From: Candidatus Bathyarchaeia archaeon
Lineage (GTDB): Archaea > Thermoproteota > Bathyarchaeia > Bathyarchaeales > Bathycorpusculaceae
Reading direction: 5' to 3'
DNA: 64,000 nucleotides
Assembly (NCBI GenBank): GCA_049521795.1
Contig: JBEKOM010000001.1
Coordinates: forward strand, 704,001-768,000
Below, one piece after another: positions 1-64,000 of this stretch (the first letter of the stretch is position 1; each line of letters starts with the position of its first letter). Under the pieces are notes generated by a model. That model worked only from the letters and a program-made list of their open reading frames with translations. It was not told the DNA's origin and ran no database searches. A program made the position numbers and the translations under genes.

Positions 1-266
1 ATAATCGTTGCCACGTCCGGGTTCTCGGCAATCTTTAACATTCGCTGCAGGCTCTTGGCCTCGATTGCAGCCATGCTCTCCCAAACCTGAGCATCAATTT
101 CAGTTGCCGCTTCAGTCCCAAACTTCTTTTCGATGCCTAGAAAATACAAGCCATCAACTCTCCAAATGTTACGAATCTGCAGAAAGAAATAATCAAACAG
201 TTTCTCCATGGGCATTTCGGCCAGTGTCTCACGGTCTTCTCGACTTCCAGGAGGATATTCACTCAT
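1..266 (-). CDS. DUF6125-like protein, 3' end truncated by the window edge (absent from the ORF track)
   Basis: Manual translation from ATG at 266: MSEYPPGSREDRETLAEMPMEKLFDYFFLQIRNIWRVDGLYFLGIEKKFGTEAATEIDAQVWESMAAIEAK..., open to position 1. GGTGA RBS upstream. The W-x-x-DGL-x-F...E-K-x-G...ID-x-x-VW pattern recalls DUF6125. Confidence 0.7.
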   Translation of the reverse strand, partial: MSEYPPGSREDRETLAEMPMEKLFDYFFLQIRNIWRVDGLYFLGIEKKFGTEAATEIDAQVWESMAAIEAKSLQRMLKIAENPDVATI

Positions 267-363
267 GCCTTTCACCATTAAGAGGCGCTTTAGTAATTGG
301 CCGCTATGAAAAGCTATTGTTCTGATTTCATGTTTTCGGAATGTTGCTTTTCCAGCTTGCGCT

Positions 364-402
364 GCGAAACCTTTAAGAGAGTTATGAATGTTTATTCATA
401 AC
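364..402 (+). promoter_or_regulatory. BRE/TATA promoter followed by a perfect 9-bp inverted repeat (candidate operator)
   Basis: GCGAAAC-CTTTAAG (364-377), then GTTATGAAT-gttt-ATTCATAAC (381-402), ending 1 nt before the GTG at 404. Confidence 0.65.
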
Positions 403-403
403 C

Positions 404-865
404 GTGCCTAGACCCAGAATCTGCCGACGAGTATGCTGCGAACCAGGCGTGACTTATTTCAAACCCAGAGGAGTTCCAATGACTTCCTTAGAAAGCGTCG
501 GCCTGAGGGTGGATGAATTTGAGGCGATACGGTTGAAGGATCTCGAGGGATTGGAGCAGACAGCGGCGGCTGACAGTATGCGCATATCGCAACCGACATT
601 CCACAGAGTCATAGAGGCGGCAAGAAAGAAGGTGGCAGATGCCTTGGTCAATGGCAAAGCAATACGAATAGAAGGAGGCGAATCCATGTCGGACGCAAAT
701 AGAAAATTCAAATGCCTTGATTGCGGCCACGAGTGGGACGAACCCCATGGAAGAGGAAGACCCGGCACCTGTCCTACATGCGGAAGCAAGAACATCCATA
801 GGGCTCCCCAAAACAGAGGGCATGCACGATTCGGAAGAGGCTACAGAGGCCATTTTGAAATATGA
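404..865 (+). CDS. DUF134 (UPF0251) HTH DNA-binding protein with C-terminal Zn-ribbon
   Basis: MPRPR..R, FKPRG, DEFEAIRLKD.EGL.Q..AA..M.ISQPTF...ARKKVADALV.GKAIRIEGG signature. C-terminal CLDCGHEW...CPTCGS. Confidence 0.9.
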   Translation: MPRPRICRRVCCEPGVTYFKPRGVPMTSLESVGLRVDEFEAIRLKDLEGLEQTAAADSMRISQPTFHRVIEAARKKVADALVNGKAIRIEGGESMSDANRKFKCLDCGHEWDEPHGRGRPGTCPTCGSKNIHRAPQNRGHARFGRGYRGHFEI

Positions 866-878
866 AGGAGTTTTCGAA

Positions 879-1736
879 TTGACAAGTACGCAAGAAGTCA
901 CAGAGAGGAAAAAACAGTTTTCGGAGCAGGAGCAGAAGCTTAAGGCCAAAATGGGCAAGGTCAGACACAAGATAGCCGTAATAAGCGGCAAAGGAGGCGT
1001 AGGCAAAAGCACAGTCGCAGTGAATCTGGCCGTGGCCCTCGCGATGCATGGACACTCCGACCGGATCGGGATTCTTGACGCAGACATACATGGTCCCAGC
1101 GTACCGAGAATGCTAGGACTGGCGGGCCAAAGACTCCAAATGAGCCCGCCTGAGGCCTTTCCAGCCTCTGGCACGTTAGGAATAAAGGTCGTTTCAATGG
1201 ACTTCCTATTGCCTGATGAAAATGCGCCAGTGATTTGGCGTGGACCGCTGAAGATGACCGCGATCCGCCAGTTTCTGTCAGAGATAGTCTGGGGAGACTT
1301 AGACATTCTGCTAATTGATCTTCCTCCCGGGACAGGGGATGAGCCGCTAAGCATTGCTCAGCTGCTGCCGGAAATGGACGGCGTCGTGATTGTAACAATC
1401 CCATCCAAGGTCTCACAAGTTGTCGTTAAGAAGTCTGTCACTTTTGCTCGGCAGCTCGGAATGCCCATAATCGGCGTCATCGAAAACATGAGCGGCTTCA
1501 TCTGTCCTCATTGTGGAAAAAAATCTGACATATTCGAGTCTGGCGGCGGGCGAAAGATAGCTGAAGAATTGAATATCGCGTTTCTTGGAAGTATTCCGAT
1601 TGATCAGAAAATCTGTGAGGATGCTGACCGAGGGGAACCGTTCATCGTCGAGCATCCTAACTCTGCGGCTTCAAAGTCCTTCATGGAAATAGTCAAGAAA
1701 GTCGAAGATTTCCTGAAACAGAAGGGAAAGAAGTAG
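879..1736 (+). CDS. Mrp/NBP35/ApbC family Fe-S cluster carrier ATPase
   Basis: SGKGGVGKS Walker A, DADIHGPS, VIWRGP, DLPPGTGD, ENMSGFICPHC. Start moved to TTG 879, which follows an AAGGAG RBS; the 717 start overlaps the upstream gene. Confidence 0.93.
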   Translation: MTSTQEVTERKKQFSEQEQKLKAKMGKVRHKIAVISGKGGVGKSTVAVNLAVALAMHGHSDRIGILDADIHGPSVPRMLGLAGQRLQMSPPEAFPASGTLGIKVVSMDFLLPDENAPVIWRGPLKMTAIRQFLSEIVWGDLDILLIDLPPGTGDEPLSIAQLLPEMDGVVIVTIPSKVSQVVVKKSVTFARQLGMPIIGVIENMSGFICPHCGKKSDIFESGGGRKIAEELNIAFLGSIPIDQKICEDADRGEPFIVEHPNSAASKSFMEIVKKVEDFLKQKGKK

Positions 1737-1755
1737 TGGAAAGGGAGGTGACGCA

Positions 1756-2130
1756 ATGAAAACTACAGTTATTGTTCCTGTGTCAGATAACAACGGTTTG
1801 AACGCTAGGATAGCGGAGCATTTCGGAAGAGCGCCTTTCTATGCTGTTGTGGCTCTAGGCACGGATGGAAAAGTCGAAAACGTCGAGACCTTAGAGAACA
1901 AAGGCGAACATTTCGGTGGCGAAGGACACGTGCACGACCACATTTTGGAGCGGAAACCGAACGCGATAATAACCTATGGAATGGGCCCAAGAGGTTTAAC
2001 TGGATTCCAAGAAGCAGGAGTAGCAGTGCTGAAAGCGAACGCGGATACGGTTAAAGAAGTAATCGCTGCATACAACGATGACAAGCTTCAAGAGCTTACC
2101 GAAGGATGCCATCACGCACACCATCACTAG
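1756..2130 (+). CDS. NifB/NifX family (FeMo-co-binding-like) protein with His-rich C-terminus
   Basis: HFGRAPFY motif, GMGPRG, C-terminal CHHAHHH. GGAGGTGA RBS. Confidence 0.85.
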   Translation: MKTTVIVPVSDNNGLNARIAEHFGRAPFYAVVALGTDGKVENVETLENKGEHFGGEGHVHDHILERKPNAIITYGMGPRGLTGFQEAGVAVLKANADTVKEVIAAYNDDKLQELTEGCHHAHHH

Positions 2131-2157
2131 GATTAGAACTCAGAGCTTGATTCTAGA

Positions 2158-3420
2158 ATGAACGAGAAGAATCAGCTTTTTAGAAAAGGAGAAAGAGCTG
2201 CGATTCTTTCTGCAGCTGTTCTCCTAGCGTTCAGCATTCTGAAGGGCACAGTATCGATAATCTCTGGGAGCGTGGCATTACTCGCAGACTCTATTCATTC
2301 CTTTGCTGACATTTTTTCCTCGATTGCTGTCTGGGCCGGACTCAAGCTGGTTCAGAAAAAACCTACCGAAAGATTTCCATACGGATATTATAAGGCAGAA
2401 ACCTTGGCCTTGCTGATAGTCGCCGTGACGATCGTTGTATCAGGTGTTCTGATCTTGAAAGAAGCTGTGGATAAACTGTTTGTACGCAGCGTTGTCCTGT
2501 TTCCATCTGTTGTTCTTGCGGTGGCCGCTTTTTCAGGGCTGGTCTCCTACTTTCTTGGTAGGTACAAGAAAAGCGTGGGAAGCCTTATTGGTTCTCAGTC
2601 GCTTATTAGTGAAGGACAACATTCTTTGGTAGACGTCTATACCGCATTAATGGTTTTCGTAGGTGTCTTGTTTGCCAGCCTAGGTTATCCTGTGTCTGAG
2701 GTTTTGGCGGGCTTGGCTATTGGGTTGTACGTTATGAAAGTGGGGTTGTGGTTTGGAAAGGATGCAGTGCTGGTTCTTATGGATGCTTGTTTGAGTCCGC
2801 AAAAGGCCAGAGAAATGAAGGAAATAGCGGAGAAGGTGCGAGGAGTAAGTGGAGTGCATGATCTCAGGTTGCATAGATCAGGACCAGTGTCCTTTGGAGA
2901 GATGCACATAGAGGTGGAAGAAGCTCTTCCTCTGGAGAAAGCACATGAGATTTCAGATGAGATCGAAGAGAAGATTAGAGGGCGTTTCAAGGATATTGAA
3001 TCAATCACGATTCATGTAGAACCAGCATACAAACAGAAAGTCAAGGTTGGCATTCCAGTGGTGGAAGACAAGGGGTTGGAATCAAAGACTTCTGCTCATT
3101 TTGGGAATGTACCCTTTTTTGCATTCATAGAGCTGGAGAATAGGCAAATAAGGAATGTGTATGTCAAGGTCAACAAAGCAGCGAGAACAGAGAGGAAGAA
3201 AGGAATAGGTGCTGCTCGATTCTTGGTGGACGAAAAAGTTGACGTGGTGCTTGCAGGAGGCATGGGCGAAGGTCCATTTCACCTATTGAGAGACAACCTT
3301 GTTCAGATATTTGTTCTTCCAGAACAGGTTGAACTCAAGGAAGCGATCCGTCTTCTCAACGAGAACAAGCTAGAAAGAATGACAGCGCCATTTGAGAAAA
3401 ATGAAACGGATGATAGGTAA
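2158..3420 (+). CDS. Cation diffusion facilitator (FieF-like) fused to a C-terminal NifB/NifX domain
   Basis: SVALLADSIHSFAD, FPYGYYKAE, six TM helices, dimerisation domain (HIEV...AHEI...IHVEP), then IPV..D.GL.S..SAHFG..PFF and GGMGEGP. Confidence 0.9.
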   Translation: MNEKNQLFRKGERAAILSAAVLLAFSILKGTVSIISGSVALLADSIHSFADIFSSIAVWAGLKLVQKKPTERFPYGYYKAETLALLIVAVTIVVSGVLILKEAVDKLFVRSVVLFPSVVLAVAAFSGLVSYFLGRYKKSVGSLIGSQSLISEGQHSLVDVYTALMVFVGVLFASLGYPVSEVLAGLAIGLYVMKVGLWFGKDAVLVLMDACLSPQKAREMKEIAEKVRGVSGVHDLRLHRSGPVSFGEMHIEVEEALPLEKAHEISDEIEEKIRGRFKDIESITIHVEPAYKQKVKVGIPVVEDKGLESKTSAHFGNVPFFAFIELENRQIRNVYVKVNKAARTERKKGIGAARFLVDEKVDVVLAGGMGEGPFHLLRDNLVQIFVLPEQVELKEAIRLLNENKLERMTAPFEKNETDDR

Positions 3421-3473
3421 CGCGCATTGTGTATCGAAGTTATCTCGCGCGTTCTGGACGGTTTAAAGGCCAT

Positions 3474-3998
3474 TCAGAAATCGGTTATGTTGTGGCCTTT
3501 TGCTCTTGCTTTGGCTATTATGTTTTTGTACCATTCTGGCAGTTCGAATTTCTCGATTTTTCTCGCTGGAGAGTAGGGTTTGATGTCTAGCACCGGCGTT
3601 TCATTAAGAGCATCTAATCCTTTAACATGAAGGATTTTGCCCTTCCTCCATAGTAGTCTCACTGCAGACAAGCCTATAGGATTTGGTCTGTTAGGTGAGT
3701 CCAAGCAGAACACTCCAACCAAGGGGACCTCTTCCAGGTTCAGTCCATACCTGACAACGATTCTGGGCTTGATCTTGAGCCTTTTTCTGTTTTCCGCGGT
3801 GATGTTGTGCATGTAAAAGAGAATTAGCAGATGAGAAAAACCATCAATGGTTTCTAAACCATCGGCGTATTCGTCGAGAATTTCAATATCCGCTTCCAGT
3901 TCCTCAACCGGCTGATTTCTCATCTCTTCACCAGCAAACCTCGTTTTCACAAAGCCTATCGGATTTAACTGGATGCTCAAAACGCTCACCTTTCGCAT
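3474..3998 (-). CDS. trmO: tRNA m6t6A37 methyltransferase TrmO/TsaA family
   Basis: PIGFV, GFSHL..LFYMH, GVF...SPNRPNPIGLS, GLDA...TPVLDIKPY. Confidence 0.88.
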   Translation of the reverse strand: MRKVSVLSIQLNPIGFVKTRFAGEEMRNQPVEELEADIEILDEYADGLETIDGFSHLLILFYMHNITAENRKRLKIKPRIVVRYGLNLEEVPLVGVFCLDSPNRPNPIGLSAVRLLWRKGKILHVKGLDALNETPVLDIKPYSPARKIEKFELPEWYKNIIAKARAKGHNITDF

Positions 3999-4180
3999 GT
4001 TATTTTACTTTTGGAGTAGATCTTGAGCCCCTTATATGCTTAACGCGCTCTATTTCCTTGTACCCATTGTTGGAAAACCTCTAGCGACCAGACTTGTAAC
4101 CGCGCGCGCTAACTGTTTTTTACTATTTGTCGATGGCTTAGAACCAGCTTGCGAGAAAGAGGTTGACTGGACACTAAGAG

Positions 4181-5353
4181 TCAATCATGGAGAAGAAGGG
4201 CGACAGGTATCAAAAGTGCGAACGCTGCTCCTGCTATGAAAAAGGTATCTCTGACGCTGATAAATCCCATCAGCGCGCCGGCTGCTAATGGTCCAATCGT
4301 GTAGCCCAAGTCTTTGAATGTGGCTATGGCTCCGGTAATCGCGGTTTTGCTTTCACCAATTATGTCTGACATTCTTGAATACAGCGCTATGAAGATCACC
4401 GTGTAGCTCATCGTGAAGGCTGTCACAGTCGCCAATGTGTAGTATAGGCTATTTGAGAATGGCATCATAACTGCAGTCAACGTTGTCAAGGAAGCAGCCA
4501 CAGCAAGTGTCTTCCGTATTCCATGTCTGTCTATCAGATTTCCAATCGGCACTTCAAGAGCAACCGCAGGCAGAAGGGCTACAGTAAGTATCACACCTAT
4601 CAGTGGAATAGCAATTCCTTCACTGTTAAGAAATATCGGAAGGAACGAGTAGTACACATTGATAAGAGCGTAGAACACGACTATGAGAAAAACAGTCTTT
4701 ACGAACCGGCTATTGCGCATGTAACTCAACAATGTAGTTACCTGAACGTTCAACGATGCTTTCTCGGACTTGGGCGTCTCCTTCAAACATAATGAAACCA
4801 CAACGAATGCGGTTAGACTCGTTAAACTCAGCACATAGAAAGGCAGAAAGAACGAAAGAACCGAGATAAGCCCCCCGACAACTGGAGATAAAGCTGAGGC
4901 GAAATCGTTCATCCCCGAAAAGAATCCAACCTCTTTTCCTTTCGCACTCTTCTCAGCATAAGCGAAAACATATGCCCACGAAGTCAACCATAAAAAAGAT
5001 GAAGCAACCCCTCTAGTGACGCTTACCAACAACAGCGATAGAAAAGTGTCTGCCACAGGATAGAGCAACGCAAGGGCCGAGTAGATTAGCAACACCATCT
5101 GTAGAACTCGTTTCACATTCATTCTGTCCTCTATGATTCCGAATGGTATGTTCAGGAATATCCCCATCATCGTTGTGAGCGAAAGGATAAGGCCGGTCAG
5201 GAACAGGTTTCCAGTGACGTTTTCAACATATATGGAAAAAACAGGGGAGGTAATTCCCCAGCCGAAAGTGTATATGAAAAATGCGATCGAGATCGGGAAG
5301 ATTACCCTTTTGAAATTGACAATATGCCGTAGTTCGCCAAACTCTTTGAACAT
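4181..5353 (-). CDS. MFS transporter
   Basis: About 12 hydrophobic segments. Motif-A-like G..EDR and GNLIDRHGIRK. DLGYTIGPL. Confidence 0.88.
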   Translation of the reverse strand: MFKEFGELRHIVNFKRVIFPISIAFFIYTFGWGITSPVFSIYVENVTGNLFLTGLILSLTTMMGIFLNIPFGIIEDRMNVKRVLQMVLLIYSALALLYPVADTFLSLLLVSVTRGVASSFLWLTSWAYVFAYAEKSAKGKEVGFFSGMNDFASALSPVVGGLISVLSFFLPFYVLSLTSLTAFVVVSLCLKETPKSEKASLNVQVTTLLSYMRNSRFVKTVFLIVVFYALINVYYSFLPIFLNSEGIAIPLIGVILTVALLPAVALEVPIGNLIDRHGIRKTLAVAASLTTLTAVMMPFSNSLYYTLATVTAFTMSYTVIFIALYSRMSDIIGESKTAITGAIATFKDLGYTIGPLAAGALMGFISVRDTFFIAGAAFALLIPVALLLHD

Positions 5354-5673
5354 CTGAATCCTACTACAATTAAATATTGAATTGCATATTAATTCATCCG
5401 CGTGCCAACGTTGAAGCGTGTAATCTTTGCGCGCTAGTATTATCCAAAGAAGCCCATTGACCTATTCCCCTTTTTTCATCAAGAATAGCGCGCGCGGCCC
5501 GCGCAATATCAACGGATTTTTTAGAACTCATCTAGCTGTGCATGGTGTTCGGCAGACGAACAGTATGGTCTCGTTTTTCGTGCGCGCACCATAGAAGATT
5601 GCTTATGCAGATTGTAGGCACTAACCTATCAGACCTATAAGAAACGACGGATATAGATAGACTCGGTAAGAAT

Positions 5674-5730
5674 ATGCCAAAGAAAAGAGCACACGCAGGA
5701 CTCAAGAAGAAGAAACGTCAAGAAACATAA
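5674..5730 (+). CDS. Candidate 18-aa basic micropeptide MPKKRAHAGLKKKKRQET
   Basis: Manual translation. TATA-like CTATAAG at 5635-5641 and GGTAAG 3 nt before the ATG. Lies in a 520-bp gap with no other gene. Confidence 0.25.
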   Translation: MPKKRAHAGLKKKKRQET

Positions 5731-5877
5731 TCAACGCACCGCGCTGATAGGATGAGAACAATATTGCCTCCATCACCCGACAGTTAACATGAAGACGAAT
5801 CACCCTCCAAGTTACCAGAACCTACTTTAGAAAACGTAAATAGGCGCTAAACACTTAACCAAAACAGGGAAAAACGA

Positions 5878-6657
5878 GTGAAGATTGCAGTTTCTGGCAA
5901 GGGAGGTGTGGGCAAAACTCTCATAGCAGCGGGTCTTGCCTGCTCTTTCGTCGATAAGGGCTTCAAGACGATAGCTATTGATGCTGATTCTTCCCCGAAT
6001 CTTGCCTTGACCCTGGGCTTAACGCCTGAAAAGGCAAGACAGATACTGCCCATTTCAGAGAACAAGAAATTGGTTGAATCAAAAACCGACACAGGCTTCT
6101 CGGGCGTTTACCGTCTTTCCTTCAAGGTGGACGACGTTGTCCGCGAGTATTCGGTGAAGACACCGTTTGGCGTGAACTTGATAGTCATGGGAACGGTGAA
6201 GTCGATGGGTTCAGGGTGCACTTGTCCAGAGAACGCTGTTGTGCGTGCTTTGCTTCGCCATCTGGTGGTGGAGCGAGATGAGGCGGTTGTTCTTGACACG
6301 GAGGCGGGGGTTGAGCACATGGGCAGAGGAACGGCTAAGCATGTGGACACTCTGCTGATCGTCGCGGACGCAAACATGAAATCTCTTGAGATAGCCAAAC
6401 ACATTCAAGAATTGGCCTTGGGCTCGAGCATAAAGCAGGTTTATCTGGTTGGAAACAAGGTCGGAGACAAGGTTCAAGAAGAAACGATCGGAAAATTCGC
6501 GCAGGAAAACGGTTTGAAAATCTTGGCCTTTATTCCCTTCGATCAGAAAGTCGCAGAGATGGAAATGAGGGGAGAAACGCCGCTGAAAGACAGGAGCTCA
6601 GAGGCCGTGCGAGCAATAGAAGTGATTGCTGATATGCTCACAGCAAAGAACGACTAA
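5878..6657 (+). CDS. cooC: CooC-type nickel-insertion ATPase (CODH/ACS maturation)
   Basis: KIAVSGKGGVGKT, IDAD..PNL, GSGCTCP Ni-binding CxC motif, DTEAGVEHMGRG. Confidence 0.92.
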   Translation: MKIAVSGKGGVGKTLIAAGLACSFVDKGFKTIAIDADSSPNLALTLGLTPEKARQILPISENKKLVESKTDTGFSGVYRLSFKVDDVVREYSVKTPFGVNLIVMGTVKSMGSGCTCPENAVVRALLRHLVVERDEAVVLDTEAGVEHMGRGTAKHVDTLLIVADANMKSLEIAKHIQELALGSSIKQVYLVGNKVGDKVQEETIGKFAQENGLKILAFIPFDQKVAEMEMRGETPLKDRSSEAVRAIEVIADMLTAKND

Positions 6658-6705
6658 TAAAGAGTTGAGGAAATAATCGATATGCTAGAAGGTGTGAAGT
6701 AATAA

Positions 6706-7476
6706 TTGAAGAAGCTTGTGACAATAGGTCGCGGCGGAACTGGAAAGACTAGTTTTGTGGCGCTGAAGACAAAATACTTCATTGAGATGAGAGCTACGCC
6801 TCTGCTTTTGGTGGACGCTGATCCGGACCAGAACCTTGGGGAAATGGTTGGCGTAGATTTGAAGGAAGAGGGGAAGAAGACGATTTCAGAGCTGCTCATG
6901 GAGGCTTTTTTGAAGGAAGGTGGAACAACTGTCGGTGTTCCGCCCACTGAACGAATTGAAAATAGGATCTGGGCTCAAGGCATGTATGAAGGCGACTTTT
7001 TCGATTTCATTTCTATAGGCACAAAGTGGGTTGAAGGCTGCTATTGCTTGCCGAACGCGGCTTTGAAAGGAGCCTTGGAATCAGTTTCTAAAAATTACAA
7101 GTACGTCTTGATTGACTCGCCAGCAGGACTGGAGCATTTGAACCGTAGGATCACGTCGAAAGTTGATGACATCTTCGACGTTCTTGACCCGTCCAAAAAA
7201 TCGTTCGACCATGTTGACCGGGCCTACCGGATAGCGAAGGAGGTACGCATAGAATTCAAGAATTTCTACGTCGTCGGCGGTTACAGGTTTCCAGAAGGCT
7301 TGGAGAAGACGGCTGACAGCACCTTGAAACTTGATTTCTTGGGCAAGATTGCTCGAGACGACGAAGTTGAGGAACATGTTCTGGCTGGAAAATCACTCTT
7401 AGAACTGCCTCCTGACTCTCCGGCCTACCTCTCCGTTAAGAGAATAGTGGACAAGGCAGGCTACACGAAAGAGTAG
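6706..7476 (+). CDS. cooC: Second CooC/AcsF-type nickel-insertion ATPase
   Basis: GRGGTGKT, VDADPDQNL, EGCYC, DSPAGLEHLNRR. Immediately upstream of cdhA. Confidence 0.88.
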   Translation: MKKLVTIGRGGTGKTSFVALKTKYFIEMRATPLLLVDADPDQNLGEMVGVDLKEEGKKTISELLMEAFLKEGGTTVGVPPTERIENRIWAQGMYEGDFFDFISIGTKWVEGCYCLPNAALKGALESVSKNYKYVLIDSPAGLEHLNRRITSKVDDIFDVLDPSKKSFDHVDRAYRIAKEVRIEFKNFYVVGGYRFPEGLEKTADSTLKLDFLGKIARDDEVEEHVLAGKSLLELPPDSPAYLSVKRIVDKAGYTKE

Positions 7477-7634
7477 TTGGCCACATCTTTTTCAGTGTTC
7501 TGGGTGAACCCTGCCAAGAAGTACATGAATCATCTCTGCAGATCGATTATTCATAGTGGACTTTGGTTCCAGAAATGCTTATGAGCGAAGGTTTCATTAG
7601 ATTTCGTCTTCTTCGTCCTTAGGTAGTGCCATAA

Positions 7635-9983
7635 TTGAGTAGAAAAGATCTTAATGTGAAGATCGGAGAATTGAAGACCGATTTTGGTTTTGTCAAGAAT
7701 CTTGAACTAACAATCGGCAAGGTTGTCGATGGAACTTGGACCGAACCGATGGGACCTACGCCTTTTCCGTCCCTGACTACTCTGAGAGAGTGGGACATGA
7801 GGATCCTTCAGCGCTACAAACCTTTCTACATGCCCTTCTGCGACCTTTGCTGCCTCTGCACCATGGGAAAATGCGACCTGACAGGAAACAAGCGCGGAGC
7901 ATGCGGAATCAACATGCCGGCTCAACAGTCCAGAACAGTGCTTCTAGCATGCTGCATCGGAGCAGCAACGCACGTCGGCCACGCTCGCCATCTACTTGAA
8001 CATCTGATCAAAGAATTCGGACGCGAACACATCATTGACGTGGGCGGGCTGAACGTCCACGTTGAGGCTCCGACGATCCGCCTCGTTTGCGGGTTAAGAC
8101 CTCAAACACTGGCTGACCTGCGAGAGGTATTGGATTATGCTGAGTCTCAACTCACACACTTACTGTCCGTAGTGCACACTGGGCAAGAGGGAAACAACCT
8201 TGACTTCGAATCAAAAGTCTTCCACGCAGGGATGATAGATCATCTAGGCATGGAAGTCGCAGACGTTGCTCAAATTGCGGCCTACGGCTTTCCAAAAGCA
8301 GACCCAGACGCCCCGCTTGTTGATCTGGGCTTCGGCACGATAAACACGGAAAAACCCGTGATCCTAGTCATAGGCCACAATGTTGTCCCTTCCATTGGCA
8401 TAATAGACTACATGAAAGACAACGGCTTTGACGGCGAAATCGAGATCTGCGGACTGTGCTGCACAGCCCACGACATAACCAGATACTACAACCGCGCAAA
8501 GGTTGTCGGCCCAATCTCATGGCAGTTACGCTTCATAAGAAGTGGCGTTCCAGACCTAGTTGTGCTTGATGAACAATGCGTCAGAGCGGATGCCTTCAAC
8601 GAATCGCAAAACATCAAAACCCCAGTCATCGTTACATCAGAAAAGAACTGCATGGGTCTGCCAAACCGCACAAACGACCCAGCAGACGCGATAGTCGAAG
8701 ATCTAGTGTCAGGAAAGACGCCGGGCGCGCTGATTCTAGACCCTGAAAAAGTCGGAGAAGTAGCTACAAAAGTGGCGTTGAAAGTGGCGCCGCTTCGGAA
8801 AAAATTCAAGACGCTGCCAGACGTTGACGAAGTCATCAATGCAGGAAAGGAATGCACTCAATGCAACTCTTGCATTCGAGCATGCCCAGAAGGCCTGGAA
8901 ATTCCTGAAGCGATGAAGGCAGCGGGCGAAGGGAACTTGACGAAGCTCGCAGAACTGTACGACCTATGCATTGGCTGCGGTCGATGCGAGGCTCCGTGTC
9001 CGAAGGGCACGAAGATTCACAGTTCCATCGTGAGGGCTGGGGACAAGAAACTCAGGGACGAGACGTACAAGTTGAGAGTTGGAAGAGGGCCAATACAAGA
9101 CGACGAGATAAGGAACGTTGGAGCCCCGCTTGTGTTCGGCGAGATTCCTGGTGTGGTAGCCTTTGTCGGATGCGCCAACTATCCGAAGGGCGGAAAAGAA
9201 GTTGCTGAGATGTGTATGGAGTTTGCGAACAGACGCTACATAGTTGTGACCTCCGGCTGTGCCGCAATGTCTGCTGGTATGTACAAAGATGAAGATGGAA
9301 AATCACCGTACGAGAAGTACACTGGCGAATTTGCTGCCGGAGGAATCGTCAACGTCGGCTCGTGCGTCGCCAACTCACACATCGCTGGCGCCGCGATAAA
9401 GATCGCAAACATATTCGCGAAGCGAAATCTGAGGGGAAACTATGAAGAGATAGCCGACTACGTGCTCAACCGAGTGGGCGCCGTCGGCGTTGCGTGGGGA
9501 GCCTACTCTCAGAAAGCAGCTTCCATCGCAGCTGGGTTCTGGCGCTTAGGTATTCCGGTCATCGTTGGTCCTCACGGAACAAAGTACAGACGCATGCTTC
9601 TCGGAAGGGCTGACCGAGAAGAGGACTGGTGCGTTTACGATGCAAGGACAGGAGAAAAAACGTATGTTGGACCAACACCCGAGCATCTGTTCTGCGCCGC
9701 TGAGACAAAAGAGGAAGCAATGGTCATGGTAAGCAAGCTCTGCATGAGACCTAATGATACTTCGAAGGGAAGGGCCATAAAACTCACGCATTACATCGAT
9801 TTGCACAAGAGGTTGTACGGAATTATGCCTCAGGACACACGTATGTTTGTTCGCACACTTGGGGACGTTCCGATAACGATGAAAGATGAAATCATCAAGA
9901 CTCTCGAAGAGAAGAATTGGAAGGAAACAGTGATTCCTGACCCGACGCTTTTGCCACGACTGATCAGAAAGATGAAGGAGTAG
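7635..9983 (+). CDS. cdhA: ACDS complex alpha subunit (archaeal Ni-CO dehydrogenase)
   Basis: [33 protein letters not shown], extra 2x[4Fe-4S] domain (CTQCNSC...CP, CIGCGRC..CP), [20 protein letters not shown]. Confidence 0.97.
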
Positions 9984-10532
9984 ATGGACATGGCAACAGC
10001 TGAACCCTGGCAAATCGCTGAGATCGCCGGACCAAAAAAGGCGATGGTAATCACAAAACCAGAAGTGGCCGCGGCGATGATTAAGCAGGCAAAACGCCCG
10101 ATTCTCGTTGTCGGACACATGGCTGCTGAAATTGAACTGGGAGACAAGAAGCTGATCGATTACGTGATTGAGTTGTCCGAGAAAGCCAAGATCCCGGTTG
10201 TCGCAACTGCCCACATAGTGGGTGAGTTTTTGAAAAGGGGTTGTCAGCCCGCTGGTTGGATGCCCGCGGTTGACGTGGGCAACAGGCTGATCGACCCAGA
10301 CTGGTGCGGGTTTGACGGCAAAGGCCAGTACGACTTAGCCCTGTTTGTCGGTCTTCCATACTACATGGAGTGGACGATTCTTTCAGGCGTGAAACACTTC
10401 GCTCCAACCCTCAAGACTGTTACACTGGACAACGTTTATCAACCCAACGCAAGCTGGTCTTTACCAAACATTGCAAAGAAAATTTGGACAGAAGACCTCA
10501 GAGCGATAATTGAAAAAGTCGGAGGAAAATAA
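9984..10532 (+). CDS. cdhB: ACDS complex epsilon subunit
   Basis: AAMIKQAKRPILVVG, W.GFDGKGQYDL..FVG..YY, YQPNASWS. Directly follows cdhA. Confidence 0.93.
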   Translation: MDMATAEPWQIAEIAGPKKAMVITKPEVAAAMIKQAKRPILVVGHMAAEIELGDKKLIDYVIELSEKAKIPVVATAHIVGEFLKRGCQPAGWMPAVDVGNRLIDPDWCGFDGKGQYDLALFVGLPYYMEWTILSGVKHFAPTLKTVTLDNVYQPNASWSLPNIAKKIWTEDLRAIIEKVGGK

Positions 10533-10535
10533 GAA

Positions 10536-11945
10536 GTGTCAATGTTCAAAGACATACCCGTCGACGTCGGCGTCATCTACGAGGGCGAAAGAATTCGAAG
10601 AAAAGACATGTACATTGAGCTAGGCGGACCTGACGTAAAAGAAAAGTTTGAGCTAGTAAGGGTCAAGAAAGCAAAAGAGGTCGAGGATGGAAAAATAACC
10701 ATCGTTGGACCTGACCTGAAAGAGATGGAAGAAGGCAAAGTCTACCCGTTTGGAATACTAATCGAAGTCGCCGGGCCCAAGCTAGAGCCAGAATTGGAGG
10801 GCGTGATAGAGAGGCGGATACACGCTTTCTCCAACTATATTGAAGGGCTCATGCATCTGAACCAACGCTACGACATTTGGCTCAGGCTAAGCAAGAGATC
10901 CTTCGAGAAAGGTTTCAACTCCTTCGATTACGTTGGAAAGGTCCTGCACAGACTCTTCAAGAGCGAATTGCCAATAATCGAGAAGATGCAAGTAACGTTC
11001 ATCACGGATTCGAAGAAAGTGAAGGAACTCTACGATGAAGCCTTGCAGGTTTACGAGGCAAGAGACGCAAGAGCAAGAGGCTTGAAGGACGAGGAAGTTG
11101 ACAAGTTCTACGGATGCGTTCTGTGCCAGTCCTTCGCTCCGTCCCACGTCTGCGTGATCACGCCCCAGAGGTACTCGAACTGTGGAGCCATAAGCTGGTT
11201 TGACGGAAGAGCCGCGGCCAGCATAGACCCGAAGGGGCCTGTCTTCACGATTGAGAGAGGCGAACTGCTTGACCCCGTCGCAGGAGAGTTCTCAGGTGTA
11301 AATGAAGCGGTGAAGAAGAAGTCTTTAGGCGAAATAACCAGGGTGCAACTTTACACAGCGTTCGGCCACCCGCACACGTCGTGCGGTTGCTTCGAGGGAG
11401 TAGCCTTCTACATTCCAGAAGTAGACGGGTTCGGCATCGTGCACAGAGGCTTCAAGGAAACGACTGTCAACGGTTTGGCCTTCTCAACGATCGCCGATTC
11501 CACCGCTGGAGGGCGCCAAGTGGATGGGTTCCACGGTTTGTCCATCGAGTACATGCGTTCTCCAAAGTTTCTACAGGCAGACGGCGGCTGGAAACGCGTC
11601 GTTTGGCTGCCTAAAGAAGTGAAAGAAAGGATAAAAAACTTCGTCGCAGCCGAGACCCTTGACAAAGTGGCCACGGAGGAAGAGGCGAAAACCATAGATA
11701 CGCTGAAGACTTTTCTGAAAGAACACAACCATCCCGTCGTAGAAAGATGGAAAGAAGAGGCGGTTCCCGTTGAAGAAGCGGCACCAACAGAGACGCCGCA
11801 GGAAGCAGATATGATTCCTGTGGCCACCGCGGCATCCTTGCCCATAACAGCCGGCGGGTTCAAAATCATTCTGAAAGACGCCAAAATCTATGCCAAAAAA
11901 GTCATCATACGTTCTCAGAAGAGCGAGAAAACTGAAAAAAGGTGA
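10536..11945 (+). CDS. cdhC: ACDS complex beta subunit (acetyl-CoA synthase)
   Basis: YEGERIR, FYGCVLCQSFAPSHVC, HTSCGCFE A-cluster motif, GGW.RVVW, Pro/Glu linker and C-terminal KIILK.AKI.A.KVII strand. Confidence 0.97.
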   Translation: MSMFKDIPVDVGVIYEGERIRRKDMYIELGGPDVKEKFELVRVKKAKEVEDGKITIVGPDLKEMEEGKVYPFGILIEVAGPKLEPELEGVIERRIHAFSNYIEGLMHLNQRYDIWLRLSKRSFEKGFNSFDYVGKVLHRLFKSELPIIEKMQVTFITDSKKVKELYDEALQVYEARDARARGLKDEEVDKFYGCVLCQSFAPSHVCVITPQRYSNCGAISWFDGRAAASIDPKGPVFTIERGELLDPVAGEFSGVNEAVKKKSLGEITRVQLYTAFGHPHTSCGCFEGVAFYIPEVDGFGIVHRGFKETTVNGLAFSTIADSTAGGRQVDGFHGLSIEYMRSPKFLQADGGWKRVVWLPKEVKERIKNFVAAETLDKVATEEEAKTIDTLKTFLKEHNHPVVERWKEEAVPVEEAAPTETPQEADMIPVATAASLPITAGGFKIILKDAKIYAKKVIIRSQKSEKTEKR

Positions 11946-11950
11946 AAGCA

Positions 11951-13168
11951 TTGCCAAAGGATGAGAAGAAAGAAACCGTAGGGCTCAAGCTGACTCCACG
12001 CCTAATAGAAATCCTAGCGAAACTTCAGGAGATCGAACTTGAAGACTTCCAGATGGACGTCGGAGACTTAGAAATATGGATACAGCCTGGAACAGCCGCT
12101 GTCCCCACGCTTGCTCAGCAGAGGATTGCACCCCAAGTGAAGCTCAAACCTACGGAAATAATCGAAGCAGAATTCGTTCCCCCAGTTGAAACCTACCCGG
12201 GCAAAATCGTTGAAGTAACGCTAGGAGGGACAAAGGGTGAAGGTGGAACCCGCGGCAAGTCGTTGACGATAGGAGGGGAGACTGCGCCTGCCTTTTACAC
12301 GTTTGAAAGGTCTATGCCACATCCTCCAGTCGTGACCGTAGACATCTTCGACATAAAGGTCCCACTGGCCAAAGCCGTGAAGATGCACGTGAAAGAAGTC
12401 ATGGAAGACCCGGCGGCTTGGGCCAAGCTTGCCGTCGAAAAGTTCGGAGCTGACATGCTGACTTTGCACCTCATAAGCATTGATCCGCTTATCAAGGATG
12501 CTTCACCGAAGGAAGCCGTGAAAACCGTTGAAAACGTTGTTCAGGCCGTCGACGTGCCGCTCATGATCGGCGGCTGCGGAGACCCCGTCAAGGATGCGGA
12601 TGTTTTTGCAGCCGTTTGCGAGACCTTTGCAGGAGAGAGGTTCCTGATAAACTCAATAACAAGAGACATGGACGTTGAAAGGTGCGCAAAGTTCGTCAAA
12701 AAGAATGGGCACGTAGCGTTGTCTTTCACTCCTATGGACATGAACATGGCCAGAGAGCTCAACCGTAGACTCTACGATTTTCTGCCAAGAGAGGACATAG
12801 TTATGGATTTGACGACGGCGGCGCTTGGTTACGGTCTGGACTATGCCTTCACAAACATGGAGAGAGCCAGACTCTCCGGACTGATGGGAGATTCAGAATT
12901 GGCTCATCCGATGTCCTCAGGAACCACCAACGCCTGGGCTGCTAGAGAAGCTTGGATGGAAATGGCTCCAGAGTGGGAACCCCGTGAACTCAGAGGGCCC
13001 CTTTGGGAACTTACCACCGCGCTCACCCTCCTGCTTGCAGGGGTCGACCTGTTCATGATGATGCATCCGGCCGCAATGAAAACCGTCAAGGACGTAACTC
13101 GCCAACTGTTGAGTGGAAACCAAAGCGACGCTAGTAAACTCGTGCAATGGGTTTCAATGAAGACCTAG
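11951..13168 (+). CDS. cdhD: ACDS complex delta subunit (corrinoid Fe-S protein small subunit)
   Basis: GGTRG....IGGE, TTAALGYGLDY, NAWAAREAW, GPLWE, MMMHP. TTG 11951 follows a GGTGA RBS; the ORF track starts at 11942. Confidence 0.95.
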   Translation: MPKDEKKETVGLKLTPRLIEILAKLQEIELEDFQMDVGDLEIWIQPGTAAVPTLAQQRIAPQVKLKPTEIIEAEFVPPVETYPGKIVEVTLGGTKGEGGTRGKSLTIGGETAPAFYTFERSMPHPPVVTVDIFDIKVPLAKAVKMHVKEVMEDPAAWAKLAVEKFGADMLTLHLISIDPLIKDASPKEAVKTVENVVQAVDVPLMIGGCGDPVKDADVFAAVCETFAGERFLINSITRDMDVERCAKFVKKNGHVALSFTPMDMNMARELNRRLYDFLPREDIVMDLTTAALGYGLDYAFTNMERARLSGLMGDSELAHPMSSGTTNAWAAREAWMEMAPEWEPRELRGPLWELTTALTLLLAGVDLFMMMHPAAMKTVKDVTRQLLSGNQSDASKLVQWVSMKT

Positions 13169-13187
13169 CCAAGGAGCGCCACGCCAA

Positions 13188-14639
13188 ATGAGTGAAAGAG
13201 AAACAAAAGTCAAAACAGGAATCAAGGAGCTAAGCCCGCTTGACGTTTACAAGGTTCTTCCCAGGACAAACTGCAAGGAGTGCGGCGAAGAAAACTGCAT
13301 GGCCTTCGCAACGAAGCTCGTGAACCGCGAAGTATCGCTTGAGAAGTGCCCTCCGCTCTTGACTAAGAAGTATGAGAAATTCTACAAACAATTAAAGGAA
13401 ATGCTGAAGCCTGCTGTGAGAGAGGTCATTCTAGGCATGGGAGATAAAGCCGTCAAGATCGGCGGAAAACTTGTCATGTACAGGCACGAGTTCACGTACT
13501 CCGACCCAACGGCAATAGCTCTCGACGTCACCGACGAAATGCCTCAAGAAGAGATATTGGAAAGGATAAGGAAGGTTGAACACTTCAGCTTTGAATACAT
13601 AGGACAAACCCTGAAGCTTGACATGATCGCTGTCCGTTCCACTTCGGACGACCCGGACAAGTTCAAGGCAACAGTTCAGAAAGTGACTGAGAACTCAAAA
13701 CTGCCGCTGATCCTGTGTTCACTGAACCCAGCTGTCCTCGAAGCAGGATTGATGGTCGCCGCAAAAACAAGACCGCTTCTGTATGCTGCAACAAAGGATA
13801 ACTGGAAAGAGATGGCCGAACTGTCCCAAATGTACGACTGCCCCCTGACAGTTTTTGCGCCAGGCGATCTGAACCTGTTGAGATCTCTGACCAAGACCCT
13901 GCTTGATTACGGAGTTCAAGACCTCGTCTTAGACCCAGGCACTTTTCCTGATGAAGGCTTGGTCGACACGTTGAGCAACTTCACGATGCTTCGCCGAGCT
14001 GCATGCAAGAGAGGGGATGAGCTCTCAGGTTTTCCGCTGATCGGTATCCCGCTAGTCGCGTGGATGGACAGAGGCAACACTCAGCAAGAGATTCTGAAGT
14101 GGCGTGAAGCCTATTTAGCTGCGATGCTTATCACGCGTTTCGCAGACGTTCTGATAATGCACAACGTTGACGGCTGGGCGCTTCTTCCGCCCGTCGTGTT
14201 GCGGCAGAACCTCTACACGGACCCTCGGAAACCAGTAGCCGTCGAACCTGGACTGAAGGTTTTCGGGACTCCTGATGAGAACTCTCCCGTGATGTTCACC
14301 ACAAACTTCGCGTTGACATACTACACGGTGGCTTCAGACATAGAGTCTGCAAAGTTGAACATCTACGTCTTAGTAATCGACACTGAAGGAATAGCCGTGG
14401 ACAGCGCCGTCGCTGGAAGAAAGTTGACGGCAGAAAAGGTCGCCGATGCCGTAAAGGCTTCTGGAATCGAAGGCAAAGTCAAGCATAAGAAACTGCTAAT
14501 TCCAGGAAAAGCCGCACGTCTAAGCGGCGAAATCGAGGAAATGAGCGGCTGGCAAGTGTTGGTTGGACCCCGTGACTCATCAGACATCCCGAAGTACCTG
14601 AAGGAAAAATGGCAAAACACTGCACAACCTTCTGTCTAG
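13188..14639 (+). CDS. cdhE: ACDS complex gamma subunit (corrinoid Fe-S protein large subunit)
   Basis: LPRTNCKECGEENCMAFA...CP Fe-S motif, YRHE, YTDPRKP, TTNFALTYYTV, VGPRDSS. Confidence 0.96.
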   Translation: MSERETKVKTGIKELSPLDVYKVLPRTNCKECGEENCMAFATKLVNREVSLEKCPPLLTKKYEKFYKQLKEMLKPAVREVILGMGDKAVKIGGKLVMYRHEFTYSDPTAIALDVTDEMPQEEILERIRKVEHFSFEYIGQTLKLDMIAVRSTSDDPDKFKATVQKVTENSKLPLILCSLNPAVLEAGLMVAAKTRPLLYAATKDNWKEMAELSQMYDCPLTVFAPGDLNLLRSLTKTLLDYGVQDLVLDPGTFPDEGLVDTLSNFTMLRRAACKRGDELSGFPLIGIPLVAWMDRGNTQQEILKWREAYLAAMLITRFADVLIMHNVDGWALLPPVVLRQNLYTDPRKPVAVEPGLKVFGTPDENSPVMFTTNFALTYYTVASDIESAKLNIYVLVIDTEGIAVDSAVAGRKLTAEKVADAVKASGIEGKVKHKKLLIPGKAARLSGEIEEMSGWQVLVGPRDSSDIPKYLKEKWQNTAQPSV

Positions 14640-14703
14640 CTCGCGTGTTCTTTTGTTCAAATCATTATGCGCTCTGCTTGTCACCTCAATCTTAAACTAA
14701 GGG

Positions 14704-15432
14704 ATGGATGATATTCAGTCATCGAGAAAGATGAAGCTCAGCGAAGGTAGAATCAAAGCAGTGCTTTTTGACTTGGGAGGCACGTTAATCAATATAGATA
14801 ACAGTAAGGACCCTCACGTAATGAAGAGGATTCTTGGAGACTGCGGAGTCAATCGTTCTTTGGAAGATGTGTCTAGGGAGTGGGTGAAATCTTGGGAACG
14901 ACTGAATTTCCGAGAGATGGCAAAGCTTCTTGATGAGTTTTGGGTTCAACTGGACGCCCGGGTTCTTCGCGACCTCCGGGTTAAATTGAATGTTGAAAAG
15001 CTGGCCAGGTTCATAGCGTCTCACTGGTGGGATTATGCCAAAGTGAGTCTTTACCCAGACGCTCAAGAGCTGCTTCCGCGACTTAAGGAAAAAGGTTTCA
15101 AGATGGGAATCGTAACGAATGGATTACAGAGCGACACAAGCCAGATACTGCCTAAAGTGGGTTTGCAGGGTTTTTTTGATGTCGTGGTTGTGGTTGACAC
15201 TTTGCGGAAGATGAAACCTGATGCAGAGGTTTTCCGTTATGCGTTAGAGAAGATGAATGCGACGGCGCCTGAAGCTGCGTTCGTTGGGGATGAAATGGAA
15301 GCAGACTACAAGGGAGCACAAAGGTGTGGGCTAACGGCGTTTTTGATTGACCGTGAGGGCAAAGTTCAGGATGAGAGCGTGAACAGAATATCCAGTTTAG
15401 AAGACTTACTTGAACCAAGCGACAGAAGGTAG
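14704..15432 (+). CDS. HAD-superfamily hydrolase
   Basis: FDLGGTL motif I, IVTNG, KPD..VF, VGD...D motif IV. Confidence 0.9.
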   Translation: MDDIQSSRKMKLSEGRIKAVLFDLGGTLINIDNSKDPHVMKRILGDCGVNRSLEDVSREWVKSWERLNFREMAKLLDEFWVQLDARVLRDLRVKLNVEKLARFIASHWWDYAKVSLYPDAQELLPRLKEKGFKMGIVTNGLQSDTSQILPKVGLQGFFDVVVVVDTLRKMKPDAEVFRYALEKMNATAPEAAFVGDEMEADYKGAQRCGLTAFLIDREGKVQDESVNRISSLEDLLEPSDRR

Positions 15433-15522
15433 ACTCTTTCAACAGTTCCACCTGCCTCGACTGTTGGCAGATAAGAATGCATGAAGAGGTCTTTTTCTTC
15501 AAGTGAGCAATTTTTTTGGAGT

Positions 15523-15996
15523 TTAGGACTTTGAATTCCGTCGTCTAGTGTAGTCTTCAGGTTTCGGAAAAGCTTCGTGAACTCTGTCAAAACGTCTTTT
15601 AGTGTCAATTCTATGCTGCAGAGTCACAAAGTCTCTTGACTTGCTGAATGTTTCTGAGCTTCCGTCTGGTCTTTTTCTCGTAATCTTTATGCAGTCATCG
15701 ACTATGCAGTTTAGGACGCAGGCGCCGCAGTATATGCAAAGATTTTCCGTGAGTCCAACTTCTCCCAGCTTCCAAAACAAAGCGTTTGTTGGACAAGCCT
15801 TTATGCAAAGCTTACACTCAACACCCTTGCACGTTCTCTTGTTAATGGTTAACTTTCCTTCGCCAAAGAATTCCTTGATGCCCAGCGGGGCCAGAAGCTC
15901 CTCTCTTCGTTTCCTTTTCTCCTGTTCAGCCGTTTCCGTCAACATTTGAAACATGTCGGCGCTCGAATCTTTGCTGGGCTTGCTTTCCTTTCGCAT
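15523..15996 (-). CDS. 2x[4Fe-4S] ferredoxin-domain protein with N- and C-terminal extensions
   Basis: CKGVECKLCIKACP and CIYCGACVLNC motifs. Confidence 0.8.
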   Translation of the reverse strand: MRKESKPSKDSSADMFQMLTETAEQEKRKRREELLAPLGIKEFFGEGKLTINKRTCKGVECKLCIKACPTNALFWKLGEVGLTENLCIYCGACVLNCIVDDCIKITRKRPDGSSETFSKSRDFVTLQHRIDTKRRFDRVHEAFPKPEDYTRRRNSKS

Positions 15997-16220
15997 TCGT
16001 TTCCTCTTTCGACCAAGTATGGCATTTGAGATGTATAATCATCGTGAATTATAATTACTTATCCCAAATATGCAACCGAGAACCAAAATCAAAGCCGAGA
16101 GGAAAAAAATGTCTCAGAATCAGATTAAACAGTACTTGTCCCAACAAAGGTCTCTAGTTCTTAAGAGGAAGTTTATAACCGACCTTGGTGTTTTCGTCTA
16201 GGTGCTGGTTGGGCTGGAAA

Positions 16221-16400
16221 ATGTGTGAATTCACTGTAATTCTCGACGGAAAAGAAGTGTTCAAAGATGTGGTTTACGCGAAGATGGAAGGCGGCAAGGT
16301 GATCCTCCGGGATGTGCTTGGAGAATCTCTGCAATTTGGCAACTGTAGGATCACAGAAGTTGACGTGACCTCGACGCGGCTGGTACTATCGCGCATCTGA
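16221..16400 (+). CDS. cooT: CooT family nickel-binding protein
   Basis: MCE N-terminus (Cys2), KDVV, LRDVLGE, I.EVD, 59 aa. TATA-like GTTTATAA at 16171-16178. Next to the CODH cluster. Confidence 0.8.
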   Translation: MCEFTVILDGKEVFKDVVYAKMEGGKVILRDVLGESLQFGNCRITEVDVTSTRLVLSRI

Positions 16401-16494
16401 GTCGACTGTACCGGGAGTCGCATGCTTTGGAATGCGCGTCGTTCTCTCTTGATTTCGAAAATGGAATTGCAGAGAAGTGTGCTGTGTTCTTCAG

Positions 16495-18114
16495 TTACGG
16501 TCTTATCCCACTTTTTTCAATGATTTTCGGGAGGACCCATTCAAAACCGACGGCCATTAAATGAAGCCCTGAAGCACTGGTTGTTCTGCGGATTTCGCCG
16601 ATAAGGTTAGCGAAGGTTTCGATGTTTTCCTCCAGAAACGCTTCCTTGCTCTTTTCTCTTGCCTTTCGGAGCCGTTGCTCTAGGTCAGGTGGGACCTTTA
16701 TTCCTGGCACGAATTTGATCATCCAATCCATCATGGCTTGGGATTTGAAGGGTGCGATTCCAAGCAGGACAGGCGTGTTGAGGTAAGACACTGCTTTCAT
16801 GAAGTTTTCGGCCTGTTCTACGCTGTAGACGCATTGGGTTTGTATGAAATCGACTCCGAGTTTGACCTTTCTTTCGATTTTCAGAATTTCGGGCTCTAAG
16901 GGGTCAGCGTTGGGTGATGCTCCAATACCGATGTTAAATTTGGGCGGTTCTACTATTTTGTTTCCGTTCAGGTCTAAGCCCTCGTCGACCACTTTTCTCA
17001 GCATGTAAACCAATGTTGCCGAGTCTAAGTCAAAGACTGGTTTGGCCTGCGGCATATCGCCGACCGTCGTGTAGTCGCCTGTTATGGCCAAAATGTTCTT
17101 TATTCCCAGAGTACCAGCGGCTAACACGTCAGAAAGCAGCGCTATGCGGTTCCTATCCCTCGTGGTTATCTGAAAAACGGCTTCTACGCACGCTTCTCTT
17201 TGGACCAGATAAGATGAAACAAGCCCGTTGAAAAACCCGAAGGCTGTAGGATTGTCCGTCACGTTGATCGCGGCAACGTGGCCTTTCAAGATCTTCGCGC
17301 TTTCAATGACTTCGTGCAGGTTTGTCGTTTTCATCGGTTCAAGTTCGCCTGTGAATACGTACCTGCCCTCTTTGAGTTGCTTCATCAACTCACCGTAAGC
17401 TTCCCTCGTCACGTTTTTCGCAGGTTCCTCTTTCATCTCTGTCTTCGTCTTTTCTGTAATCGTTTCCATGGCCAGCTGTCGTGGGTGTTCGGAGATTCTG
17501 TAGTCCTTAGGTATCCTGAATTTCTTGAAGAGGTCTAGCTCGTTTCTTTCTGTAAGTCTGTTGTAGATCAGAATCCATGCGCAGTCGTTTTTCCAGCCTC
17601 CTGCCTCGCATTTTCCCTTCACCTGTCCCCCGCATGGTCCGTTGAGAAGACTTTTGGCGCATCGAGTTATTGGACATATGGAGCCTGTTTCGCCTAGGAG
17701 GCATTCTCCGCATCCTCTGCACCTCTCGTGCATCGTTGCGCCGTCGCGATCTTGCGACCCGAGGAAAACCGTGTCTTGGGCAGGATAAACCGGAATGTTC
17801 GGAAAAACTTCTGCTAGGGTTTGCACTCCGACGCCGCATGCCAGAGACAGTACAGCGTCGATGTCCTTGACTTGGGGTGTTAGCGTTGTGTTAACTTCAT
17901 AATTGTCACACTGTTTGCCCATTGTCGTTGGTGTGCACTTGAATTCTTTGTTTTTGAGTTTTCCACCCATTTCTACAAGCATAGTGTAGGTTTTAGCCTC
18001 TCGTAACCCTCTCGGAGGAGTCGTACATCCATCGCAGCCCACGACTAGAATCCTCTTGTAGGGTGCTAGTAGACGCAATATTTCCTCTAGAGCTTTCTCT
18101 TTTGTCACTATCAT
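16495..18114 (-). CDS. metF: Fused MetV-MetF methylene-tetrahydrofolate (pterin) reductase
   Basis: N-terminal ~213 aa MetV (VGCDGC, QCD, LACGVGVQ, CRGCGEC.L....ICPITRCAKSLLNGPCGG....CE....CAW), a linker, then the MetF barrel (GELEP, NVTDNP, RDRNRIAL, AITGD, FDLDS, DFIQTQ, GLHLM). Confidence 0.9.
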   Translation of the reverse strand: MIVTKEKALEEILRLLAPYKRILVVGCDGCTTPPRGLREAKTYTMLVEMGGKLKNKEFKCTPTTMGKQCDNYEVNTTLTPQVKDIDAVLSLACGVGVQTLAEVFPNIPVYPAQDTVFLGSQDRDGATMHERCRGCGECLLGETGSICPITRCAKSLLNGPCGGQVKGKCEAGGWKNDCAWILIYNRLTERNELDLFKKFRIPKDYRISEHPRQLAMETITEKTKTEMKEEPAKNVTREAYGELMKQLKEGRYVFTGELEPMKTTNLHEVIESAKILKGHVAAINVTDNPTAFGFFNGLVSSYLVQREACVEAVFQITTRDRNRIALLSDVLAAGTLGIKNILAITGDYTTVGDMPQAKPVFDLDSATLVYMLRKVVDEGLDLNGNKIVEPPKFNIGIGASPNADPLEPEILKIERKVKLGVDFIQTQCVYSVEQAENFMKAVSYLNTPVLLGIAPFKSQAMMDWMIKFVPGIKVPPDLEQRLRKAREKSKEAFLEENIETFANLIGEIRRTTSASGLHLMAVGFEWVLPKIIEKSGIRP

Positions 18115-19331
18115 TCTTCTACAGCTCCCCTCATTGATGATGAGTCTATCTTTTCCATAAATGACTTAACGTGACCGTCCAGATCTCCGGCGTTCTTCGG
18201 GGATACGAAGCACATTTCAAGTCTTTCTCCAAGGTTGATTTCGGCTAGCAGTTTTTTCAGCGAACCGATTCGTTGCTCAGCTTCCTCGTTTCCCTTTTCC
18301 AGTTTGCACTCGTCCTTTTTGCAGGCTGCTACGAGAACGCCGTCGAAACCCAAATGGAACGCCTCGAGTATGTGCAACGTGTCCACTCTGCCCGCACACG
18401 GAAGACCTTCAAACACAACGTTTTTGGTAGCTGTTTTCCGGGGCAGGTCGAGGTTGGAAAACTCGCTCCATTGACAACCCAAAACTAGGATGACCGGTTT
18501 CTTGTTCTTCTGTCTCATTCTCGGAATCAGCGAGCGATAATTGCGAATCTGCTGGGAGATAGTTTCGTACTCGAAACCGTCCAGCTCGATGGCAAGCGCT
18601 GGACAGACCGCCACACAGGTTCCACAGCCTGAACAACTCTTCAAATCTAGCTGCGGCACTTTCGCGGCTTCCATTTTTATCGCGTCGTATGGGCAGACGT
18701 AGTGGCAGTTTCCACAGCCAATACATCGGTCGCTGTCGATGTGCGCTTTTATTGACCGTTTCGATATAGCCAAAGTGTCTGGCTTAAAACCCAGCTCACT
18801 TAAGAGGCTCTGAACTAGTACAAGTCTGCGCGTGCCGATCATGCTTCCATCCTTGAACCGGCAATATTTATCTTCACAGGGCATTATCGCCAGTTTGTCT
18901 ATTCCTGATGCTAGTGCTTTGAACAAGAATTCTGGTGGCACGCGTCCGACGCACGGCAGAATCAGCGAAACAAAGTTGTCAGAGTGCCGCTTGTCCAACT
19001 CGTCCGCAGTCACTTTCTCAGAGGAACCAGCACCCCGACAAGTCAGAAGTAGCTTATCTGAGCCCGTCTTACGCATGGTTTTCCTAATGTAACCTAGTAG
19101 TGAATCAGCATTGTAATAGATCGTCTCTATCGCAGAAGCTGGGCAAGCGCTGGAACAGATGCCGCAAGCTTGGCACTTTTCGATGTTTAACTTGACTTCG
19201 CCAGGTTTTTCTTCGAACGATATGGCGTCGAAGGGACAGACAGACGGGCAAATCATGCACCTGCCGCAATTGTCATCACTTATTCTTACGCTGGCTTCCA
19301 TCTGCATCTTTTCACTCGGATTTTCGGTCAT
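18111..19331 (-). CDS. Tandem (2x[4Fe-4S] ferredoxin + MvhD/FlpD [2Fe-2S]) x2 electron-transfer protein
   Basis: Four CxxCxxCxxxCP motifs in two pairs. Two MvhD-like domains (TC...PCVGRV...PCEDKYC and GCQW...PCAGRV...GFDGVLVAACKKDEC). 4-nt overlap with metVF. Confidence 0.85.
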   Translation of the reverse strand: MTENPSEKMQMEASVRISDDNCGRCMICPSVCPFDAISFEEKPGEVKLNIEKCQACGICSSACPASAIETIYYNADSLLGYIRKTMRKTGSDKLLLTCRGAGSSEKVTADELDKRHSDNFVSLILPCVGRVPPEFLFKALASGIDKLAIMPCEDKYCRFKDGSMIGTRRLVLVQSLLSELGFKPDTLAISKRSIKAHIDSDRCIGCGNCHYVCPYDAIKMEAAKVPQLDLKSCSGCGTCVAVCPALAIELDGFEYETISQQIRNYRSLIPRMRQKNKKPVILVLGCQWSEFSNLDLPRKTATKNVVFEGLPCAGRVDTLHILEAFHLGFDGVLVAACKKDECKLEKGNEEAEQRIGSLKKLLAEINLGERLEMCFVSPKNAGDLDGHVKSFMEKIDSSSMRGAVEE

Positions 19332-19602
19332 TTCAACCCTCCTAGAACCGACTTTGGCAGGTCAATGATGGTGACAGTTCGGCCGCTCAACCTCGGATCG
19401 TCTCAAGAAGTTTGATACCAGAGTAGGCCTTTACAGATAAATGTTACTCGATGAACTCGAAAAAACTATCAACGTGCAGTGTGAAGTCAGATTGTCAAAA
19501 CAGCTAAGGACTGGCTGTGAATATCTCGAAGAGGAACTAGAGTGTATCATGGAGCGGGAAGGGATGAACGCGGCTGTTGATCAAGCACGCATGAACGGAG
19601 AG

Positions 19603-20397
19603 ATGTTTCCGAGGTTCGTTGACGCACATGTCCATCTCTCAGACAAAGAATATGCAGGATGCATCGACGAAATTATACAGGAAGCTCGAATGGCAAATGT
19701 TGTTGCATTGGTCTCAAATTCTGTTGACATGGAAACTAGCATCAAAAGTCTGGAGTTGGCCGAAAAATATGCTGGCCTGGTCTATGTTGCAGTAGGAATC
19801 CAGCCTGCAAGCGTTGAGCACTTGGCTGAGGAGGAGCTTGAAAGAACGCTGAACTTGATTTCGACGCAAAAGACGAACAAAGCATTGGTTGCCATTGGGG
19901 AGATAGGTTTGGACTCAAATCATATGAGCAGTTGGAATGATCAGCTGAGGGTTTTTGATGAAATGCTGCACTGCGCTGAAAGAATGAGATTGCCTGTCAT
20001 AGTTCATTCAAGGGGTACTGCTGAACTGGTGATAGATAGGCTCTTATCATACAACTTGGTGAGAGTTTTGCTTCATTTTTTCACCGGCCCAGCTGATGCG
20101 TTGTCCAAAGCTATTGAGAATGGCTATTACGTCTCAGAGGGACCTGCGGCTGTGTACTCCGAAGGCATACGTGAAGTCGTGAGAAAAGTCCCGATAACGA
20201 ACCTGCTGACTGAAACCGACGGTCCTGTACGTTTCTACAAACCGCCTTTCAAAGGGAAAAGGACAACGCCCGCTTTTATCCCTGAAGTTGTGAGGGCGAT
20301 CGCAAAAATCAAAGAGACTAGTGCACAGAGTGTTGCCGAGAAGATAGCCGGCAACTTTGAGCAGTTTTTCACGTTGAAACTTAGTGTGCCAAGGTGA
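19603..20397 (+). CDS. tatD: TatD family deoxyribonuclease/metallohydrolase
   Basis: FVDAHVHL, AIGEIGLD, VIVHSR, LLHFF, LTETDGP. Start moved to ATG 19603 (GGAG RBS). Confidence 0.9.
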   Translation: MFPRFVDAHVHLSDKEYAGCIDEIIQEARMANVVALVSNSVDMETSIKSLELAEKYAGLVYVAVGIQPASVEHLAEEELERTLNLISTQKTNKALVAIGEIGLDSNHMSSWNDQLRVFDEMLHCAERMRLPVIVHSRGTAELVIDRLLSYNLVRVLLHFFTGPADALSKAIENGYYVSEGPAAVYSEGIREVVRKVPITNLLTETDGPVRFYKPPFKGKRTTPAFIPEVVRAIAKIKETSAQSVAEKIAGNFEQFFTLKLSVPR

Positions 20398-20471
20398 GTC
20401 TGTGTTCCCAATGCTAAAGAGGTAACTGGCCAAATTCGGTTTTTCTGAGGTGTATATTGCAATATCGAGCG

Positions 20472-22472
20472 TTAGGTTCTTGTTCGTTTTCTTCTGGTCA
20501 GAATTGTTACAGTTATCGTGCAGGCGATGAGTGCTGCAATCAGAGTAGTTATGAAGGGGAATTCAGGAACGACTGTTACTGGAGACTGTAGGGTAACTGT
20601 GTTGTCGTCTGTGCTGACTTCGTATGGAACCATGCTTGTCGTTGCCTTCAGTGTGTGGTTGCCGAGGAGGACTCCTGTCGTATTCCATACGAAGGTCAGA
20701 ACGCGCGACTCCCCTGTATCTAGAGTCACATTCTGCAGGCCTATCTCGACAGAATCATAATATAGCGTTACGTTGAATGTTTCCGTGTAGTTGCCAGGGT
20801 TAGCTGCTGTCACGTTGACAGATATTTCTTGGTTTTGTTGTATGAGCGTTTCATCTGGCACTATGTTGACCACGGCTACGTCATGGATGGGCATTACGAA
20901 GAAGATTTTCACGTCCGTCGCGTTGCTGTTTCCCAGACTGTCGAAAAAGTATATTCTCCAGGCTATTGCGGCAGAAGCGATCGTCTCGTTGCACCAGGTG
21001 AACTTCGCCGTCACCCAGGTGTTTGAAACTTCTCCGAGATCCTGCGGCTCGGTCAATGGCCATCTGACGTATTCCACTCCTTGCTCTGAAAAACTGCTGT
21101 GAAAGTTGTTATGGCAGAACATGGGCCAAGCGCCAGAGCCTGGGCCTATCTTAAAAGCGTAGAGGCCTCCATCGTTCGTGATGAACACACATCCGTCGCC
21201 GATGCTTGGACTGCCAAAGCCAGTACTGCTCAACGTGTAGGACCAGAGTACGCCGCCGTCAGTCTCGTTTATTGCGTAGAACGTTCCGTTCAGGGCTTGA
21301 CAGTAGATGGCTCCGCCGGCTGATGCTGGGCTGCAGTACATGTAGTTTTGCAGGGTTCCGTTGTGAAGCGGTACAGTCTGCCAAAGTTCAGTTCCTGTTG
21401 CCAGGTCGAAAGCCCACATCGTCCAATCGTTGCTGGGAATGAAAACTTTGCCATCATGAACCAGCGGGGTTCCTGTGCTTCCCTTTGCCTCAAACCATCG
21501 TATAAACTCCCCATTCGTCTCGTTCAGCACGTAAGTTGACCAGACTCCTACAGTTCTGTTGACTTCAACCTGGATAATCATTCCATCGTAGATCACTGGC
21601 GACGTGTCCCACGACGCTCCATAGTCTTGATGCCAGATCAGGTCTCCCGTCGTCGCGTTGAATGCGTACTGACCTGGTGGGTTGTAAACTGAAATGAAGA
21701 CCATGCCGCTGTCATAGGCTACGGAGCCCACGATGTCTCCTATGTCCTGGCGCCACAGCACGTGTCCGTTGGTCTTGTTCAAAGCATAGACTCCGGAGCC
21801 TGTTGTGTAAGATGTGTCGTAGGACGTTGTGTAGTATACGTACTCACCGTTAACCAGAGGCGAGCCAACCCAAGTGTTGTTGTTTGGCTCTACGAAATCC
21901 CAGATCTCTTCTCCGTTGGTCTTGTTGAGTGCCAATGCTCTGGCGAAGGGCGTGGGTTCTCCGTACACTTCCATGCATTCTCCAACGTAAACAACGTCAC
22001 CATCTATGCAGGGAGACCCGTCGCATTGCCTGACGGTAGTGTTCCAGATTATGTCGCCGTTCGTGGCGTTCACTGCGTAGAGTTTGTTGTCTCCTTTAGA
22101 AGGAGCGTAGAGCACGCCGTCCTTGTAAGTCGCTGTGCCGAAGTTGTCAAACCCGAAGACAGCGTTCTGCACCCACAGAAGTGCACTCGTTGTCTCATTT
22201 CTCCAAGTTCCTGTTTCATTCGTTGAAAGAACAGCCTTTTGCAGAGAAGATGTGTCCATGCCGTCTGCTTGCAAGGTGACGTATCCGCCTTGTGGGACTA
22301 TTAGTGCACCTTGCTGCTGTTTTCTCCATTGTGGACTGTTATTCGTGCTCAAGCGTCCCTTGACTAGACCGGCCGCTAGAACAACAACTAGCACGGAAAT
22401 GATGCTGAAAAGTGCTAACAGACATTTGCGCAAACTCGCGCCTTCCCTTAATAGACTTGATTCAACTGCCAA
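20472..22472 (-). CDS. Cell-surface PQQ-like (BamB-type) beta-propeller + CARDB protein with PEF-CTERM sorting signal
   Basis: N-terminal hydrophobic signal, about 8 YA.N..TG...W repeats, HDVAV...N.G..TETFNVTLY CARDB domain, C-terminal VPEFP + TM + RRKRTRT. Confidence 0.85.
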   Translation of the reverse strand: MAVESSLLREGASLRKCLLALFSIISVLVVVLAAGLVKGRLSTNNSPQWRKQQQGALIVPQGGYVTLQADGMDTSSLQKAVLSTNETGTWRNETTSALLWVQNAVFGFDNFGTATYKDGVLYAPSKGDNKLYAVNATNGDIIWNTTVRQCDGSPCIDGDVVYVGECMEVYGEPTPFARALALNKTNGEEIWDFVEPNNNTWVGSPLVNGEYVYYTTSYDTSYTTGSGVYALNKTNGHVLWRQDIGDIVGSVAYDSGMVFISVYNPPGQYAFNATTGDLIWHQDYGASWDTSPVIYDGMIIQVEVNRTVGVWSTYVLNETNGEFIRWFEAKGSTGTPLVHDGKVFIPSNDWTMWAFDLATGTELWQTVPLHNGTLQNYMYCSPASAGGAIYCQALNGTFYAINETDGGVLWSYTLSSTGFGSPSIGDGCVFITNDGGLYAFKIGPGSGAWPMFCHNNFHSSFSEQGVEYVRWPLTEPQDLGEVSNTWVTAKFTWCNETIASAAIAWRIYFFDSLGNSNATDVKIFFVMPIHDVAVVNIVPDETLIQQNQEISVNVTAANPGNYTETFNVTLYYDSVEIGLQNVTLDTGESRVLTFVWNTTGVLLGNHTLKATTSMVPYEVSTDDNTVTLQSPVTVVPEFPFITTLIAALIACTITVTILTRRKRTRT

Positions 22473-22572
22473 ACTATTTATTTTTGTCGTTTCTACCCTT
22501 TAGAACTCCTTCTCTCTGTTGAAACATGCTCTCAAGCTTAAGGCCGTGAGCGCACGCCTGCATTTTGTTGGT

Positions 22573-23469
22573 TCAAATGACCACGCCCATGCGGTGAAGT
22601 TCATCTAACAAGCCTGCCTTTGTCTGTTTGAGTCTAAGCCTCTGTTCAGCGTATTCGTCGCCGCTTATCTTGTCAGCTCGAAAGTCCTGGTCGAGTTTTT
22701 CCAATTGTGCATCCATGTCGGTCAGTCTTGATTTGAGCTGGTCAACGTATGAAATGGCTGCGGTCGGTTCTAATGTTTGAGCAGGTGTCAAAGCTGCTTT
22801 TATGGCTCCGTCTTCAATGCGTAGAATCCTGTCTCCTTGCCTAGCAACGTTTGGGTCATGGGTGACCATCACGATGGTCTTGCCCAGCTCTCGGCTTATC
22901 TTCACCAAGTAGTCGACCACTATTTTGACGTTAGTAGTGTCTAATTCTCCTGTTGGCTCGTCGGCTAGGATAACTGGGGCGTCGTTAGCCAGAGCCGCAG
23001 CCATCGTTATGCGTTGCTGTTCTCCGCCGCTTAATTCGTCGGGTTTATGATCCGCTCTCTGTGTTAGGCCAACTATTTCAAGGAGTTCTTGGACGCGCTC
23101 TCTTCGTTTGCTTCTTCCCGCACCTATGGCTATCATCGGCAGCTCAACGTTTTCAGCAGCTGTCAGCGTGGGAATCAGGTTGAGAGTTTGGAAGATGTGT
23201 CCCACAGTTTTTCTTCGATAATCAACGAGTTGAGAGGTCGAGAGGGCCGTTACTTGCGTGTCACCTACGACTATGGAGCCTGCGGTTGCGGCGTCTAGTC
23301 CTCCTATTATGTTCAGGAGAGTGGTCTTTCCGCTCCCACTGGGTCCGATGATTGAGACCACTTCGCCCTCTTTCACCGACATGCTCAGTCCACGCAGGGC
23401 TTGAACTTCCACTTTGCCCAAACGATACACCTTGATCAGGTCTTTCACGATTATTTCTGCGCTTTTCAA
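22573..23469 (-). CDS. LolD/MacB-type ABC transporter ATP-binding protein with C-terminal helical extension
   Basis: [31 protein letters not shown]. Confidence 0.93.
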
Positions 23470-26276
23470 ACTTCTCGCACCGTCCTCTCCAATCTTGAAC
23501 TGTATCTTTTTGCCATGAGAATGACCGGGATGATGGTTGACGCAAAGACGAGTACGAAAGAAATGAACAGAGTCACGATTGCGTCAGGCGGAAAGACCAC
23601 GTGCCTGTTTAAGGGAGTGAATGAATAGCTCACGGAGTTCATGGCGTTGTTTGACGCGACTATTCCGCGTACCACTATGAGTCCCACGATCGTGCCTAGA
23701 AGCATCGCGAACGTGACAACCGTCAAGCTTTCGGTGAGAAGCATAACGAGCAGTTGCTTGAATGATAGCCCTCGAACACTCATGATTGAAGCCTCACGTT
23801 TCCTCTCTCTCAAGCTGACCAACGTGACTAAGGCGGTTCCAATAGAAGCCGCCACCACCATGAAAAGCACACCCAGGCGCAGAATGCTAAGCGGTCCCAT
23901 AACGGAAAGGTTGCTCTGTTGCTCCGTAAGCTGCTCATCCACCGAGGAAACCGAGCTGAGACCGTTTATCCCAGATTCGCGAACCTGATCTGCAACAGCC
24001 TTGCTGTCCGTGCCACTCTGCAACTTGATCAGTATTTTGGCCGAGGCGGAGCGAACTAGGTCTTCTTCTAACTGGTTGTACAGTCCTTCCGGAACATAGG
24101 ACCAGTACTGACCTGGAGTTTGTGCCGATTGAAGCCCGAAAAACCCCACGACCGTCAACTCTTCCGTGTGCACTGCTCCTGTGGATGAGTCACCAAAAGT
24201 CACAGCCACAACATCGCCGACCGTCTTGTTGAGAGCTTCGGCCTGGCCGCGATCCAAAATGATGGTGTGATTGCTTGAATTCATGGCTTCAAAAGCCTTT
24301 TCAACTGAGCTACCGCTGAACAGGTCGTTCTCGTAATAAGCAGTGGAAAGCCATGTTTCTGGGTTCACCGCCCGGAACTGCACCTGCAGCTGAAATGGCC
24401 AAGCACCAAGTGAACCCGTAAAACTGTATTCTGCGATCATAGATTGGACGTGCGACACGTTGTTCCTAACGGCACTCATTATTTGCGAGGCATTTGCCGG
24501 CGAACTCAACGTAAGACTGACGTCCGAACCGACTGCCCAGCGAGCTTCGCGAACAACCAAATCTTGTTCACTCGCCAAGGTTCCAACAACCTGAAAGCTG
24601 TAGCCGATGATGAAGGCTATGAGAAACGCGACGGCGGCGGCGCGAGCAGGGTTCCTCCGAATAGCCTTGGTGGCAAGCTTACCCATATCACCCAAAAACG
24701 AGGCGGCTCTAGCCGTGATTTCCTGGAACTTCAACGACCCACTTATGAAGATTTTCGTGATGCCCCAGAAGAACAGAAACGGCCCGACGTAATTTAGTGC
24801 AAAATCGATAGCAACAACCGTTTCTAACAAGAGGAAGACGAAAGCGTTCGCTCGGAGTCCTCCGGGCGAGCGCATCAATTCCGCTTGAAGATTGATGCCT
24901 AGAAGAAAGACGACCATCTTGAAAGAACCGAGAAGAAAGGCAGCCCAAGGCCACAGCCGCCTGTACGGTTTAACCTCTTCCACGTACACGTATTCTCTCA
25001 GAGCGTCCACTGTGACCATGTTTGAAGCCCTTCTTGCTGACCGATAGACCGAAAGAAAAGTGATGGTGACGGCGAAAACTAACGTCAATATGATGGTGCC
25101 AAGACCCAACACAGGCGCGCCCATCAGTTGGGTTCCGGCGGCCGCAACAAACCATGGAGTAAAAGTGAAACTCAACAGTATGCCCAGCAAACCTCCGAGT
25201 AACCCTATCAGTGCAGCTTCAAAAAGGAACATCCACCAGAGTTGCCGCCTAGAGAACCCCTTGGTCAATAGGAGACCGATTTCTCGTCGTCTCAGGTTGA
25301 AAGACACATCAGAAACCGTCGAGCCCATGTACCAAGCAACAAAAAACACGGGCAAAGCTGCTACGATGAAGATAAAACGCATCCCAAACGACGCGCTCTG
25401 AAAATCGTTCAACGAACCGGCTAGATTGTTTTGAGCAGACAGACCGAAAGTTGAAACCCTTTCGTTGATCTGCGCCGTGATCGCTGCAACCTTGTCAGCT
25501 GAACCAGCGACGTCCCATGGGCTGATGAGGCTCGAGCGGTCAACAAAAACCAGAATCACGGTGCTGAGTGGATTATTATACTGAGATGGAAAACCATACG
25601 CGACATCGAGGAGCTTCGCGAAAGTCTTCTCCCAACTAGTAATCAAGAGATTCGGTTGTGGATAAGAAAACTGGTTCAAAAACGCCAACGAAAGCGCCTG
25701 TTCACCGAGATGAACAAAACCAACTACTTTGAGATTCACAACAAATGATAATGTGTTTAAACTTCCTGTAGCACCCTGCTGGAACACGTAAGAATAGGCG
25801 GTGATGTTTACCGAAAGAACGTCACCAACGTGAATCTTTCCAACGTCAGGGGATTCTGCCCAAACGTAGGTTTCATTTTCTCCCAAAGTGGACGTGTCAC
25901 AGACGAGAGAGTGCTCAGATACCCCAATCAAATTAGTGCTGGTCGTGAAATTGGGTCCCTCAACATAATTGAGACCTGCATTTGTGGAAATCGCCTCAAC
26001 GTGAGTTATGCCTTGCACACTTGATATCGACTTAACAGCATCTGACACGTTTTTTGAGGACAACACCGTATTCCCTGATGGACCATAGTAACCGTGATCC
26101 ACAGAAACATCAACTGGAACTTTGCTCAGCTGTTGATCAAGAGCCTGCCAAGCGGCCGTATCCGCGCCCACGTTGATGCCCGCGAAAAACGTTGATGCCA
26201 AAACGATTCCAAGCAATAAGGCTATGAACAGTCGCCACGAACGAACCAGGCGCTTGAACGTGTACGAAAGCGACAA
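23466..26276 (-). CDS. FtsX/MacB-like ABC permease (duplicated architecture)
   Basis: RRREIGLLLTKG.S and ERKREASIMSVRG.S FtsX motifs, two large extracellular domains, 4-nt overlap with the ATPase. Confidence 0.9.
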   Translation of the reverse strand: MSLSYTFKRLVRSWRLFIALLLGIVLASTFFAGINVGADTAAWQALDQQLSKVPVDVSVDHGYYGPSGNTVLSSKNVSDAVKSISSVQGITHVEAISTNAGLNYVEGPNFTTSTNLIGVSEHSLVCDTSTLGENETYVWAESPDVGKIHVGDVLSVNITAYSYVFQQGATGSLNTLSFVVNLKVVGFVHLGEQALSLAFLNQFSYPQPNLLITSWEKTFAKLLDVAYGFPSQYNNPLSTVILVFVDRSSLISPWDVAGSADKVAAITAQINERVSTFGLSAQNNLAGSLNDFQSASFGMRFIFIVAALPVFFVAWYMGSTVSDVSFNLRRREIGLLLTKGFSRRQLWWMFLFEAALIGLLGGLLGILLSFTFTPWFVAAAGTQLMGAPVLGLGTIILTLVFAVTITFLSVYRSARRASNMVTVDALREYVYVEEVKPYRRLWPWAAFLLGSFKMVVFLLGINLQAELMRSPGGLRANAFVFLLLETVVAIDFALNYVGPFLFFWGITKIFISGSLKFQEITARAASFLGDMGKLATKAIRRNPARAAAVAFLIAFIIGYSFQVVGTLASEQDLVVREARWAVGSDVSLTLSSPANASQIMSAVRNNVSHVQSMIAEYSFTGSLGAWPFQLQVQFRAVNPETWLSTAYYENDLFSGSSVEKAFEAMNSSNHTIILDRGQAEALNKTVGDVVAVTFGDSSTGAVHTEELTVVGFFGLQSAQTPGQYWSYVPEGLYNQLEEDLVRSASAKILIKLQSGTDSKAVADQVRESGINGLSSVSSVDEQLTEQQSNLSVMGPLSILRLGVLFMVVAASIGTALVTLVSLRERKREASIMSVRGLSFKQLLVMLLTESLTVVTFAMLLGTIVGLIVVRGIVASNNAMNSVSYSFTPLNRHVVFPPDAIVTLFISFVLVFASTIIPVILMAKRYSSRLERTVREV

Positions 26277-26672
26277 GTTTAGTCAACCAACAGTTTAATC
26301 CATGATCAATTTCAGTCTTTTGGTTCAGATGCCTAATCCTTCGCTCGGAACATGAAAGACAAACGATTTCAAGTTGGAAAATGCAGCGTCAATTTGAAAG
26401 CATCTGGAGAGAACAAGTCAGAACCTTCCTTTAAGAAGGAATGTTATGTAGATGAGATCTGTATACGACGTCATGCATTAGAAGAGCATCGAAGTGTGTG
26501 AAACGTGCGCTAGAAAATTGAGGTTCTTGGATTTTGAAAGTGAGAAAAAGGACAATTCAGACATTCTCATATTAGGAAGGCAAGGCTGTTAGTGAAATGG
26601 CCGCGGATATGATAACCAATAGGTCGTTACCCTAAATGTTATTAGGGCTCAGGCAAAATAACTTTCCATTAG

Positions 26673-27620
26673 GTGCCCTTTTTGGCGTCCCATCCGGTCT
26701 TGAACGTTTCGAACGTGACGAAGTATTACGGAAAATTCAAGGCTTTGGACTCTGTTTCTTTCTCCGTAGACAAAGGCTGGGTTTACGGTTATCTCGGACC
26801 AAACGGGGCTGGCAAAACAACCACTATAAGAATTATTCTGGGTCTCCTCAAGCCGAATCAAGGAGAAGTTCAGATAACAGGTGCAAATCCATCCAAAGAC
26901 CCTGTTCAGGCATTCCAGTCTGTTGGATACGCTTCCGAACTTCCAACGCTTCAAACTTTCTTCACTGCAGAGCAATTGCTTGACTTTATGGGCAAAATGT
27001 TTGGGTTGCCCACTCAGACTAGGAAAGAAAAGACTTGGCAGCTCCTCGACCTTGTCGGTTTGAAAGAGTGGGGCAAAAAGAAGATTGGAACCTACAGCAA
27101 GGGAATGGTTCAGAGGCTGTCTGTAGCCCTTGCCCTCATCAACGACCCGATGGTTCTGATTATGGACGAGCCCACCATAGGCATGGACCCGGAGGCCGCA
27201 GTTCACTTCCGAAACCTTTTCATGAATCTCTCAAAGGAAGGCAAAACCATCTTCATATCATCTCACCTCTTGGACGAGGTTCAGCGAATCTGCACTCACG
27301 TCGGAATGATAAACAAGGGAAAGATCGTTTTCAGCGGTCCAATTGAACAAGTCTTAGAAACCTTCACTCAGCAATGGGTGGTGGAAGTCGAGCTTGAAAA
27401 AGTAACTGAAAACATAGTTTCAAGCGTTAAGGCGCTTGAGTCTGTGAGCGATGTTAAGGTGGAAGGAAACAGGCTAGTCATAGGGCTGAAGGAGAAGAAG
27501 GATGTGAGGGGTCAGATTTCTTCAGAAATCTTCAGACAAAAAGGCGTGCTATTGGGCCTGAACCTTCACAAGATCACGTTGGAAGATGCTTATCTCCAAG
27601 CTCTGAAGGGAGGTCAATAG
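26673..27620 (+). CDS. ABC-2 type exporter ATP-binding protein
   Basis: GPNGAGKTT, YSKGMVQR, IMDEPT, SSHLL, C-terminal LEDAYL. Confidence 0.93.
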   Translation: MPFLASHPVLNVSNVTKYYGKFKALDSVSFSVDKGWVYGYLGPNGAGKTTTIRIILGLLKPNQGEVQITGANPSKDPVQAFQSVGYASELPTLQTFFTAEQLLDFMGKMFGLPTQTRKEKTWQLLDLVGLKEWGKKKIGTYSKGMVQRLSVALALINDPMVLIMDEPTIGMDPEAAVHFRNLFMNLSKEGKTIFISSHLLDEVQRICTHVGMINKGKIVFSGPIEQVLETFTQQWVVEVELEKVTENIVSSVKALESVSDVKVEGNRLVIGLKEKKDVRGQISSEIFRQKGVLLGLNLHKITLEDAYLQALKGGQ

Positions 27621-27621
27621 C

Positions 27622-28449
27622 GTGGGTGCACTTGGAAGGGTTCGTGTAATTGCTGGATACGAGTGGAAGAGAGCGGTAGCCAAGAAGAGTGTCCTCGCTC
27701 TTGTGATTCTGGCCGTGGCAATTCAGACATTGGTAGTTGTCAGCATCTATGAGTTTTCTCGCTCTTCAGGGACAACGTTCTTGGGCAGTAGTAATGACTC
27801 CATGTGGATTTTGGCTGTGCTGGGGGGAGGGGCCGAAGGGGCCTTCTTTGTTCAGCTGATAGCCATCATTATTGCAGGCGGTTCAGTGTCCGATGAATAT
27901 GAACACGGAACTGCTGACATAATACTGTCTAAACCGATCAGTCGAATTGAATACTTGTTCGGGAAGTTTCTCGGCGGGTTCTCCTTGTTAGCCGTGGTTG
28001 AAGCCCTAATAACCTTCGTAGGCGTTGTCCTTTCAATCGGCTTCTTTGGTGCACAGAGCTACCTGCAATTTGCTCCGTTAATGTTCTTGGCGATGGCGTA
28101 TTCTTCCCTCATCTTCTTCTGTCTATCATTCATGTTCAGCGAAGTTTTTAGAAGAACCACTCTAGCAATCCTTCTGGCCTTCGCAATATACATCGCCTCA
28201 TCAGTTATAACCCCCATCTTGGCCCTCTTCTACGGCACAGTCGAACAGGCTACTCCAACGTGGGCGGCCACAAGCTTTCCAGGGCTTCTGATGAGCGAAC
28301 TGATAACCGCCCGAAATACTGTTCTTCCTCCAGTCGACACTGGAACTCTATACGAAGCAGCATTGATCGTCGCAGTTTACGCCATCATCTTCGTCATCAT
28401 CGCAGCGTACAGGCTCCTCAAGTCGGATGTTACAAAGAAAACAGACTAG
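27622..28449 (+). CDS. ABC-2 type exporter permease
   Basis: E.E.GT...ILSKPISR..YL.GKF motif, six TM helices. Confidence 0.9.
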   Translation: MGALGRVRVIAGYEWKRAVAKKSVLALVILAVAIQTLVVVSIYEFSRSSGTTFLGSSNDSMWILAVLGGGAEGAFFVQLIAIIIAGGSVSDEYEHGTADIILSKPISRIEYLFGKFLGGFSLLAVVEALITFVGVVLSIGFFGAQSYLQFAPLMFLAMAYSSLIFFCLSFMFSEVFRRTTLAILLAFAIYIASSVITPILALFYGTVEQATPTWAATSFPGLLMSELITARNTVLPPVDTGTLYEAALIVAVYAIIFVIIAAYRLLKSDVTKKTD

Positions 28450-28569
28450 ACACGATCACGATGTCTGAGCGTCGGGATCGAAAAGCGAGGTTATCATCAG
28501 ATTTCATAGAAGAGTTAAAACTCAAAACCAACCACGTTACGACCCTGAAGTCTTTTTCAGAGTTCTCGA

Positions 28570-29403
28570 CTAGTGGAAAAGCAGCGCGATGAGAGGCGCA
28601 AGACCTAAAGCCACTGGAAAGGGCAGACCAGGAAATATTCCTCTTCTTTCCAGCATCTTGAGGGCCACGAAAGCTCCGATGAGCACGCCTGTGATCGAGA
28701 CAGCACAGAGGACAGGACCTGCGTTGGTCAGAACTAGAGCGGTGAGCATGGAATAAAAGGTCAGGTCGCCCAACCCGATTTGGACATCTCTGAATGACAC
28801 GCTTAGGCCGCGGAGTTGTTCGAGCCCAGACTGAGCTATTTTCCCAACTGGTCCGCGGTAGACGGCGAAAACGTCGTAAGCCGCTAGAAAACTCAGGATC
28901 AAAACTGCGCTCAGGATGGGAATTGACATTCCTAGGAAGGCGCCCAGAGCTCCGCCGAGCAGCAATATTACTAAGCTGTAGACTCTGCCCCGGGCTCGAA
29001 AGATTGCTAGGTCGGCTAGCACGGTGATGGGCACTGATAGGGCTAGAACCAGAACATCGGCGTATGGAACGTTGAAGATCGATAATGCTGCGTAGAGATA
29101 CACCGAGGAAAGCAGGAAGGCTGCGGCTGTGATGGCGAAGCCCGTGATCAGCGTGACCAGCTTGAGGTTCTTTCGTTTCAGGAGCAGGTAAATCAGGGAG
29201 GCGCCGACTCCTGCCAGAATGACAAAGTAGAGTCCGTTGCCTAGTGAGCCTGCGGTGCTCTCTGGAAAAGGCGTGACCGCGATGAGGGAAAAAGGTGCGA
29301 CCAGCACTATTGAGGCGCAGAAGACTCCGACAAGGAGGCTTGCTACTACTGGTAGCAAGTGAATGGGTTCTGCTCTATACTTGTCGTTCAAGGTTCTTGC
29401 CAA
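28570..29403 (-). CDS. Presenilin/signal-peptide-peptidase-like (A22) intramembrane aspartyl protease
   Basis: About 9 TM segments, catalytic YD (LAAYDVFAV), GLGD, and PAL-equivalent PGLP. Confidence 0.85.
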   Translation of the reverse strand: MARTLNDKYRAEPIHLLPVVASLLVGVFCASIVLVAPFSLIAVTPFPESTAGSLGNGLYFVILAGVGASLIYLLLKRKNLKLVTLITGFAITAAAFLLSSVYLYAALSIFNVPYADVLVLALSVPITVLADLAIFRARGRVYSLVILLLGGALGAFLGMSIPILSAVLILSFLAAYDVFAVYRGPVGKIAQSGLEQLRGLSVSFRDVQIGLGDLTFYSMLTALVLTNAGPVLCAVSITGVLIGAFVALKMLERRGIFPGLPFPVALGLAPLIALLFH

Positions 29404-29944
29404 GTCCGGTTATGGCTGCTTCTGCTTTGACTGAGCATCTGCGGCAGAATAAGCTGTGTTTCACGTCTGTTTCGTAGATAGAAGTGGAAAAGTGCATGAC
29501 GCAGAACACGTTGGAACAGTGTTCTAGACCGAAAGTGTGTCCAAGCTCATGAACCGCTTCTTTCACGCTTCTCTCATGAAACAGTTGCTCGTTTGGGAGG
29601 TCTCCGTAGTACTCTGGTCTGAGTCGCCACAGCGAGATCAACGCTGCTTTTCCATTGCAGTCTGCTTGTCCGAAGACGAAGTTCAAGTTCAGAACGAAAA
29701 CGTCAACGTCAGCAACTCCAAGAACTCGGTCGAAGCGACTCTTCTCAGCGTAGCTTCTCACTTTCCCCAGAATAACGTCCGAACGGTGCTGCTCTCTCGT
29801 CTTGTTGAACGCTTTTTCGGGCAATGGAATCTCCCCATCGATTACTGTACATGTTGACTGCGTGAGAATCGTGCTGATGCTCTCTTGAATCCTTTTTGTA
29901 GTGTCAGAATCAACCTGGCCGATGCGCAAGACTCCGATCTTCAT
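29375..29944 (-). CDS. amzA: Archaemetzincin (M54 zinc metalloprotease)
   Basis: NFVFGQA, KEAVHELGHTFGLEHC...CVM.FS, C..C zinc finger. Start moved to ATG 29944 (MKIGVL). Confidence 0.92.
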   Translation of the reverse strand: MKIGVLRIGQVDSDTTKRIQESISTILTQSTCTVIDGEIPLPEKAFNKTREQHRSDVILGKVRSYAEKSRFDRVLGVADVDVFVLNLNFVFGQADCNGKAALISLWRLRPEYYGDLPNEQLFHERSVKEAVHELGHTFGLEHCSNVFCVMHFSTSIYETDVKHSLFCRRCSVKAEAAITGLGKNLERQV

Positions 29945-29958
29945 CTTCCCTGTTCTCT

Positions 29959-31224
29959 CTAGACCTTGAATGTCTCGCCGGTCTTCGGCGCCGTGGCTTC
30001 GAGTCCCAATTCGGTCCGTGCCCATTTTGCCAAGAGTTCACAGTTTCCCTCTGCCCCGTGGACCACGAAGACTCTCGGTTTTCCGCCGAGTCTTTTCAGC
30101 GCTTCTCGAAGCTCGCTTGCTCCGCAATGGGATGAAAAATCAAAGTGCTCAACGCGAGCTTTGATCTTTCTCATCTTGCCGTCGATGACGCATATACGTT
30201 TCTCAAGCAGTTCCTTCCCAGGTGTTCCCGGAATCTGGTAGCTGACCAGAAACACCGCGTTCTCTGACCTCTTGCCGACCTTTGAAGTGTAAAAGACGGC
30301 AGGGCCACCTTTAAGCATGCCAGCGGGCGAAATGATGACGCCGGGCATTCTCGTGGCTTTTCTCCGGTCTCTCCATCCTTCAACCCAGTTGGTCGCGTGT
30401 ATGGCATCAGCAAAGGCTCTCTCGTCTTTCAGAAACTGCGAGTAGTTCATCATCACCCTGCTCACTTCACGAGCCATCCCGTCGATCGTGACTGGGTGTT
30501 CAAAATGATGAGCAGCCAAAACGCAGGCCAGCTCCTGTGACCTGCCGACTCCGAACGCTGGAACCAAGACTACGCCGCCTTTTTCCACGACTTCTGTGCA
30601 CGAATCCACGAATCGTCTTTCCAGCTCCGAGCGTTCAGTGTGGTCTTCGTTCGCGTACGTGCTCTCGATTATCACGGCATCAAGGTCTCCGTAGCTCATT
30701 TTTGCACCTTCAAGCAGTCTGGTGTTCATGATGTTGAAGTCGCCGGTGTAGAGCAGCCTCTTGCCTTCTGCTTCGATGAGCGTCTGCGTGCTCCCAGGGA
30801 TGTGTCCCGCGTTCTTGAACTGGAATGCCATGTCTCCTACTTTCTGTTCGGAGTCAAAGTCCACGTGCTTGCTGTTCTGCATCATCGACTTCAGTTCCAA
30901 GAATTCAAAAGGGAGGTAATAGCTGGACAGGTGGATGAAGTCTGATATCAACAGCTGATTCAGCTCCATGCTCAGCCTGTTCGTGTAGAGCGGTTTCTTT
31001 CCCTGAATGTAAAAAATCGGTATTGCACCCGAATGGTCCAGATGACTGTGGGACAGAATTATCCCATCAACATCCTTCGGCGGTATGTGCCTAGGAAACC
31101 CAGGTTCATGGTCCAACATAGCCCCATAATCAAGCAAAACCTGAGTTTTTTCAGTCTTAACCGTTATTGCTATCCTGCCAACTTCCTGGGTGCCACCCAG
31201 AAATCCAACTTGCAGCTGTCCCAT
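29959..31224 (-). CDS. Metallo-beta-lactamase beta-CASP ribonuclease without KH domains (aCPSF2-like)
   Basis: GG..EVGR, LSHSHLDHSG, AGHIPGS, YTGD, ESTYA, PAFGVGRSQE, FSSH, VHG. Confidence 0.9.
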   Translation of the reverse strand: MGQLQVGFLGGTQEVGRIAITVKTEKTQVLLDYGAMLDHEPGFPRHIPPKDVDGIILSHSHLDHSGAIPIFYIQGKKPLYTNRLSMELNQLLISDFIHLSSYYLPFEFLELKSMMQNSKHVDFDSEQKVGDMAFQFKNAGHIPGSTQTLIEAEGKRLLYTGDFNIMNTRLLEGAKMSYGDLDAVIIESTYANEDHTERSELERRFVDSCTEVVEKGGVVLVPAFGVGRSQELACVLAAHHFEHPVTIDGMAREVSRVMMNYSQFLKDERAFADAIHATNWVEGWRDRRKATRMPGVIISPAGMLKGGPAVFYTSKVGKRSENAVFLVSYQIPGTPGKELLEKRICVIDGKMRKIKARVEHFDFSSHCGASELREALKRLGGKPRVFVVHGAEGNCELLAKWARTELGLEATAPKTGETFKV

Positions 31225-31266
31225 TTCTTTTCAACCGCTGTTTCAGTAAACATGCCCTACGCTGTT

Positions 31267-31872
31267 TTAAAAACGTATTGACTTTCCAGTCGAAAAAGGT
31301 TTCACCAAACCTTTCTTAATAGCCTTAAGAACCTCATCAACATCCAGAGAAGCTTGAATTTCATTACAGACAGTCCACAGTTCATCAACGTTGTGAGCGT
31401 CGCTGCCCGCAACGCCGGGGAGGCCCATTTCTTTAGCCAGGTTTTCAGCCAGCTTATTCGCATGAAGCGATGTGGAGCCGTTCAGAGTCTCAATAGCGTC
31501 GACAGCGTAGAGTTTGGCCGCGCTTCCCAGACCGTACTCTCTGTACGGGTGTGGAACAATGGTCACACCGTTTTTTTCCTCGGCAAAACTGATCACATCA
31601 TTCACGTTCCATGGTTTGGGAGGGGCTTCATCTGTGCCCAAGACTATTAAGTCGCCCAGTGGTGTGCCTATTTCAATCCCTGGAATCACAAGAACGTCTG
31701 AATACGCAGAGGCCAATTCTCTGACCTTATTGTAGCCTTCGACCGTGTTGTGATCAGTTATGGCTATTGCTTTGATTGATTGGTGAGAGTAAAGCTGGTC
31801 TACCAGCGACTTCGGGTTTATTGAGGAATCAAACGAGTATTTTGTGTGTATGTGCAGATCGGCTTGGATCAA
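31267..31872 (-). CDS. PHP domain metal-dependent phosphoesterase
   Basis: DLHIHT.YS.D, AITDHN, IPGIEI, PHP, AGSDAH. Confidence 0.92.
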   Translation of the reverse strand: MIQADLHIHTKYSFDSSINPKSLVDQLYSHQSIKAIAITDHNTVEGYNKVRELASAYSDVLVIPGIEIGTPLGDLIVLGTDEAPPKPWNVNDVISFAEEKNGVTIVPHPYREYGLGSAAKLYAVDAIETLNGSTSLHANKLAENLAKEMGLPGVAGSDAHNVDELWTVCNEIQASLDVDEVLKAIKKGLVKPFSTGKSIRF

Positions 31873-31882
31873 CCTTGTTTCC

Positions 31883-33499
31883 TCAGTTTCTGGGCAGAAT
31901 TTTCTCTAAAAGCGTCAGCAGGGCCTCTTCTTGCTCTTCATCAGTGTTGAAGCATTGAAAACTCGTTTTTCTTTTCAAACAGGCTTTTCTGGACGCTTTC
32001 AGGATCGATCTTCCCCAATTTACAGAATCGTTGAGCAGTATGACCATTTCATAACTGTTGCGTGCGATGTACTCGGCTACTTGGTCTGCAACGTAACGCA
32101 CCGTTTCCGCGTCAGGTGGAAGAACAGTTTCATACTGCGAAAGCGGATAAACCTCGTCGAGCTCTTGTGGAACTACGCCGAATGGAGCAGCGTAGAAGCA
32201 CGCGCGGACCTTGCTTTGCTTCGACCCGAGCCTGTCGGACAGTTGAGTTCCAAGTTTCCTGAAATCTCTGGACTTGTGAAAAGGCTTCATTCTTGTTTGA
32301 GGTACAAGTAAGAGTATGCTTGCGTCAGGACGAGCGTATCTTTCCGCAAGTCTCTTCCTGTGGCGAACAACTTCTGGTCGGGCCAAGTCAACAGAGTCAA
32401 AGAAGAAGAGCCCGCTGCTTTTCACCACAGGATCATTCTTTTCGATGAAATCTTCGTATTTTCCCAGTCTTCTGAGTGCCTGAAGGAGCGATGGGTGTCC
32501 GTGTGCGCGCATCTGAAGATGTTCCCAAAGCCTGCCGTCCTTTATCGCATGCTTCAGGCGCTTCATCTCTGCGGCACAGACGTAGAGGTTGTGTTCCGCA
32601 AGAAACAACTGCCTGCCGGTTGAAGGCATCTCGGATGCTTCTTTCGGGGTTGTTCTCGTGCATCTTGGACACGCGCACGGGAAATATTCCAGCTCACTCA
32701 GCCTTGCCGTACCAGTCTCCGTCATGTAACGATCTTCTTTTGCGAACAATGAGTAGGCTGCGGAGTCGAAGAAGTCGCATCCCAGAGCCACTGCCAATGC
32801 GAACATGAAGGGGTGCCCTGCCCCGAAAAGGTGCAGCGGTCGCTCAGCGGGTAAGTTCATCTTCGCCGCCATTATCATGTCAACCAAAACGTCAAACCTG
32901 TAACGTTCCATAACTTCAGTTGGGCTTCCCAGCGCGTTTATCTCGAACGGCAGCTTTCCCATCGCTTTTGCCGATTTGGCCACGAGGTCCAGGTATTTTC
33001 CTCCTTGAACTGGGCCGACCCAGAGAATGTCGTCTCTGGTTTTCTGTTTGAAAAAGTCCTTTGCACGCTTCAACGTTTCCTTCACAGTCTCGCTTGCATC
33101 TTTTTCCGTTACCTTCCAACCTGTCGGTATATCCAGTATCGTGGCTATGTCTGGCCCAATCATCTCCTGATACTCAACGATCTCTTTCGGAGTTACTTCC
33201 ACGTCTCCGTAGACCAAGATCTGGTACGCCCCAGAATCAGTCATCACTACCCCTTTGAAATCCAGAAAGTCGTGCAAACCGTCTCGTGCAGGCTGGTTCT
33301 GAGAGTGTTTTTTAAGTATGTAAGCGTTGGTTATCAGGGCCTCAAAGCCAAACTCTTCACGGATCTTTCTCGGAGAGACCAGCTGGATTGTCGGGTTTAC
33401 GACAGGAAAAAGCAGGGGAGTCTCGATTGTTCCGCTCTTTGTTCTAAGTCGGCCAATCCTTGCAAGCAAGGCTTTTTCTCTGATTTCAAAGGACATCAT
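31883..33499 (-). CDS. tgtA: Archaeosine tRNA-guanine(15) transglycosylase
   Basis: ARIG....TP..FPVVNP, MTDSGAYQ, LDIPT, HLFGAGHP, FDSAAY, C.C..C and H zinc site, PFG.VP.EL...YP.SQ. Confidence 0.93.
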   Translation of the reverse strand: MMSFEIREKALLARIGRLRTKSGTIETPLLFPVVNPTIQLVSPRKIREEFGFEALITNAYILKKHSQNQPARDGLHDFLDFKGVVMTDSGAYQILVYGDVEVTPKEIVEYQEMIGPDIATILDIPTGWKVTEKDASETVKETLKRAKDFFKQKTRDDILWVGPVQGGKYLDLVAKSAKAMGKLPFEINALGSPTEVMERYRFDVLVDMIMAAKMNLPAERPLHLFGAGHPFMFALAVALGCDFFDSAAYSLFAKEDRYMTETGTARLSELEYFPCACPRCTRTTPKEASEMPSTGRQLFLAEHNLYVCAAEMKRLKHAIKDGRLWEHLQMRAHGHPSLLQALRRLGKYEDFIEKNDPVVKSSGLFFFDSVDLARPEVVRHRKRLAERYARPDASILLLVPQTRMKPFHKSRDFRKLGTQLSDRLGSKQSKVRACFYAAPFGVVPQELDEVYPLSQYETVLPPDAETVRYVADQVAEYIARNSYEMVILLNDSVNWGRSILKASRKACLKRKTSFQCFNTDEEQEEALLTLLEKILPRN

Positions 33500-33581
33500 C
33501 CGACCTTACACAAGACTGACAAGCACACATATAAAAAACATTCACCACATACCATTACCGCTTAGGCTGTGTGGTTTGAGT

Positions 33582-35630
33582 ATGAGTCTCAACAAGGTTG
33601 TCAAGGAAGAGATTTCCGGCAACGTGGCCAAGTCGTTTGTGGCGCAGATCTCGCGTTTCCACAGGATTCAGGCTTCCACCATGTTTCATGAAGCTGCAGA
33701 GTACGTGAAGAGCGAATTGGTGAAGATGGGCTTGAACGATGCCACTATCGAACAGTTTCCCGCTGATGGAAAGAAGAAGTACTGGACCTACACTTCACCA
33801 GTCGGCTGGACGGTCAAAAGCGCGGAACTTCGCCTCATCGAGCCTCAAGAAAAGCTGATAGCAACGTATGAGGATATTCCCCAATGCTTACACACGTGCA
33901 GCAGCGCGACACCGCCTGAAGGGGTCACGGCGGAGCTCGTTGACGTTGGAACAGGAACTAAGCCGGCAGACTACGAAGGAAAAGATGTTAAAGGAAAATT
34001 CGTGCTGGCAACAGGCAGAGCTAGAAGAGTGCATGAGCTAGCCGTCTTCAAGTACGATGCTGCCGGCGTTATCACTGACACGATAACCTTCGAAATGCCA
34101 GACGTCAGAGAGAGCGTCGACGTACCTGACGCGCACGCGTATCAGTCGATCTGGCCAAGCGCAGACGAGCTTCCAAAGGTGAGGTTTGGTTTCTCCCTGA
34201 GTAAACGACAGGGAAATCATCTTAGAGCCCTGCTTAAAGGCGGCAAACCGGTGAGGCTGAAAGCAAACGTGGACGCGCAGCTGTTCCCCAGCAACTTGGA
34301 CGTTGTTACCGCCACAGTTCCCGGCGTTTCAAAACCGGACGAAGAAGTATTCTTGATTGCACACCTGTGCCATCCGAAGCCCAGCGCTAACGACAACGCC
34401 TCCGGCAGCGGCCTACTTCTCGAAGTCGCGAGAACCATCATGGCCTTGATCGCCAAAGGCAAGATTGAAAGGCCAGCTAGGACGATACGTTTCATCTGGG
34501 TTCCTGAGACTTTCGGCTCAATAGCCTATCTTCATGGCCACGAAGACTTGCCGCCGAAGCTGGTTGCTGGAATAAACTTGGACATGGTCGGTCAAGACCA
34601 AGAGTTGTGCAAGTCCACGCTGAACCTTGACCGCACTCCAGACTCTCTGCCTTCGTACCTGAACGATTTCGTTTTCAGCCTCATGGAAGAATCGGTGAAA
34701 GAATTTGATTCATCGTCGGCCTTCGGTTCAACATCCACGTTTCGCTATGCTACGGGTGCTTTCAGCGGCGGAAGCGACCACGCAGAATTCACTGACTCCA
34801 CCATAGGCGTCCCGTGCATCATGCTGCTGCAGTGGCCCGACCTCTTCTACCACACGAGCATGGACACTATCGACAAGGTCAGTCCTGACAGTCTGAAACG
34901 TGTCGGATGGATCGCAACGGTTGCAGCCCTGACACTCGCAAGCGCTGGAGGGGAAGAAGCGTTTCTGTTGGCAACGCAGACCGCCTCAAGAGGCATCGGG
35001 AGAATCGAAGAAGCAGGGCGAGAAGCAGTTGAGACGCTCTTCGAAAAGAAAAGGGATCAGAAGCTCAAAGATAAGCCACAGGAACTGGCTGAGGAACTCG
35101 TGAAAACGGCGCAGCGCTACGAGAACAAGATAGAGCACATTGTGTGGCGCGAGCAGCAAGCGGTCAAATCGGTGACGCGGGTTGGACAATCCCAAGAGTT
35201 GAAAGCGCTTCTAGACGAATACTGCAAGGACCTTGCAGATTTCGGGAAGAAGGAGGCTGCGAGGCTTCTTCAAGCCTTGAACTTCGCTGCCAAAACTTGG
35301 GCTTTGGTGCTTCCGGTCGCAGTTGAAGCAGGGGACACGAAGAATGAGCTGAGGAAACTGGTTCCAAAGAGATTGTTCAAAGGAACGCTGGACTTCGGAG
35401 CCGTGAGAAGAGGCCTAGGCGAAAAAGAGTATGAGTGGTACCTGGAAATCGACGAGAAAGACCGTGAATTCTACAGGAAAGCAGCTGAAATTCTAAACTT
35501 CATGGATGAAAAACGAAGCCTGCACGAAATTTTGAATGCCGTGTCAGCCGAATACGGTGAGACTGATCCAGAAAGCGTGTTGAAGTTTCTGCGAGACTTA
35601 GAAAAGATGAGCCTCGTCGCGTTCCAATAA
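33582..35630 (+). CDS. DUF4910 / M28-family aminopeptidase-like protein with PA domain
   Basis: FHRIQAS, PA domain (ELVDVG.G....DY...DVKGK), AHLCHPKPSANDNASG, WVPE, NLDMVG, GSDH, YHTSMD. Start moved to ATG 33582. Confidence 0.88.
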   Translation: MSLNKVVKEEISGNVAKSFVAQISRFHRIQASTMFHEAAEYVKSELVKMGLNDATIEQFPADGKKKYWTYTSPVGWTVKSAELRLIEPQEKLIATYEDIPQCLHTCSSATPPEGVTAELVDVGTGTKPADYEGKDVKGKFVLATGRARRVHELAVFKYDAAGVITDTITFEMPDVRESVDVPDAHAYQSIWPSADELPKVRFGFSLSKRQGNHLRALLKGGKPVRLKANVDAQLFPSNLDVVTATVPGVSKPDEEVFLIAHLCHPKPSANDNASGSGLLLEVARTIMALIAKGKIERPARTIRFIWVPETFGSIAYLHGHEDLPPKLVAGINLDMVGQDQELCKSTLNLDRTPDSLPSYLNDFVFSLMEESVKEFDSSSAFGSTSTFRYATGAFSGGSDHAEFTDSTIGVPCIMLLQWPDLFYHTSMDTIDKVSPDSLKRVGWIATVAALTLASAGGEEAFLLATQTASRGIGRIEEAGREAVETLFEKKRDQKLKDKPQELAEELVKTAQRYENKIEHIVWREQQAVKSVTRVGQSQELKALLDEYCKDLADFGKKEAARLLQALNFAAKTWALVLPVAVEAGDTKNELRKLVPKRLFKGTLDFGAVRRGLGEKEYEWYLEIDEKDREFYRKAAEILNFMDEKRSLHEILNAVSAEYGETDPESVLKFLRDLEKMSLVAFQ

Positions 35631-35719
35631 TCTCGGGCCGTCTTGCTTCATCAAAACACACTTATACCGTTATTCTTCATTCTACTACGCGTTCAAGTGA
35701 GCACCGAGGGAATGGTCAG

Positions 35720-36472
35720 ATGGTCTGCGTGGTTGAGGTCTTCGAGAAACCGAAGCTTCGAGATCCAGTGTTGATCGAAGCGTTGCCGGGAATAGGTTTC
35801 GTGGCCAACATCGCGGGTCTGCATCTGATCCGTGAGTTAAAGGCTGAACGCTTCGCGGAGATTCATTCTTCGGCGTTTCAAGATCTCGCGGTCACAATTG
35901 AGAACGGCAGGACGCGGTCTCCCTTGAACGAACTTTACTTTTACAAGGGCAAGAACGGTGAGCGTGACATCGTCGTCTGGTACGGCAACACTCAGGCCTT
36001 GACGACCGCGGGGCAGTATGAGCTTTGTGGTCGTGTTCTAGACGTTGCCAAAGAGTTGAACTGCAAGTACGTGATAACTCTGGGCGGGTACAGGCAAGAA
36101 GAAGTCAAGACGCCTCCGCAGATGTACTGTGCAGCATCCGACCATGAAACTCTGGAAGAAGCCCTAGCCCTTGGGACCAAAATAATGGTAGGAGAGATAT
36201 TCGGGATCGCTGGCATCACGGTAGGGTTGGCCAAGCTTCGAGGCGTGAAGAGCTTCTCGCTTCTCGTGGACACCTTGGGCACACATCCGGATGTGAATGC
36301 CACGCGCACCTTGCTGACAGCCCTTAACAAGTTTTTGAGCATGAACATCGACCTCTCAAGGCTGGACGCGGCTGCAGAAGAGACTAAGAAGATACTAGAA
36401 TCCTTCGGCCTGATCAGAAATGTTGGAGAAGAAAAGAAGAGAGAGGAACAGCGGTTCCGCTGGTTTATCTAG
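35720..36472 (+). CDS. PAC2 family proteasome assembly chaperone-like protein
   Basis: P.L..PVLIE.LPGIG.VA, ITLGGY, G.I.G..G, PD..A. Confidence 0.88.
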   Translation: MVCVVEVFEKPKLRDPVLIEALPGIGFVANIAGLHLIRELKAERFAEIHSSAFQDLAVTIENGRTRSPLNELYFYKGKNGERDIVVWYGNTQALTTAGQYELCGRVLDVAKELNCKYVITLGGYRQEEVKTPPQMYCAASDHETLEEALALGTKIMVGEIFGIAGITVGLAKLRGVKSFSLLVDTLGTHPDVNATRTLLTALNKFLSMNIDLSRLDAAAEETKKILESFGLIRNVGEEKKREEQRFRWFI

Positions 36473-36897
36473 CTCTTGCCCTTAGCTTCACCCATGAACT
36501 GCTCGTAGACCTTCTGCACACGCTCAGCAGCCGGACCTGAACCTTCCACAACGCCTTTCTCAGTTATCTTAACCTTGTCCATAACCCAGATGAAACCCTT
36601 GTCTTCGTAAAGCCTAACCATCGTTGGAAACACTTTTTCAAGGCGATCGGCCAGCGCCTTCATGTCAAAAGGCTTTTCAACAGTCAGTATCTGAGACACG
36701 GTGTTCCCGTTTACAAAAACTCTGTGAAGAATCTTTCCTTCTTCATCCTTTGCCTCTGAAAGGCACAGGCTCAACGTATCTGGGTTGATGCCGATCAAAT
36801 TGCCGCTGAACTTCTTTCCACTCGCAGTCACAACTATCACGTTCTTGTCTGCCAACGCTGACACTTCAGTGAAAAATTTTCTCTGCGCCACTGACAA
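36469..36897 (-). CDS. Sm-like archaeal protein with C-terminal domain (SmAP3/Lsm)
   Basis: Sm fold (V.V....GK.FSG.L.GI....L.L.L..A...RVFVNG..V..I) plus C-terminal LE..FP..V......I.VMD...ITE.GV.EG.GP.AERV. TTG 36897 follows a GGTGG RBS; the upstream part of the 256-aa ORF is probably non-coding. Confidence 0.85.
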   Translation of the reverse strand: MSVAQRKFFTEVSALADKNVIVVTASGKKFSGNLIGINPDTLSLCLSEAKDEEGKILHRVFVNGNTVSQILTVEKPFDMKALADRLEKVFPTMVRLYEDKGFIWVMDKVKITEKGVVEGSGPAAERVQKVYEQFMGEAKGKS

Positions 36898-36997
36898 TTC
36901 TGAACATCCACCTTGCCAAGATGAATCTGTGAAAGGTCTATTTAAGATATATAGAACTCGACTTGCAATGCAGCTTTTCCCGATCTCTTCTTGCAAG

Positions 36998-37125
36998 CCA
37001 CTACCCTTGCCGAGACTCTCTGAGAAGTGTTTCTCACGCGCCTTGCTTCTGACCCGCGCCAAGTCAGGAGGGCCCTGCGCAACGCCTGTGTGCAGTACCA
37101 GTACCTTAGGGGGGAGGGGGAGTGG
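36998..37125 (+). ncRNA. Candidate structured RNA (closing helix enclosing three hairpins)
   Basis: 36998-37008 pairs with 37115-37125 (10 of 11). Hairpins 37021-37036, 37046-37070 and 37075-37095, with G-U pairs that work only on the + strand. Paired by eye only. Confidence 0.25.
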
Positions 37126-37204
37126 AGTAGACGAGGTCAAAACGTGAATACAGGGATGTAGCGTTTCTAACTCTGGGCAGAACGTGAAAAGATCCGTGCA
37201 GTGC

Positions 37205-37720
37205 CTACTCGATGCTGATGTCTTCTGAAAGATAAGCAAGGTCGAATGGTTTAATCATTATACCCGTTTTCAAGCTCACGATGAACGACTGAACATCAGC
37301 TATGAAGTCTGAAAACTTCACCGTGTAATCTCTCATGAAATCTGCGTATTTCGAGTAGTCCCTGTGAACCGACACCATGACCGCATCCTTTCCCAAGCCT
37401 TCTCCGTCGGAGGCGAAAAGAATGTTAGGATGCTCCATCGCCCACTTCTTTGCCAAGTCAAGCTTCCTCTCAACCTCTTCTTTTCCATATGTCTTCGCCT
37501 TCGCAAACGTTAAGGCCAAGATTTCGTAGCCAACCTTGTGGAAATCGGGAACGATCGTGTAACTTCTGATGTAGCCTTCCAGCAGCTTTCTGTTCCTCGT
37601 CACAGTCGGCTGAGACGTCCCGATTGCTCGGGCCAGTTCCCTGTCGCTTCTCCTTGAATCTCGGACCAACTCGCGCAGGAGCTTGTCCATCTTCTCTTCT
37701 TTCATGCGTCTTCGAACCAA
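37205..37720 (-). CDS. Lrp/AsnC family transcriptional regulator
   Basis: LLREL..DSRRSDRELA..IG.SQPTVTR HTH, I..YT..PDF.K.G. The true start may be MKEEK or MDKLL. Confidence 0.88.
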   Translation of the reverse strand: MVRRRMKEEKMDKLLRELVRDSRRSDRELARAIGTSQPTVTRNRKLLEGYIRSYTIVPDFHKVGYEILALTFAKAKTYGKEEVERKLDLAKKWAMEHPNILFASDGEGLGKDAVMVSVHRDYSKYADFMRDYTVKFSDFIADVQSFIVSLKTGIMIKPFDLAYLSEDISIE

Positions 37721-37777
37721 AAACAGTCCTCAAACCATTTATCGTTTTCGGCGCACACTACCGAAGGTCTCGATGAT

Positions 37778-39046
37778 TCAAGTCCTTTTTTCCAAGTCTT
37801 GCTTGAGCAACACAACACTCTTGGGCGGCAGGTCCCGCGAGACCAGAACGTTCGGGCCGACCCAGCTGTCGTTTCCAACCTTTACGCCCGGCATGAAAAG
37901 CGCGTTTATCCCAGTCTTCACGTTGTCGCCGAAGACTACTCCAAGCTTTGTTCTTCCGGTGTCCACAACCTTGTCTTTCACCGACATCTTGACCGTTTTG
38001 GCGTCAAGCCGATAATTGGCGGTTATCGTGCCAGCAGCGATGTTGCACTTTTCACCGACTACGCTGTCACCAACGTACGACAAGTGGCCTATGTGCGTGC
38101 CGTCCATCACAATGCTGTTCTTGACCTCGCAGGCGTTTCCCACCCGCACCCTCTTACCGATGCTCGTGTATGGTCGTATGTAACAGTTTGGTCCCACATC
38201 ACTCTCTTCATCGATGTAGGCTGGGCCTTCAACGTAGGCTCCTGAGCGCACGCGGGCCGTTTCTACAACGGTCACTTGTCCGATCAGGTGGGCACCGTTC
38301 TCTATGAAGCCGCTTATCCTGTGTTTCATCCGCGTCAACGCCCAACGGTTTGCTTCCAGCAGGTCCCAAGGTCTTCCCACGTCAAGCCACTGCTCGTCGG
38401 CGATCTGAGCAGCCAACACTGTCTTCTCGTTGATGAGCAGTGAGAGGGCATCTGGGATTTCCATCTCGCCCCTAGCCGAAGCAGAAATCTGCTTGAGCTT
38501 ACCAAAAATCTCTGTTGAAAAGACATAGATTCCCGCGTTAGCCAAGTTTGATGGAGATTCTTCGCGGGCAGGTTTCTCGATTATCCGCCTCACTTTTGCT
38601 CCATTGTCAAGTTCCACTATTCCGTAGTTCTCTGGATTTTTGACAGGAATGACAGCCATGGTGGCCGCAGGCTTTTCTTTCTGATGTAAGTCAACAACGG
38701 TCCTAACGGCCTCAGCATCGAAAAGCAGGTCTCCGTTAACGAGCAGGAAATCTTCGTGCACGAATGGTTCGACCACGCTCACCGCGTTGCCTGTTCCAAG
38801 CACGGCCTTCTGCTCGGCGTATTCGATCTTCAACCCAAACTTCTTACCGTCTCCAAAGTACGCGCGTATAGCATCTGCCATGTAATAGACGACTATAACC
38901 GCTTCTTCCACTCCTGAAGCCTTCAAAGCGTTCAGACAGTGTTCAAGTATTGGTCTTCCACCGACCTTTATCAGATGCTTCGGCCTAGTTGCCGTTAAAG
39001 GCTGAAGCCTCACTCCCTCCCCAGCGGCCAAGATCGCAGCTTTCAT
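37778..39046 (-). CDS. glmU: Bifunctional sugar-1-phosphate nucleotidyltransferase/acetyltransferase (archaeal GlmU)
   Basis: AILAAGEG.RL.PLT..RPK, LGTG.A, NGD, EKP, W.DVG.PWDLL.AN, left-handed beta-helix with HLSYVGDS. Confidence 0.92.
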   Translation of the reverse strand: MKAAILAAGEGVRLQPLTATRPKHLIKVGGRPILEHCLNALKASGVEEAVIVVYYMADAIRAYFGDGKKFGLKIEYAEQKAVLGTGNAVSVVEPFVHEDFLLVNGDLLFDAEAVRTVVDLHQKEKPAATMAVIPVKNPENYGIVELDNGAKVRRIIEKPAREESPSNLANAGIYVFSTEIFGKLKQISASARGEMEIPDALSLLINEKTVLAAQIADEQWLDVGRPWDLLEANRWALTRMKHRISGFIENGAHLIGQVTVVETARVRSGAYVEGPAYIDEESDVGPNCYIRPYTSIGKRVRVGNACEVKNSIVMDGTHIGHLSYVGDSVVGEKCNIAAGTITANYRLDAKTVKMSVKDKVVDTGRTKLGVVFGDNVKTGINALFMPGVKVGNDSWVGPNVLVSRDLPPKSVVLLKQDLEKRT

Positions 39047-40417
39047 CTACTTCACTTTCCCAGCGGACTGCTCAACTAGCGATACGCCTTTTTCCATTAT
39101 CTTCTTTGTTGTTCTTAACGATTCACCCTCAACCGTCAGTCTTATCACAGGCTCCGTGCCGGATGCCCTGACAAGTATCCACCCGTCTGCTAAGGATAAG
39201 CGGACACCATCAACTCTTGACAGCTCCATGTCTTCTGGAAAGACCTGCCTAAAGTCTTCGCTGACCTTCTTCACAACTCTGTATTTTGCCTCATCGCTGC
39301 ACGTTATGTTTTCTCTCAGGGTTTCATACCTGGGTGTTTCGGAGATGAGTTCTGTTAACTTCTTGTCTTCTTCATCTAGGGCTTTTAGAAGCAGGGCTGA
39401 AGAAAGCATTCCGTCTGGACAATAGTGGAATTGAGGATGTATCCATGCTCCGCACGGTTCTCCTCCGAAAATGGCGTTCTGCTTTTTTATTGCTTCGGAG
39501 ACGTAAATGTCGCCGACTCTTGTCCTCAGAACTCTGCCGCCATGCAACTCAACCATTTTTTCAACGCACATCGAAGCCTCAACGTTTGTTACTACGATTC
39601 CACCGTTCCTCTGCTTTGTGACGTGCCCAGCATAAGCGGCCAGTGCACGGTCAAAGTCTGCCAGATTTCCCTTTTCGTCTATGAAGGCCACTCGGTCACC
39701 GTCGCCATCGTAAGCCACGCCTAAATCTGCGCCCAGCTCCACTATGGTTCTAGCAAAAGGCGTCAAAGACTCTTCGTTTGGTTCAGGGCTTCTGGCTGGA
39801 AAAAACCCGTCTGGTTGAGAGTTCAAGGCTGTGACTTTGCAGCCTAAAGAAGCTAGAACTGTGGGGGCCAGGCTGTACGTTGCTCCGCAGCCTGAATCCA
39901 CTATCAAATACCGTTTCTTGCGGAGTTTCACGGCATCGTTTACCATTTCAACGTACAGGCGTGACTGGTCCGCGGATTGAGAGGCGCCGATGCTCCGCCA
40001 ATCTGTCAGGTAGAATCGCTTCTCTTGGATGATCTTTTCAACGGCGTTTTGCCTCTGCTCATCGTAGGCCATGCTGTCGCTGTGGAAGATCTTTATGCCG
40101 TTGTACTGAGGCGGGTTGTGTGAAGCCGTGATCATCAGGCCCGCGCCTGCCTCCATTCTGTGAGTTAGAAAAGCCAACACTGGAGTCGGCAGGATTCCCA
40201 TGTCTTCGACGTTGGCTCCCCCTGACAGAAGGCCAGAAACCAAGGCGTTTGCAAGCATTGCGCCTGAGCTTCTTGTGTCCCGAGCAACAAGTACCTTGTT
40301 TGTCTTGGAAAACGCTGCAACAGCCATACCTACCTGGGCTGCCAGGACCGGTGTGAGGTTGACGTTCACTAGTCCGCGCACGCCTGAGCTGCCGAATAAC
40401 TTTGACAAGTGTTTCAC
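39047..40417 (-). CDS. glmM: Phosphoglucosamine mutase / phosphohexomutase
   Basis: FGSSGVRG, ITASHNP, YDGDGDR, GGEP.G, RASGTEP. Adjacent to glmU. Confidence 0.88.
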   Translation of the reverse strand: MKHLSKLFGSSGVRGLVNVNLTPVLAAQVGMAVAAFSKTNKVLVARDTRSSGAMLANALVSGLLSGGANVEDMGILPTPVLAFLTHRMEAGAGLMITASHNPPQYNGIKIFHSDSMAYDEQRQNAVEKIIQEKRFYLTDWRSIGASQSADQSRLYVEMVNDAVKLRKKRYLIVDSGCGATYSLAPTVLASLGCKVTALNSQPDGFFPARSPEPNEESLTPFARTIVELGADLGVAYDGDGDRVAFIDEKGNLADFDRALAAYAGHVTKQRNGGIVVTNVEASMCVEKMVELHGGRVLRTRVGDIYVSEAIKKQNAIFGGEPCGAWIHPQFHYCPDGMLSSALLLKALDEEDKKLTELISETPRYETLRENITCSDEAKYRVVKKVSEDFRQVFPEDMELSRVDGVRLSLADGWILVRASGTEPVIRLTVEGESLRTTKKIMEKGVSLVEQSAGKVK

Positions 40418-40534
40418 GTCACCTGAAGTGTCGAACTATCTTATTGATGAAGAGGACCTGCTCCTTTAAAAATTAGGCGTGATTCCAACGTCTTCTGCGA
40501 CGCTTGTACGTGGTTTGCTTGTCGTCGGTCGTTG

Positions 40535-41344
40535 TTAGCCGAGAATGAGGCGTATGAGCATCCAGACGATGTCGCCCATAAACAAGGCTACAATCAGGCC
40601 TGCTGTGACGAATATGAGCATGGGGAGGCCAGGGGTAGCCCAAACCTTATCTCTCATGCTTCCGGCTTCGATGGCTTTGTCCAATCTTTCAACGATCTCG
40701 TTTCTGCCCGCGTCCTTAGGTAAGATGACCAGTTTTCTCTTGAAGCTTCGTTCTGGGGTTTCTTCCACGTCCTCCATGGGGTACACGTGCCACTTCTCTT
40801 TCAGCTTGTTGATGGAAACTTTGTACCCTGTTATTAAGATCAAAATCTTCTTTCCCGGAGATTCATTCTTATGGTCTCCTTCAAACAGGGGTTCCCGAGT
40901 TTTGAGGCGTGAAGACACGTTGTAAAGCAGAATTACAATTGCCGTCAGTGCGGCGAACAGCACCGCGTTGCTGAAAACGGTTATTGGAAAGAAAGTTCTT
41001 GAGATCGGTGAAGGCTGACCTGTTAACGGTGTCAGCAGGTTCTCAGGATAGAAAGGCAAGGCAAGTGCCAGACACATGAGGGCTTTTGCGTCTGCCCCGC
41101 CGAAGCCTCCTGAATAATAGAGCACTAGTGCGAAGGCCGCGGTCAAACCGAAGCATGTACCATACGCGATCAGCTGTGACGGTTCATAGAGAAAGAGTTC
41201 CGTAAACGTAAGTGCAAAAGATAAAGGCGCGAGCAACAGCCAAACACTGTCGCTTACTTCACGGGATTTGTAGTCACTCCATGATGCATAAAGCAGAAAG
41301 AGCAAAACTGTCGTTGATCTTGCCAAGTCAAATAACATTTGCAC
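40535..41344 (-). CDS. pibD: Prepilin/preflagellin peptidase (A24, PibD/FlaK type)
   Basis: YASWSD...REV.D..W, FGGADAKAL, C-terminal VWATPGLPM. Confidence 0.9.
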   Translation of the reverse strand: MQMLFDLARSTTVLLFLLYASWSDYKSREVSDSVWLLLAPLSFALTFTELFLYEPSQLIAYGTCFGLTAAFALVLYYSGGFGGADAKALMCLALALPFYPENLLTPLTGQPSPISRTFFPITVFSNAVLFAALTAIVILLYNVSSRLKTREPLFEGDHKNESPGKKILILITGYKVSINKLKEKWHVYPMEDVEETPERSFKRKLVILPKDAGRNEIVERLDKAIEAGSMRDKVWATPGLPMLIFVTAGLIVALFMGDIVWMLIRLILG

Positions 41345-41452
41345 AGCGACACCGTTGCAGATCTTCTGTCGTTATCGCTCTGGATATTTAACAATTAGGA
41401 TGTGTCGGCATAGAAAGCTTTGCGAATTTTCTTGGCGGAGTTTTCGATTTTC

Positions 41453-41890
41453 CTAAGAGGCTTGTGCCTGCTGTGCCCATGGTCCTAAGATCTGCTCTTG
41501 AGCTATGACTTTGAAGTAATATGTTGCGCCTGATGTCCAGTTGTAGTTTACCGTAATTCTCGCAACGTGGCCTGCTAAGCACGCTTCGGGAAGAGATGAG
41601 CTCGTTAGGTTCTGCCCATTTGAGGATGATGTCCCAACGTAGATTTGGATTAAGTGTGCGTCAGAAGTTCCTGCGTTTTCTATGTCAATATCTATTTTGT
41701 CATTTGCGGTTCCGTAGAAGCTGATGTTTGCCGGGGTCAGTCTGACACCTGCTTGGTTTCCAGCGTTGTTCATGTAAGTCATGACCCAAGCATAGGTTAC
41801 GACGATTGCCGCCACTGCTATGACTACTAGCAGCAGAGTCGCAAGTATCGGTGATATGGCTTTTCTGGACTTCACCATTTTTCTTATCAA
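41453..41890 (-). CDS. Archaeal type IV pilin, probable major pilin
   Basis: Class III signal KSRKA|ISPILATLLLVVIAVAA, short beta-rich domain (I.N.GT.D..L..IYV...G.TY.FKV). Own TATA (TTAAATA, about 41932-41938) upstream. Confidence 0.88.
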   Translation of the reverse strand: MIRKMVKSRKAISPILATLLLVVIAVAAIVVTYAWVMTYMNNAGNQAGVRLTPANISFYGTANDKIDIDIENAGTSDAHLIQIYVGTSSSNGQNLTSSSLPEACLAGHVARITVNYNWTSGATYYFKVIAQEQILGPWAQQAQAS

Positions 41891-42024
41891 ACATATTCAC
41901 CCTTGTGTGTATAGCAAATCTTGCTATTCATTATTTAACTCGTATGAACTCGGAATCCACATTTGAGACACCTGCGAAGTGCCCGACATGAACTTGAAAT
42001 CTGCAAAGATAACGGATTATCGTT

Positions 42025-44973
42025 CTAGTTCCCTGTAGATGGGGTGACAATCGGCGAGTGCTCAGCGAGTATCCACAAGCCTGTTTGGTCACTATTATTG
42101 TAGATTGGCGTAGTTCCGTCGAAAGTTGCAACTGCGCCGTACCAGATGACGTCCATCGAGTTATTGAAACTTGCTGGAGTTGTTGTTACCGGCAAGAGTT
42201 CAATTGCTCCACTTGGATCCGCACTGAGGGCCCCTGTGTTGTTCCCGGCGATGCTGTCGAAAGTGTAGAGTTTCTGGTTAGAATCATCGGTAAACATTAT
42301 TCCAGCCCCGCGTATACCTTGAACGAACTGGCCCCAGTGATGCTGCCAGACTGAAGATGCATTGTAAAACAAGCCTGTTGCATTCGAAACCAACGGATAG
42401 CCTGTCGCATTCAAGCCATTCTCGACCTGAGGCTGACCAGTTAAGCCGGTAACCTCGATTGGACACAGGTTTTTTATAGATCTGCTCTGCGTCGTATTTA
42501 GAAACATTAAACTCAATTGATACGTGAAGTATGTTGCTTGCGCTGGCAACGTTATTACAACGTGCCCATAGAAGTCGTAACAGCCACTCACTCCCCCTGA
42601 CCATTCAGGTTCTTGATGAATTATGTCCCTAACGACTCCGTTAGTAATCACCCAAGCTGGCGTGTCTGAATAGTAACCGCTCAGTTGTTGGTTGACTCGC
42701 ATAAAGTTGCATGTTGATGATGAACCTCCAACAGTCGAGGTGATGGTGAATGTTGATTGGTCGACAATGTGAAGTGTTAATATGCCATTTGTGAGTGTGC
42801 TTGCACCAATGCTGTCTGATTTGAAATACCTATCTGTGTATGCATATGGCGTTTGGGTTGCAAGATCGCTTCCGTTCCACCAGATTGTGACTCTTGAGAC
42901 TTCAGGATTTGCTAGAAAAACCAGCATGTTTCCGTCGCCGAAGACACTTGCGTTGCTCGTCAGGCCTAGTGGAATCGTGTATTCTGAGGCCCAGTCTTCT
43001 ACTTGAAATGGTACCTCAGAATTAACGCCGTCTGTAGTTTCATTCACATGGATGGACTTTATTGGTATGGGTGGAAACGGTTTTGCTGGTGTTGTGAGTT
43101 GCAGGTTTTGGCCCAGCCACCGTATTTGGCCATCCTGTAACAGTTCTGCAACCACCGTGGCGTCCTGCAGATGCGTGGGAGCCAGATATGGTCGAGGTGA
43201 GCCTGGAGGAACCTCTTCTGGTCCCAGCGAAACTGAAGGCTCTGGGTCGACGATGTACCTGACTTCAAAATCATCAAAATAGGTTATGTCGGCTTGTCTT
43301 GAGCCTGCTATTCCTACCATGCCGTATTCTCTCGTGGATCCGCCGCCGAAGATGCCATCAACGGTCCATGACGTCGGTTCATTTGAACCCACTGGCCACA
43401 CCTTGACTTGGCCATCGTTACTTGCTGGATTGATAACTCTGAACTCCATGTAGTACCAGGTGTCTGTTGTCCAGCTGAACGCCGTATGTGTTCCCCACGA
43501 TCGGAGATCGTTTAGCAGGTCTAAACTATTTTGATCGTTATGAAACAGGGCACAATACCCCTGACCAGAAGGATCCATATTGGACGACAGGCCCATTCTC
43601 CCCGCATCGCCCCCGCCGAATTGGGTTACGTTAATCTTTACTACTATCTCAACATCTTGAGTAATGGTTCCCAAAGCGTTGACTAGAAGCTTGTTCGGAT
43701 CTCCGTCAGCTCCTACATTTTTCAACATGCCATTTTCAATAGACCATGTACCACCATTTGTCTGAGAGTACGCTGGCTCTACTGCTGTGATGTTCGGCTC
43801 ATTAGGTCTTTTGAAATCGTCAAACCATAGGTAAACGTTGCTTTTATTCGCTGGCGGGTTTCCAGCTGAGGGATTATCATAGTATAGGTAGTAGTCGTTA
43901 ATGGCTGACGGAGATGGGCCTGTGTCTGTTTGGGTTTTGAACCAAACCTGTGTCGCACCTGTGTTCATGGTACCGGTTACGATGTCGCGATCCAATTCAG
44001 TCCATACAGATCCATTCCAATGAACAATCCTCAGATCATTCCCATTTGGCAACATCTTTCCTGCGGAAACCAAGGAGGCAGTATCAAAGGTCATAAGAAT
44101 CGAGTATCCCGCACTAATCGATGACGCAGCATTGTTTGTAATCGTTATGAGTCTTCGGTACATGTAGCTAGAATTCCACCAAGATGCGTCTGGTATCACA
44201 GGCTTCCATGCTGTAGTGTTCCACACTGTAAAGTTCAAGTCGTACACCAAGCGGCTGAATGATGAGGCTACGACAATTACGCCTCGCGTATCTTCTACCT
44301 GAACAAGGTAAGAAGATGGGTCTACCCCAAGCGGGGCGTCAAGGATGTATGTCCCATTTGCATAAGAGAGCGGTTCGCTTGTTGGAGTGATTTTTAGCCA
44401 CGTCGAGTTTGAAGGTGAGTAACAGTAGAACAGGAAGTTGGTCGCTCCAAGGTTTACAAGCGGTTCATTCTCGTCCTCCGATATATCTAGACGTGCCTGA
44501 TTGCTTCCGCCATTTGTAGCATTCACGCTCAGTGCGCACGAAGTAATATAGGTCATTCCAAAGATTCCAAGACCTGTGAGGTTGTAGTGGACGTCAAGAG
44601 TTCCTGTGCTGTAGCTTGAATTCGTGTACCAGTACGTGTAAAGTGAGGAATTGTTTTCGTTTACGTTGAACGAAGTTCCCCACTGAGGGTATATCGATGC
44701 TATGTTTTGCAATCCTGATTGGAGGTAGTTTGCTGCAAGTGTCTGCGCATATGATTGATTTCCAGTGATCTGCAAGATGGAACCATAATAGCCCAAGGTG
44801 AAGCCCAGTACTTGTCTTAGGGCAAGATTTGTTTCGTCTATCGCACTAAGGATCAACGGCTGATTTTGAATCTGATTATTGCGTATTGTAGAGTAGGTAA
44901 CTACGACAGTTGTTATTAGGATCACGGCGACAAGCAGTGCGGCGATTATTGAGAATTGGCCTTTTCTGTTCAA
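42025..44973 (-). CDS. Giant pilin-like adhesin with an internal DUF2341 + lectin-like module
   Basis: MNRKG|QFSIIAALLVAVIL class III signal. Internal WW...Y.YRR.ITI.N...D...L...GK......DLR...YYLYY.NP...FDDF module. Many N-x-S/T sequons. Confidence 0.75.
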   Translation of the reverse strand: MNRKGQFSIIAALLVAVILITTVVVTYSTIRNNQIQNQPLILSAIDETNLALRQVLGFTLGYYGSILQITGNQSYAQTLAANYLQSGLQNIASIYPQWGTSFNVNENNSSLYTYWYTNSSYSTGTLDVHYNLTGLGIFGMTYITSCALSVNATNGGSNQARLDISEDENEPLVNLGATNFLFYCYSPSNSTWLKITPTSEPLSYANGTYILDAPLGVDPSSYLVQVEDTRGVIVVASSFSRLVYDLNFTVWNTTAWKPVIPDASWWNSSYMYRRLITITNNAASSISAGYSILMTFDTASLVSAGKMLPNGNDLRIVHWNGSVWTELDRDIVTGTMNTGATQVWFKTQTDTGPSPSAINDYYLYYDNPSAGNPPANKSNVYLWFDDFKRPNEPNITAVEPAYSQTNGGTWSIENGMLKNVGADGDPNKLLVNALGTITQDVEIVVKINVTQFGGGDAGRMGLSSNMDPSGQGYCALFHNDQNSLDLLNDLRSWGTHTAFSWTTDTWYYMEFRVINPASNDGQVKVWPVGSNEPTSWTVDGIFGGGSTREYGMVGIAGSRQADITYFDDFEVRYIVDPEPSVSLGPEEVPPGSPRPYLAPTHLQDATVVAELLQDGQIRWLGQNLQLTTPAKPFPPIPIKSIHVNETTDGVNSEVPFQVEDWASEYTIPLGLTSNASVFGDGNMLVFLANPEVSRVTIWWNGSDLATQTPYAYTDRYFKSDSIGASTLTNGILTLHIVDQSTFTITSTVGGSSSTCNFMRVNQQLSGYYSDTPAWVITNGVVRDIIHQEPEWSGGVSGCYDFYGHVVITLPAQATYFTYQLSLMFLNTTQSRSIKNLCPIEVTGLTGQPQVENGLNATGYPLVSNATGLFYNASSVWQHHWGQFVQGIRGAGIMFTDDSNQKLYTFDSIAGNNTGALSADPSGAIELLPVTTTPASFNNSMDVIWYGAVATFDGTTPIYNNSDQTGLWILAEHSPIVTPSTGN

Positions 44974-44976
44974 ATC

Positions 44977-46290
44977 CTATACTCCTCCCACTTGTCCGAG
45001 CTGTAAAACAACGAGCTTTGAAGTGCCAGCTACAGTGTATTCAGAAGCCAGAAGCCTAGGCTTGTAGTCACTCAAAAGCCCTAGCGCCGTAAGCCTGATG
45101 TCAGGCGTTCTTGTCAAACCTAGCGACATGAAACTACCTGTAATGTTACCTGAGGTAATATATCTGTATACTGCGCCGGGGATCGCACTTCCCACAGGAT
45201 TGAGTACGTAGGTTGTCACCGTTAGCTGATATGCGCCTAGAATCGATGAGTCCAAGGCTCGACTTGACGTTTGCTGAATAGATGGATAAATCCCATAATA
45301 GTTGCAATAATACTGCGCGACAGAGGATAAACTAACGGAACCAGGATTATCAGTGCTGGTACCAGCAGCCGTGTAGCTCTGGCTGGTTAGCCCTTGGAGA
45401 AAGGATCCTAGGCCGATATTACCAACCATTACCATTCCAAAGATTCCCCAACTGTTCTGACTGTTTGAGAATGCAATAGTGTTGGAGACGTAGTACAGTG
45501 GCCAGCCTACTATGCTTACCCAGGTCCAATTATACTGGTTTACTCTTTGACCTAAAGTGTAGCAGTAGAGAGAATACGAATTTCTATATGCGTCATATCC
45601 AACATTAGTGCTCATGTAATATCCTGCAGGGATGGGCACGGCTTCGCCGCACGTGTTTATGATTACAGCATTTTGTAAGGTCTCGTTTTGCAGAGGGTGG
45701 TTGTCTAGTATTTGTGCAAATTGTGTTGAGTTCTGCACGACTATTGTGGTTTGGAAGTACGGTGAGAGTAGGTTGTATAGATCATTAGCAAGTGTTGCTG
45801 GTGTGTATCCGGTGATCCACCACCCATTCGAATCGCTACAGTTCAGAATATAGAGCGTTCCGCCTCCACCGTGTTCTCCGATTTTCTCAGGAATTACGTT
45901 GAATGTGACGTTTGAGGAAGCAGCTAGGTAAGAGGAGGCGTCTGAGCCTACGCCTAGGTTCTCCGCGTTTGACATTGACTCTGTGGCGCTGTACACTTGA
46001 TTCGCTCCGTTCGTTACAGTGTAAACCGTCAGGTTGTAAACGAGGTTTGGAGGCAGGCAAGCGGAGAGTGCGGTTTGAAGTTGGCCCCATGCTGGATCAC
46101 CCTGTGCCTTGAACACTGTATCGCTAAGGTCATGATCGGAGTCGAGCATTTCCAGCGTCGTCAACGCTAATCTTCCAAGGTTTATCGGTGAAACTTTTCG
46201 TGGTTGAGGTAAGACGGCGTATGTATAAGATATTACTGAGGCTCCTGTGATGATGATGATAACGAGTAGAACCTCTATAGTCCGCATCAT
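44977..46290 (-). CDS. Pilin-like membrane-anchored protein (MMRTIE N-terminus)
   Basis: N-terminal TIE + hydrophobic helix, rest extracellular-like. Inside the pilus operon with 1-3 nt gaps. Confidence 0.7.
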   Translation of the reverse strand: MMRTIEVLLVIIIITGASVISYTYAVLPQPRKVSPINLGRLALTTLEMLDSDHDLSDTVFKAQGDPAWGQLQTALSACLPPNLVYNLTVYTVTNGANQVYSATESMSNAENLGVGSDASSYLAASSNVTFNVIPEKIGEHGGGGTLYILNCSDSNGWWITGYTPATLANDLYNLLSPYFQTTIVVQNSTQFAQILDNHPLQNETLQNAVIINTCGEAVPIPAGYYMSTNVGYDAYRNSYSLYCYTLGQRVNQYNWTWVSIVGWPLYYVSNTIAFSNSQNSWGIFGMVMVGNIGLGSFLQGLTSQSYTAAGTSTDNPGSVSLSSVAQYYCNYYGIYPSIQQTSSRALDSSILGAYQLTVTTYVLNPVGSAIPGAVYRYITSGNITGSFMSLGLTRTPDIRLTALGLLSDYKPRLLASEYTVAGTSKLVVLQLGQVGGV

Positions 46291-46291
46291 C

Positions 46292-47527
46292 CTAGCTCAC
46301 CACCTGATAACCTTGCTGGCTCCATAATGCAAGTTTAGCCTGATATGAGATGCCGTTGATGGTGACTTGGCGCACGTCTGTAGTAACCCATTCTCCTCCA
46401 AGTGGGTTCCCTCCGAAAACCACTGGAAAAGACATGGAGCTTACTCCCCACGGCATCAACACGATGCCAGAATTGTTTTCGATGCCCGAATCTGTTTGGT
46501 TTTTCTCGTACGTGATGGCTAGAATGCCGGTGTTATTTGTTGGGATTACGACATGGCTGTAAGCGCCCGGACTGATGTTTCCGGTGACATTGGAAAGAGG
46601 CATTTCGCGTAAGGTGAAGTCTTGGGCTAACAGAACAAAAGTTGCGTTATATTGGATTGCGGTTTGGTTGTTTCCACCGTACAAGTCCGCACTGTTAGCA
46701 AGAAGCACGCTTCCGTTGCCAAAATCAGCAATGAGCGGTACTACATAGTTGTTGTTGTACAAAACGTGTTCGTAATCTCCGGCTCCGACTAGTCCACTTG
46801 AGCGGGCAAACGCGACTATGGCGTACGAGGTCTGCGTTCCATCGAAGCCTGGAAAGCCCAGGAAAGCCTGACCTTGGCTATTCGTCACACCAGTACCATT
46901 AGTGATGTTGTAGGACGGATATTGGGCCTGACCTGTAACATTGACGAGACAGTAGCTCACGTTGGCGTCAGCAAGGGGGTAACCGTTTCCCGTTACCGTC
47001 ACGGTTAGGTTCAACGGAGTGGTCTGGGCTGGACTTATGTTAACTGTAACTATCGGAGTTATGGTAAGGCTAAACCCGTATGTACCGTTTATTCCAAGTA
47101 ATCCTGCTACGGTTGAGTAGTTGACGACTTCGTTAAAAGGCACAAGCAGCGATTTTCCGAATCCAACAGCAACGTTACTGTAGTACATGTTGGTCATGGG
47201 ATAATATATCGGGCTTCCTAACGAATAGTTCAGGCGCATGAGAGAAAATGGGCTGAGCTCATACTGCGTGAATTCTGGGTCTTGTAGCCCGAAAATCGTG
47301 GGGGTGCTGTCGGTTCTTCCCCAGAACGTCGTGTTTGCCGAATCGAACGGACTGCCAGGGTTGAGAAGTATGCCGTCAAGAAGGTCACTACATTTGGTTG
47401 CGAGATATCTGTGGCTCTGGTACAGAATTGCAGTTTGTATGGTCTGGTTGAAAAGACCCACGAAAAGAAGCATCGCTCCCAGCAAAACCGTGAAGGCAAC
47501 GATGTGATCGATGGTTGCGCCGGTCAT
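46292..47527 (-). CDS. Pilin-like membrane-anchored protein (MTGATID N-terminus)
   Basis: GGAGG RBS before ATG 47527, TID + hydrophobic helix, L..PG.P..W...GL motif typical of pilus-associated proteins. Confidence 0.7.
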   Translation of the reverse strand: MTGATIDHIVAFTVLLGAMLLFVGLFNQTIQTAILYQSHRYLATKCSDLLDGILLNPGSPFDSANTTFWGRTDSTPTIFGLQDPEFTQYELSPFSLMRLNYSLGSPIYYPMTNMYYSNVAVGFGKSLLVPFNEVVNYSTVAGLLGINGTYGFSLTITPIVTVNISPAQTTPLNLTVTVTGNGYPLADANVSYCLVNVTGQAQYPSYNITNGTGVTNSQGQAFLGFPGFDGTQTSYAIVAFARSSGLVGAGDYEHVLYNNNYVVPLIADFGNGSVLLANSADLYGGNNQTAIQYNATFVLLAQDFTLREMPLSNVTGNISPGAYSHVVIPTNNTGILAITYEKNQTDSGIENNSGIVLMPWGVSSMSFPVVFGGNPLGGEWVTTDVRQVTINGISYQAKLALWSQQGYQVVS

Positions 47528-47537
47528 TTTTTTCCTC

Positions 47538-48017
47538 CTATTCTCCGAACCATAGCAATATTGTTCCATTCGAAAACTTTTGGGCGATCACGCATGCATT
47601 TGCAGAATTACTCAAAAAGATGGATTGCTGCCAAAGAACATTGGATCCCAAGATAACCGTGGTTATCACGGAGTTTGAGGTTCCAATCAATTTCACTGTT
47701 AATTGGAGGAAGGACGGATTTGACCCAGGGTTTGTGCTCGACGATAGGGTTGCATTTCCCATGTAGTAAGCGCTCTCAATGAACGGTGGAAGTCCTGGGG
47801 AATAGGTCACCGTTCCTGCAGGTATCGCGTCGTGATTCAGGGAGAAATACAGTTGTTGCACCGCGCTTCCCAGTTGACCTGCAACATCTTGGAGAGCAAG
47901 TGTTTGTCGCGAATCTACCCACTTGTTCATGAGCGAATTTGCAAAAATGGGAAAAAGGAAGATCTGAAGTATTAACACCGGCATCATAATGATGTACTCG
48001 ATTGTCACGTGTGGCAT
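47538..48017 (-). CDS. Minor pilin-like protein (MPHVTIEY N-terminus)
   Basis: TIEY + hydrophobic helix + amphipathic helix (LQDVAGQLGSAVQQLY), LP..I....Y. Confidence 0.72.
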   Translation of the reverse strand: MPHVTIEYIIMMPVLILQIFLFPIFANSLMNKWVDSRQTLALQDVAGQLGSAVQQLYFSLNHDAIPAGTVTYSPGLPPFIESAYYMGNATLSSSTNPGSNPSFLQLTVKLIGTSNSVITTVILGSNVLWQQSIFLSNSANACVIAQKFSNGTILLWFGE

Positions 48018-48036
48018 TCATATTCCTCAAAAGTGG

Positions 48037-48864
48037 CTAAGCATACACTCCTAGAGAGACGGTCACATTTCCAGTATAGAACTCCAAGGAAGAGCCTGGT
48101 GGGACTTGTACGTCTGCCAGAGAACTGTTGAAATTGAAAAAGGTTGAGTCGAACCCCAATGCTGATTGTGGAAAGTCAACGGTTATCCTGATCTCGTTGA
48201 TATTTTGTATTGTGTTAACATTAGATGCTACTGCCGTAAGTGTAACGGATTGTGAAACGTGTGGGTTATTTCCTGATGGTTGAAGGATGGGCAGATAAAA
48301 GTTGTAGTAGCTCACGGTTGTTACTGTCGAATTCAGCATCCTTATTGAAGGCCCAACGACTACTCTTATGTAATTACCATCATTCATTGGAACCCTTTCG
48401 ATCACGAATACATGACTTATTGGTGCCGAAGTGCCCTGTAACAGGAAGGAACTGTTTGATGTGGGAAATATGAATTCTTTGTAGCCGTTGGCAATGTTAT
48501 AACTGCTTGTAGGCATGTTGAAAAAGAGGGCGCCCGTGGTGAAGTTGGCAATCCACGTGTTTGTACTATTTACGTAAAGAGCGTAGTTTAATGCGACGGT
48601 CTGAAAGGTGATTTGACCAAACTTGCTTGCATAACTCATTGTCTGCGTGCGTCCAACAGTCCATGCTACGTCGTCTATTTGCAGGCCGATTGTCTGCATA
48701 AACTGTTTCATCGCGTTAAACTCGTTTTCTGCCATTCGTGCGTTCATGTAGTTGTTTGCGAAAACAACCGTAATCAGGAGCATCACCACTATGGCGCTCG
48801 TAATTATTACGGTGGAAATAGCTGGGCTAATCGCCTTTTTATCGCTTCTGAGTCGATGTAGCAT
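48037..48864 (-). CDS. Minor pilin with class III signal peptide
   Basis: SDKKA|ISPAISTVIITSAIVVMLL. Confidence 0.8.
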   Translation of the reverse strand: MLHRLRSDKKAISPAISTVIITSAIVVMLLITVVFANNYMNARMAENEFNAMKQFMQTIGLQIDDVAWTVGRTQTMSYASKFGQITFQTVALNYALYVNSTNTWIANFTTGALFFNMPTSSYNIANGYKEFIFPTSNSSFLLQGTSAPISHVFVIERVPMNDGNYIRVVVGPSIRMLNSTVTTVSYYNFYLPILQPSGNNPHVSQSVTLTAVASNVNTIQNINEIRITVDFPQSALGFDSTFFNFNSSLADVQVPPGSSLEFYTGNVTVSLGVYA

Positions 48865-48895
48865 GTTAATCTCTACTCTTTCCTTGATCCTTTTC

Positions 48896-50575
48896 CTATG
48901 CCAATTTCACGAATATCGGCATTAGTTTCGCAGCCAACACCGATATTACCACAAGAATTGCTGCATGCTTGAAGCCTGCCGAAACTGATTCCTCGCTTAT
49001 CTTACCTGCCACTATACCTATCAGGTAACTGGAGAAGATGCATGATGTTGTGAATATGGCTACTATCCAGCCCATGTTCTGCGGCGGCGGTCCTCCGGAT
49101 ATGCCAAAAGTGCTTGAAGTGAAGCTTAACATCATGGTTGTTGTTATCACAAGAAGAAGAGCGCAGAAGTAAGGCATCATTATGTACGGACGGGTTTCCG
49201 ACTTCTTTTGTTTTTCAACTTCTTGCGTCAAGTTGTTAAAGCGTGCAAGGGATTCTATCATTGCGATCGTGCCGCCGCCCACGTCCACAGTTTCAACGAG
49301 CAAGAACATGACAATCTGAGACATCCAGCTTCGAGTTCTCTTGATAAAATCCATTATCACTTTTCGGACAGGAATTCCCCAAGAGATTTCTGAGCTTATC
49401 TTGCGTAGCTCTTTGCTGAACACGCCGTAGTCGCGACGCGAAAGACTTTCAATGCATTTTTCTGGCGACAGACCAGTTTTTCTGACTTCCGTCAAGTCTC
49501 TAAGAAAACTGTTTATGCCCTGTTCAGTCTGCGTCTTGTGCGTTGAGAGTTTGCTATGCACTAACGCGGCGGGCGCCGTGGCAACGAACAACGCTATGGC
49601 GGTGGCCATGGGCAGGTCGACTAGTGAGCCGAAGATGTTGAAAACGTAGAGCAGCAGGAACAGCGCTATCCCTATGATGCTGCAGAATCCAAACACCTTG
49701 TAAGGACGCATTTCGGTGACGGGGGTTTTGGGCTGCATGCTGTGTGCCAAGTAGACGAACATCATTGAAAGCATGGGACTGAGCACGAATGTGTAGAGAA
49801 TTATCATTGAAGTGGACCCTCCGCCGCCTACGCCGCCGCCGATGTTTTCAACACTGAACATGATGTAGAAGCAGAGAGACATCATGACGTTCACAATTAT
49901 GAAAGTCTCCAGAAGCATTCCAAGCCTTTCAGCGGCAGCTCTGACACGCAAAGCTCTTGCCTTGAAAATGTCTTCGGCTTTTCTTTCAAGGAAGTGTCCG
50001 ATGTCGCCTCCGATGATTACTGTCGACGCGTACCCCGACAAGAAATCTTTGAAAATGTCCAGGGGGTTTTTCTTTGCTGCTCTTTCAATTGCAGTAAGCG
50101 GGTCTATGCCAAAGATCTCAACGTCTTTTATGATTTCTCTTGCCTCGCTCTTCATTCCTGGCAGCAGCTCGACTTCGGAGAGTCTTTTGAAGCTGCTGTA
50201 CGGCGCTATACCTCCGGAAGCCATTACGCTGATGTAGGATGAAGCAAACGGCATCTCTCTTTCCAGGTTGGCTGCTCTCTCACCAGCCCTGGACATTGGA
50301 ACTAGGAAAAAACCGATCAACACAAAGAGCGGAAGAGGAATCAGGAAAATGACAGGAATGAAGCCGTACAGAAGCACGATAACTGCGCAAATTACCGATA
50401 CTGGAATAGTTAAGACGGCCGCGAAAAGCATCAGCGACACGTAGGTTTCAGGGTAAATCTTGATCCTTGCTCTTTCCAAGTAGTCCTTAAACTCTACAAC
50501 ATTCTTCAGAAAAGAGGGCGCCATTCTTCCGAATATACGGAAAGACCACGCCTCAAGGGTTTCTAGAAACGGCAA
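48896..50575 (-). CDS. tadC: Type IV pilus membrane platform protein (TadC/ArlJ-like, two T2SS-F domains)
   Basis: EREMPFA..Y...MASGG, FG.D...A, F.DFL.G......GG; second repeat FLRDL.E..KTG, SWG, ..GG; G...GK......AG.KH. Confidence 0.92.
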   Translation of the reverse strand: MPFLETLEAWSFRIFGRMAPSFLKNVVEFKDYLERARIKIYPETYVSLMLFAAVLTIPVSVICAVIVLLYGFIPVIFLIPLPLFVLIGFFLVPMSRAGERAANLEREMPFASSYISVMASGGIAPYSSFKRLSEVELLPGMKSEAREIIKDVEIFGIDPLTAIERAAKKNPLDIFKDFLSGYASTVIIGGDIGHFLERKAEDIFKARALRVRAAAERLGMLLETFIIVNVMMSLCFYIMFSVENIGGGVGGGGSTSMIILYTFVLSPMLSMMFVYLAHSMQPKTPVTEMRPYKVFGFCSIIGIALFLLLYVFNIFGSLVDLPMATAIALFVATAPAALVHSKLSTHKTQTEQGINSFLRDLTEVRKTGLSPEKCIESLSRRDYGVFSKELRKISSEISWGIPVRKVIMDFIKRTRSWMSQIVMFLLVETVDVGGGTIAMIESLARFNNLTQEVEKQKKSETRPYIMMPYFCALLLVITTTMMLSFTSSTFGISGGPPPQNMGWIVAIFTTSCIFSSYLIGIVAGKISEESVSAGFKHAAILVVISVLAAKLMPIFVKLA

Positions 50576-52181
50576 CTGCCTTAACCTCCTCCCCTGCGAG
50601 AACCTTCTCGTAGAACTGCTTTGGCTTGGCAGAATACTCTGCTATTATTGCGGCCACGTCCTTGTAGCTTCTGATGTCGTGTTCTCGCATCCAGTGGAGT
50701 ACGACTCTGCGCTTCTCAATTTCTGCGATGATGTCTTTCTTGCTCATGCCCAGTCGCTCGGAGATCCCGGCAAGCATTACGCTCTTGTCAAATGCTTGTA
50801 TTTGTTCGTCCTTGTTCGGGTTCCATTTGAAGACTGTCCTATAGTCCTCGTAGTTCGCGATCTCGTTGACGTTCAGTACACGCCTGTACGCTTTTCGCTC
50901 GTTGTTCTTGATCAGGTGGACTCTTTGAACCGACAGCACTATGTTCATCAGCGGAATGTACGCTGGAGAAATGTCCATGGGTTTCGAAGTAAGGCGTTTG
51001 ATCGCTGAATCCATGTTTTCAGCGTGCATGGTGCACATTCCACCGTGGCCCGTGGCCAAGGCTTGGAAGAGTACGTACGCTTCTTGTCCTCTCACCTCTC
51101 CCACTATAAGTATATCTGGACGGTGCCTCATCGAAGTTTTGACCAAGTCGAAAAGTGCAACTTCTCCCGTGCTGTCTCCGCCCAAGCCGTAGCTTTGTCT
51201 CGCGATCAGTGAAATCCAGTTTTCGAGGGGCAGATTAAGCTCGGCTGTTTCTTCTATCGTGATGACCTTGCTTCCAGGCTTGATCAAGCAGGCCAGAGCG
51301 TTCAGGGCTGTTGTTTTTCCTGCGGCTGTTCCCCCCAAAACCATTATGGATGCTCTGTGTTCAAGGCATTGCCATAAATAAGCCGCCATCTCCTCCGAAA
51401 AAGTGCCAATGTTAATGAGGTCTATTATAGAATATGGGTCTTCTCTAAACTTCCTTATAGTGAAAGCGGTGCCGAAAGGCGTGACTTCGCGTCTGTAGCA
51501 CACCGAAAGCCTATGCTTACCCGGCAGCGAAGCATCAACGATCGGGAAGGCTGAGCTCACGTGTTTTCCAGCCATGTGCACGAGCTTAACAACCATGTTG
51601 TCAAGTTCTTCATCCGTCTGAAACTCGATGTTAGATTCGATGCTTTCGTAGGTTCGATGCCAAATGTAAACGGACTTGTTCACACCGTCACATGAAATAT
51701 CTTCGATGTTCGGGTCTCGCATCAACGGGTCGATCTGACCGAATCCTACAAGGTCTCTTTCCGCATGGTAGAGGATCTTGTACCATGACACGTCGGGCAA
51801 CCAGCCGAGGCTTATGCGGTATTTGTCAACGATCTTCTTTGCCTCGTCTGCGAAGAATCTTCTAGGGTCCAGAATTTCTTCTTTCGGGGACTCGATCTCT
51901 GCCAGGAGTATTTCCAAGATGCGGTTGTAGACGCTTCTCTCCAGCGGGTCGAGCTGCAGTTCGTCCAGAATGTACTTGTATTCCCCGGTTTTTGGGTTTT
52001 GTGCAATGGCAACGTGGGCGAAAGGTTCGTAGAGCGGGTATTTGTCCACGACTTTGTACCCTCTGGGTACGGGTCTTGGCGTTGGAGGGGGGGCGGCTTC
52101 CTGCTGGCGCTTTTTAAAGTTGAGTTTGATCTGCACTGTCTTCAGCTTTGCGAGTTTCCCTTTGAGCCGCAACTGTGTCAT
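50553..52181 (-). CDS. Type IV pilus assembly ATPase (TadA/ArlI-like)
   Basis: DP.IEDISC, FTIRKF, GGTAAGKTT, TIEET.EL, RHRPD...VGEVRG.EA, ATGH...TMHA. Confidence 0.95.
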   Translation of the reverse strand: MTQLRLKGKLAKLKTVQIKLNFKKRQQEAAPPPTPRPVPRGYKVVDKYPLYEPFAHVAIAQNPKTGEYKYILDELQLDPLERSVYNRILEILLAEIESPKEEILDPRRFFADEAKKIVDKYRISLGWLPDVSWYKILYHAERDLVGFGQIDPLMRDPNIEDISCDGVNKSVYIWHRTYESIESNIEFQTDEELDNMVVKLVHMAGKHVSSAFPIVDASLPGKHRLSVCYRREVTPFGTAFTIRKFREDPYSIIDLINIGTFSEEMAAYLWQCLEHRASIMVLGGTAAGKTTALNALACLIKPGSKVITIEETAELNLPLENWISLIARQSYGLGGDSTGEVALFDLVKTSMRHRPDILIVGEVRGQEAYVLFQALATGHGGMCTMHAENMDSAIKRLTSKPMDISPAYIPLMNIVLSVQRVHLIKNNERKAYRRVLNVNEIANYEDYRTVFKWNPNKDEQIQAFDKSVMLAGISERLGMSKKDIIAEIEKRRVVLHWMREHDIRSYKDVAAIIAEYSAKPKQFYEKVLAGEEVKAVAVSRNP

Positions 52182-52220
52182 TGTTGTTCTCCTGTTCTAT
52201 ACTGTTCATGTGTGGGCAGT

Positions 52221-52231
52221 CTATTAAATAT
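52221..52231 (-). promoter_or_regulatory. TATA box for the pilus operon
   Basis: Minus-strand ATATTTAATAG about 40 nt upstream of the ATPase ATG. Confidence 0.45.
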
Positions 52232-52247
52232 TACGTCTCACGAGACA

Positions 52248-55200
52248 TTACTGCCCTTCTGTCTCTTCCTTAGTTGAAACAACTATGAGCTTCATCTTGA
52301 TCAGGACAAGGACTATGACCACAGCAACTATCGGAATCGCAACGAGAAGCACGGTCAACAACGGGAAGCCTTGTTCTTCAGGAGCAACGATCAATGTCAC
52401 GTTTGCCTGTCTCTGCTGATATCCGCTCTTTGCTAACGTGACCGTTATGTTCAGCGTGTCTGCTGGGGCTTGTGGAGCGGTTATGACGAACGTGCAGGTT
52501 CCAGTTGCGTCTGTAACATTCGTCAGTGGACCTCCGTACCCGTATGATATTGTGACGGTTGCACCCGCCGCTGATGTTGCGTCTTCTTTGCATGTTACTT
52601 GTATTGACACGGTTTCTTTTTGGCCTGACCTTAGTTTCGCTGGGGTCGTTTGAAAGCCAAACGTCCTAGGGTTCACTGTAATGTTCAGCTGGCCTGTGTT
52701 GTCAAGATATCCCGTTTTTGAAGCAGTTGCTGAAAACGTGAGATTGATGGCTGCATTAACTAGCGGTGCAGTGAAGGCGAATGTCACGTTGCCAAAGCCG
52801 TCTGTAATTCCTCCTGTCTGAGTGAAGCTTCCGTTGGCTGTCGTGATCGTGACGTTTGCCCCTTGAATCGGAGTGTTTCCGTATCCAACATGTACCACGA
52901 CGTTTGATTTCCCCTCTGAATAGGTGATGTATGAATCTGAAATGACGTTAACTGAGAGAACCTTGGGCCTTATCTCGACCACCGTTTGACTCTCAGCGTC
53001 CACGTATCCGCTCTTCGTTGCCGTCGCAGTAACAGTCACGTTGATTCCCTCGCTCAATGAGGTTTGCGGTGCGGTGAAGACGAAGCTTGACGTGCCTGTT
53101 AGGTCTGTAAGCTGCGCTGGCGTGGAGAAGTTACCGCCAACGTCCGAGGTCACGGTGACCGTTGCATTCACAACAGGGTTCGAGTCAAAAGTCACTCGCG
53201 CAGTTATGGTTGCTGTTCCTTCCGAAAGAATTACGTCGGGGCTGGAGGTCACTTCCACAGCAAGTCTTCGAGGTTCAACGCTTACGATTACTTCTCCCTG
53301 TCCGTCAGCATATTGTAGCTTACTGGCTGTGGCGGTCACGGTGATGTTGAGTTGGCTCAGTGTCTGAGGGGCCGTTAGTGTAAATGCTGCTGAACCGTTT
53401 GAGTCTGTTGCTCCAGCATTAGCTGAAAGCGTGCCGGTGCTGCACGATAGTGCGAGGTTAGCCCCGGTTACGGGTTCTCCGGAGGCATCCGTCACGTAAA
53501 CAGTTAATGCAGTCGTTTCTTCAGAAATTATCGCCGAAGGTAGAGGGATCACCTGAACTATGAGCGGTGGAAGAACTCTGATGTACTTGTAGTCTGAACC
53601 GTCTGCGTACCCGTTCATTGAGGCTCTTGCGATTATTCTGACGTTCGTTGCCTCCGCGACATTTGGCGCCGTAAAGTTCGCTGTAAAGTACCCATTAGAG
53701 TCCGTTAACCCTGACTGGGGTGAAAATGCTCCGCCTCTTACTGAGAGCAGTGTGACGTTGGCGTTAGCAGCTCCGTTGCCTCCTGCTGACACATAAACCG
53801 TGACCGATGTTTGTCCGTTGTAGGCAACAGTGGAATTGCTCAGAGTGACTGATGTCTCTAGCTGAGGAAGGTTTGCGACGGTTACCGTCGTGAAGGCAGG
53901 GGCGCTCAGGTTTCCGAAATCGTCCTCTACGGTGAGGCTGGCGACGTAGATTCCGGTTGAAGAGTAGCTGTGATTGAAAAGTGACAGTGTAGTCCAACCG
54001 CTGTTTCCGGTGTCGTTGAAGTCGAAAAAGTATTGGTACACGCTTCCATCATCCCGTGAGTCTGTTCCCACGAACATGACCGTTTGACCCGGTGCCACTA
54101 GAAGCTTGTCCGTCCAGAGAACTGCCGTTGGGGGCAAGTTGCTGTATGCAAATGAGTGTGTCAGCCACGGTATGAAAACGAGGTTTGCGCCGTCGCCTCC
54201 GACGCTGTTTCCTTTTCCGTACGGGTTCAACGAGGTATGTTCCGGGCCGGTTTCTTGGCCCCAGTAATTGTGTGCTGCGTTAACCGTCCCATTGTATAAG
54301 GACGTTAGTTCAACGCCCTGGCCGTTCTCGTATATGTCGTTGAAGTAGATTTGGTGATCTGCGAAGCCATCGTATTCTATTCCGACGGTGTTGTTTGAGA
54401 TGTAGTTGCCTGTGATGTACGTGCTGGTGTTGGCTGAGATGAAAAGTCCACAGTTGTTTGACGTAACATTGTTCTCAGTTATGGTTGTGTTGCCTAGCGT
54501 GTAGGCCCCTAAGAGTATTCCATTTTGGTTGTTGGAAGAGATTTCGTTTTGTCTGATGTCTAATGGTCCATTCAATTGACCAGTTATGAGCATGCCGTTT
54601 CCGTTTGATGCTAATGTGTTGTTGTATACGTCCACTTGGTCACCGCCAGCTATGAGGACGCCGTTTCCGTTTGAGTCTATGGTGTTGTTTTCTATGGAAA
54701 CGAGGTATCCACCTGTTACGTTGATGGCGCTCATGCTGTCGTTCGCCAACTCGCTGTTTTGAACGGTGAGAGCGCCTCCGTTCGTCGTTATTCCGTTCTC
54801 AGAGTTGGAACGTATCACACTGTTTTGTACGTCTATGGAACCGTTATCCAGTGTCACTGCGTTTCTTGCGCCTTCGATGACACAGTTTATGAACAGTGAC
54901 GGTTGTGTTCCGTTGATTTCGATCGTCTCCCAAGCGACAGTGCCGGACGGGTCGTTGGTTGTGAAATGAACGTTCCTCTCTGCGGTTCCGTTTGCCACGA
55001 TTCCTCCGTTCACCATCAACGAAAAGTCTCCTCCGAACCTGACCTCAACGCCAGGCTCGATTGTGAGCGTTGCCCCCGGGTTGACGGTCACGTTGTTAGA
55101 AAGAACGATCGGGCTGTCCACTAGGGTCCATATTGTGTCCTGCGTGATCACGCCTTCAACATATGTGGCCTTGACGGTGGGCAGGCTTTTGTACACGATG

Positions 55201-55259
55201 TTTAGAGAACCAAATACCAAGATGAATAGGATGAATAGTAACGTGAATTGTTTCTTCAT
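52248..55259 (-). CDS. Large surface protein: right-handed beta-helix + PKD + Big-1-like Ig repeats + C-terminal TM anchor
   Basis: Signal MKKQFTLLFILF (ATG 55259), WT...SP...V.V..G.TLTIEPGV.V, I..N.I..N..GI coils, PKD (YFFDF.D...H.YSS.G.Y...LTV.DD), about 5 G.TD..G...FTAP repeats, C-terminal TM. Confidence 0.85.
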   Translation of the reverse strand: MKKQFTLLFILFILVFGSLNIVYKSLPTVKATYVEGVITQDTIWTLVDSPIVLSNNVTVNPGATLTIEPGVEVRFGGDFSLMVNGGIVANGTAERNVHFTTNDPSGTVAWETIEINGTQPSLFINCVIEGARNAVTLDNGSIDVQNSVIRSNSENGITTNGGALTVQNSELANDSMSAINVTGGYLVSIENNTIDSNGNGVLIAGGDQVDVYNNTLASNGNGMLITGQLNGPLDIRQNEISSNNQNGILLGAYTLGNTTITENNVTSNNCGLFISANTSTYITGNYISNNTVGIEYDGFADHQIYFNDIYENGQGVELTSLYNGTVNAAHNYWGQETGPEHTSLNPYGKGNSVGGDGANLVFIPWLTHSFAYSNLPPTAVLWTDKLLVAPGQTVMFVGTDSRDDGSVYQYFFDFNDTGNSGWTTLSLFNHSYSSTGIYVASLTVEDDFGNLSAPAFTTVTVANLPQLETSVTLSNSTVAYNGQTSVTVYVSAGGNGAANANVTLLSVRGGAFSPQSGLTDSNGYFTANFTAPNVAEATNVRIIARASMNGYADGSDYKYIRVLPPLIVQVIPLPSAIISEETTALTVYVTDASGEPVTGANLALSCSTGTLSANAGATDSNGSAAFTLTAPQTLSQLNITVTATASKLQYADGQGEVIVSVEPRRLAVEVTSSPDVILSEGTATITARVTFDSNPVVNATVTVTSDVGGNFSTPAQLTDLTGTSSFVFTAPQTSLSEGINVTVTATATKSGYVDAESQTVVEIRPKVLSVNVISDSYITYSEGKSNVVVHVGYGNTPIQGANVTITTANGSFTQTGGITDGFGNVTFAFTAPLVNAAINLTFSATASKTGYLDNTGQLNITVNPRTFGFQTTPAKLRSGQKETVSIQVTCKEDATSAAGATVTISYGYGGPLTNVTDATGTCTFVITAPQAPADTLNITVTLAKSGYQQRQANVTLIVAPEEQGFPLLTVLLVAIPIVAVVIVLVLIKMKLIVVSTKEETEGQ

Positions 55260-55441
55260 GGGGAAGCATCCACTTTGTAGTCTAGCTTGTGCTATTCCTC
55301 TTGTCCGTGCCAGCTTAAGCGTTATGAATTCAGGATAAAACTTCAAAATCTTGAGCTTAATGGTTTTCTAGTTATGCGTGGTTGAGCAAGAGATTTAACG
55401 AAGTGCAAGAACAAGCTGATCCACAATTGGGAGGGGACTGC

Positions 55442-56215
55442 TTGAAAAGTTTCACTGCGTTCGCTCTGGAAGGTTTTCCGCTTGTGAAGCCAGGAGACAA
55501 CGTTGCGAAAATCATCGTTGAGACCTGTGAAAAGAACGGCTTCAGGATTCAGGAAGACGACGTGATCGTTGTGGCGCAGAAGGTCTTCTCGAAGGCTGAG
55601 AATCGCTTGTCCATGCTGAGAGAAGTTGTTCCTTCACGAAGAGCCCAGGAGCTTGCCAAGACGACTGGGAAGAGTCCGAGGTTCGTGGAGCTTGTCTTGA
55701 GCGAGACTGCGAACGTGCTCAAGGCTTCTAATGAAGTGCTGCTGGTCGAGGACAAGCGCGGTTTGATATGTATAAACGCTGGAATAGACAAGTCGAACGT
55801 TGAGGGGAGAGGAAACTTTGCGTTGTTGCCCGAGAACCCTGATGAGTCCGCGAAAAAGTGCCGCTCGGAATTGAAGAAGCTGACAGGCCTGAACGTAGCC
55901 GTGATCGTTTGCGACACTTACAGTCGCCCTTTCAGGCGAGGGCAGGTGAACTTTGCGATAGGAGCTGCTGGAATCAACCCGTTCAGGGATTATCGCGGGA
56001 CGCGGGATCTGTTCGGACAGGTTTTGAAGGTCAAGAACGTTGCCGTGTTGGATGAGGTTGCTGCCGCAGCGGAGTTGCTCATGGGACAGGGTAAGGAAGC
56101 AAGGCCCGTCGTCGTTTTGAGAGGCACAGACGGTTCTTTCGATCAGTGCAATGAGTGCGCCGCAAGTGAGTTGAGCATCTCTCGGAGCGAAGACCTCTTC
56201 AGAGGTGTCCTTTGA
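55442..56215 (+). CDS. cofE: Coenzyme F420-0:L-glutamate ligase
   Basis: P.VKPGD, VVAQK..SKAE, NAGIDKSN, LLP..PD.SA, DTY.RPFRRG, RDLFG..L, DE.AAAAEL.MGQ..E..P. TTG 55442 follows a GGAGG RBS. Confidence 0.93.
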   Translation: MKSFTAFALEGFPLVKPGDNVAKIIVETCEKNGFRIQEDDVIVVAQKVFSKAENRLSMLREVVPSRRAQELAKTTGKSPRFVELVLSETANVLKASNEVLLVEDKRGLICINAGIDKSNVEGRGNFALLPENPDESAKKCRSELKKLTGLNVAVIVCDTYSRPFRRGQVNFAIGAAGINPFRDYRGTRDLFGQVLKVKNVAVLDEVAAAAELLMGQGKEARPVVVLRGTDGSFDQCNECAASELSISRSEDLFRGVL

Positions 56216-56422
56216 GACTCAGGTTGGCACGTTTTTCCATGCGATCTGGTGTGATTTCGGTCGCTGTCATGGTAAGATTTCAGCCCAACTGCACTGTACA
56301 GCGAAGGCGGAAGTTTAGAAGTTGCTCGGCATGTCTTGCGAGAAATCCGATTTTTCTCTTCGTGTTTGAAAAGGCCGTGGATTTTTTGGTTTCTCTCTTT
56401 TCTGTTCCCTTTTTCTTGGATG

Positions 56423-56437
56423 GAAAACCTTTTAAAT
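56423..56437 (+). promoter_or_regulatory. Strong BRE-TATA promoter of the probable S-layer gene
   Basis: GAAAACC-TTTTAAAT about 42 nt upstream of ATG 56479. Confidence 0.6.
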
Positions 56438-56478
56438 CGAATGGTTACAAACTATAGAAAGAACAATTTAAATGAGGA

Positions 56479-59400
56479 ATGAAAATGCAAAAAAAGAAAA
56501 TGCTTATTGCAACGATAGTAACCGTAACAATATTTCTATCGATGTTCAGTGCAATAAATCTAACGAGAGGAGTTAACGATAGCTCTTCTTTCTATACAGT
56601 TGCCAACGGCAATCTCAACACTGACACCTACTCCCAGTATCCGTTTGAAGCAAACAACGTAAGCTTCGGCTTCTCACAATTTGGTGAACTAATCGGCATC
56701 GCACCAGGTGATAACCAATTAGTACAGGGAAACTGGCACGGCATGAGCTACGATGGTAACGACCCATTCGCTCGGAACACTCCGCTGATTGGACAGCATC
56801 AATGGATCAACGGTTGGTACCTTTACATCAGCTACATCGACCCCAATGAGCCTAATAAGGACAGGAACCTGTGGGCATTCGCACTGTTTTCTGACGGTCA
56901 CGTAGCCGGCGGAGACTGGATAATCAACGTAACTGGCACTCCGACTAGCCCGCCCTACGGTGGCAGGAAAACCAACGGAATGGTCGTCACAGATCCGCTG
57001 CAGGTGCTCTACAACGGTCCAAGAGAGTACATAGCTCAGGCAACCAACCACATCTATGACAACGACGGCACAGTCCAGTGGCCAGTGGTCGATCTGATCA
57101 TAACCATGATCTTCGACAAAGTTTCCAAGCAAGTGGTTCTGTACAAGGATGTAAAGGTCACGATCGAAAAATTGAACCTATGGGGCAAGCTTGACGTACA
57201 ACTGAGCGACCGTGAAGAATACGACCTCGGACCATCACCAAACTTCGCTAGCTACGCCCACTTCTACGAAGAACAAGGAGTTACCTGCTACACACCAAGC
57301 TGGTCAATCGCACAGAACCTGACCACAGACTACATCGAGCACCAAGTAGGATCCACCACACACACCATAAATCCAGACGGCTCATGGACCTACACACTAC
57401 ATCCACCCAACAGTGATCCAGTCTCTCCAGATTACATGAAAGTGTACATAGACGGCGCTTTCCAAGACCCAAGCATACAACCAGCACCTTACAACGTAAC
57501 CTATGGAACCACTACAACTGTCACCTTTACCACGCCACCAGATACAACTTCCGTGTTGGAGTTCCGCTACAAGTACGTGCGCAAAAGCGCAGAATCTGTG
57601 ATAACCGATGGGGCAGGCTTTACGACGAGCACCACTGGTGTGCCCATATCATGGACAGACCAATACGACTATGCACAGGTGATATCCTCCGACAATCTGT
57701 TCGTGGCTTGGGCTGCCTTTTGGCCACCGACATCTTCGCACACGGTCGACGGCATTCTAAACTTCTTGCAGCCGTTCTATAACACGAGAGTAGACACTTT
57801 GAGCAGCGCACCGAAGCGATCTCCACTCATAATAGGCCAATGGGACATTGCGATGGACCCTGCAACATTGCCGATGTTCAGAGCAGTTGAAGTCAAAGGC
57901 ATAGCAAACTATCACAATGCACAAGATCCTCAAGAAACCGGGAAATACTTGGGGACAACACTTGACATTGAAGCTCACTACCAGCTTGACTCAGTCTTCA
58001 CACCGTACGACCTGAACAGCGCCATAACGAAGAACCTCAACACTTGGGTGGACTACCACACGATAACAGCAGCCAACCTGCTATCCCCAACGCTCATGAT
58101 CGGCCTGTCTCAATTCCCAGTGCACTATGTTCCTATTTGGGAGACTTACAACAACCAATCTGAAAGAGTGTTCCTTAATGATGTGCTACAGTATCCAATT
58201 AGAACTAAGACTGGATTTGATCCTACCTACGAACTCTACACATTGGGGGACGGCACAGGCTACATATACTTCCCTGACACCACGATCTTCAGCAAGGGAG
58301 ACGTGATAAAGATCATCTACGCAACAGACGTGTGCAACAAAACGAACGGCTTCACTCTCACCTCGCAAACGGCGTTCAACGTAACGACAAACGGTTTCAA
58401 CTTCGGTGAAGGCGCCGGTAGTTTGGCAATGGGCGCGAATTGGGAGGACACGTTGGATGTCAGTCACAACATAGACGTCGAAGACTTCAGCGGCACGTTC
58501 AATAACGTGACAGCCGCCGGCAACACAACGTGGGCATACAGCGGAGGAATGGTCTGGGAAGCAAAAGACTTCACAGTGTTCAAAGAAGACACCACAAGCC
58601 TTGAGATAGGCAGCAACAACTTCGCGACGATCCTTGAGCCAGCAAATGGGTCAGCGCCGTTTTACAACATGACAATGTCATTGGCAAACTTGAGAATAAA
58701 ATGGCAAATAACCGGTCCAGACGACGGCACCTTGTTCACTGACCTTAAAGATGTTGAAGTCGATCATTGGGACTTCTTCGTGAACTACACAGTGACAGTG
58801 AAATACTTTAACAACACTTCTACCGGAATCAATTACTTCAATGTGAGTGCAACACTTACCTTTACGCCTCGTTGGACCAGCTTCCTGTACAAGGAAGAGA
58901 TACCTGGAAGGTACGAATGGGGCATCGTCGGGACGAAGGCTGCTTCCGTCGACTCTGCAGGTCTAGCAATGATCACGGCTGCTTTGAAGGACAAAGAAGT
59001 AGAGTACGGTATATCAGGCGAGGACATAAACGACACACAGAGCGCTAACCAGATGCCATGGATATTCAGTCCCATGAGCACTGGCACAAGCACACCGTGG
59101 AGTCCCTACTACTATAGCACGACGGACCTCAGAACAGGACTCAAAGACGACTGGGACCCAGTGGGCTATGACTGGCAGATCGCAGGAGCCAACTTAGTAG
59201 GCTCGGGCGGTCCGCTCGCGAACATGCTCGCGTACTACGGCAACGACTTTACAACAGCCTTCTACGGTCTAGGCCAGTTCACACCATACACGCCTTGGAA
59301 TGGCGCTATAGTTGCACTATCATGCTGGAACTCGACGGCCCAGAAGGCACACGTGGACACGAACAAATATGGCTACGCGGTGGTTTCAACATTCGAAGAC

Positions 59401-59697
59401 CTCAACGGAACAACAGGACTGCTCGTTTGGGGCAACTGGGGCCGAGACACCTACTACGCTGCCAACTGGTTCTACATGGATCTCATACAGGAATTCCAAA
59501 GCTTCCCATGCGGCGCAACGAGCATCGTACTACAGATCGTCTACAACACAACAACCTTTAAGCCAAAAGCTTTCAACGTCGTCGAAGTGCTGGGCACGAT
59601 AAGCGAAACAGGAATCGTTGACGCAATGAATACGCTACCATACGTATGGGATGCTAATACTCCTCCACTAAAAGGCGGAATACACCCCGACCCATAA
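56479..59697 (+). CDS. Large secreted glycoprotein, probable S-layer protein
   Basis: Sec signal peptide, 1072 aa rich in T/N/D/Y/G, many sequons, strong bias to C-ending codons, monocistronic with a strong promoter and T-tract terminator, no C-terminal TM, ends GGIHPDP. Confidence 0.65.
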   Translation: MKMQKKKMLIATIVTVTIFLSMFSAINLTRGVNDSSSFYTVANGNLNTDTYSQYPFEANNVSFGFSQFGELIGIAPGDNQLVQGNWHGMSYDGNDPFARNTPLIGQHQWINGWYLYISYIDPNEPNKDRNLWAFALFSDGHVAGGDWIINVTGTPTSPPYGGRKTNGMVVTDPLQVLYNGPREYIAQATNHIYDNDGTVQWPVVDLIITMIFDKVSKQVVLYKDVKVTIEKLNLWGKLDVQLSDREEYDLGPSPNFASYAHFYEEQGVTCYTPSWSIAQNLTTDYIEHQVGSTTHTINPDGSWTYTLHPPNSDPVSPDYMKVYIDGAFQDPSIQPAPYNVTYGTTTTVTFTTPPDTTSVLEFRYKYVRKSAESVITDGAGFTTSTTGVPISWTDQYDYAQVISSDNLFVAWAAFWPPTSSHTVDGILNFLQPFYNTRVDTLSSAPKRSPLIIGQWDIAMDPATLPMFRAVEVKGIANYHNAQDPQETGKYLGTTLDIEAHYQLDSVFTPYDLNSAITKNLNTWVDYHTITAANLLSPTLMIGLSQFPVHYVPIWETYNNQSERVFLNDVLQYPIRTKTGFDPTYELYTLGDGTGYIYFPDTTIFSKGDVIKIIYATDVCNKTNGFTLTSQTAFNVTTNGFNFGEGAGSLAMGANWEDTLDVSHNIDVEDFSGTFNNVTAAGNTTWAYSGGMVWEAKDFTVFKEDTTSLEIGSNNFATILEPANGSAPFYNMTMSLANLRIKWQITGPDDGTLFTDLKDVEVDHWDFFVNYTVTVKYFNNTSTGINYFNVSATLTFTPRWTSFLYKEEIPGRYEWGIVGTKAASVDSAGLAMITAALKDKEVEYGISGEDINDTQSANQMPWIFSPMSTGTSTPWSPYYYSTTDLRTGLKDDWDPVGYDWQIAGANLVGSGGPLANMLAYYGNDFTTAFYGLGQFTPYTPWNGAIVALSCWNSTAQKAHVDTNKYGYAVVSTFEDLNGTTGLLVWGNWGRDTYYAANWFYMDLIQEFQSFPCGATSIVLQIVYNTTTFKPKAFNVVEVLGTISETGIVDAMNTLPYVWDANTPPLKGGIHPDP

Positions 59698-59704
59698 AAA
59701 CCAT

Positions 59705-59745
59705 CCCCACCTTTTTTCTTTACCCCAATTTTTTAACAGTTTTTC
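59705..59745 (+). terminator. Archaeal oligo-T terminator
   Basis: CCCCACCTTTTTTCTTT...TTTTTT...TTTTT immediately after the stop at 59697. Confidence 0.7.
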
Positions 59746-59857
59746 AATACGAAAATTCAAAATCAGAGCGGACCTTCTCAGGCGAGGTCAGGCCAGAACA
59801 GGACTTGGTTCTCTAACAGTGCACGACAGCAAATCACCGTCTACCGGGTGAAGATAA

Positions 59858-61003
59858 TTATTCAAACTTTCGCGAATAAACCTTCTTCACAACGCTTAGG
59901 ATCTTGCTCTCAAAAACTGAACTGTCAAAGTCCATGGCTCGCCTGCGAGCCCTAGCAGACACTTCGATCCTCAACTCATCGTTTTCCAATAGCATCCTGA
60001 TCTTCTCAGCAGCGTCCGAAATGCTTCCGTAAGAAAACCCGTAAACGCCCTCCTTTCCCTCAAGTATGTCAAGCCATGGCCCTCCGTTTCTGGGAACAAC
60101 AGGAACACACCCAGCAGCCATAGCTTCGACAACAGACATGCCAAAAGGCTCATGTGGCAGAGTTCTAAGGAATACTTTGGCTGTAAGCAAGGCTTCCAAA
60201 AATTCTGAAGATGATACGTTTGTCAGCACCTTTGTTCTGTCTCTTACATTCGATTCGGTGATCATTTCGTGCAATTTTTCAAGCACGCCTCTTGAAGTTG
60301 CGTCGCTTGGTCCAACGATTAGGAAATTTGCATTCGGCACCATTTCTGCGATTTTTGGGATGTGCTCAAGATTTTGTTCGGGCAAGAATCTCGAAGCTGA
60401 AACCACGGTATTCTTGCGAGTCCCGTTCTTTTTTGTCGAGACGAACCTTCGCAGGTTGATTGGCGGATAAGCAACCAGGGCCTCTCGTCTGAGACATTTC
60501 CAAATTATCTCTTGACTGAACTTTGAATTTGCTACAATGGTGGTCGTGCCTAGCCTATCAACGGTCTTCAAGAGCAAGTTGTATAATTTGCTGTAACACT
60601 TCCTCTTGACACCTATGTCAGGAAGCGTGAATGCACATCTAAGCGGCGTGCCGTTCACATACACGATATCAGCGATGGAATTCACTTTTTCTCCACAGGT
60701 ACTTATCAACAATTTGTCTTTCTTCACTAGCCTTAACAGCAAAAGTTCTGCAAAGTAGAACCCTAGTAGAAGAAGTCCATGCGCTAGGGGAGACGCAGTT
60801 TCTGGCAAGCTTGGCAAGAGGCTGCGCTCTTGACTTGGACAACGCTGGTCAAGAATCCTTTTCAACCGGTTCCAGTCTGTTCTATCAACTGTAACAACAA
60901 CCACTTTGTGTCCCTCCTGACGCAACGCTTTGACCAATGATAAGCAAACAAGTTCACCCCCGCCAGCAGAATTCAATGAGGGATGAGCCAGAACTATTTC
61001 CAT
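59858..61003 (-). CDS. GT4 family glycosyltransferase (ALG11-like N-terminus)
   Basis: HPSLNSAGGGELV, VANSKFS, YPP, SRF.PE, EPFGMSVVEAMAAGC.P. Start moved to ATG 61003. Confidence 0.9.
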   Translation of the reverse strand: MEIVLAHPSLNSAGGGELVCLSLVKALRQEGHKVVVVTVDRTDWNRLKRILDQRCPSQERSLLPSLPETASPLAHGLLLLGFYFAELLLLRLVKKDKLLISTCGEKVNSIADIVYVNGTPLRCAFTLPDIGVKRKCYSKLYNLLLKTVDRLGTTTIVANSKFSQEIIWKCLRREALVAYPPINLRRFVSTKKNGTRKNTVVSASRFLPEQNLEHIPKIAEMVPNANFLIVGPSDATSRGVLEKLHEMITESNVRDRTKVLTNVSSSEFLEALLTAKVFLRTLPHEPFGMSVVEAMAAGCVPVVPRNGGPWLDILEGKEGVYGFSYGSISDAAEKIRMLLENDELRIEVSARARRRAMDFDSSVFESKILSVVKKVYSRKFE

Positions 61004-61191
61004 CTCAAGGCCACGCTTACAAATGCTAATAATACAACTAATATTTATTTTGAGCAACATTAACACTGTTGATGGCGGCAGGACTTTCCTAATAACTCGC
61101 AACATTTAAATTTGCATGCCTCAAGAACGTCTTTCACAAGATTTAGAACTACCGCGAGCTATTGAACGAATAAAGGGAGAGGCAAAAGGAA

Positions 61192-63273
61192 TTGATATCG
61201 AGTCTTTGGAGAAGACTGAAAAGTATTTTTGGAAAGATGCTACGCGGAAGTCGGTACAACTACCTTATTCTCATATGTATTATTGCATACGGAATCATCT
61301 TCTCTTATTATACCGTTATGAAACATTATGGGTTTGGTACATTCGCATGGGACTTAGGAATATTTGACCAGTCATTTTACACGACACTGTTTAGTGGAAA
61401 ACTCTTCTACTACACAGCAGAGCTTTATTTAAATCCAAGTGGATGCTATTTTGGAGTGCATTTCAGCCCGATACTATTCGTTCTTTTGCCCTTTTACGCG
61501 GTTCATCCGTCCGCAACCACTTTGCTTGTACTTCAGTCTTTCATACTAGCCCTAGGGGCTCTACCTCTCTATCTGCTAGCTTCTGAGATGCTGAAGAGTA
61601 AGAAAGCTGGTTTTGTGTTGGGGATAGCCTATCTACTTTATCCAGCTCTTCAGGGAGCGAACTGGTTTGACTTTCACCAGCAAGCCTTCATCCCGCTTCT
61701 AATTTTCTCTCTATGCTATTTCCTTGTGAAGAAGAAGTGGAAGCTTTATTTCATCTCCGTCTTGCTTGCCCTAACGGTGGAAGAACATGTAGCGCCAATT
61801 ATTCTTCTTATGGCTGTTTATTTTCTGTTAACCTCCTCGGACATACGTTCAGCTATAGGATCAATTAGACATTTACAGTTTCGACCAAGTGTAACTTCCA
61901 AGGTTTTATCAACAACGATGGCCATGTCTGTGATCTGGTATTTCATTGCTAGATACGTTCGGGATCTTTTCCCGATCGCTCCTGCCTTTTTGAATCTTTA
62001 TCGTGCGACAAGTACTTTCCAAGTCCTTGGATTTCAAGGGGACATACTTTCGTTACCTGCTTATGTGCTACTCAACCCTCGGCTCGCGTTAGAAGCTCTT
62101 CTGAGCGACTACTATCTCAAATTCTTCTACATCATATTTCTTTTCGCCCCACTTCTCTTCCTTTCCTTTAGAAGCAAATTCTGCTTAGTAGCGCTTATCA
62201 TTCTTGCACCGTTCCTTCTTACAAATTACGGACCATATTACATGGTAGGCGCGCAATACGCACTATACATAGTGCCACTCGTTTTTTTGGCAGCGCTTGA
62301 GGGTCTAGGTCATCAGCACATCCTTTCGAAACAACTACCAGCACAACAGCGTAATTCTACTTCAAAGGTGCATGTCAATGACATAGAATCATCCCTTAGA
62401 ACTATTGTGATTGTTTCGCTAATCTTCGTCATTTCGTTGAGCCCCATCAGCCCTCTAGCTTACAATTTAGTAGGGCAACCGCAGCTTCTTTGGTACGCCC
62501 GTCCAAACTCCAATGCGAGATACGTTGAGTCAATGCAAGACATGATAAAACTGATACCATCCAATGCTTCCATATTGGCTCAAAACATCGTGTTTCCACA
62601 TGTTTCAAATAGGATAAACGCATATGTTATTCCTGTCATAGACTCACCATCTGAACATGAGGCACTTATAAAATACATCAATCAGCAGATAGACGAAACT
62701 GACTACGTGTTACTAGACCTAAACACATACGACATATGGAGGTCCTTCGTGTTAAGCGAGATTACCAATGACAAACGTTTTAGCGTATACGCCGTCGGAG
62801 GTTCATTGGTCTTGTTTAGGAAGAGCTATGAGGGCCCGATGATCTTTGTACCCTACGCTGAATACGAAATCTTCGATTACAGAGACTTCTCAGTTGGCTC
62901 TGGACAGGTAGTCAAAGACGATTCTTCAAATAGTGGTTATGTGGACCTCTCACAAGGAGGTGTTAATAATGGTACGTTTATTTACGGCCCATACGCTTGT
63001 TTGCCATCCGCAACTTACAATGTCACTTTTGAAATTAAAGTGCGGAACTACACCGACGGTCTTTTGGCATCTTTTGATGTCAGTGACGAGAATGGCGGCG
63101 TGGTTTTGACCAGTAAAGACCTTTACAATGCTGACATTCATGACCAAGGGTGGAACAATTTGACAATGACTTTTTCAACAGCGATGTTCAGGTCAAGTCT
63201 TGAGTTTCGAATTTTCACAACTAGTCTTGCAGATATTTACGTGGACCGTATTATCGTTAGAGTATCTAGCTAG
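61192..63273 (+). CDS. DUF2079 multi-pass membrane protein (putative GT-C glycosyltransferase) with C-terminal beta-sandwich domain
   Basis: WDLGIFDQ, YFGVHFSPIL..L.P.Y, LL.LQ, FDFH, EE; C-terminal YGPY..LP...Y.VTF..KV...LEFR. Confidence 0.82.
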   Translation: MISSLWRRLKSIFGKMLRGSRYNYLILICIIAYGIIFSYYTVMKHYGFGTFAWDLGIFDQSFYTTLFSGKLFYYTAELYLNPSGCYFGVHFSPILFVLLPFYAVHPSATTLLVLQSFILALGALPLYLLASEMLKSKKAGFVLGIAYLLYPALQGANWFDFHQQAFIPLLIFSLCYFLVKKKWKLYFISVLLALTVEEHVAPIILLMAVYFLLTSSDIRSAIGSIRHLQFRPSVTSKVLSTTMAMSVIWYFIARYVRDLFPIAPAFLNLYRATSTFQVLGFQGDILSLPAYVLLNPRLALEALLSDYYLKFFYIIFLFAPLLFLSFRSKFCLVALIILAPFLLTNYGPYYMVGAQYALYIVPLVFLAALEGLGHQHILSKQLPAQQRNSTSKVHVNDIESSLRTIVIVSLIFVISLSPISPLAYNLVGQPQLLWYARPNSNARYVESMQDMIKLIPSNASILAQNIVFPHVSNRINAYVIPVIDSPSEHEALIKYINQQIDETDYVLLDLNTYDIWRSFVLSEITNDKRFSVYAVGGSLVLFRKSYEGPMIFVPYAEYEIFDYRDFSVGSGQVVKDDSSNSGYVDLSQGGVNNGTFIYGPYACLPSATYNVTFEIKVRNYTDGLLASFDVSDENGGVVLTSKDLYNADIHDQGWNNLTMTFSTAMFRSSLEFRIFTTSLADIYVDRIIVRVSS

Positions 63274-63369
63274 CGCAATCAAGAGCGATGGGGCGCCTGC
63301 CCCTTGAATCGATCCGTCTGCGTATAATCATCTTTAGTAGCATAAGGTAGTGACACGCGCCTGTTTCTC

Positions 63370-64000
63370 TCACTCGATATGTTGAAGACCCTTCATATCT
63401 AACATGTTTATATAATCGGCAATTCCGCTTCTGAATTTCTTTTCGTCAAACCTCTTGGCCGTATTCTTGAGTTCTGTTTCGAGGTCTGAATCTCCAAGGC
63501 CGATTTGCGCCGCTATTTTCTCAGAGGCTTCTTGATTGTTTGAATAAAGCAGGTCTTGAGGCACGTATTCTGGAATTGCTCCGCTTTTAGGTGCCACAGG
63601 TATGCAGCCTGCAGCCATCGCTTCGACAATCGTTATGCCAAATGACTCGTTAAAGCCCAAGTGGAGATAATGAGAAAATCGATTAAATATGTCCAACTTC
63701 ATAGCTTCGCTGACATATCCCAAGTATTCAATGTCGATTCCTTTCCTTCTCAGAAAACGCAAGACTTCCATTCCTACAGCGTCTGCCTTTCCAATGACAA
63801 CAAACTTAACGGTCTTCGGCAGTTCCTTTATTATTTCAGGAAGAAATGTTATGCCACTAATCGCCCTTGGTCTTGCTATTATCACTCCAGAAACTCTTTC
63901 CTTGCCCGTACCGATGCTGCTTCGAACAGGAATCGAAACAGGTGGATAGAGCACCAAGGAGTCCAAACCATAAAGTTCGCTAATCACCCCTTTAGTAAAG
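63370..64000 (-). CDS. GT4 family glycosyltransferase, 5' end outside the window
   Basis: VLYPPV, ESFGITIVEAMAAGCIPV..SG..PE. The frame is open to the window end. Confidence 0.85.
   Translation of the reverse strand, partial: FTKGVISELYGLDSLVLYPPVSIPVRSSIGTGKERVSGVIIARPRAISGITFLPEIIKELPKTVKFVVIGKADAVGMEVLRFLRRKGIDIEYLGYVSEAMKLDIFNRFSHYLHLGFNESFGITIVEAMAAGCIPVAPKSGAIPEYVPQDLLYSNNQEASEKIAAQIGLGDSDLETELKNTAKRFDEKKFRSGIADYINMLDMKGLQHIE

Follow-up and report, generated by a model that had tools for sequence, protein, structure and literature searches.

A fused MetV-MetF protein and its double ferredoxin-MvhD partner, encoded beside the ACDS genes of a Bathyarchaeia genome, as candidate for the place of Mer

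In anoxic sediments and soils Bathyarchaeia rank with the most abundant archaea, and their CO2 fixation and acetate production are judged by the completeness of the Wood-Ljungdahl pathway. Mer belongs to a luciferase-like family unrelated to MetF, contains neither Fe-S clusters nor flavin and uses F420H2 as hydride donor. In the relevant passages of several Bathyarchaeia papers a missing mer is treated as a lost or unknown step, and replacement by MetVF goes unmentioned in those passages. The stretch of DNA analysed here (hereafter the window) comprises 64,000 nucleotides of contig JBEKOM010000001.1 of a Candidatus Bathyarchaeia archaeon (GCA_049521795.1, positions 704,001 to 768,000). It carries a fused metV-metF gene and an iron-sulfur partner gene close to the genes of the CO dehydrogenase/acetyl-CoA decarbonylase-synthase (ACDS), which raises the question whether this pair carries out the methylene/methyl step. 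We argue that metVF and its partner probably do Mer's job in this genome. The explanation that we favour, at somewhat better than even confidence, is a two-polypeptide, Fe-S-wired methylene-tetrahydropterin reductase that would serve ACDS in Mer's place, most likely on a carrier of the H4MPT type.

The metVF gene (16495..18114, minus strand) is a single ORF encoding 539 aa. Its MetV part (PF12225) comprises residues 1-215 (17470-18114, minus strand) and its MetF/MTHFR TIM barrel (PF02219) residues 235-539 (16498-17412, minus strand), connected by a linker (residues 216-234) of low confidence in the structural model. The Pfam matches extend over residues 110-205 for PF12225 (MetV-type, 'MTHFR C terminal'; E 3.5e-30) and residues 245-536 for PF02219 (MTHFR; E 1.9e-28, profile positions 4-287 of 287). 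In other Bathyarchaeia MetV also occurs as a gene of its own (about 215 aa), whose products align with residues 1-215. The MetV part is therefore complete, in agreement with an earlier note on this DNA which had described one ORF joining a complete MetV domain to a MetF barrel. Twelve cysteines of the MetV part (C27, C30, C69, C93, C132, C135, C138, C147, C152, C161, C169 and C178) are invariant in 40 aligned relatives. Thus both hallmarks of MetVF-type reductases (MTHFR types II-IV), a MetF barrel and a Cys-rich MetV, are present, here in fused form. The predicted structure has a pLDDT of 77.7, and its barrel compares with solved MTHFRs at a TMt of 0.76-0.85. Searches of solved structures with MetVF returned distant MTHFRs alone; a MetV-like chain was found among them neither by sequence nor by fold.

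Of 37 MetF genes at 36 loci of other records and genomes, 18 have an uninterrupted fused frame. Moreover, all of the best 120 database relatives contain both domains, most of them with a length of about 540 aa and a few shorter. The fused ORF is therefore not a product of chance or assembly. Within the MetF tree the fusion is the minority state and requires at least two changes. Homologues of the MetF domain were retrieved from Bathyarchaeia only, and a contig scan for MetF loci yielded 15 loci, all of Bathyarchaeia type.

Genes cdhA, cdhB, cdhC, cdhD and cdhE of the archaeal ACDS are located at 7635..14639 on the plus strand (domains Prismane; CO_dh; CdhC + ACS_CODH_B_C; CdhD; CdhD + FeS). 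The end of cdhE is 1856 bp away from the 3' end of metVF, within the 2 kb given previously; cdh and metVF are convergent and not co-transcribed. Upstream of cdhA there are two genes for CooC/AcsF-like P-loop ATPases (5878..7476, plus strand; CbiA/Fer4_NifH/ParA and AAA_31), judged by family and position to be likely nickel-insertion accessories.

Concerning C1-pathway enzymes, the genome (Bathyarchaeia, 98.75% complete) reveals a single MTHFR gene. Canonical Mer (TIGR03555) was not found in it, the best match being a luciferase-like paralogue on contig C3 that scores 67 bits, where the cut-off demands 348.7. Searches of the same genome likewise found no F420-type Mtd, Fhs or FolD, no Pterin_bind protein (FolP, MetH, AcsE; dihydropteroate-synthase-like), no MtrH and no McrA. 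Present are Mch, two copies of Ftr, an MtdB-like Mpt_N dehydrogenase and Fwd, the latter as a fwd-like cluster in one operon with mch. As for the genes listed in the earlier note, canonical mer, fhs, folD and acsE were thus not found, ftr, mch and hdrABC are present, the last outside the window, and mtd gave a divided answer, the F420 type being absent and an MtdB-like dehydrogenase present. The gene content corresponds to that of ANME-1, in which mer and folate C1 enzymes are absent and the H4MPT branch and ACDS are kept. With Mer and the folate enzymes absent and Fwd, Ftr, Mch and the MtdB-like enzyme present, MetVF is the only recognisable methylene-pterin reductase of this genome. RFAP synthase (TIGR00144), a marker of methanopterin biosynthesis, was not found in the genome either, and since a dihydropteroate-synthase-like Pterin_bind gene is missing too, the synthesis of either pterin carrier stays unexplained. 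RFAP synthase is above cut-off in 50 of 101 genomes of the class and is also missing from at least four genomes with canonical Mer. Its absence is for this reason weak evidence, and we discarded it as an uninformative cofactor marker.

The partner gene (18111..19331, minus strand) encodes 406 aa in the domain order two [4Fe-4S] ferredoxin motifs plus MvhD, twice over; Pfam recognises four Fer4 and two FlpD/MvhD stretches. Its ORF overlaps that of metVF by ATGA, and so the earlier description of a translationally coupled Fe-S protein with two MvhD domains holds. The two halves are 29% identical to each other (E 9e-22), pointing to an internal duplication. In 39 relatives the invariant cysteines fall into groups of 8+4+8+4, and the four-Cys pattern of FlpD occurs twice (C98, C127, C152, C157 and C286, C312, C337, C342); from solved MvhD we take these residues to be [2Fe-2S] ligands. 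The nearest solved chains are the C-terminal ferredoxin domains of HdrA, MvhD and polyferredoxins. Ca. Bathyarchaeum has a named double Fd-MvhD protein of about 44% identity. Among 35 loci a double Fd-MvhD gene directly adjoins metV in 13, belonging to four families, and these loci lie on deep, separate branches of the MetF tree; in one genome the order is metF-partner-metV. At the other loci metV is accompanied by a single Fd-MvhD gene (5), an HdrA-type gene (6), NfnAB-like genes only (2) or none of these (9).

A predicted complex of MetVF and its partner reached a score of 0.61 (runs 0.64, 0.59 and 0.61), as compared to 0.00 for the best control, and passes a mark that is reached by 58 of 80 solved complexes and by 2 of 110 mismatched pairs. 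At least 92% of the contacts are common to all runs, with a partner pLDDT of at least 78. As solved structures contain no recognisable MetV-like chain, the pass is unlikely to reflect a remembered complex. In the model, MetV residues 6-53 and 123 contact the second ferredoxin domain of the partner and its second MvhD domain, and the first Fd-MvhD half is free. The prediction supports binding of the partner to the N-terminus of MetV.

From the domain make-up, the gene overlap, the linkage kept in relatives, the set of enzymes found in the genome and the supporting complex model we infer substrate, direction, cofactors and donor as follows. [quoted passage not shown] The carrier would most likely be of the H4MPT type and not folate. 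A low-potential donor would feed electrons into the double Fd-MvhD protein with its four [4Fe-4S] and two [2Fe-2S] sites, and from there they might pass through the cysteine-ligated clusters of MetV to the MetF flavin and on to methylene-pterin. As donor, free reduced ferredoxin is about as likely as an HdrA-type flavoprotein docked via the unused Fd-MvhD half. To our knowledge all characterised MetF enzymes use folate as substrate, which counts against this explanation.

MetF has been proposed to replace Mer in ANME-1, in a clade that is reported to include Bathyarchaeota sequences, and clusters of MetFV with HdrA and MvhD are described for Ca. Syntrophoarchaeum (Chadwick et al. 2022, PMC9012536). 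As far as these passages go, the idea of MetF in place of Mer is already known and less new than the earlier note implied; new is the variant with fused MetVF, duplicated partner and cdh neighbour. The tie of our protein to the ANME-1-type clade rests on the grouping reported in that paper. ANME-1 and Syntrophoarchaeum share with our genome an archaeal MetF and MetV next to H4MPT-pathway enzymes and ACDS, without Mer or other folate enzymes, and for them use of H4MPT is considered in the sections concerned (PMC9012536). They differ from it in that here MetV and MetF form one polypeptide, the pair adjoins cdh and the partner stands alone as a duplicated Fd-MvhD protein without HdrA alongside. 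As the host has neither Mcr nor Mtr, it represents an acetogenic or acetyl-CoA-oxidising setting and not one of methane or alkane oxidation.

Type II MetVF enzymes (Clostridium ljungdahlii, Thermoanaerobacter kivui, Eubacterium callanderi) resemble the present protein, according to the parts of the work that deal with them, in having a MetF barrel and a Cys-rich MetV, in lacking an obvious NAD(P)H module and in taking up electrons via iron-sulfur clusters, and reduced ferredoxin works with them in vitro (Oppinger et al. 2021, PMC8760232). They are bacterial and folate-dependent, consist of separate subunits and, as described there, lack a partner of the MvhD type. For type IV enzymes both sources state an association with HdrCBA-MvhD (PMC8760232, PMC9012536). 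Like that of Moorella thermoacetica, our MetV/MetF is found with an MvhD-type [2Fe-2S] protein in a genome that also encodes Hdr. Whereas the Moorella genes are described as one cluster of six with a single-domain MvhD, here an MvhD-domain gene adjoins metVF, duplicated and fused to ferredoxin domains, and hdr lies elsewhere, so that the hdrCBA-mvhD-metVF cluster of type IV is not formed.

This resemblance leads to the strongest rival explanation, which we consider possible and clearly less probable than the favoured one: the double Fd-MvhD protein would be an adaptor that docks MetVF on an HdrA-type bifurcating flavoprotein encoded elsewhere, as a split-locus counterpart of Moorella MetFV-HdrCBA-MvhD, and methylene reduction would then be tied to another redox reaction. 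In its favour, HdrA is bound through MvhD in solved Hdr-Mvh complexes, the partner looks like the C-terminal ferredoxin domain of HdrA combined with MvhD, and one Fd-MvhD half remains free in the modelled complex. The genome also offers an hdrA-C-B cluster without mvhD (C1:539980-543347), a second cluster hdrCB-A-mvhD (C1:678.8-683.8 kb) and further HdrA genes, and HdrA-type genes flank metVF at the six loci mentioned above. Against this, the window has no hdr gene closer than 20 kb to the pair, and on H4MPT the potential of the methylene/methyl couple is too low for bifurcation driven by NAD(P)H. A wider proposal is distinctly speculative and in our estimate improbable: double Fd-MvhD proteins of about 405 aa could be plug-in adaptors, one working with MetVF and a 39% identical paralogue (C3:68238-69458, coupled to NfnA-like and NfnB-like genes in a set spanning C3:65992-69458) with an NfnAB-like NAD(P)H module, both docking on HdrA cores that lack MvhD. 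Such a modular flavin-based electron-bifurcating network would contain a 'fifth type' of methylene reductase acting on methylene-H4MPT and would render the pathways of mer-less Bathyarchaeia complete.

How far the favoured explanation, MetVF with its partner in Mer's place, extends over the class was assessed in 201 Bathyarchaeia genomes. Strong MetVF-type matches (E <=1.3e-54; the next weaker match has 3.4e-24) occur in 69, Mer above cut-off in 49 and CdhC in 138 genomes. Mer and MetVF are found together in 22 genomes, Mer only in 27, MetVF only in 47 and neither in 105. The mutual exclusivity of mer and metVF proposed before must hence be rejected: the odds ratio of 1.8 reveals no negative association (relatives are not independent and no significance is claimed), and the two genes are sometimes adjacent, with 5 genomes in which 7 kb or less separate mer from metVF. 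The co-occurrence speaks against our explanation in so far as MetVF is not simply a substitute; where both are present they may use different electron carriers. Alkanophaga, too, has mer and metF according to the passage concerned (Zehnle et al. 2023, PMC10322722). Nor does a missing Mer in itself demand a replacement, since 49 of the 54 cdhC genomes with neither reductase keep Mch. Mch was accordingly dropped as a discriminator; it is present in 64 of the 69 MetVF genomes (CdhC in 60) and in 65 of the 105 genomes with neither reductase.

Linkage recurs across the class. At least 24 genomes, from 7 families, have metF no more than 20 kb from cdhC, 16 of them no more than 6 kb, and in 9 genomes mch is found within 4 kb of metV or metF. 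Of the genomes with Mer only, 7 carry mer at most 10 kb from cdhC, which is where metVF sits elsewhere, so that MetVF is like Mer in position as well as in proposed reaction. The situation that the earlier note had set against its reading, mer present and metVF unlinked to cdh in relatives, was not encountered: no canonical mer was found in the genome and the linkage is conserved. The genome-level predictions of its interpretation (no mer, fhs, folD or AcsE; cdh linkage) have in this way stood, that of mutual exclusivity has not.

The same linkage to cdh, mch and mer in several families argues against an ordinary H4F-dependent MetVF that would supply methyl-H4F for biosynthesis (e.g. of methionine) or for a bacterial-type branch, with the proximity to cdh being incidental, which we hold to be quite unlikely. 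In its favour, annotation and characterised members of the family alike point to methylenetetrahydrofolate reductase, RFAP synthase was not found and in one family (f18) MetVF occurs together with FolD. FolD is, however, absent from 39 of the 69 MetVF genomes and from all 55 genomes of the window's own order, the genome studied lacks Fhs and Pterin_bind (FolP, MetH, AcsE) as well, and archaeal CdhDE receives its methyl group from H4MPT or H4SPT. Equally unlikely is a merely co-transcribed double Fd-MvhD protein serving a hydrogenase, Hdr or Nfn-like enzyme, for which the Nfn-coupled paralogue and the nine metVF loci without MvhD/Hdr neighbour speak, and against which the ATGA overlap, the adjacency at 13 of 35 loci on deep, separate branches and the modelled complex count.

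If MetVF with its partner does act in Mer's place, a sizeable share of the 'incomplete' Wood-Ljungdahl pathways of Bathyarchaeia may be complete, because among the 138 cdhC genomes 39 have MetVF without Mer, 24 Mer only and 21 both. Moreover, the fused metVF and its partner represent a two-gene construct for asking whether ANME-1-type MetF uses H4MPT, and the same construct is suited to finding the electron donor of MetVF-type reductases.

A small ferredoxin-like protein of 157 aa with weak Fer4 matches is encoded at 15523..15996 (minus strand) and was considered as third gene of the metVF operon. It was rejected, as a CooT-like gene on the opposite strand (16221..16400, plus strand; 59 aa, PF10133, E 1.9e-9) intervenes in the 500-bp gap up to metVF. 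In relatives the ferredoxin-like gene is kept beside cdhE at seven loci, and at two of them (L011 and L039) it tracks cdhE, not metVF. Further away, outside the module, the window contains cofE as noted before (F420-0:gamma-glutamyl ligase; 55382..56215, plus strand; PF01996, E 6.7e-75).

Concerning the methyl branch, the assembly to which the window belongs (2.44 Mb, 69 contigs, 98.75% complete) contains a single MTHFR gene, the metVF of the window. Searching this genome for the genes named in the earlier note recovered mch on contig C11, in an operon with fwd-like genes, two ftr genes, and two hdr clusters with several HdrA genes, some of them fused to MvhD. An MtdB-like Mpt_N protein is encoded beside Ftr on contig C5. 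Not found in the genome were Mer, the canonical F420-dependent methylene-H4MPT reductase (best match 67 bits, cut-off 348.7), F420-type Mtd, Fhs, FolD, MtrH, McrA and Pterin_bind, which covers FolP, MetH and AcsE; nor was there a recognisable dihydropteroate-synthase-like gene. By this inventory the genome has an H4MPT-type methyl branch in which only the methylene reductase is missing, and MetVF is the sole recognisable candidate for that step. RFAP synthase (TIGR00144) was likewise not found in the genome, although H4MPT-dependent enzymes are present, and some relatives that do carry Mer lack it too. The absence of RFAP synthase and Pterin_bind suggests that the cofactor is salvaged or that a non-orthologous enzyme takes one biosynthetic step.

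The metVF gene (16495-18114, minus strand) encodes the 539-aa protein P0001, and an ATGA overlap joins its ORF to that of the 406-aa partner P0002 (18111-19331, minus strand). It is convergent with cdhABCDE (7635-14639, plus strand; Pfam). A fused MetV-MetF ORF, coupled to a double-MvhD protein near cdhE, had been read from the sequence alone; Pfam and the 1.9 kb distance to cdhE bear this out. PF12225, a MetV-type domain named 'MTHFR C terminal' in Pfam, covers residues 110-205 (E 3.5e-30) and PF02219 (MTHFR) residues 245-536 (E 1.9e-28). Stand-alone MetV genes (~215 aa) of other Bathyarchaeia align to residues 1-215, thus a complete MetV is present. The structure model, built on an alignment of 40 relatives (mean pLDDT 77.7), has two folded parts separated by a low-confidence linker (216-234). 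Its C-terminal barrel resembles solved MTHFRs (TMt 0.76-0.85); for the MetV part, which holds 12 cysteines invariant in the 40 relatives, the structure search found no similar chain among solved structures.

P0002 arose by internal duplication, its halves being 29% identical (E 9e-22). In each half a ferredoxin domain (two [4Fe-4S]) precedes an MvhD/FlpD domain (Pfam), and the invariant cysteines are grouped 8+4+8+4. By similarity, the closest named proteins are the ferredoxin-plus-MvhD C-terminus of HdrA2 and, with it, MvhD and polyferredoxins from solved Hdr-Mvh complexes. Among 595 database relatives, the closest are mostly ~405 aa long, and the few named ones are called hydrogenase iron-sulfur subunit or F420-reducing hydrogenase delta subunit. 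At C3:65992-69458 of the same genome (equal to L022:5992-9458, minus strand), a 39%-identical paralogue overlaps NfnA-like (DHODB_Fe-S_bind) and NfnB/GltD-like (Fer4_20 and Pyr_redox_2) genes, which shows the same type of adaptor paired with a different flavoenzyme.

Modelling of the complex supports binding of P0002 to MetV. The model scored 0.61 (runs 0.64, 0.59 and 0.61), as compared to 0.00 for the best of three controls. Of 80 solved complexes 58 attain this mark, as do 2 of 110 mismatched pairs; these counts hold only roughly here since alignments made for this analysis were used. At least 92% of contacts were common to the runs, and pLDDT of the partner was at least 78. MetV residues 6-53 and 123, next to C27/C30, are predicted to face the second ferredoxin domain of P0002 (204-211, 243-246) and to meet its second MvhD domain (318-326, 361-367), leaving the first Fd-MvhD half free.

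A low-potential donor would feed the Fe-S chain of P0002, from which electrons would pass over the MetV clusters to the MetF flavin; by reducing methylene-pterin, the flavin would supply CdhDE with methyl-pterin. Alternatively, the whole chain may run in reverse. The methylene/methyl-H4MPT couple lies ~120 mV below that of folate, which speaks for donors at the ferredoxin level and against bifurcation driven by NAD(P)H. Ferredoxin is one possible donor, by analogy with bacterial type II MetVF enzymes; another is an HdrA core, by analogy with type IV enzymes (both as presented in passages of PMC8760232) and in view of the HdrA neighbours in other Bathyarchaeia.

We compared an even set of 201 Bathyarchaeia genomes, each at least 80% complete; since relatives are non-independent and the figures are matches listed, all counts are descriptive lower bounds. 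Strong matches to MetVF-type genes, fused or split, occur in 69 genomes (E <=1.3e-54); the next weaker class starts at E 3.4e-24 and looks like a different MetF of ~287 aa. Canonical Mer is found in 49 genomes, CdhC in 138, Mch in 154 and FolD in 90. Mutual exclusivity of mer and metVF, expected in the earlier note, does not hold: 22 genomes carry both, 27 Mer only, 47 MetVF only and 105 neither (21, 24, 39 and 54 among the 138 CdhC genomes). In its distribution MetVF goes with the H4MPT/ACDS set, much like Mer and unlike the genomes with neither reductase: CdhC accompanies it in 60/69 and Mch in 64/69 genomes, with Mch in 45/49 Mer genomes versus 65/105 with neither. FolD is missing from 39 of the 69, and from all 55 genomes of the window's own order. 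Linkage gives the same picture. In at least 24 genomes from seven families, metF and cdhC share a contig at a distance of no more than 20 kb (no more than 6 kb in 16). Nine genomes have mch within 4 kb of metV or metF, one of them (G004) in the order mch, double Fd-MvhD, metV, metF, and five have mer within 7 kb of metVF. In seven Mer-only genomes mer holds the cdh-adjacent place taken elsewhere by metVF. Neither Mer nor a MetVF-type gene is present in 49 genomes that do have CdhC and Mch, most of the window's own family among them; there, either the methyl branch is truncated or a third reductase goes unrecognised. The proposal of a hybrid Wood-Ljungdahl methylene-reductase module is a reasonable one, and gene content and linkage in the genomes bear out most of it, but not the exclusivity towards Mer.

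The survey of partner genes covered the window together with L007-L021 and L030-L048, in all 35 distinct loci; L029 and L016 are one contig. In 13 of the 35, metV directly adjoins a double Fd-MvhD gene, and these 13 sit on deep, separate branches of the MetF tree. A single Fd-MvhD gene is near metVF in five, HdrA-type genes, mostly MvhD-fused, in six, and NfnAB-like genes only in two; at nine of the 35 no neighbour of these kinds was detected. In G110 (L048; G110:C8:190437-199288) the order metF, double Fd-MvhD, metV stands directly beside cdhABCDE, next to cdhA. RFAP synthase is encoded ~9 kb away on that contig.

The MetV-MetF fusion is real and lineage-specific. An uninterrupted fused frame is present in 6 of the 69 MetVF genomes; four further candidates, flagged with internal stops, are adjacent split genes. 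A maximum-likelihood tree of 37 MetF domains places the 18 fused genes in two separate, well-supported clades: one of 14 rows, the window among them, and one of four rows belonging to families f11 and f21. As split genes separate the two clades, fusion has been gained or lost at least twice. Apart from holding MetV and MetF at a 1:1 ratio, it probably has little functional weight. Two loci, L030 (G040) and L032 (G045), carry two metVF sets back to back, a fused copy with double Fd-MvhD partner divergent to a distant split metV and metF pair (34-47% identity). The closest relatives (identity up to 97%) are titled as Bathyarchaeota/Bathyarchaeia. The contig of L009, titled Ca. Acidiferrales bacterium (Acidobacteriota), carries TatD, double Fd-MvhD and fused metVF 84-91% identical to the window; its metVF nests within the Bathyarchaeia clade, and the contig is probably mis-binned.

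MetF in place of Mer is an old proposal for ANME-1. According to passages of Chadwick et al. (PMC9012536), ANME-1-type MetF clusters with sequences of Bathyarchaeota, Verstraetearchaeota and Asgard archaea, a MetV gene always adjoins it, and in Syntrophoarchaeum MetFV is clustered with HdrA and MvhD. Alkanophaga is described as having and transcribing both mer and metF (PMC10322722, in part). Bathyarchaeia literature, in the portions covered, reads missing mer as a lost step or unknown enzyme and does not tie MetVF to the gap; MetF, MetV and MvhD do not occur in the termite-gut Bathyarchaeia paper. In the main texts of openly accessible papers, judged by their listing or by the portions covered, we found no description of fused MetV-MetF or of the duplicated Fd-MvhD partner. 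The main value of metVF and its partner is as a compact experimental handle, and metVF may correct Wood-Ljungdahl pathway calls in Bathyarchaeia.

Upstream of cdhABCDE lie two cooC/acsF-like ATPase genes (5878-7476, plus strand; Pfam). After cdhE follow a HAD hydrolase gene and a gene for a ferredoxin-like protein of 157 aa (15523-15996, minus strand). The apparent 500-bp gap from there to metVF holds a CooT-like gene (16221-16400, plus strand; 59 aa; PF10133, E 1.9e-9), too short for ordinary ORF lists. Together with the two cooC-like genes it probably makes up a nickel-handling accessory set of the cdh cluster. A type IV pilus-like locus (40535-52181, minus strand) comprises a prepilin peptidase (40535-41344), three large ORFs of 982, 437 and 425 aa without Pfam matches (42025-47569), and a T2SSF-like gene with a T2SSE-like ATPase (48896-52181). 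Next to this locus, 52248-55346 encodes a beta-helix/PKD/Big_1 surface protein of 1032 aa. The cofE gene lies at 55382-56215 (plus strand). The 1072-aa ORF at 56479-59697 (plus strand) has no Pfam match at E 0.001. At 2158-3420 (plus strand), a cation-efflux transporter (Cation_efflux and ZT_dimer) is fused to a Nitro_FeMo-Co domain, which is dinitrogenase cofactor-binding-like.
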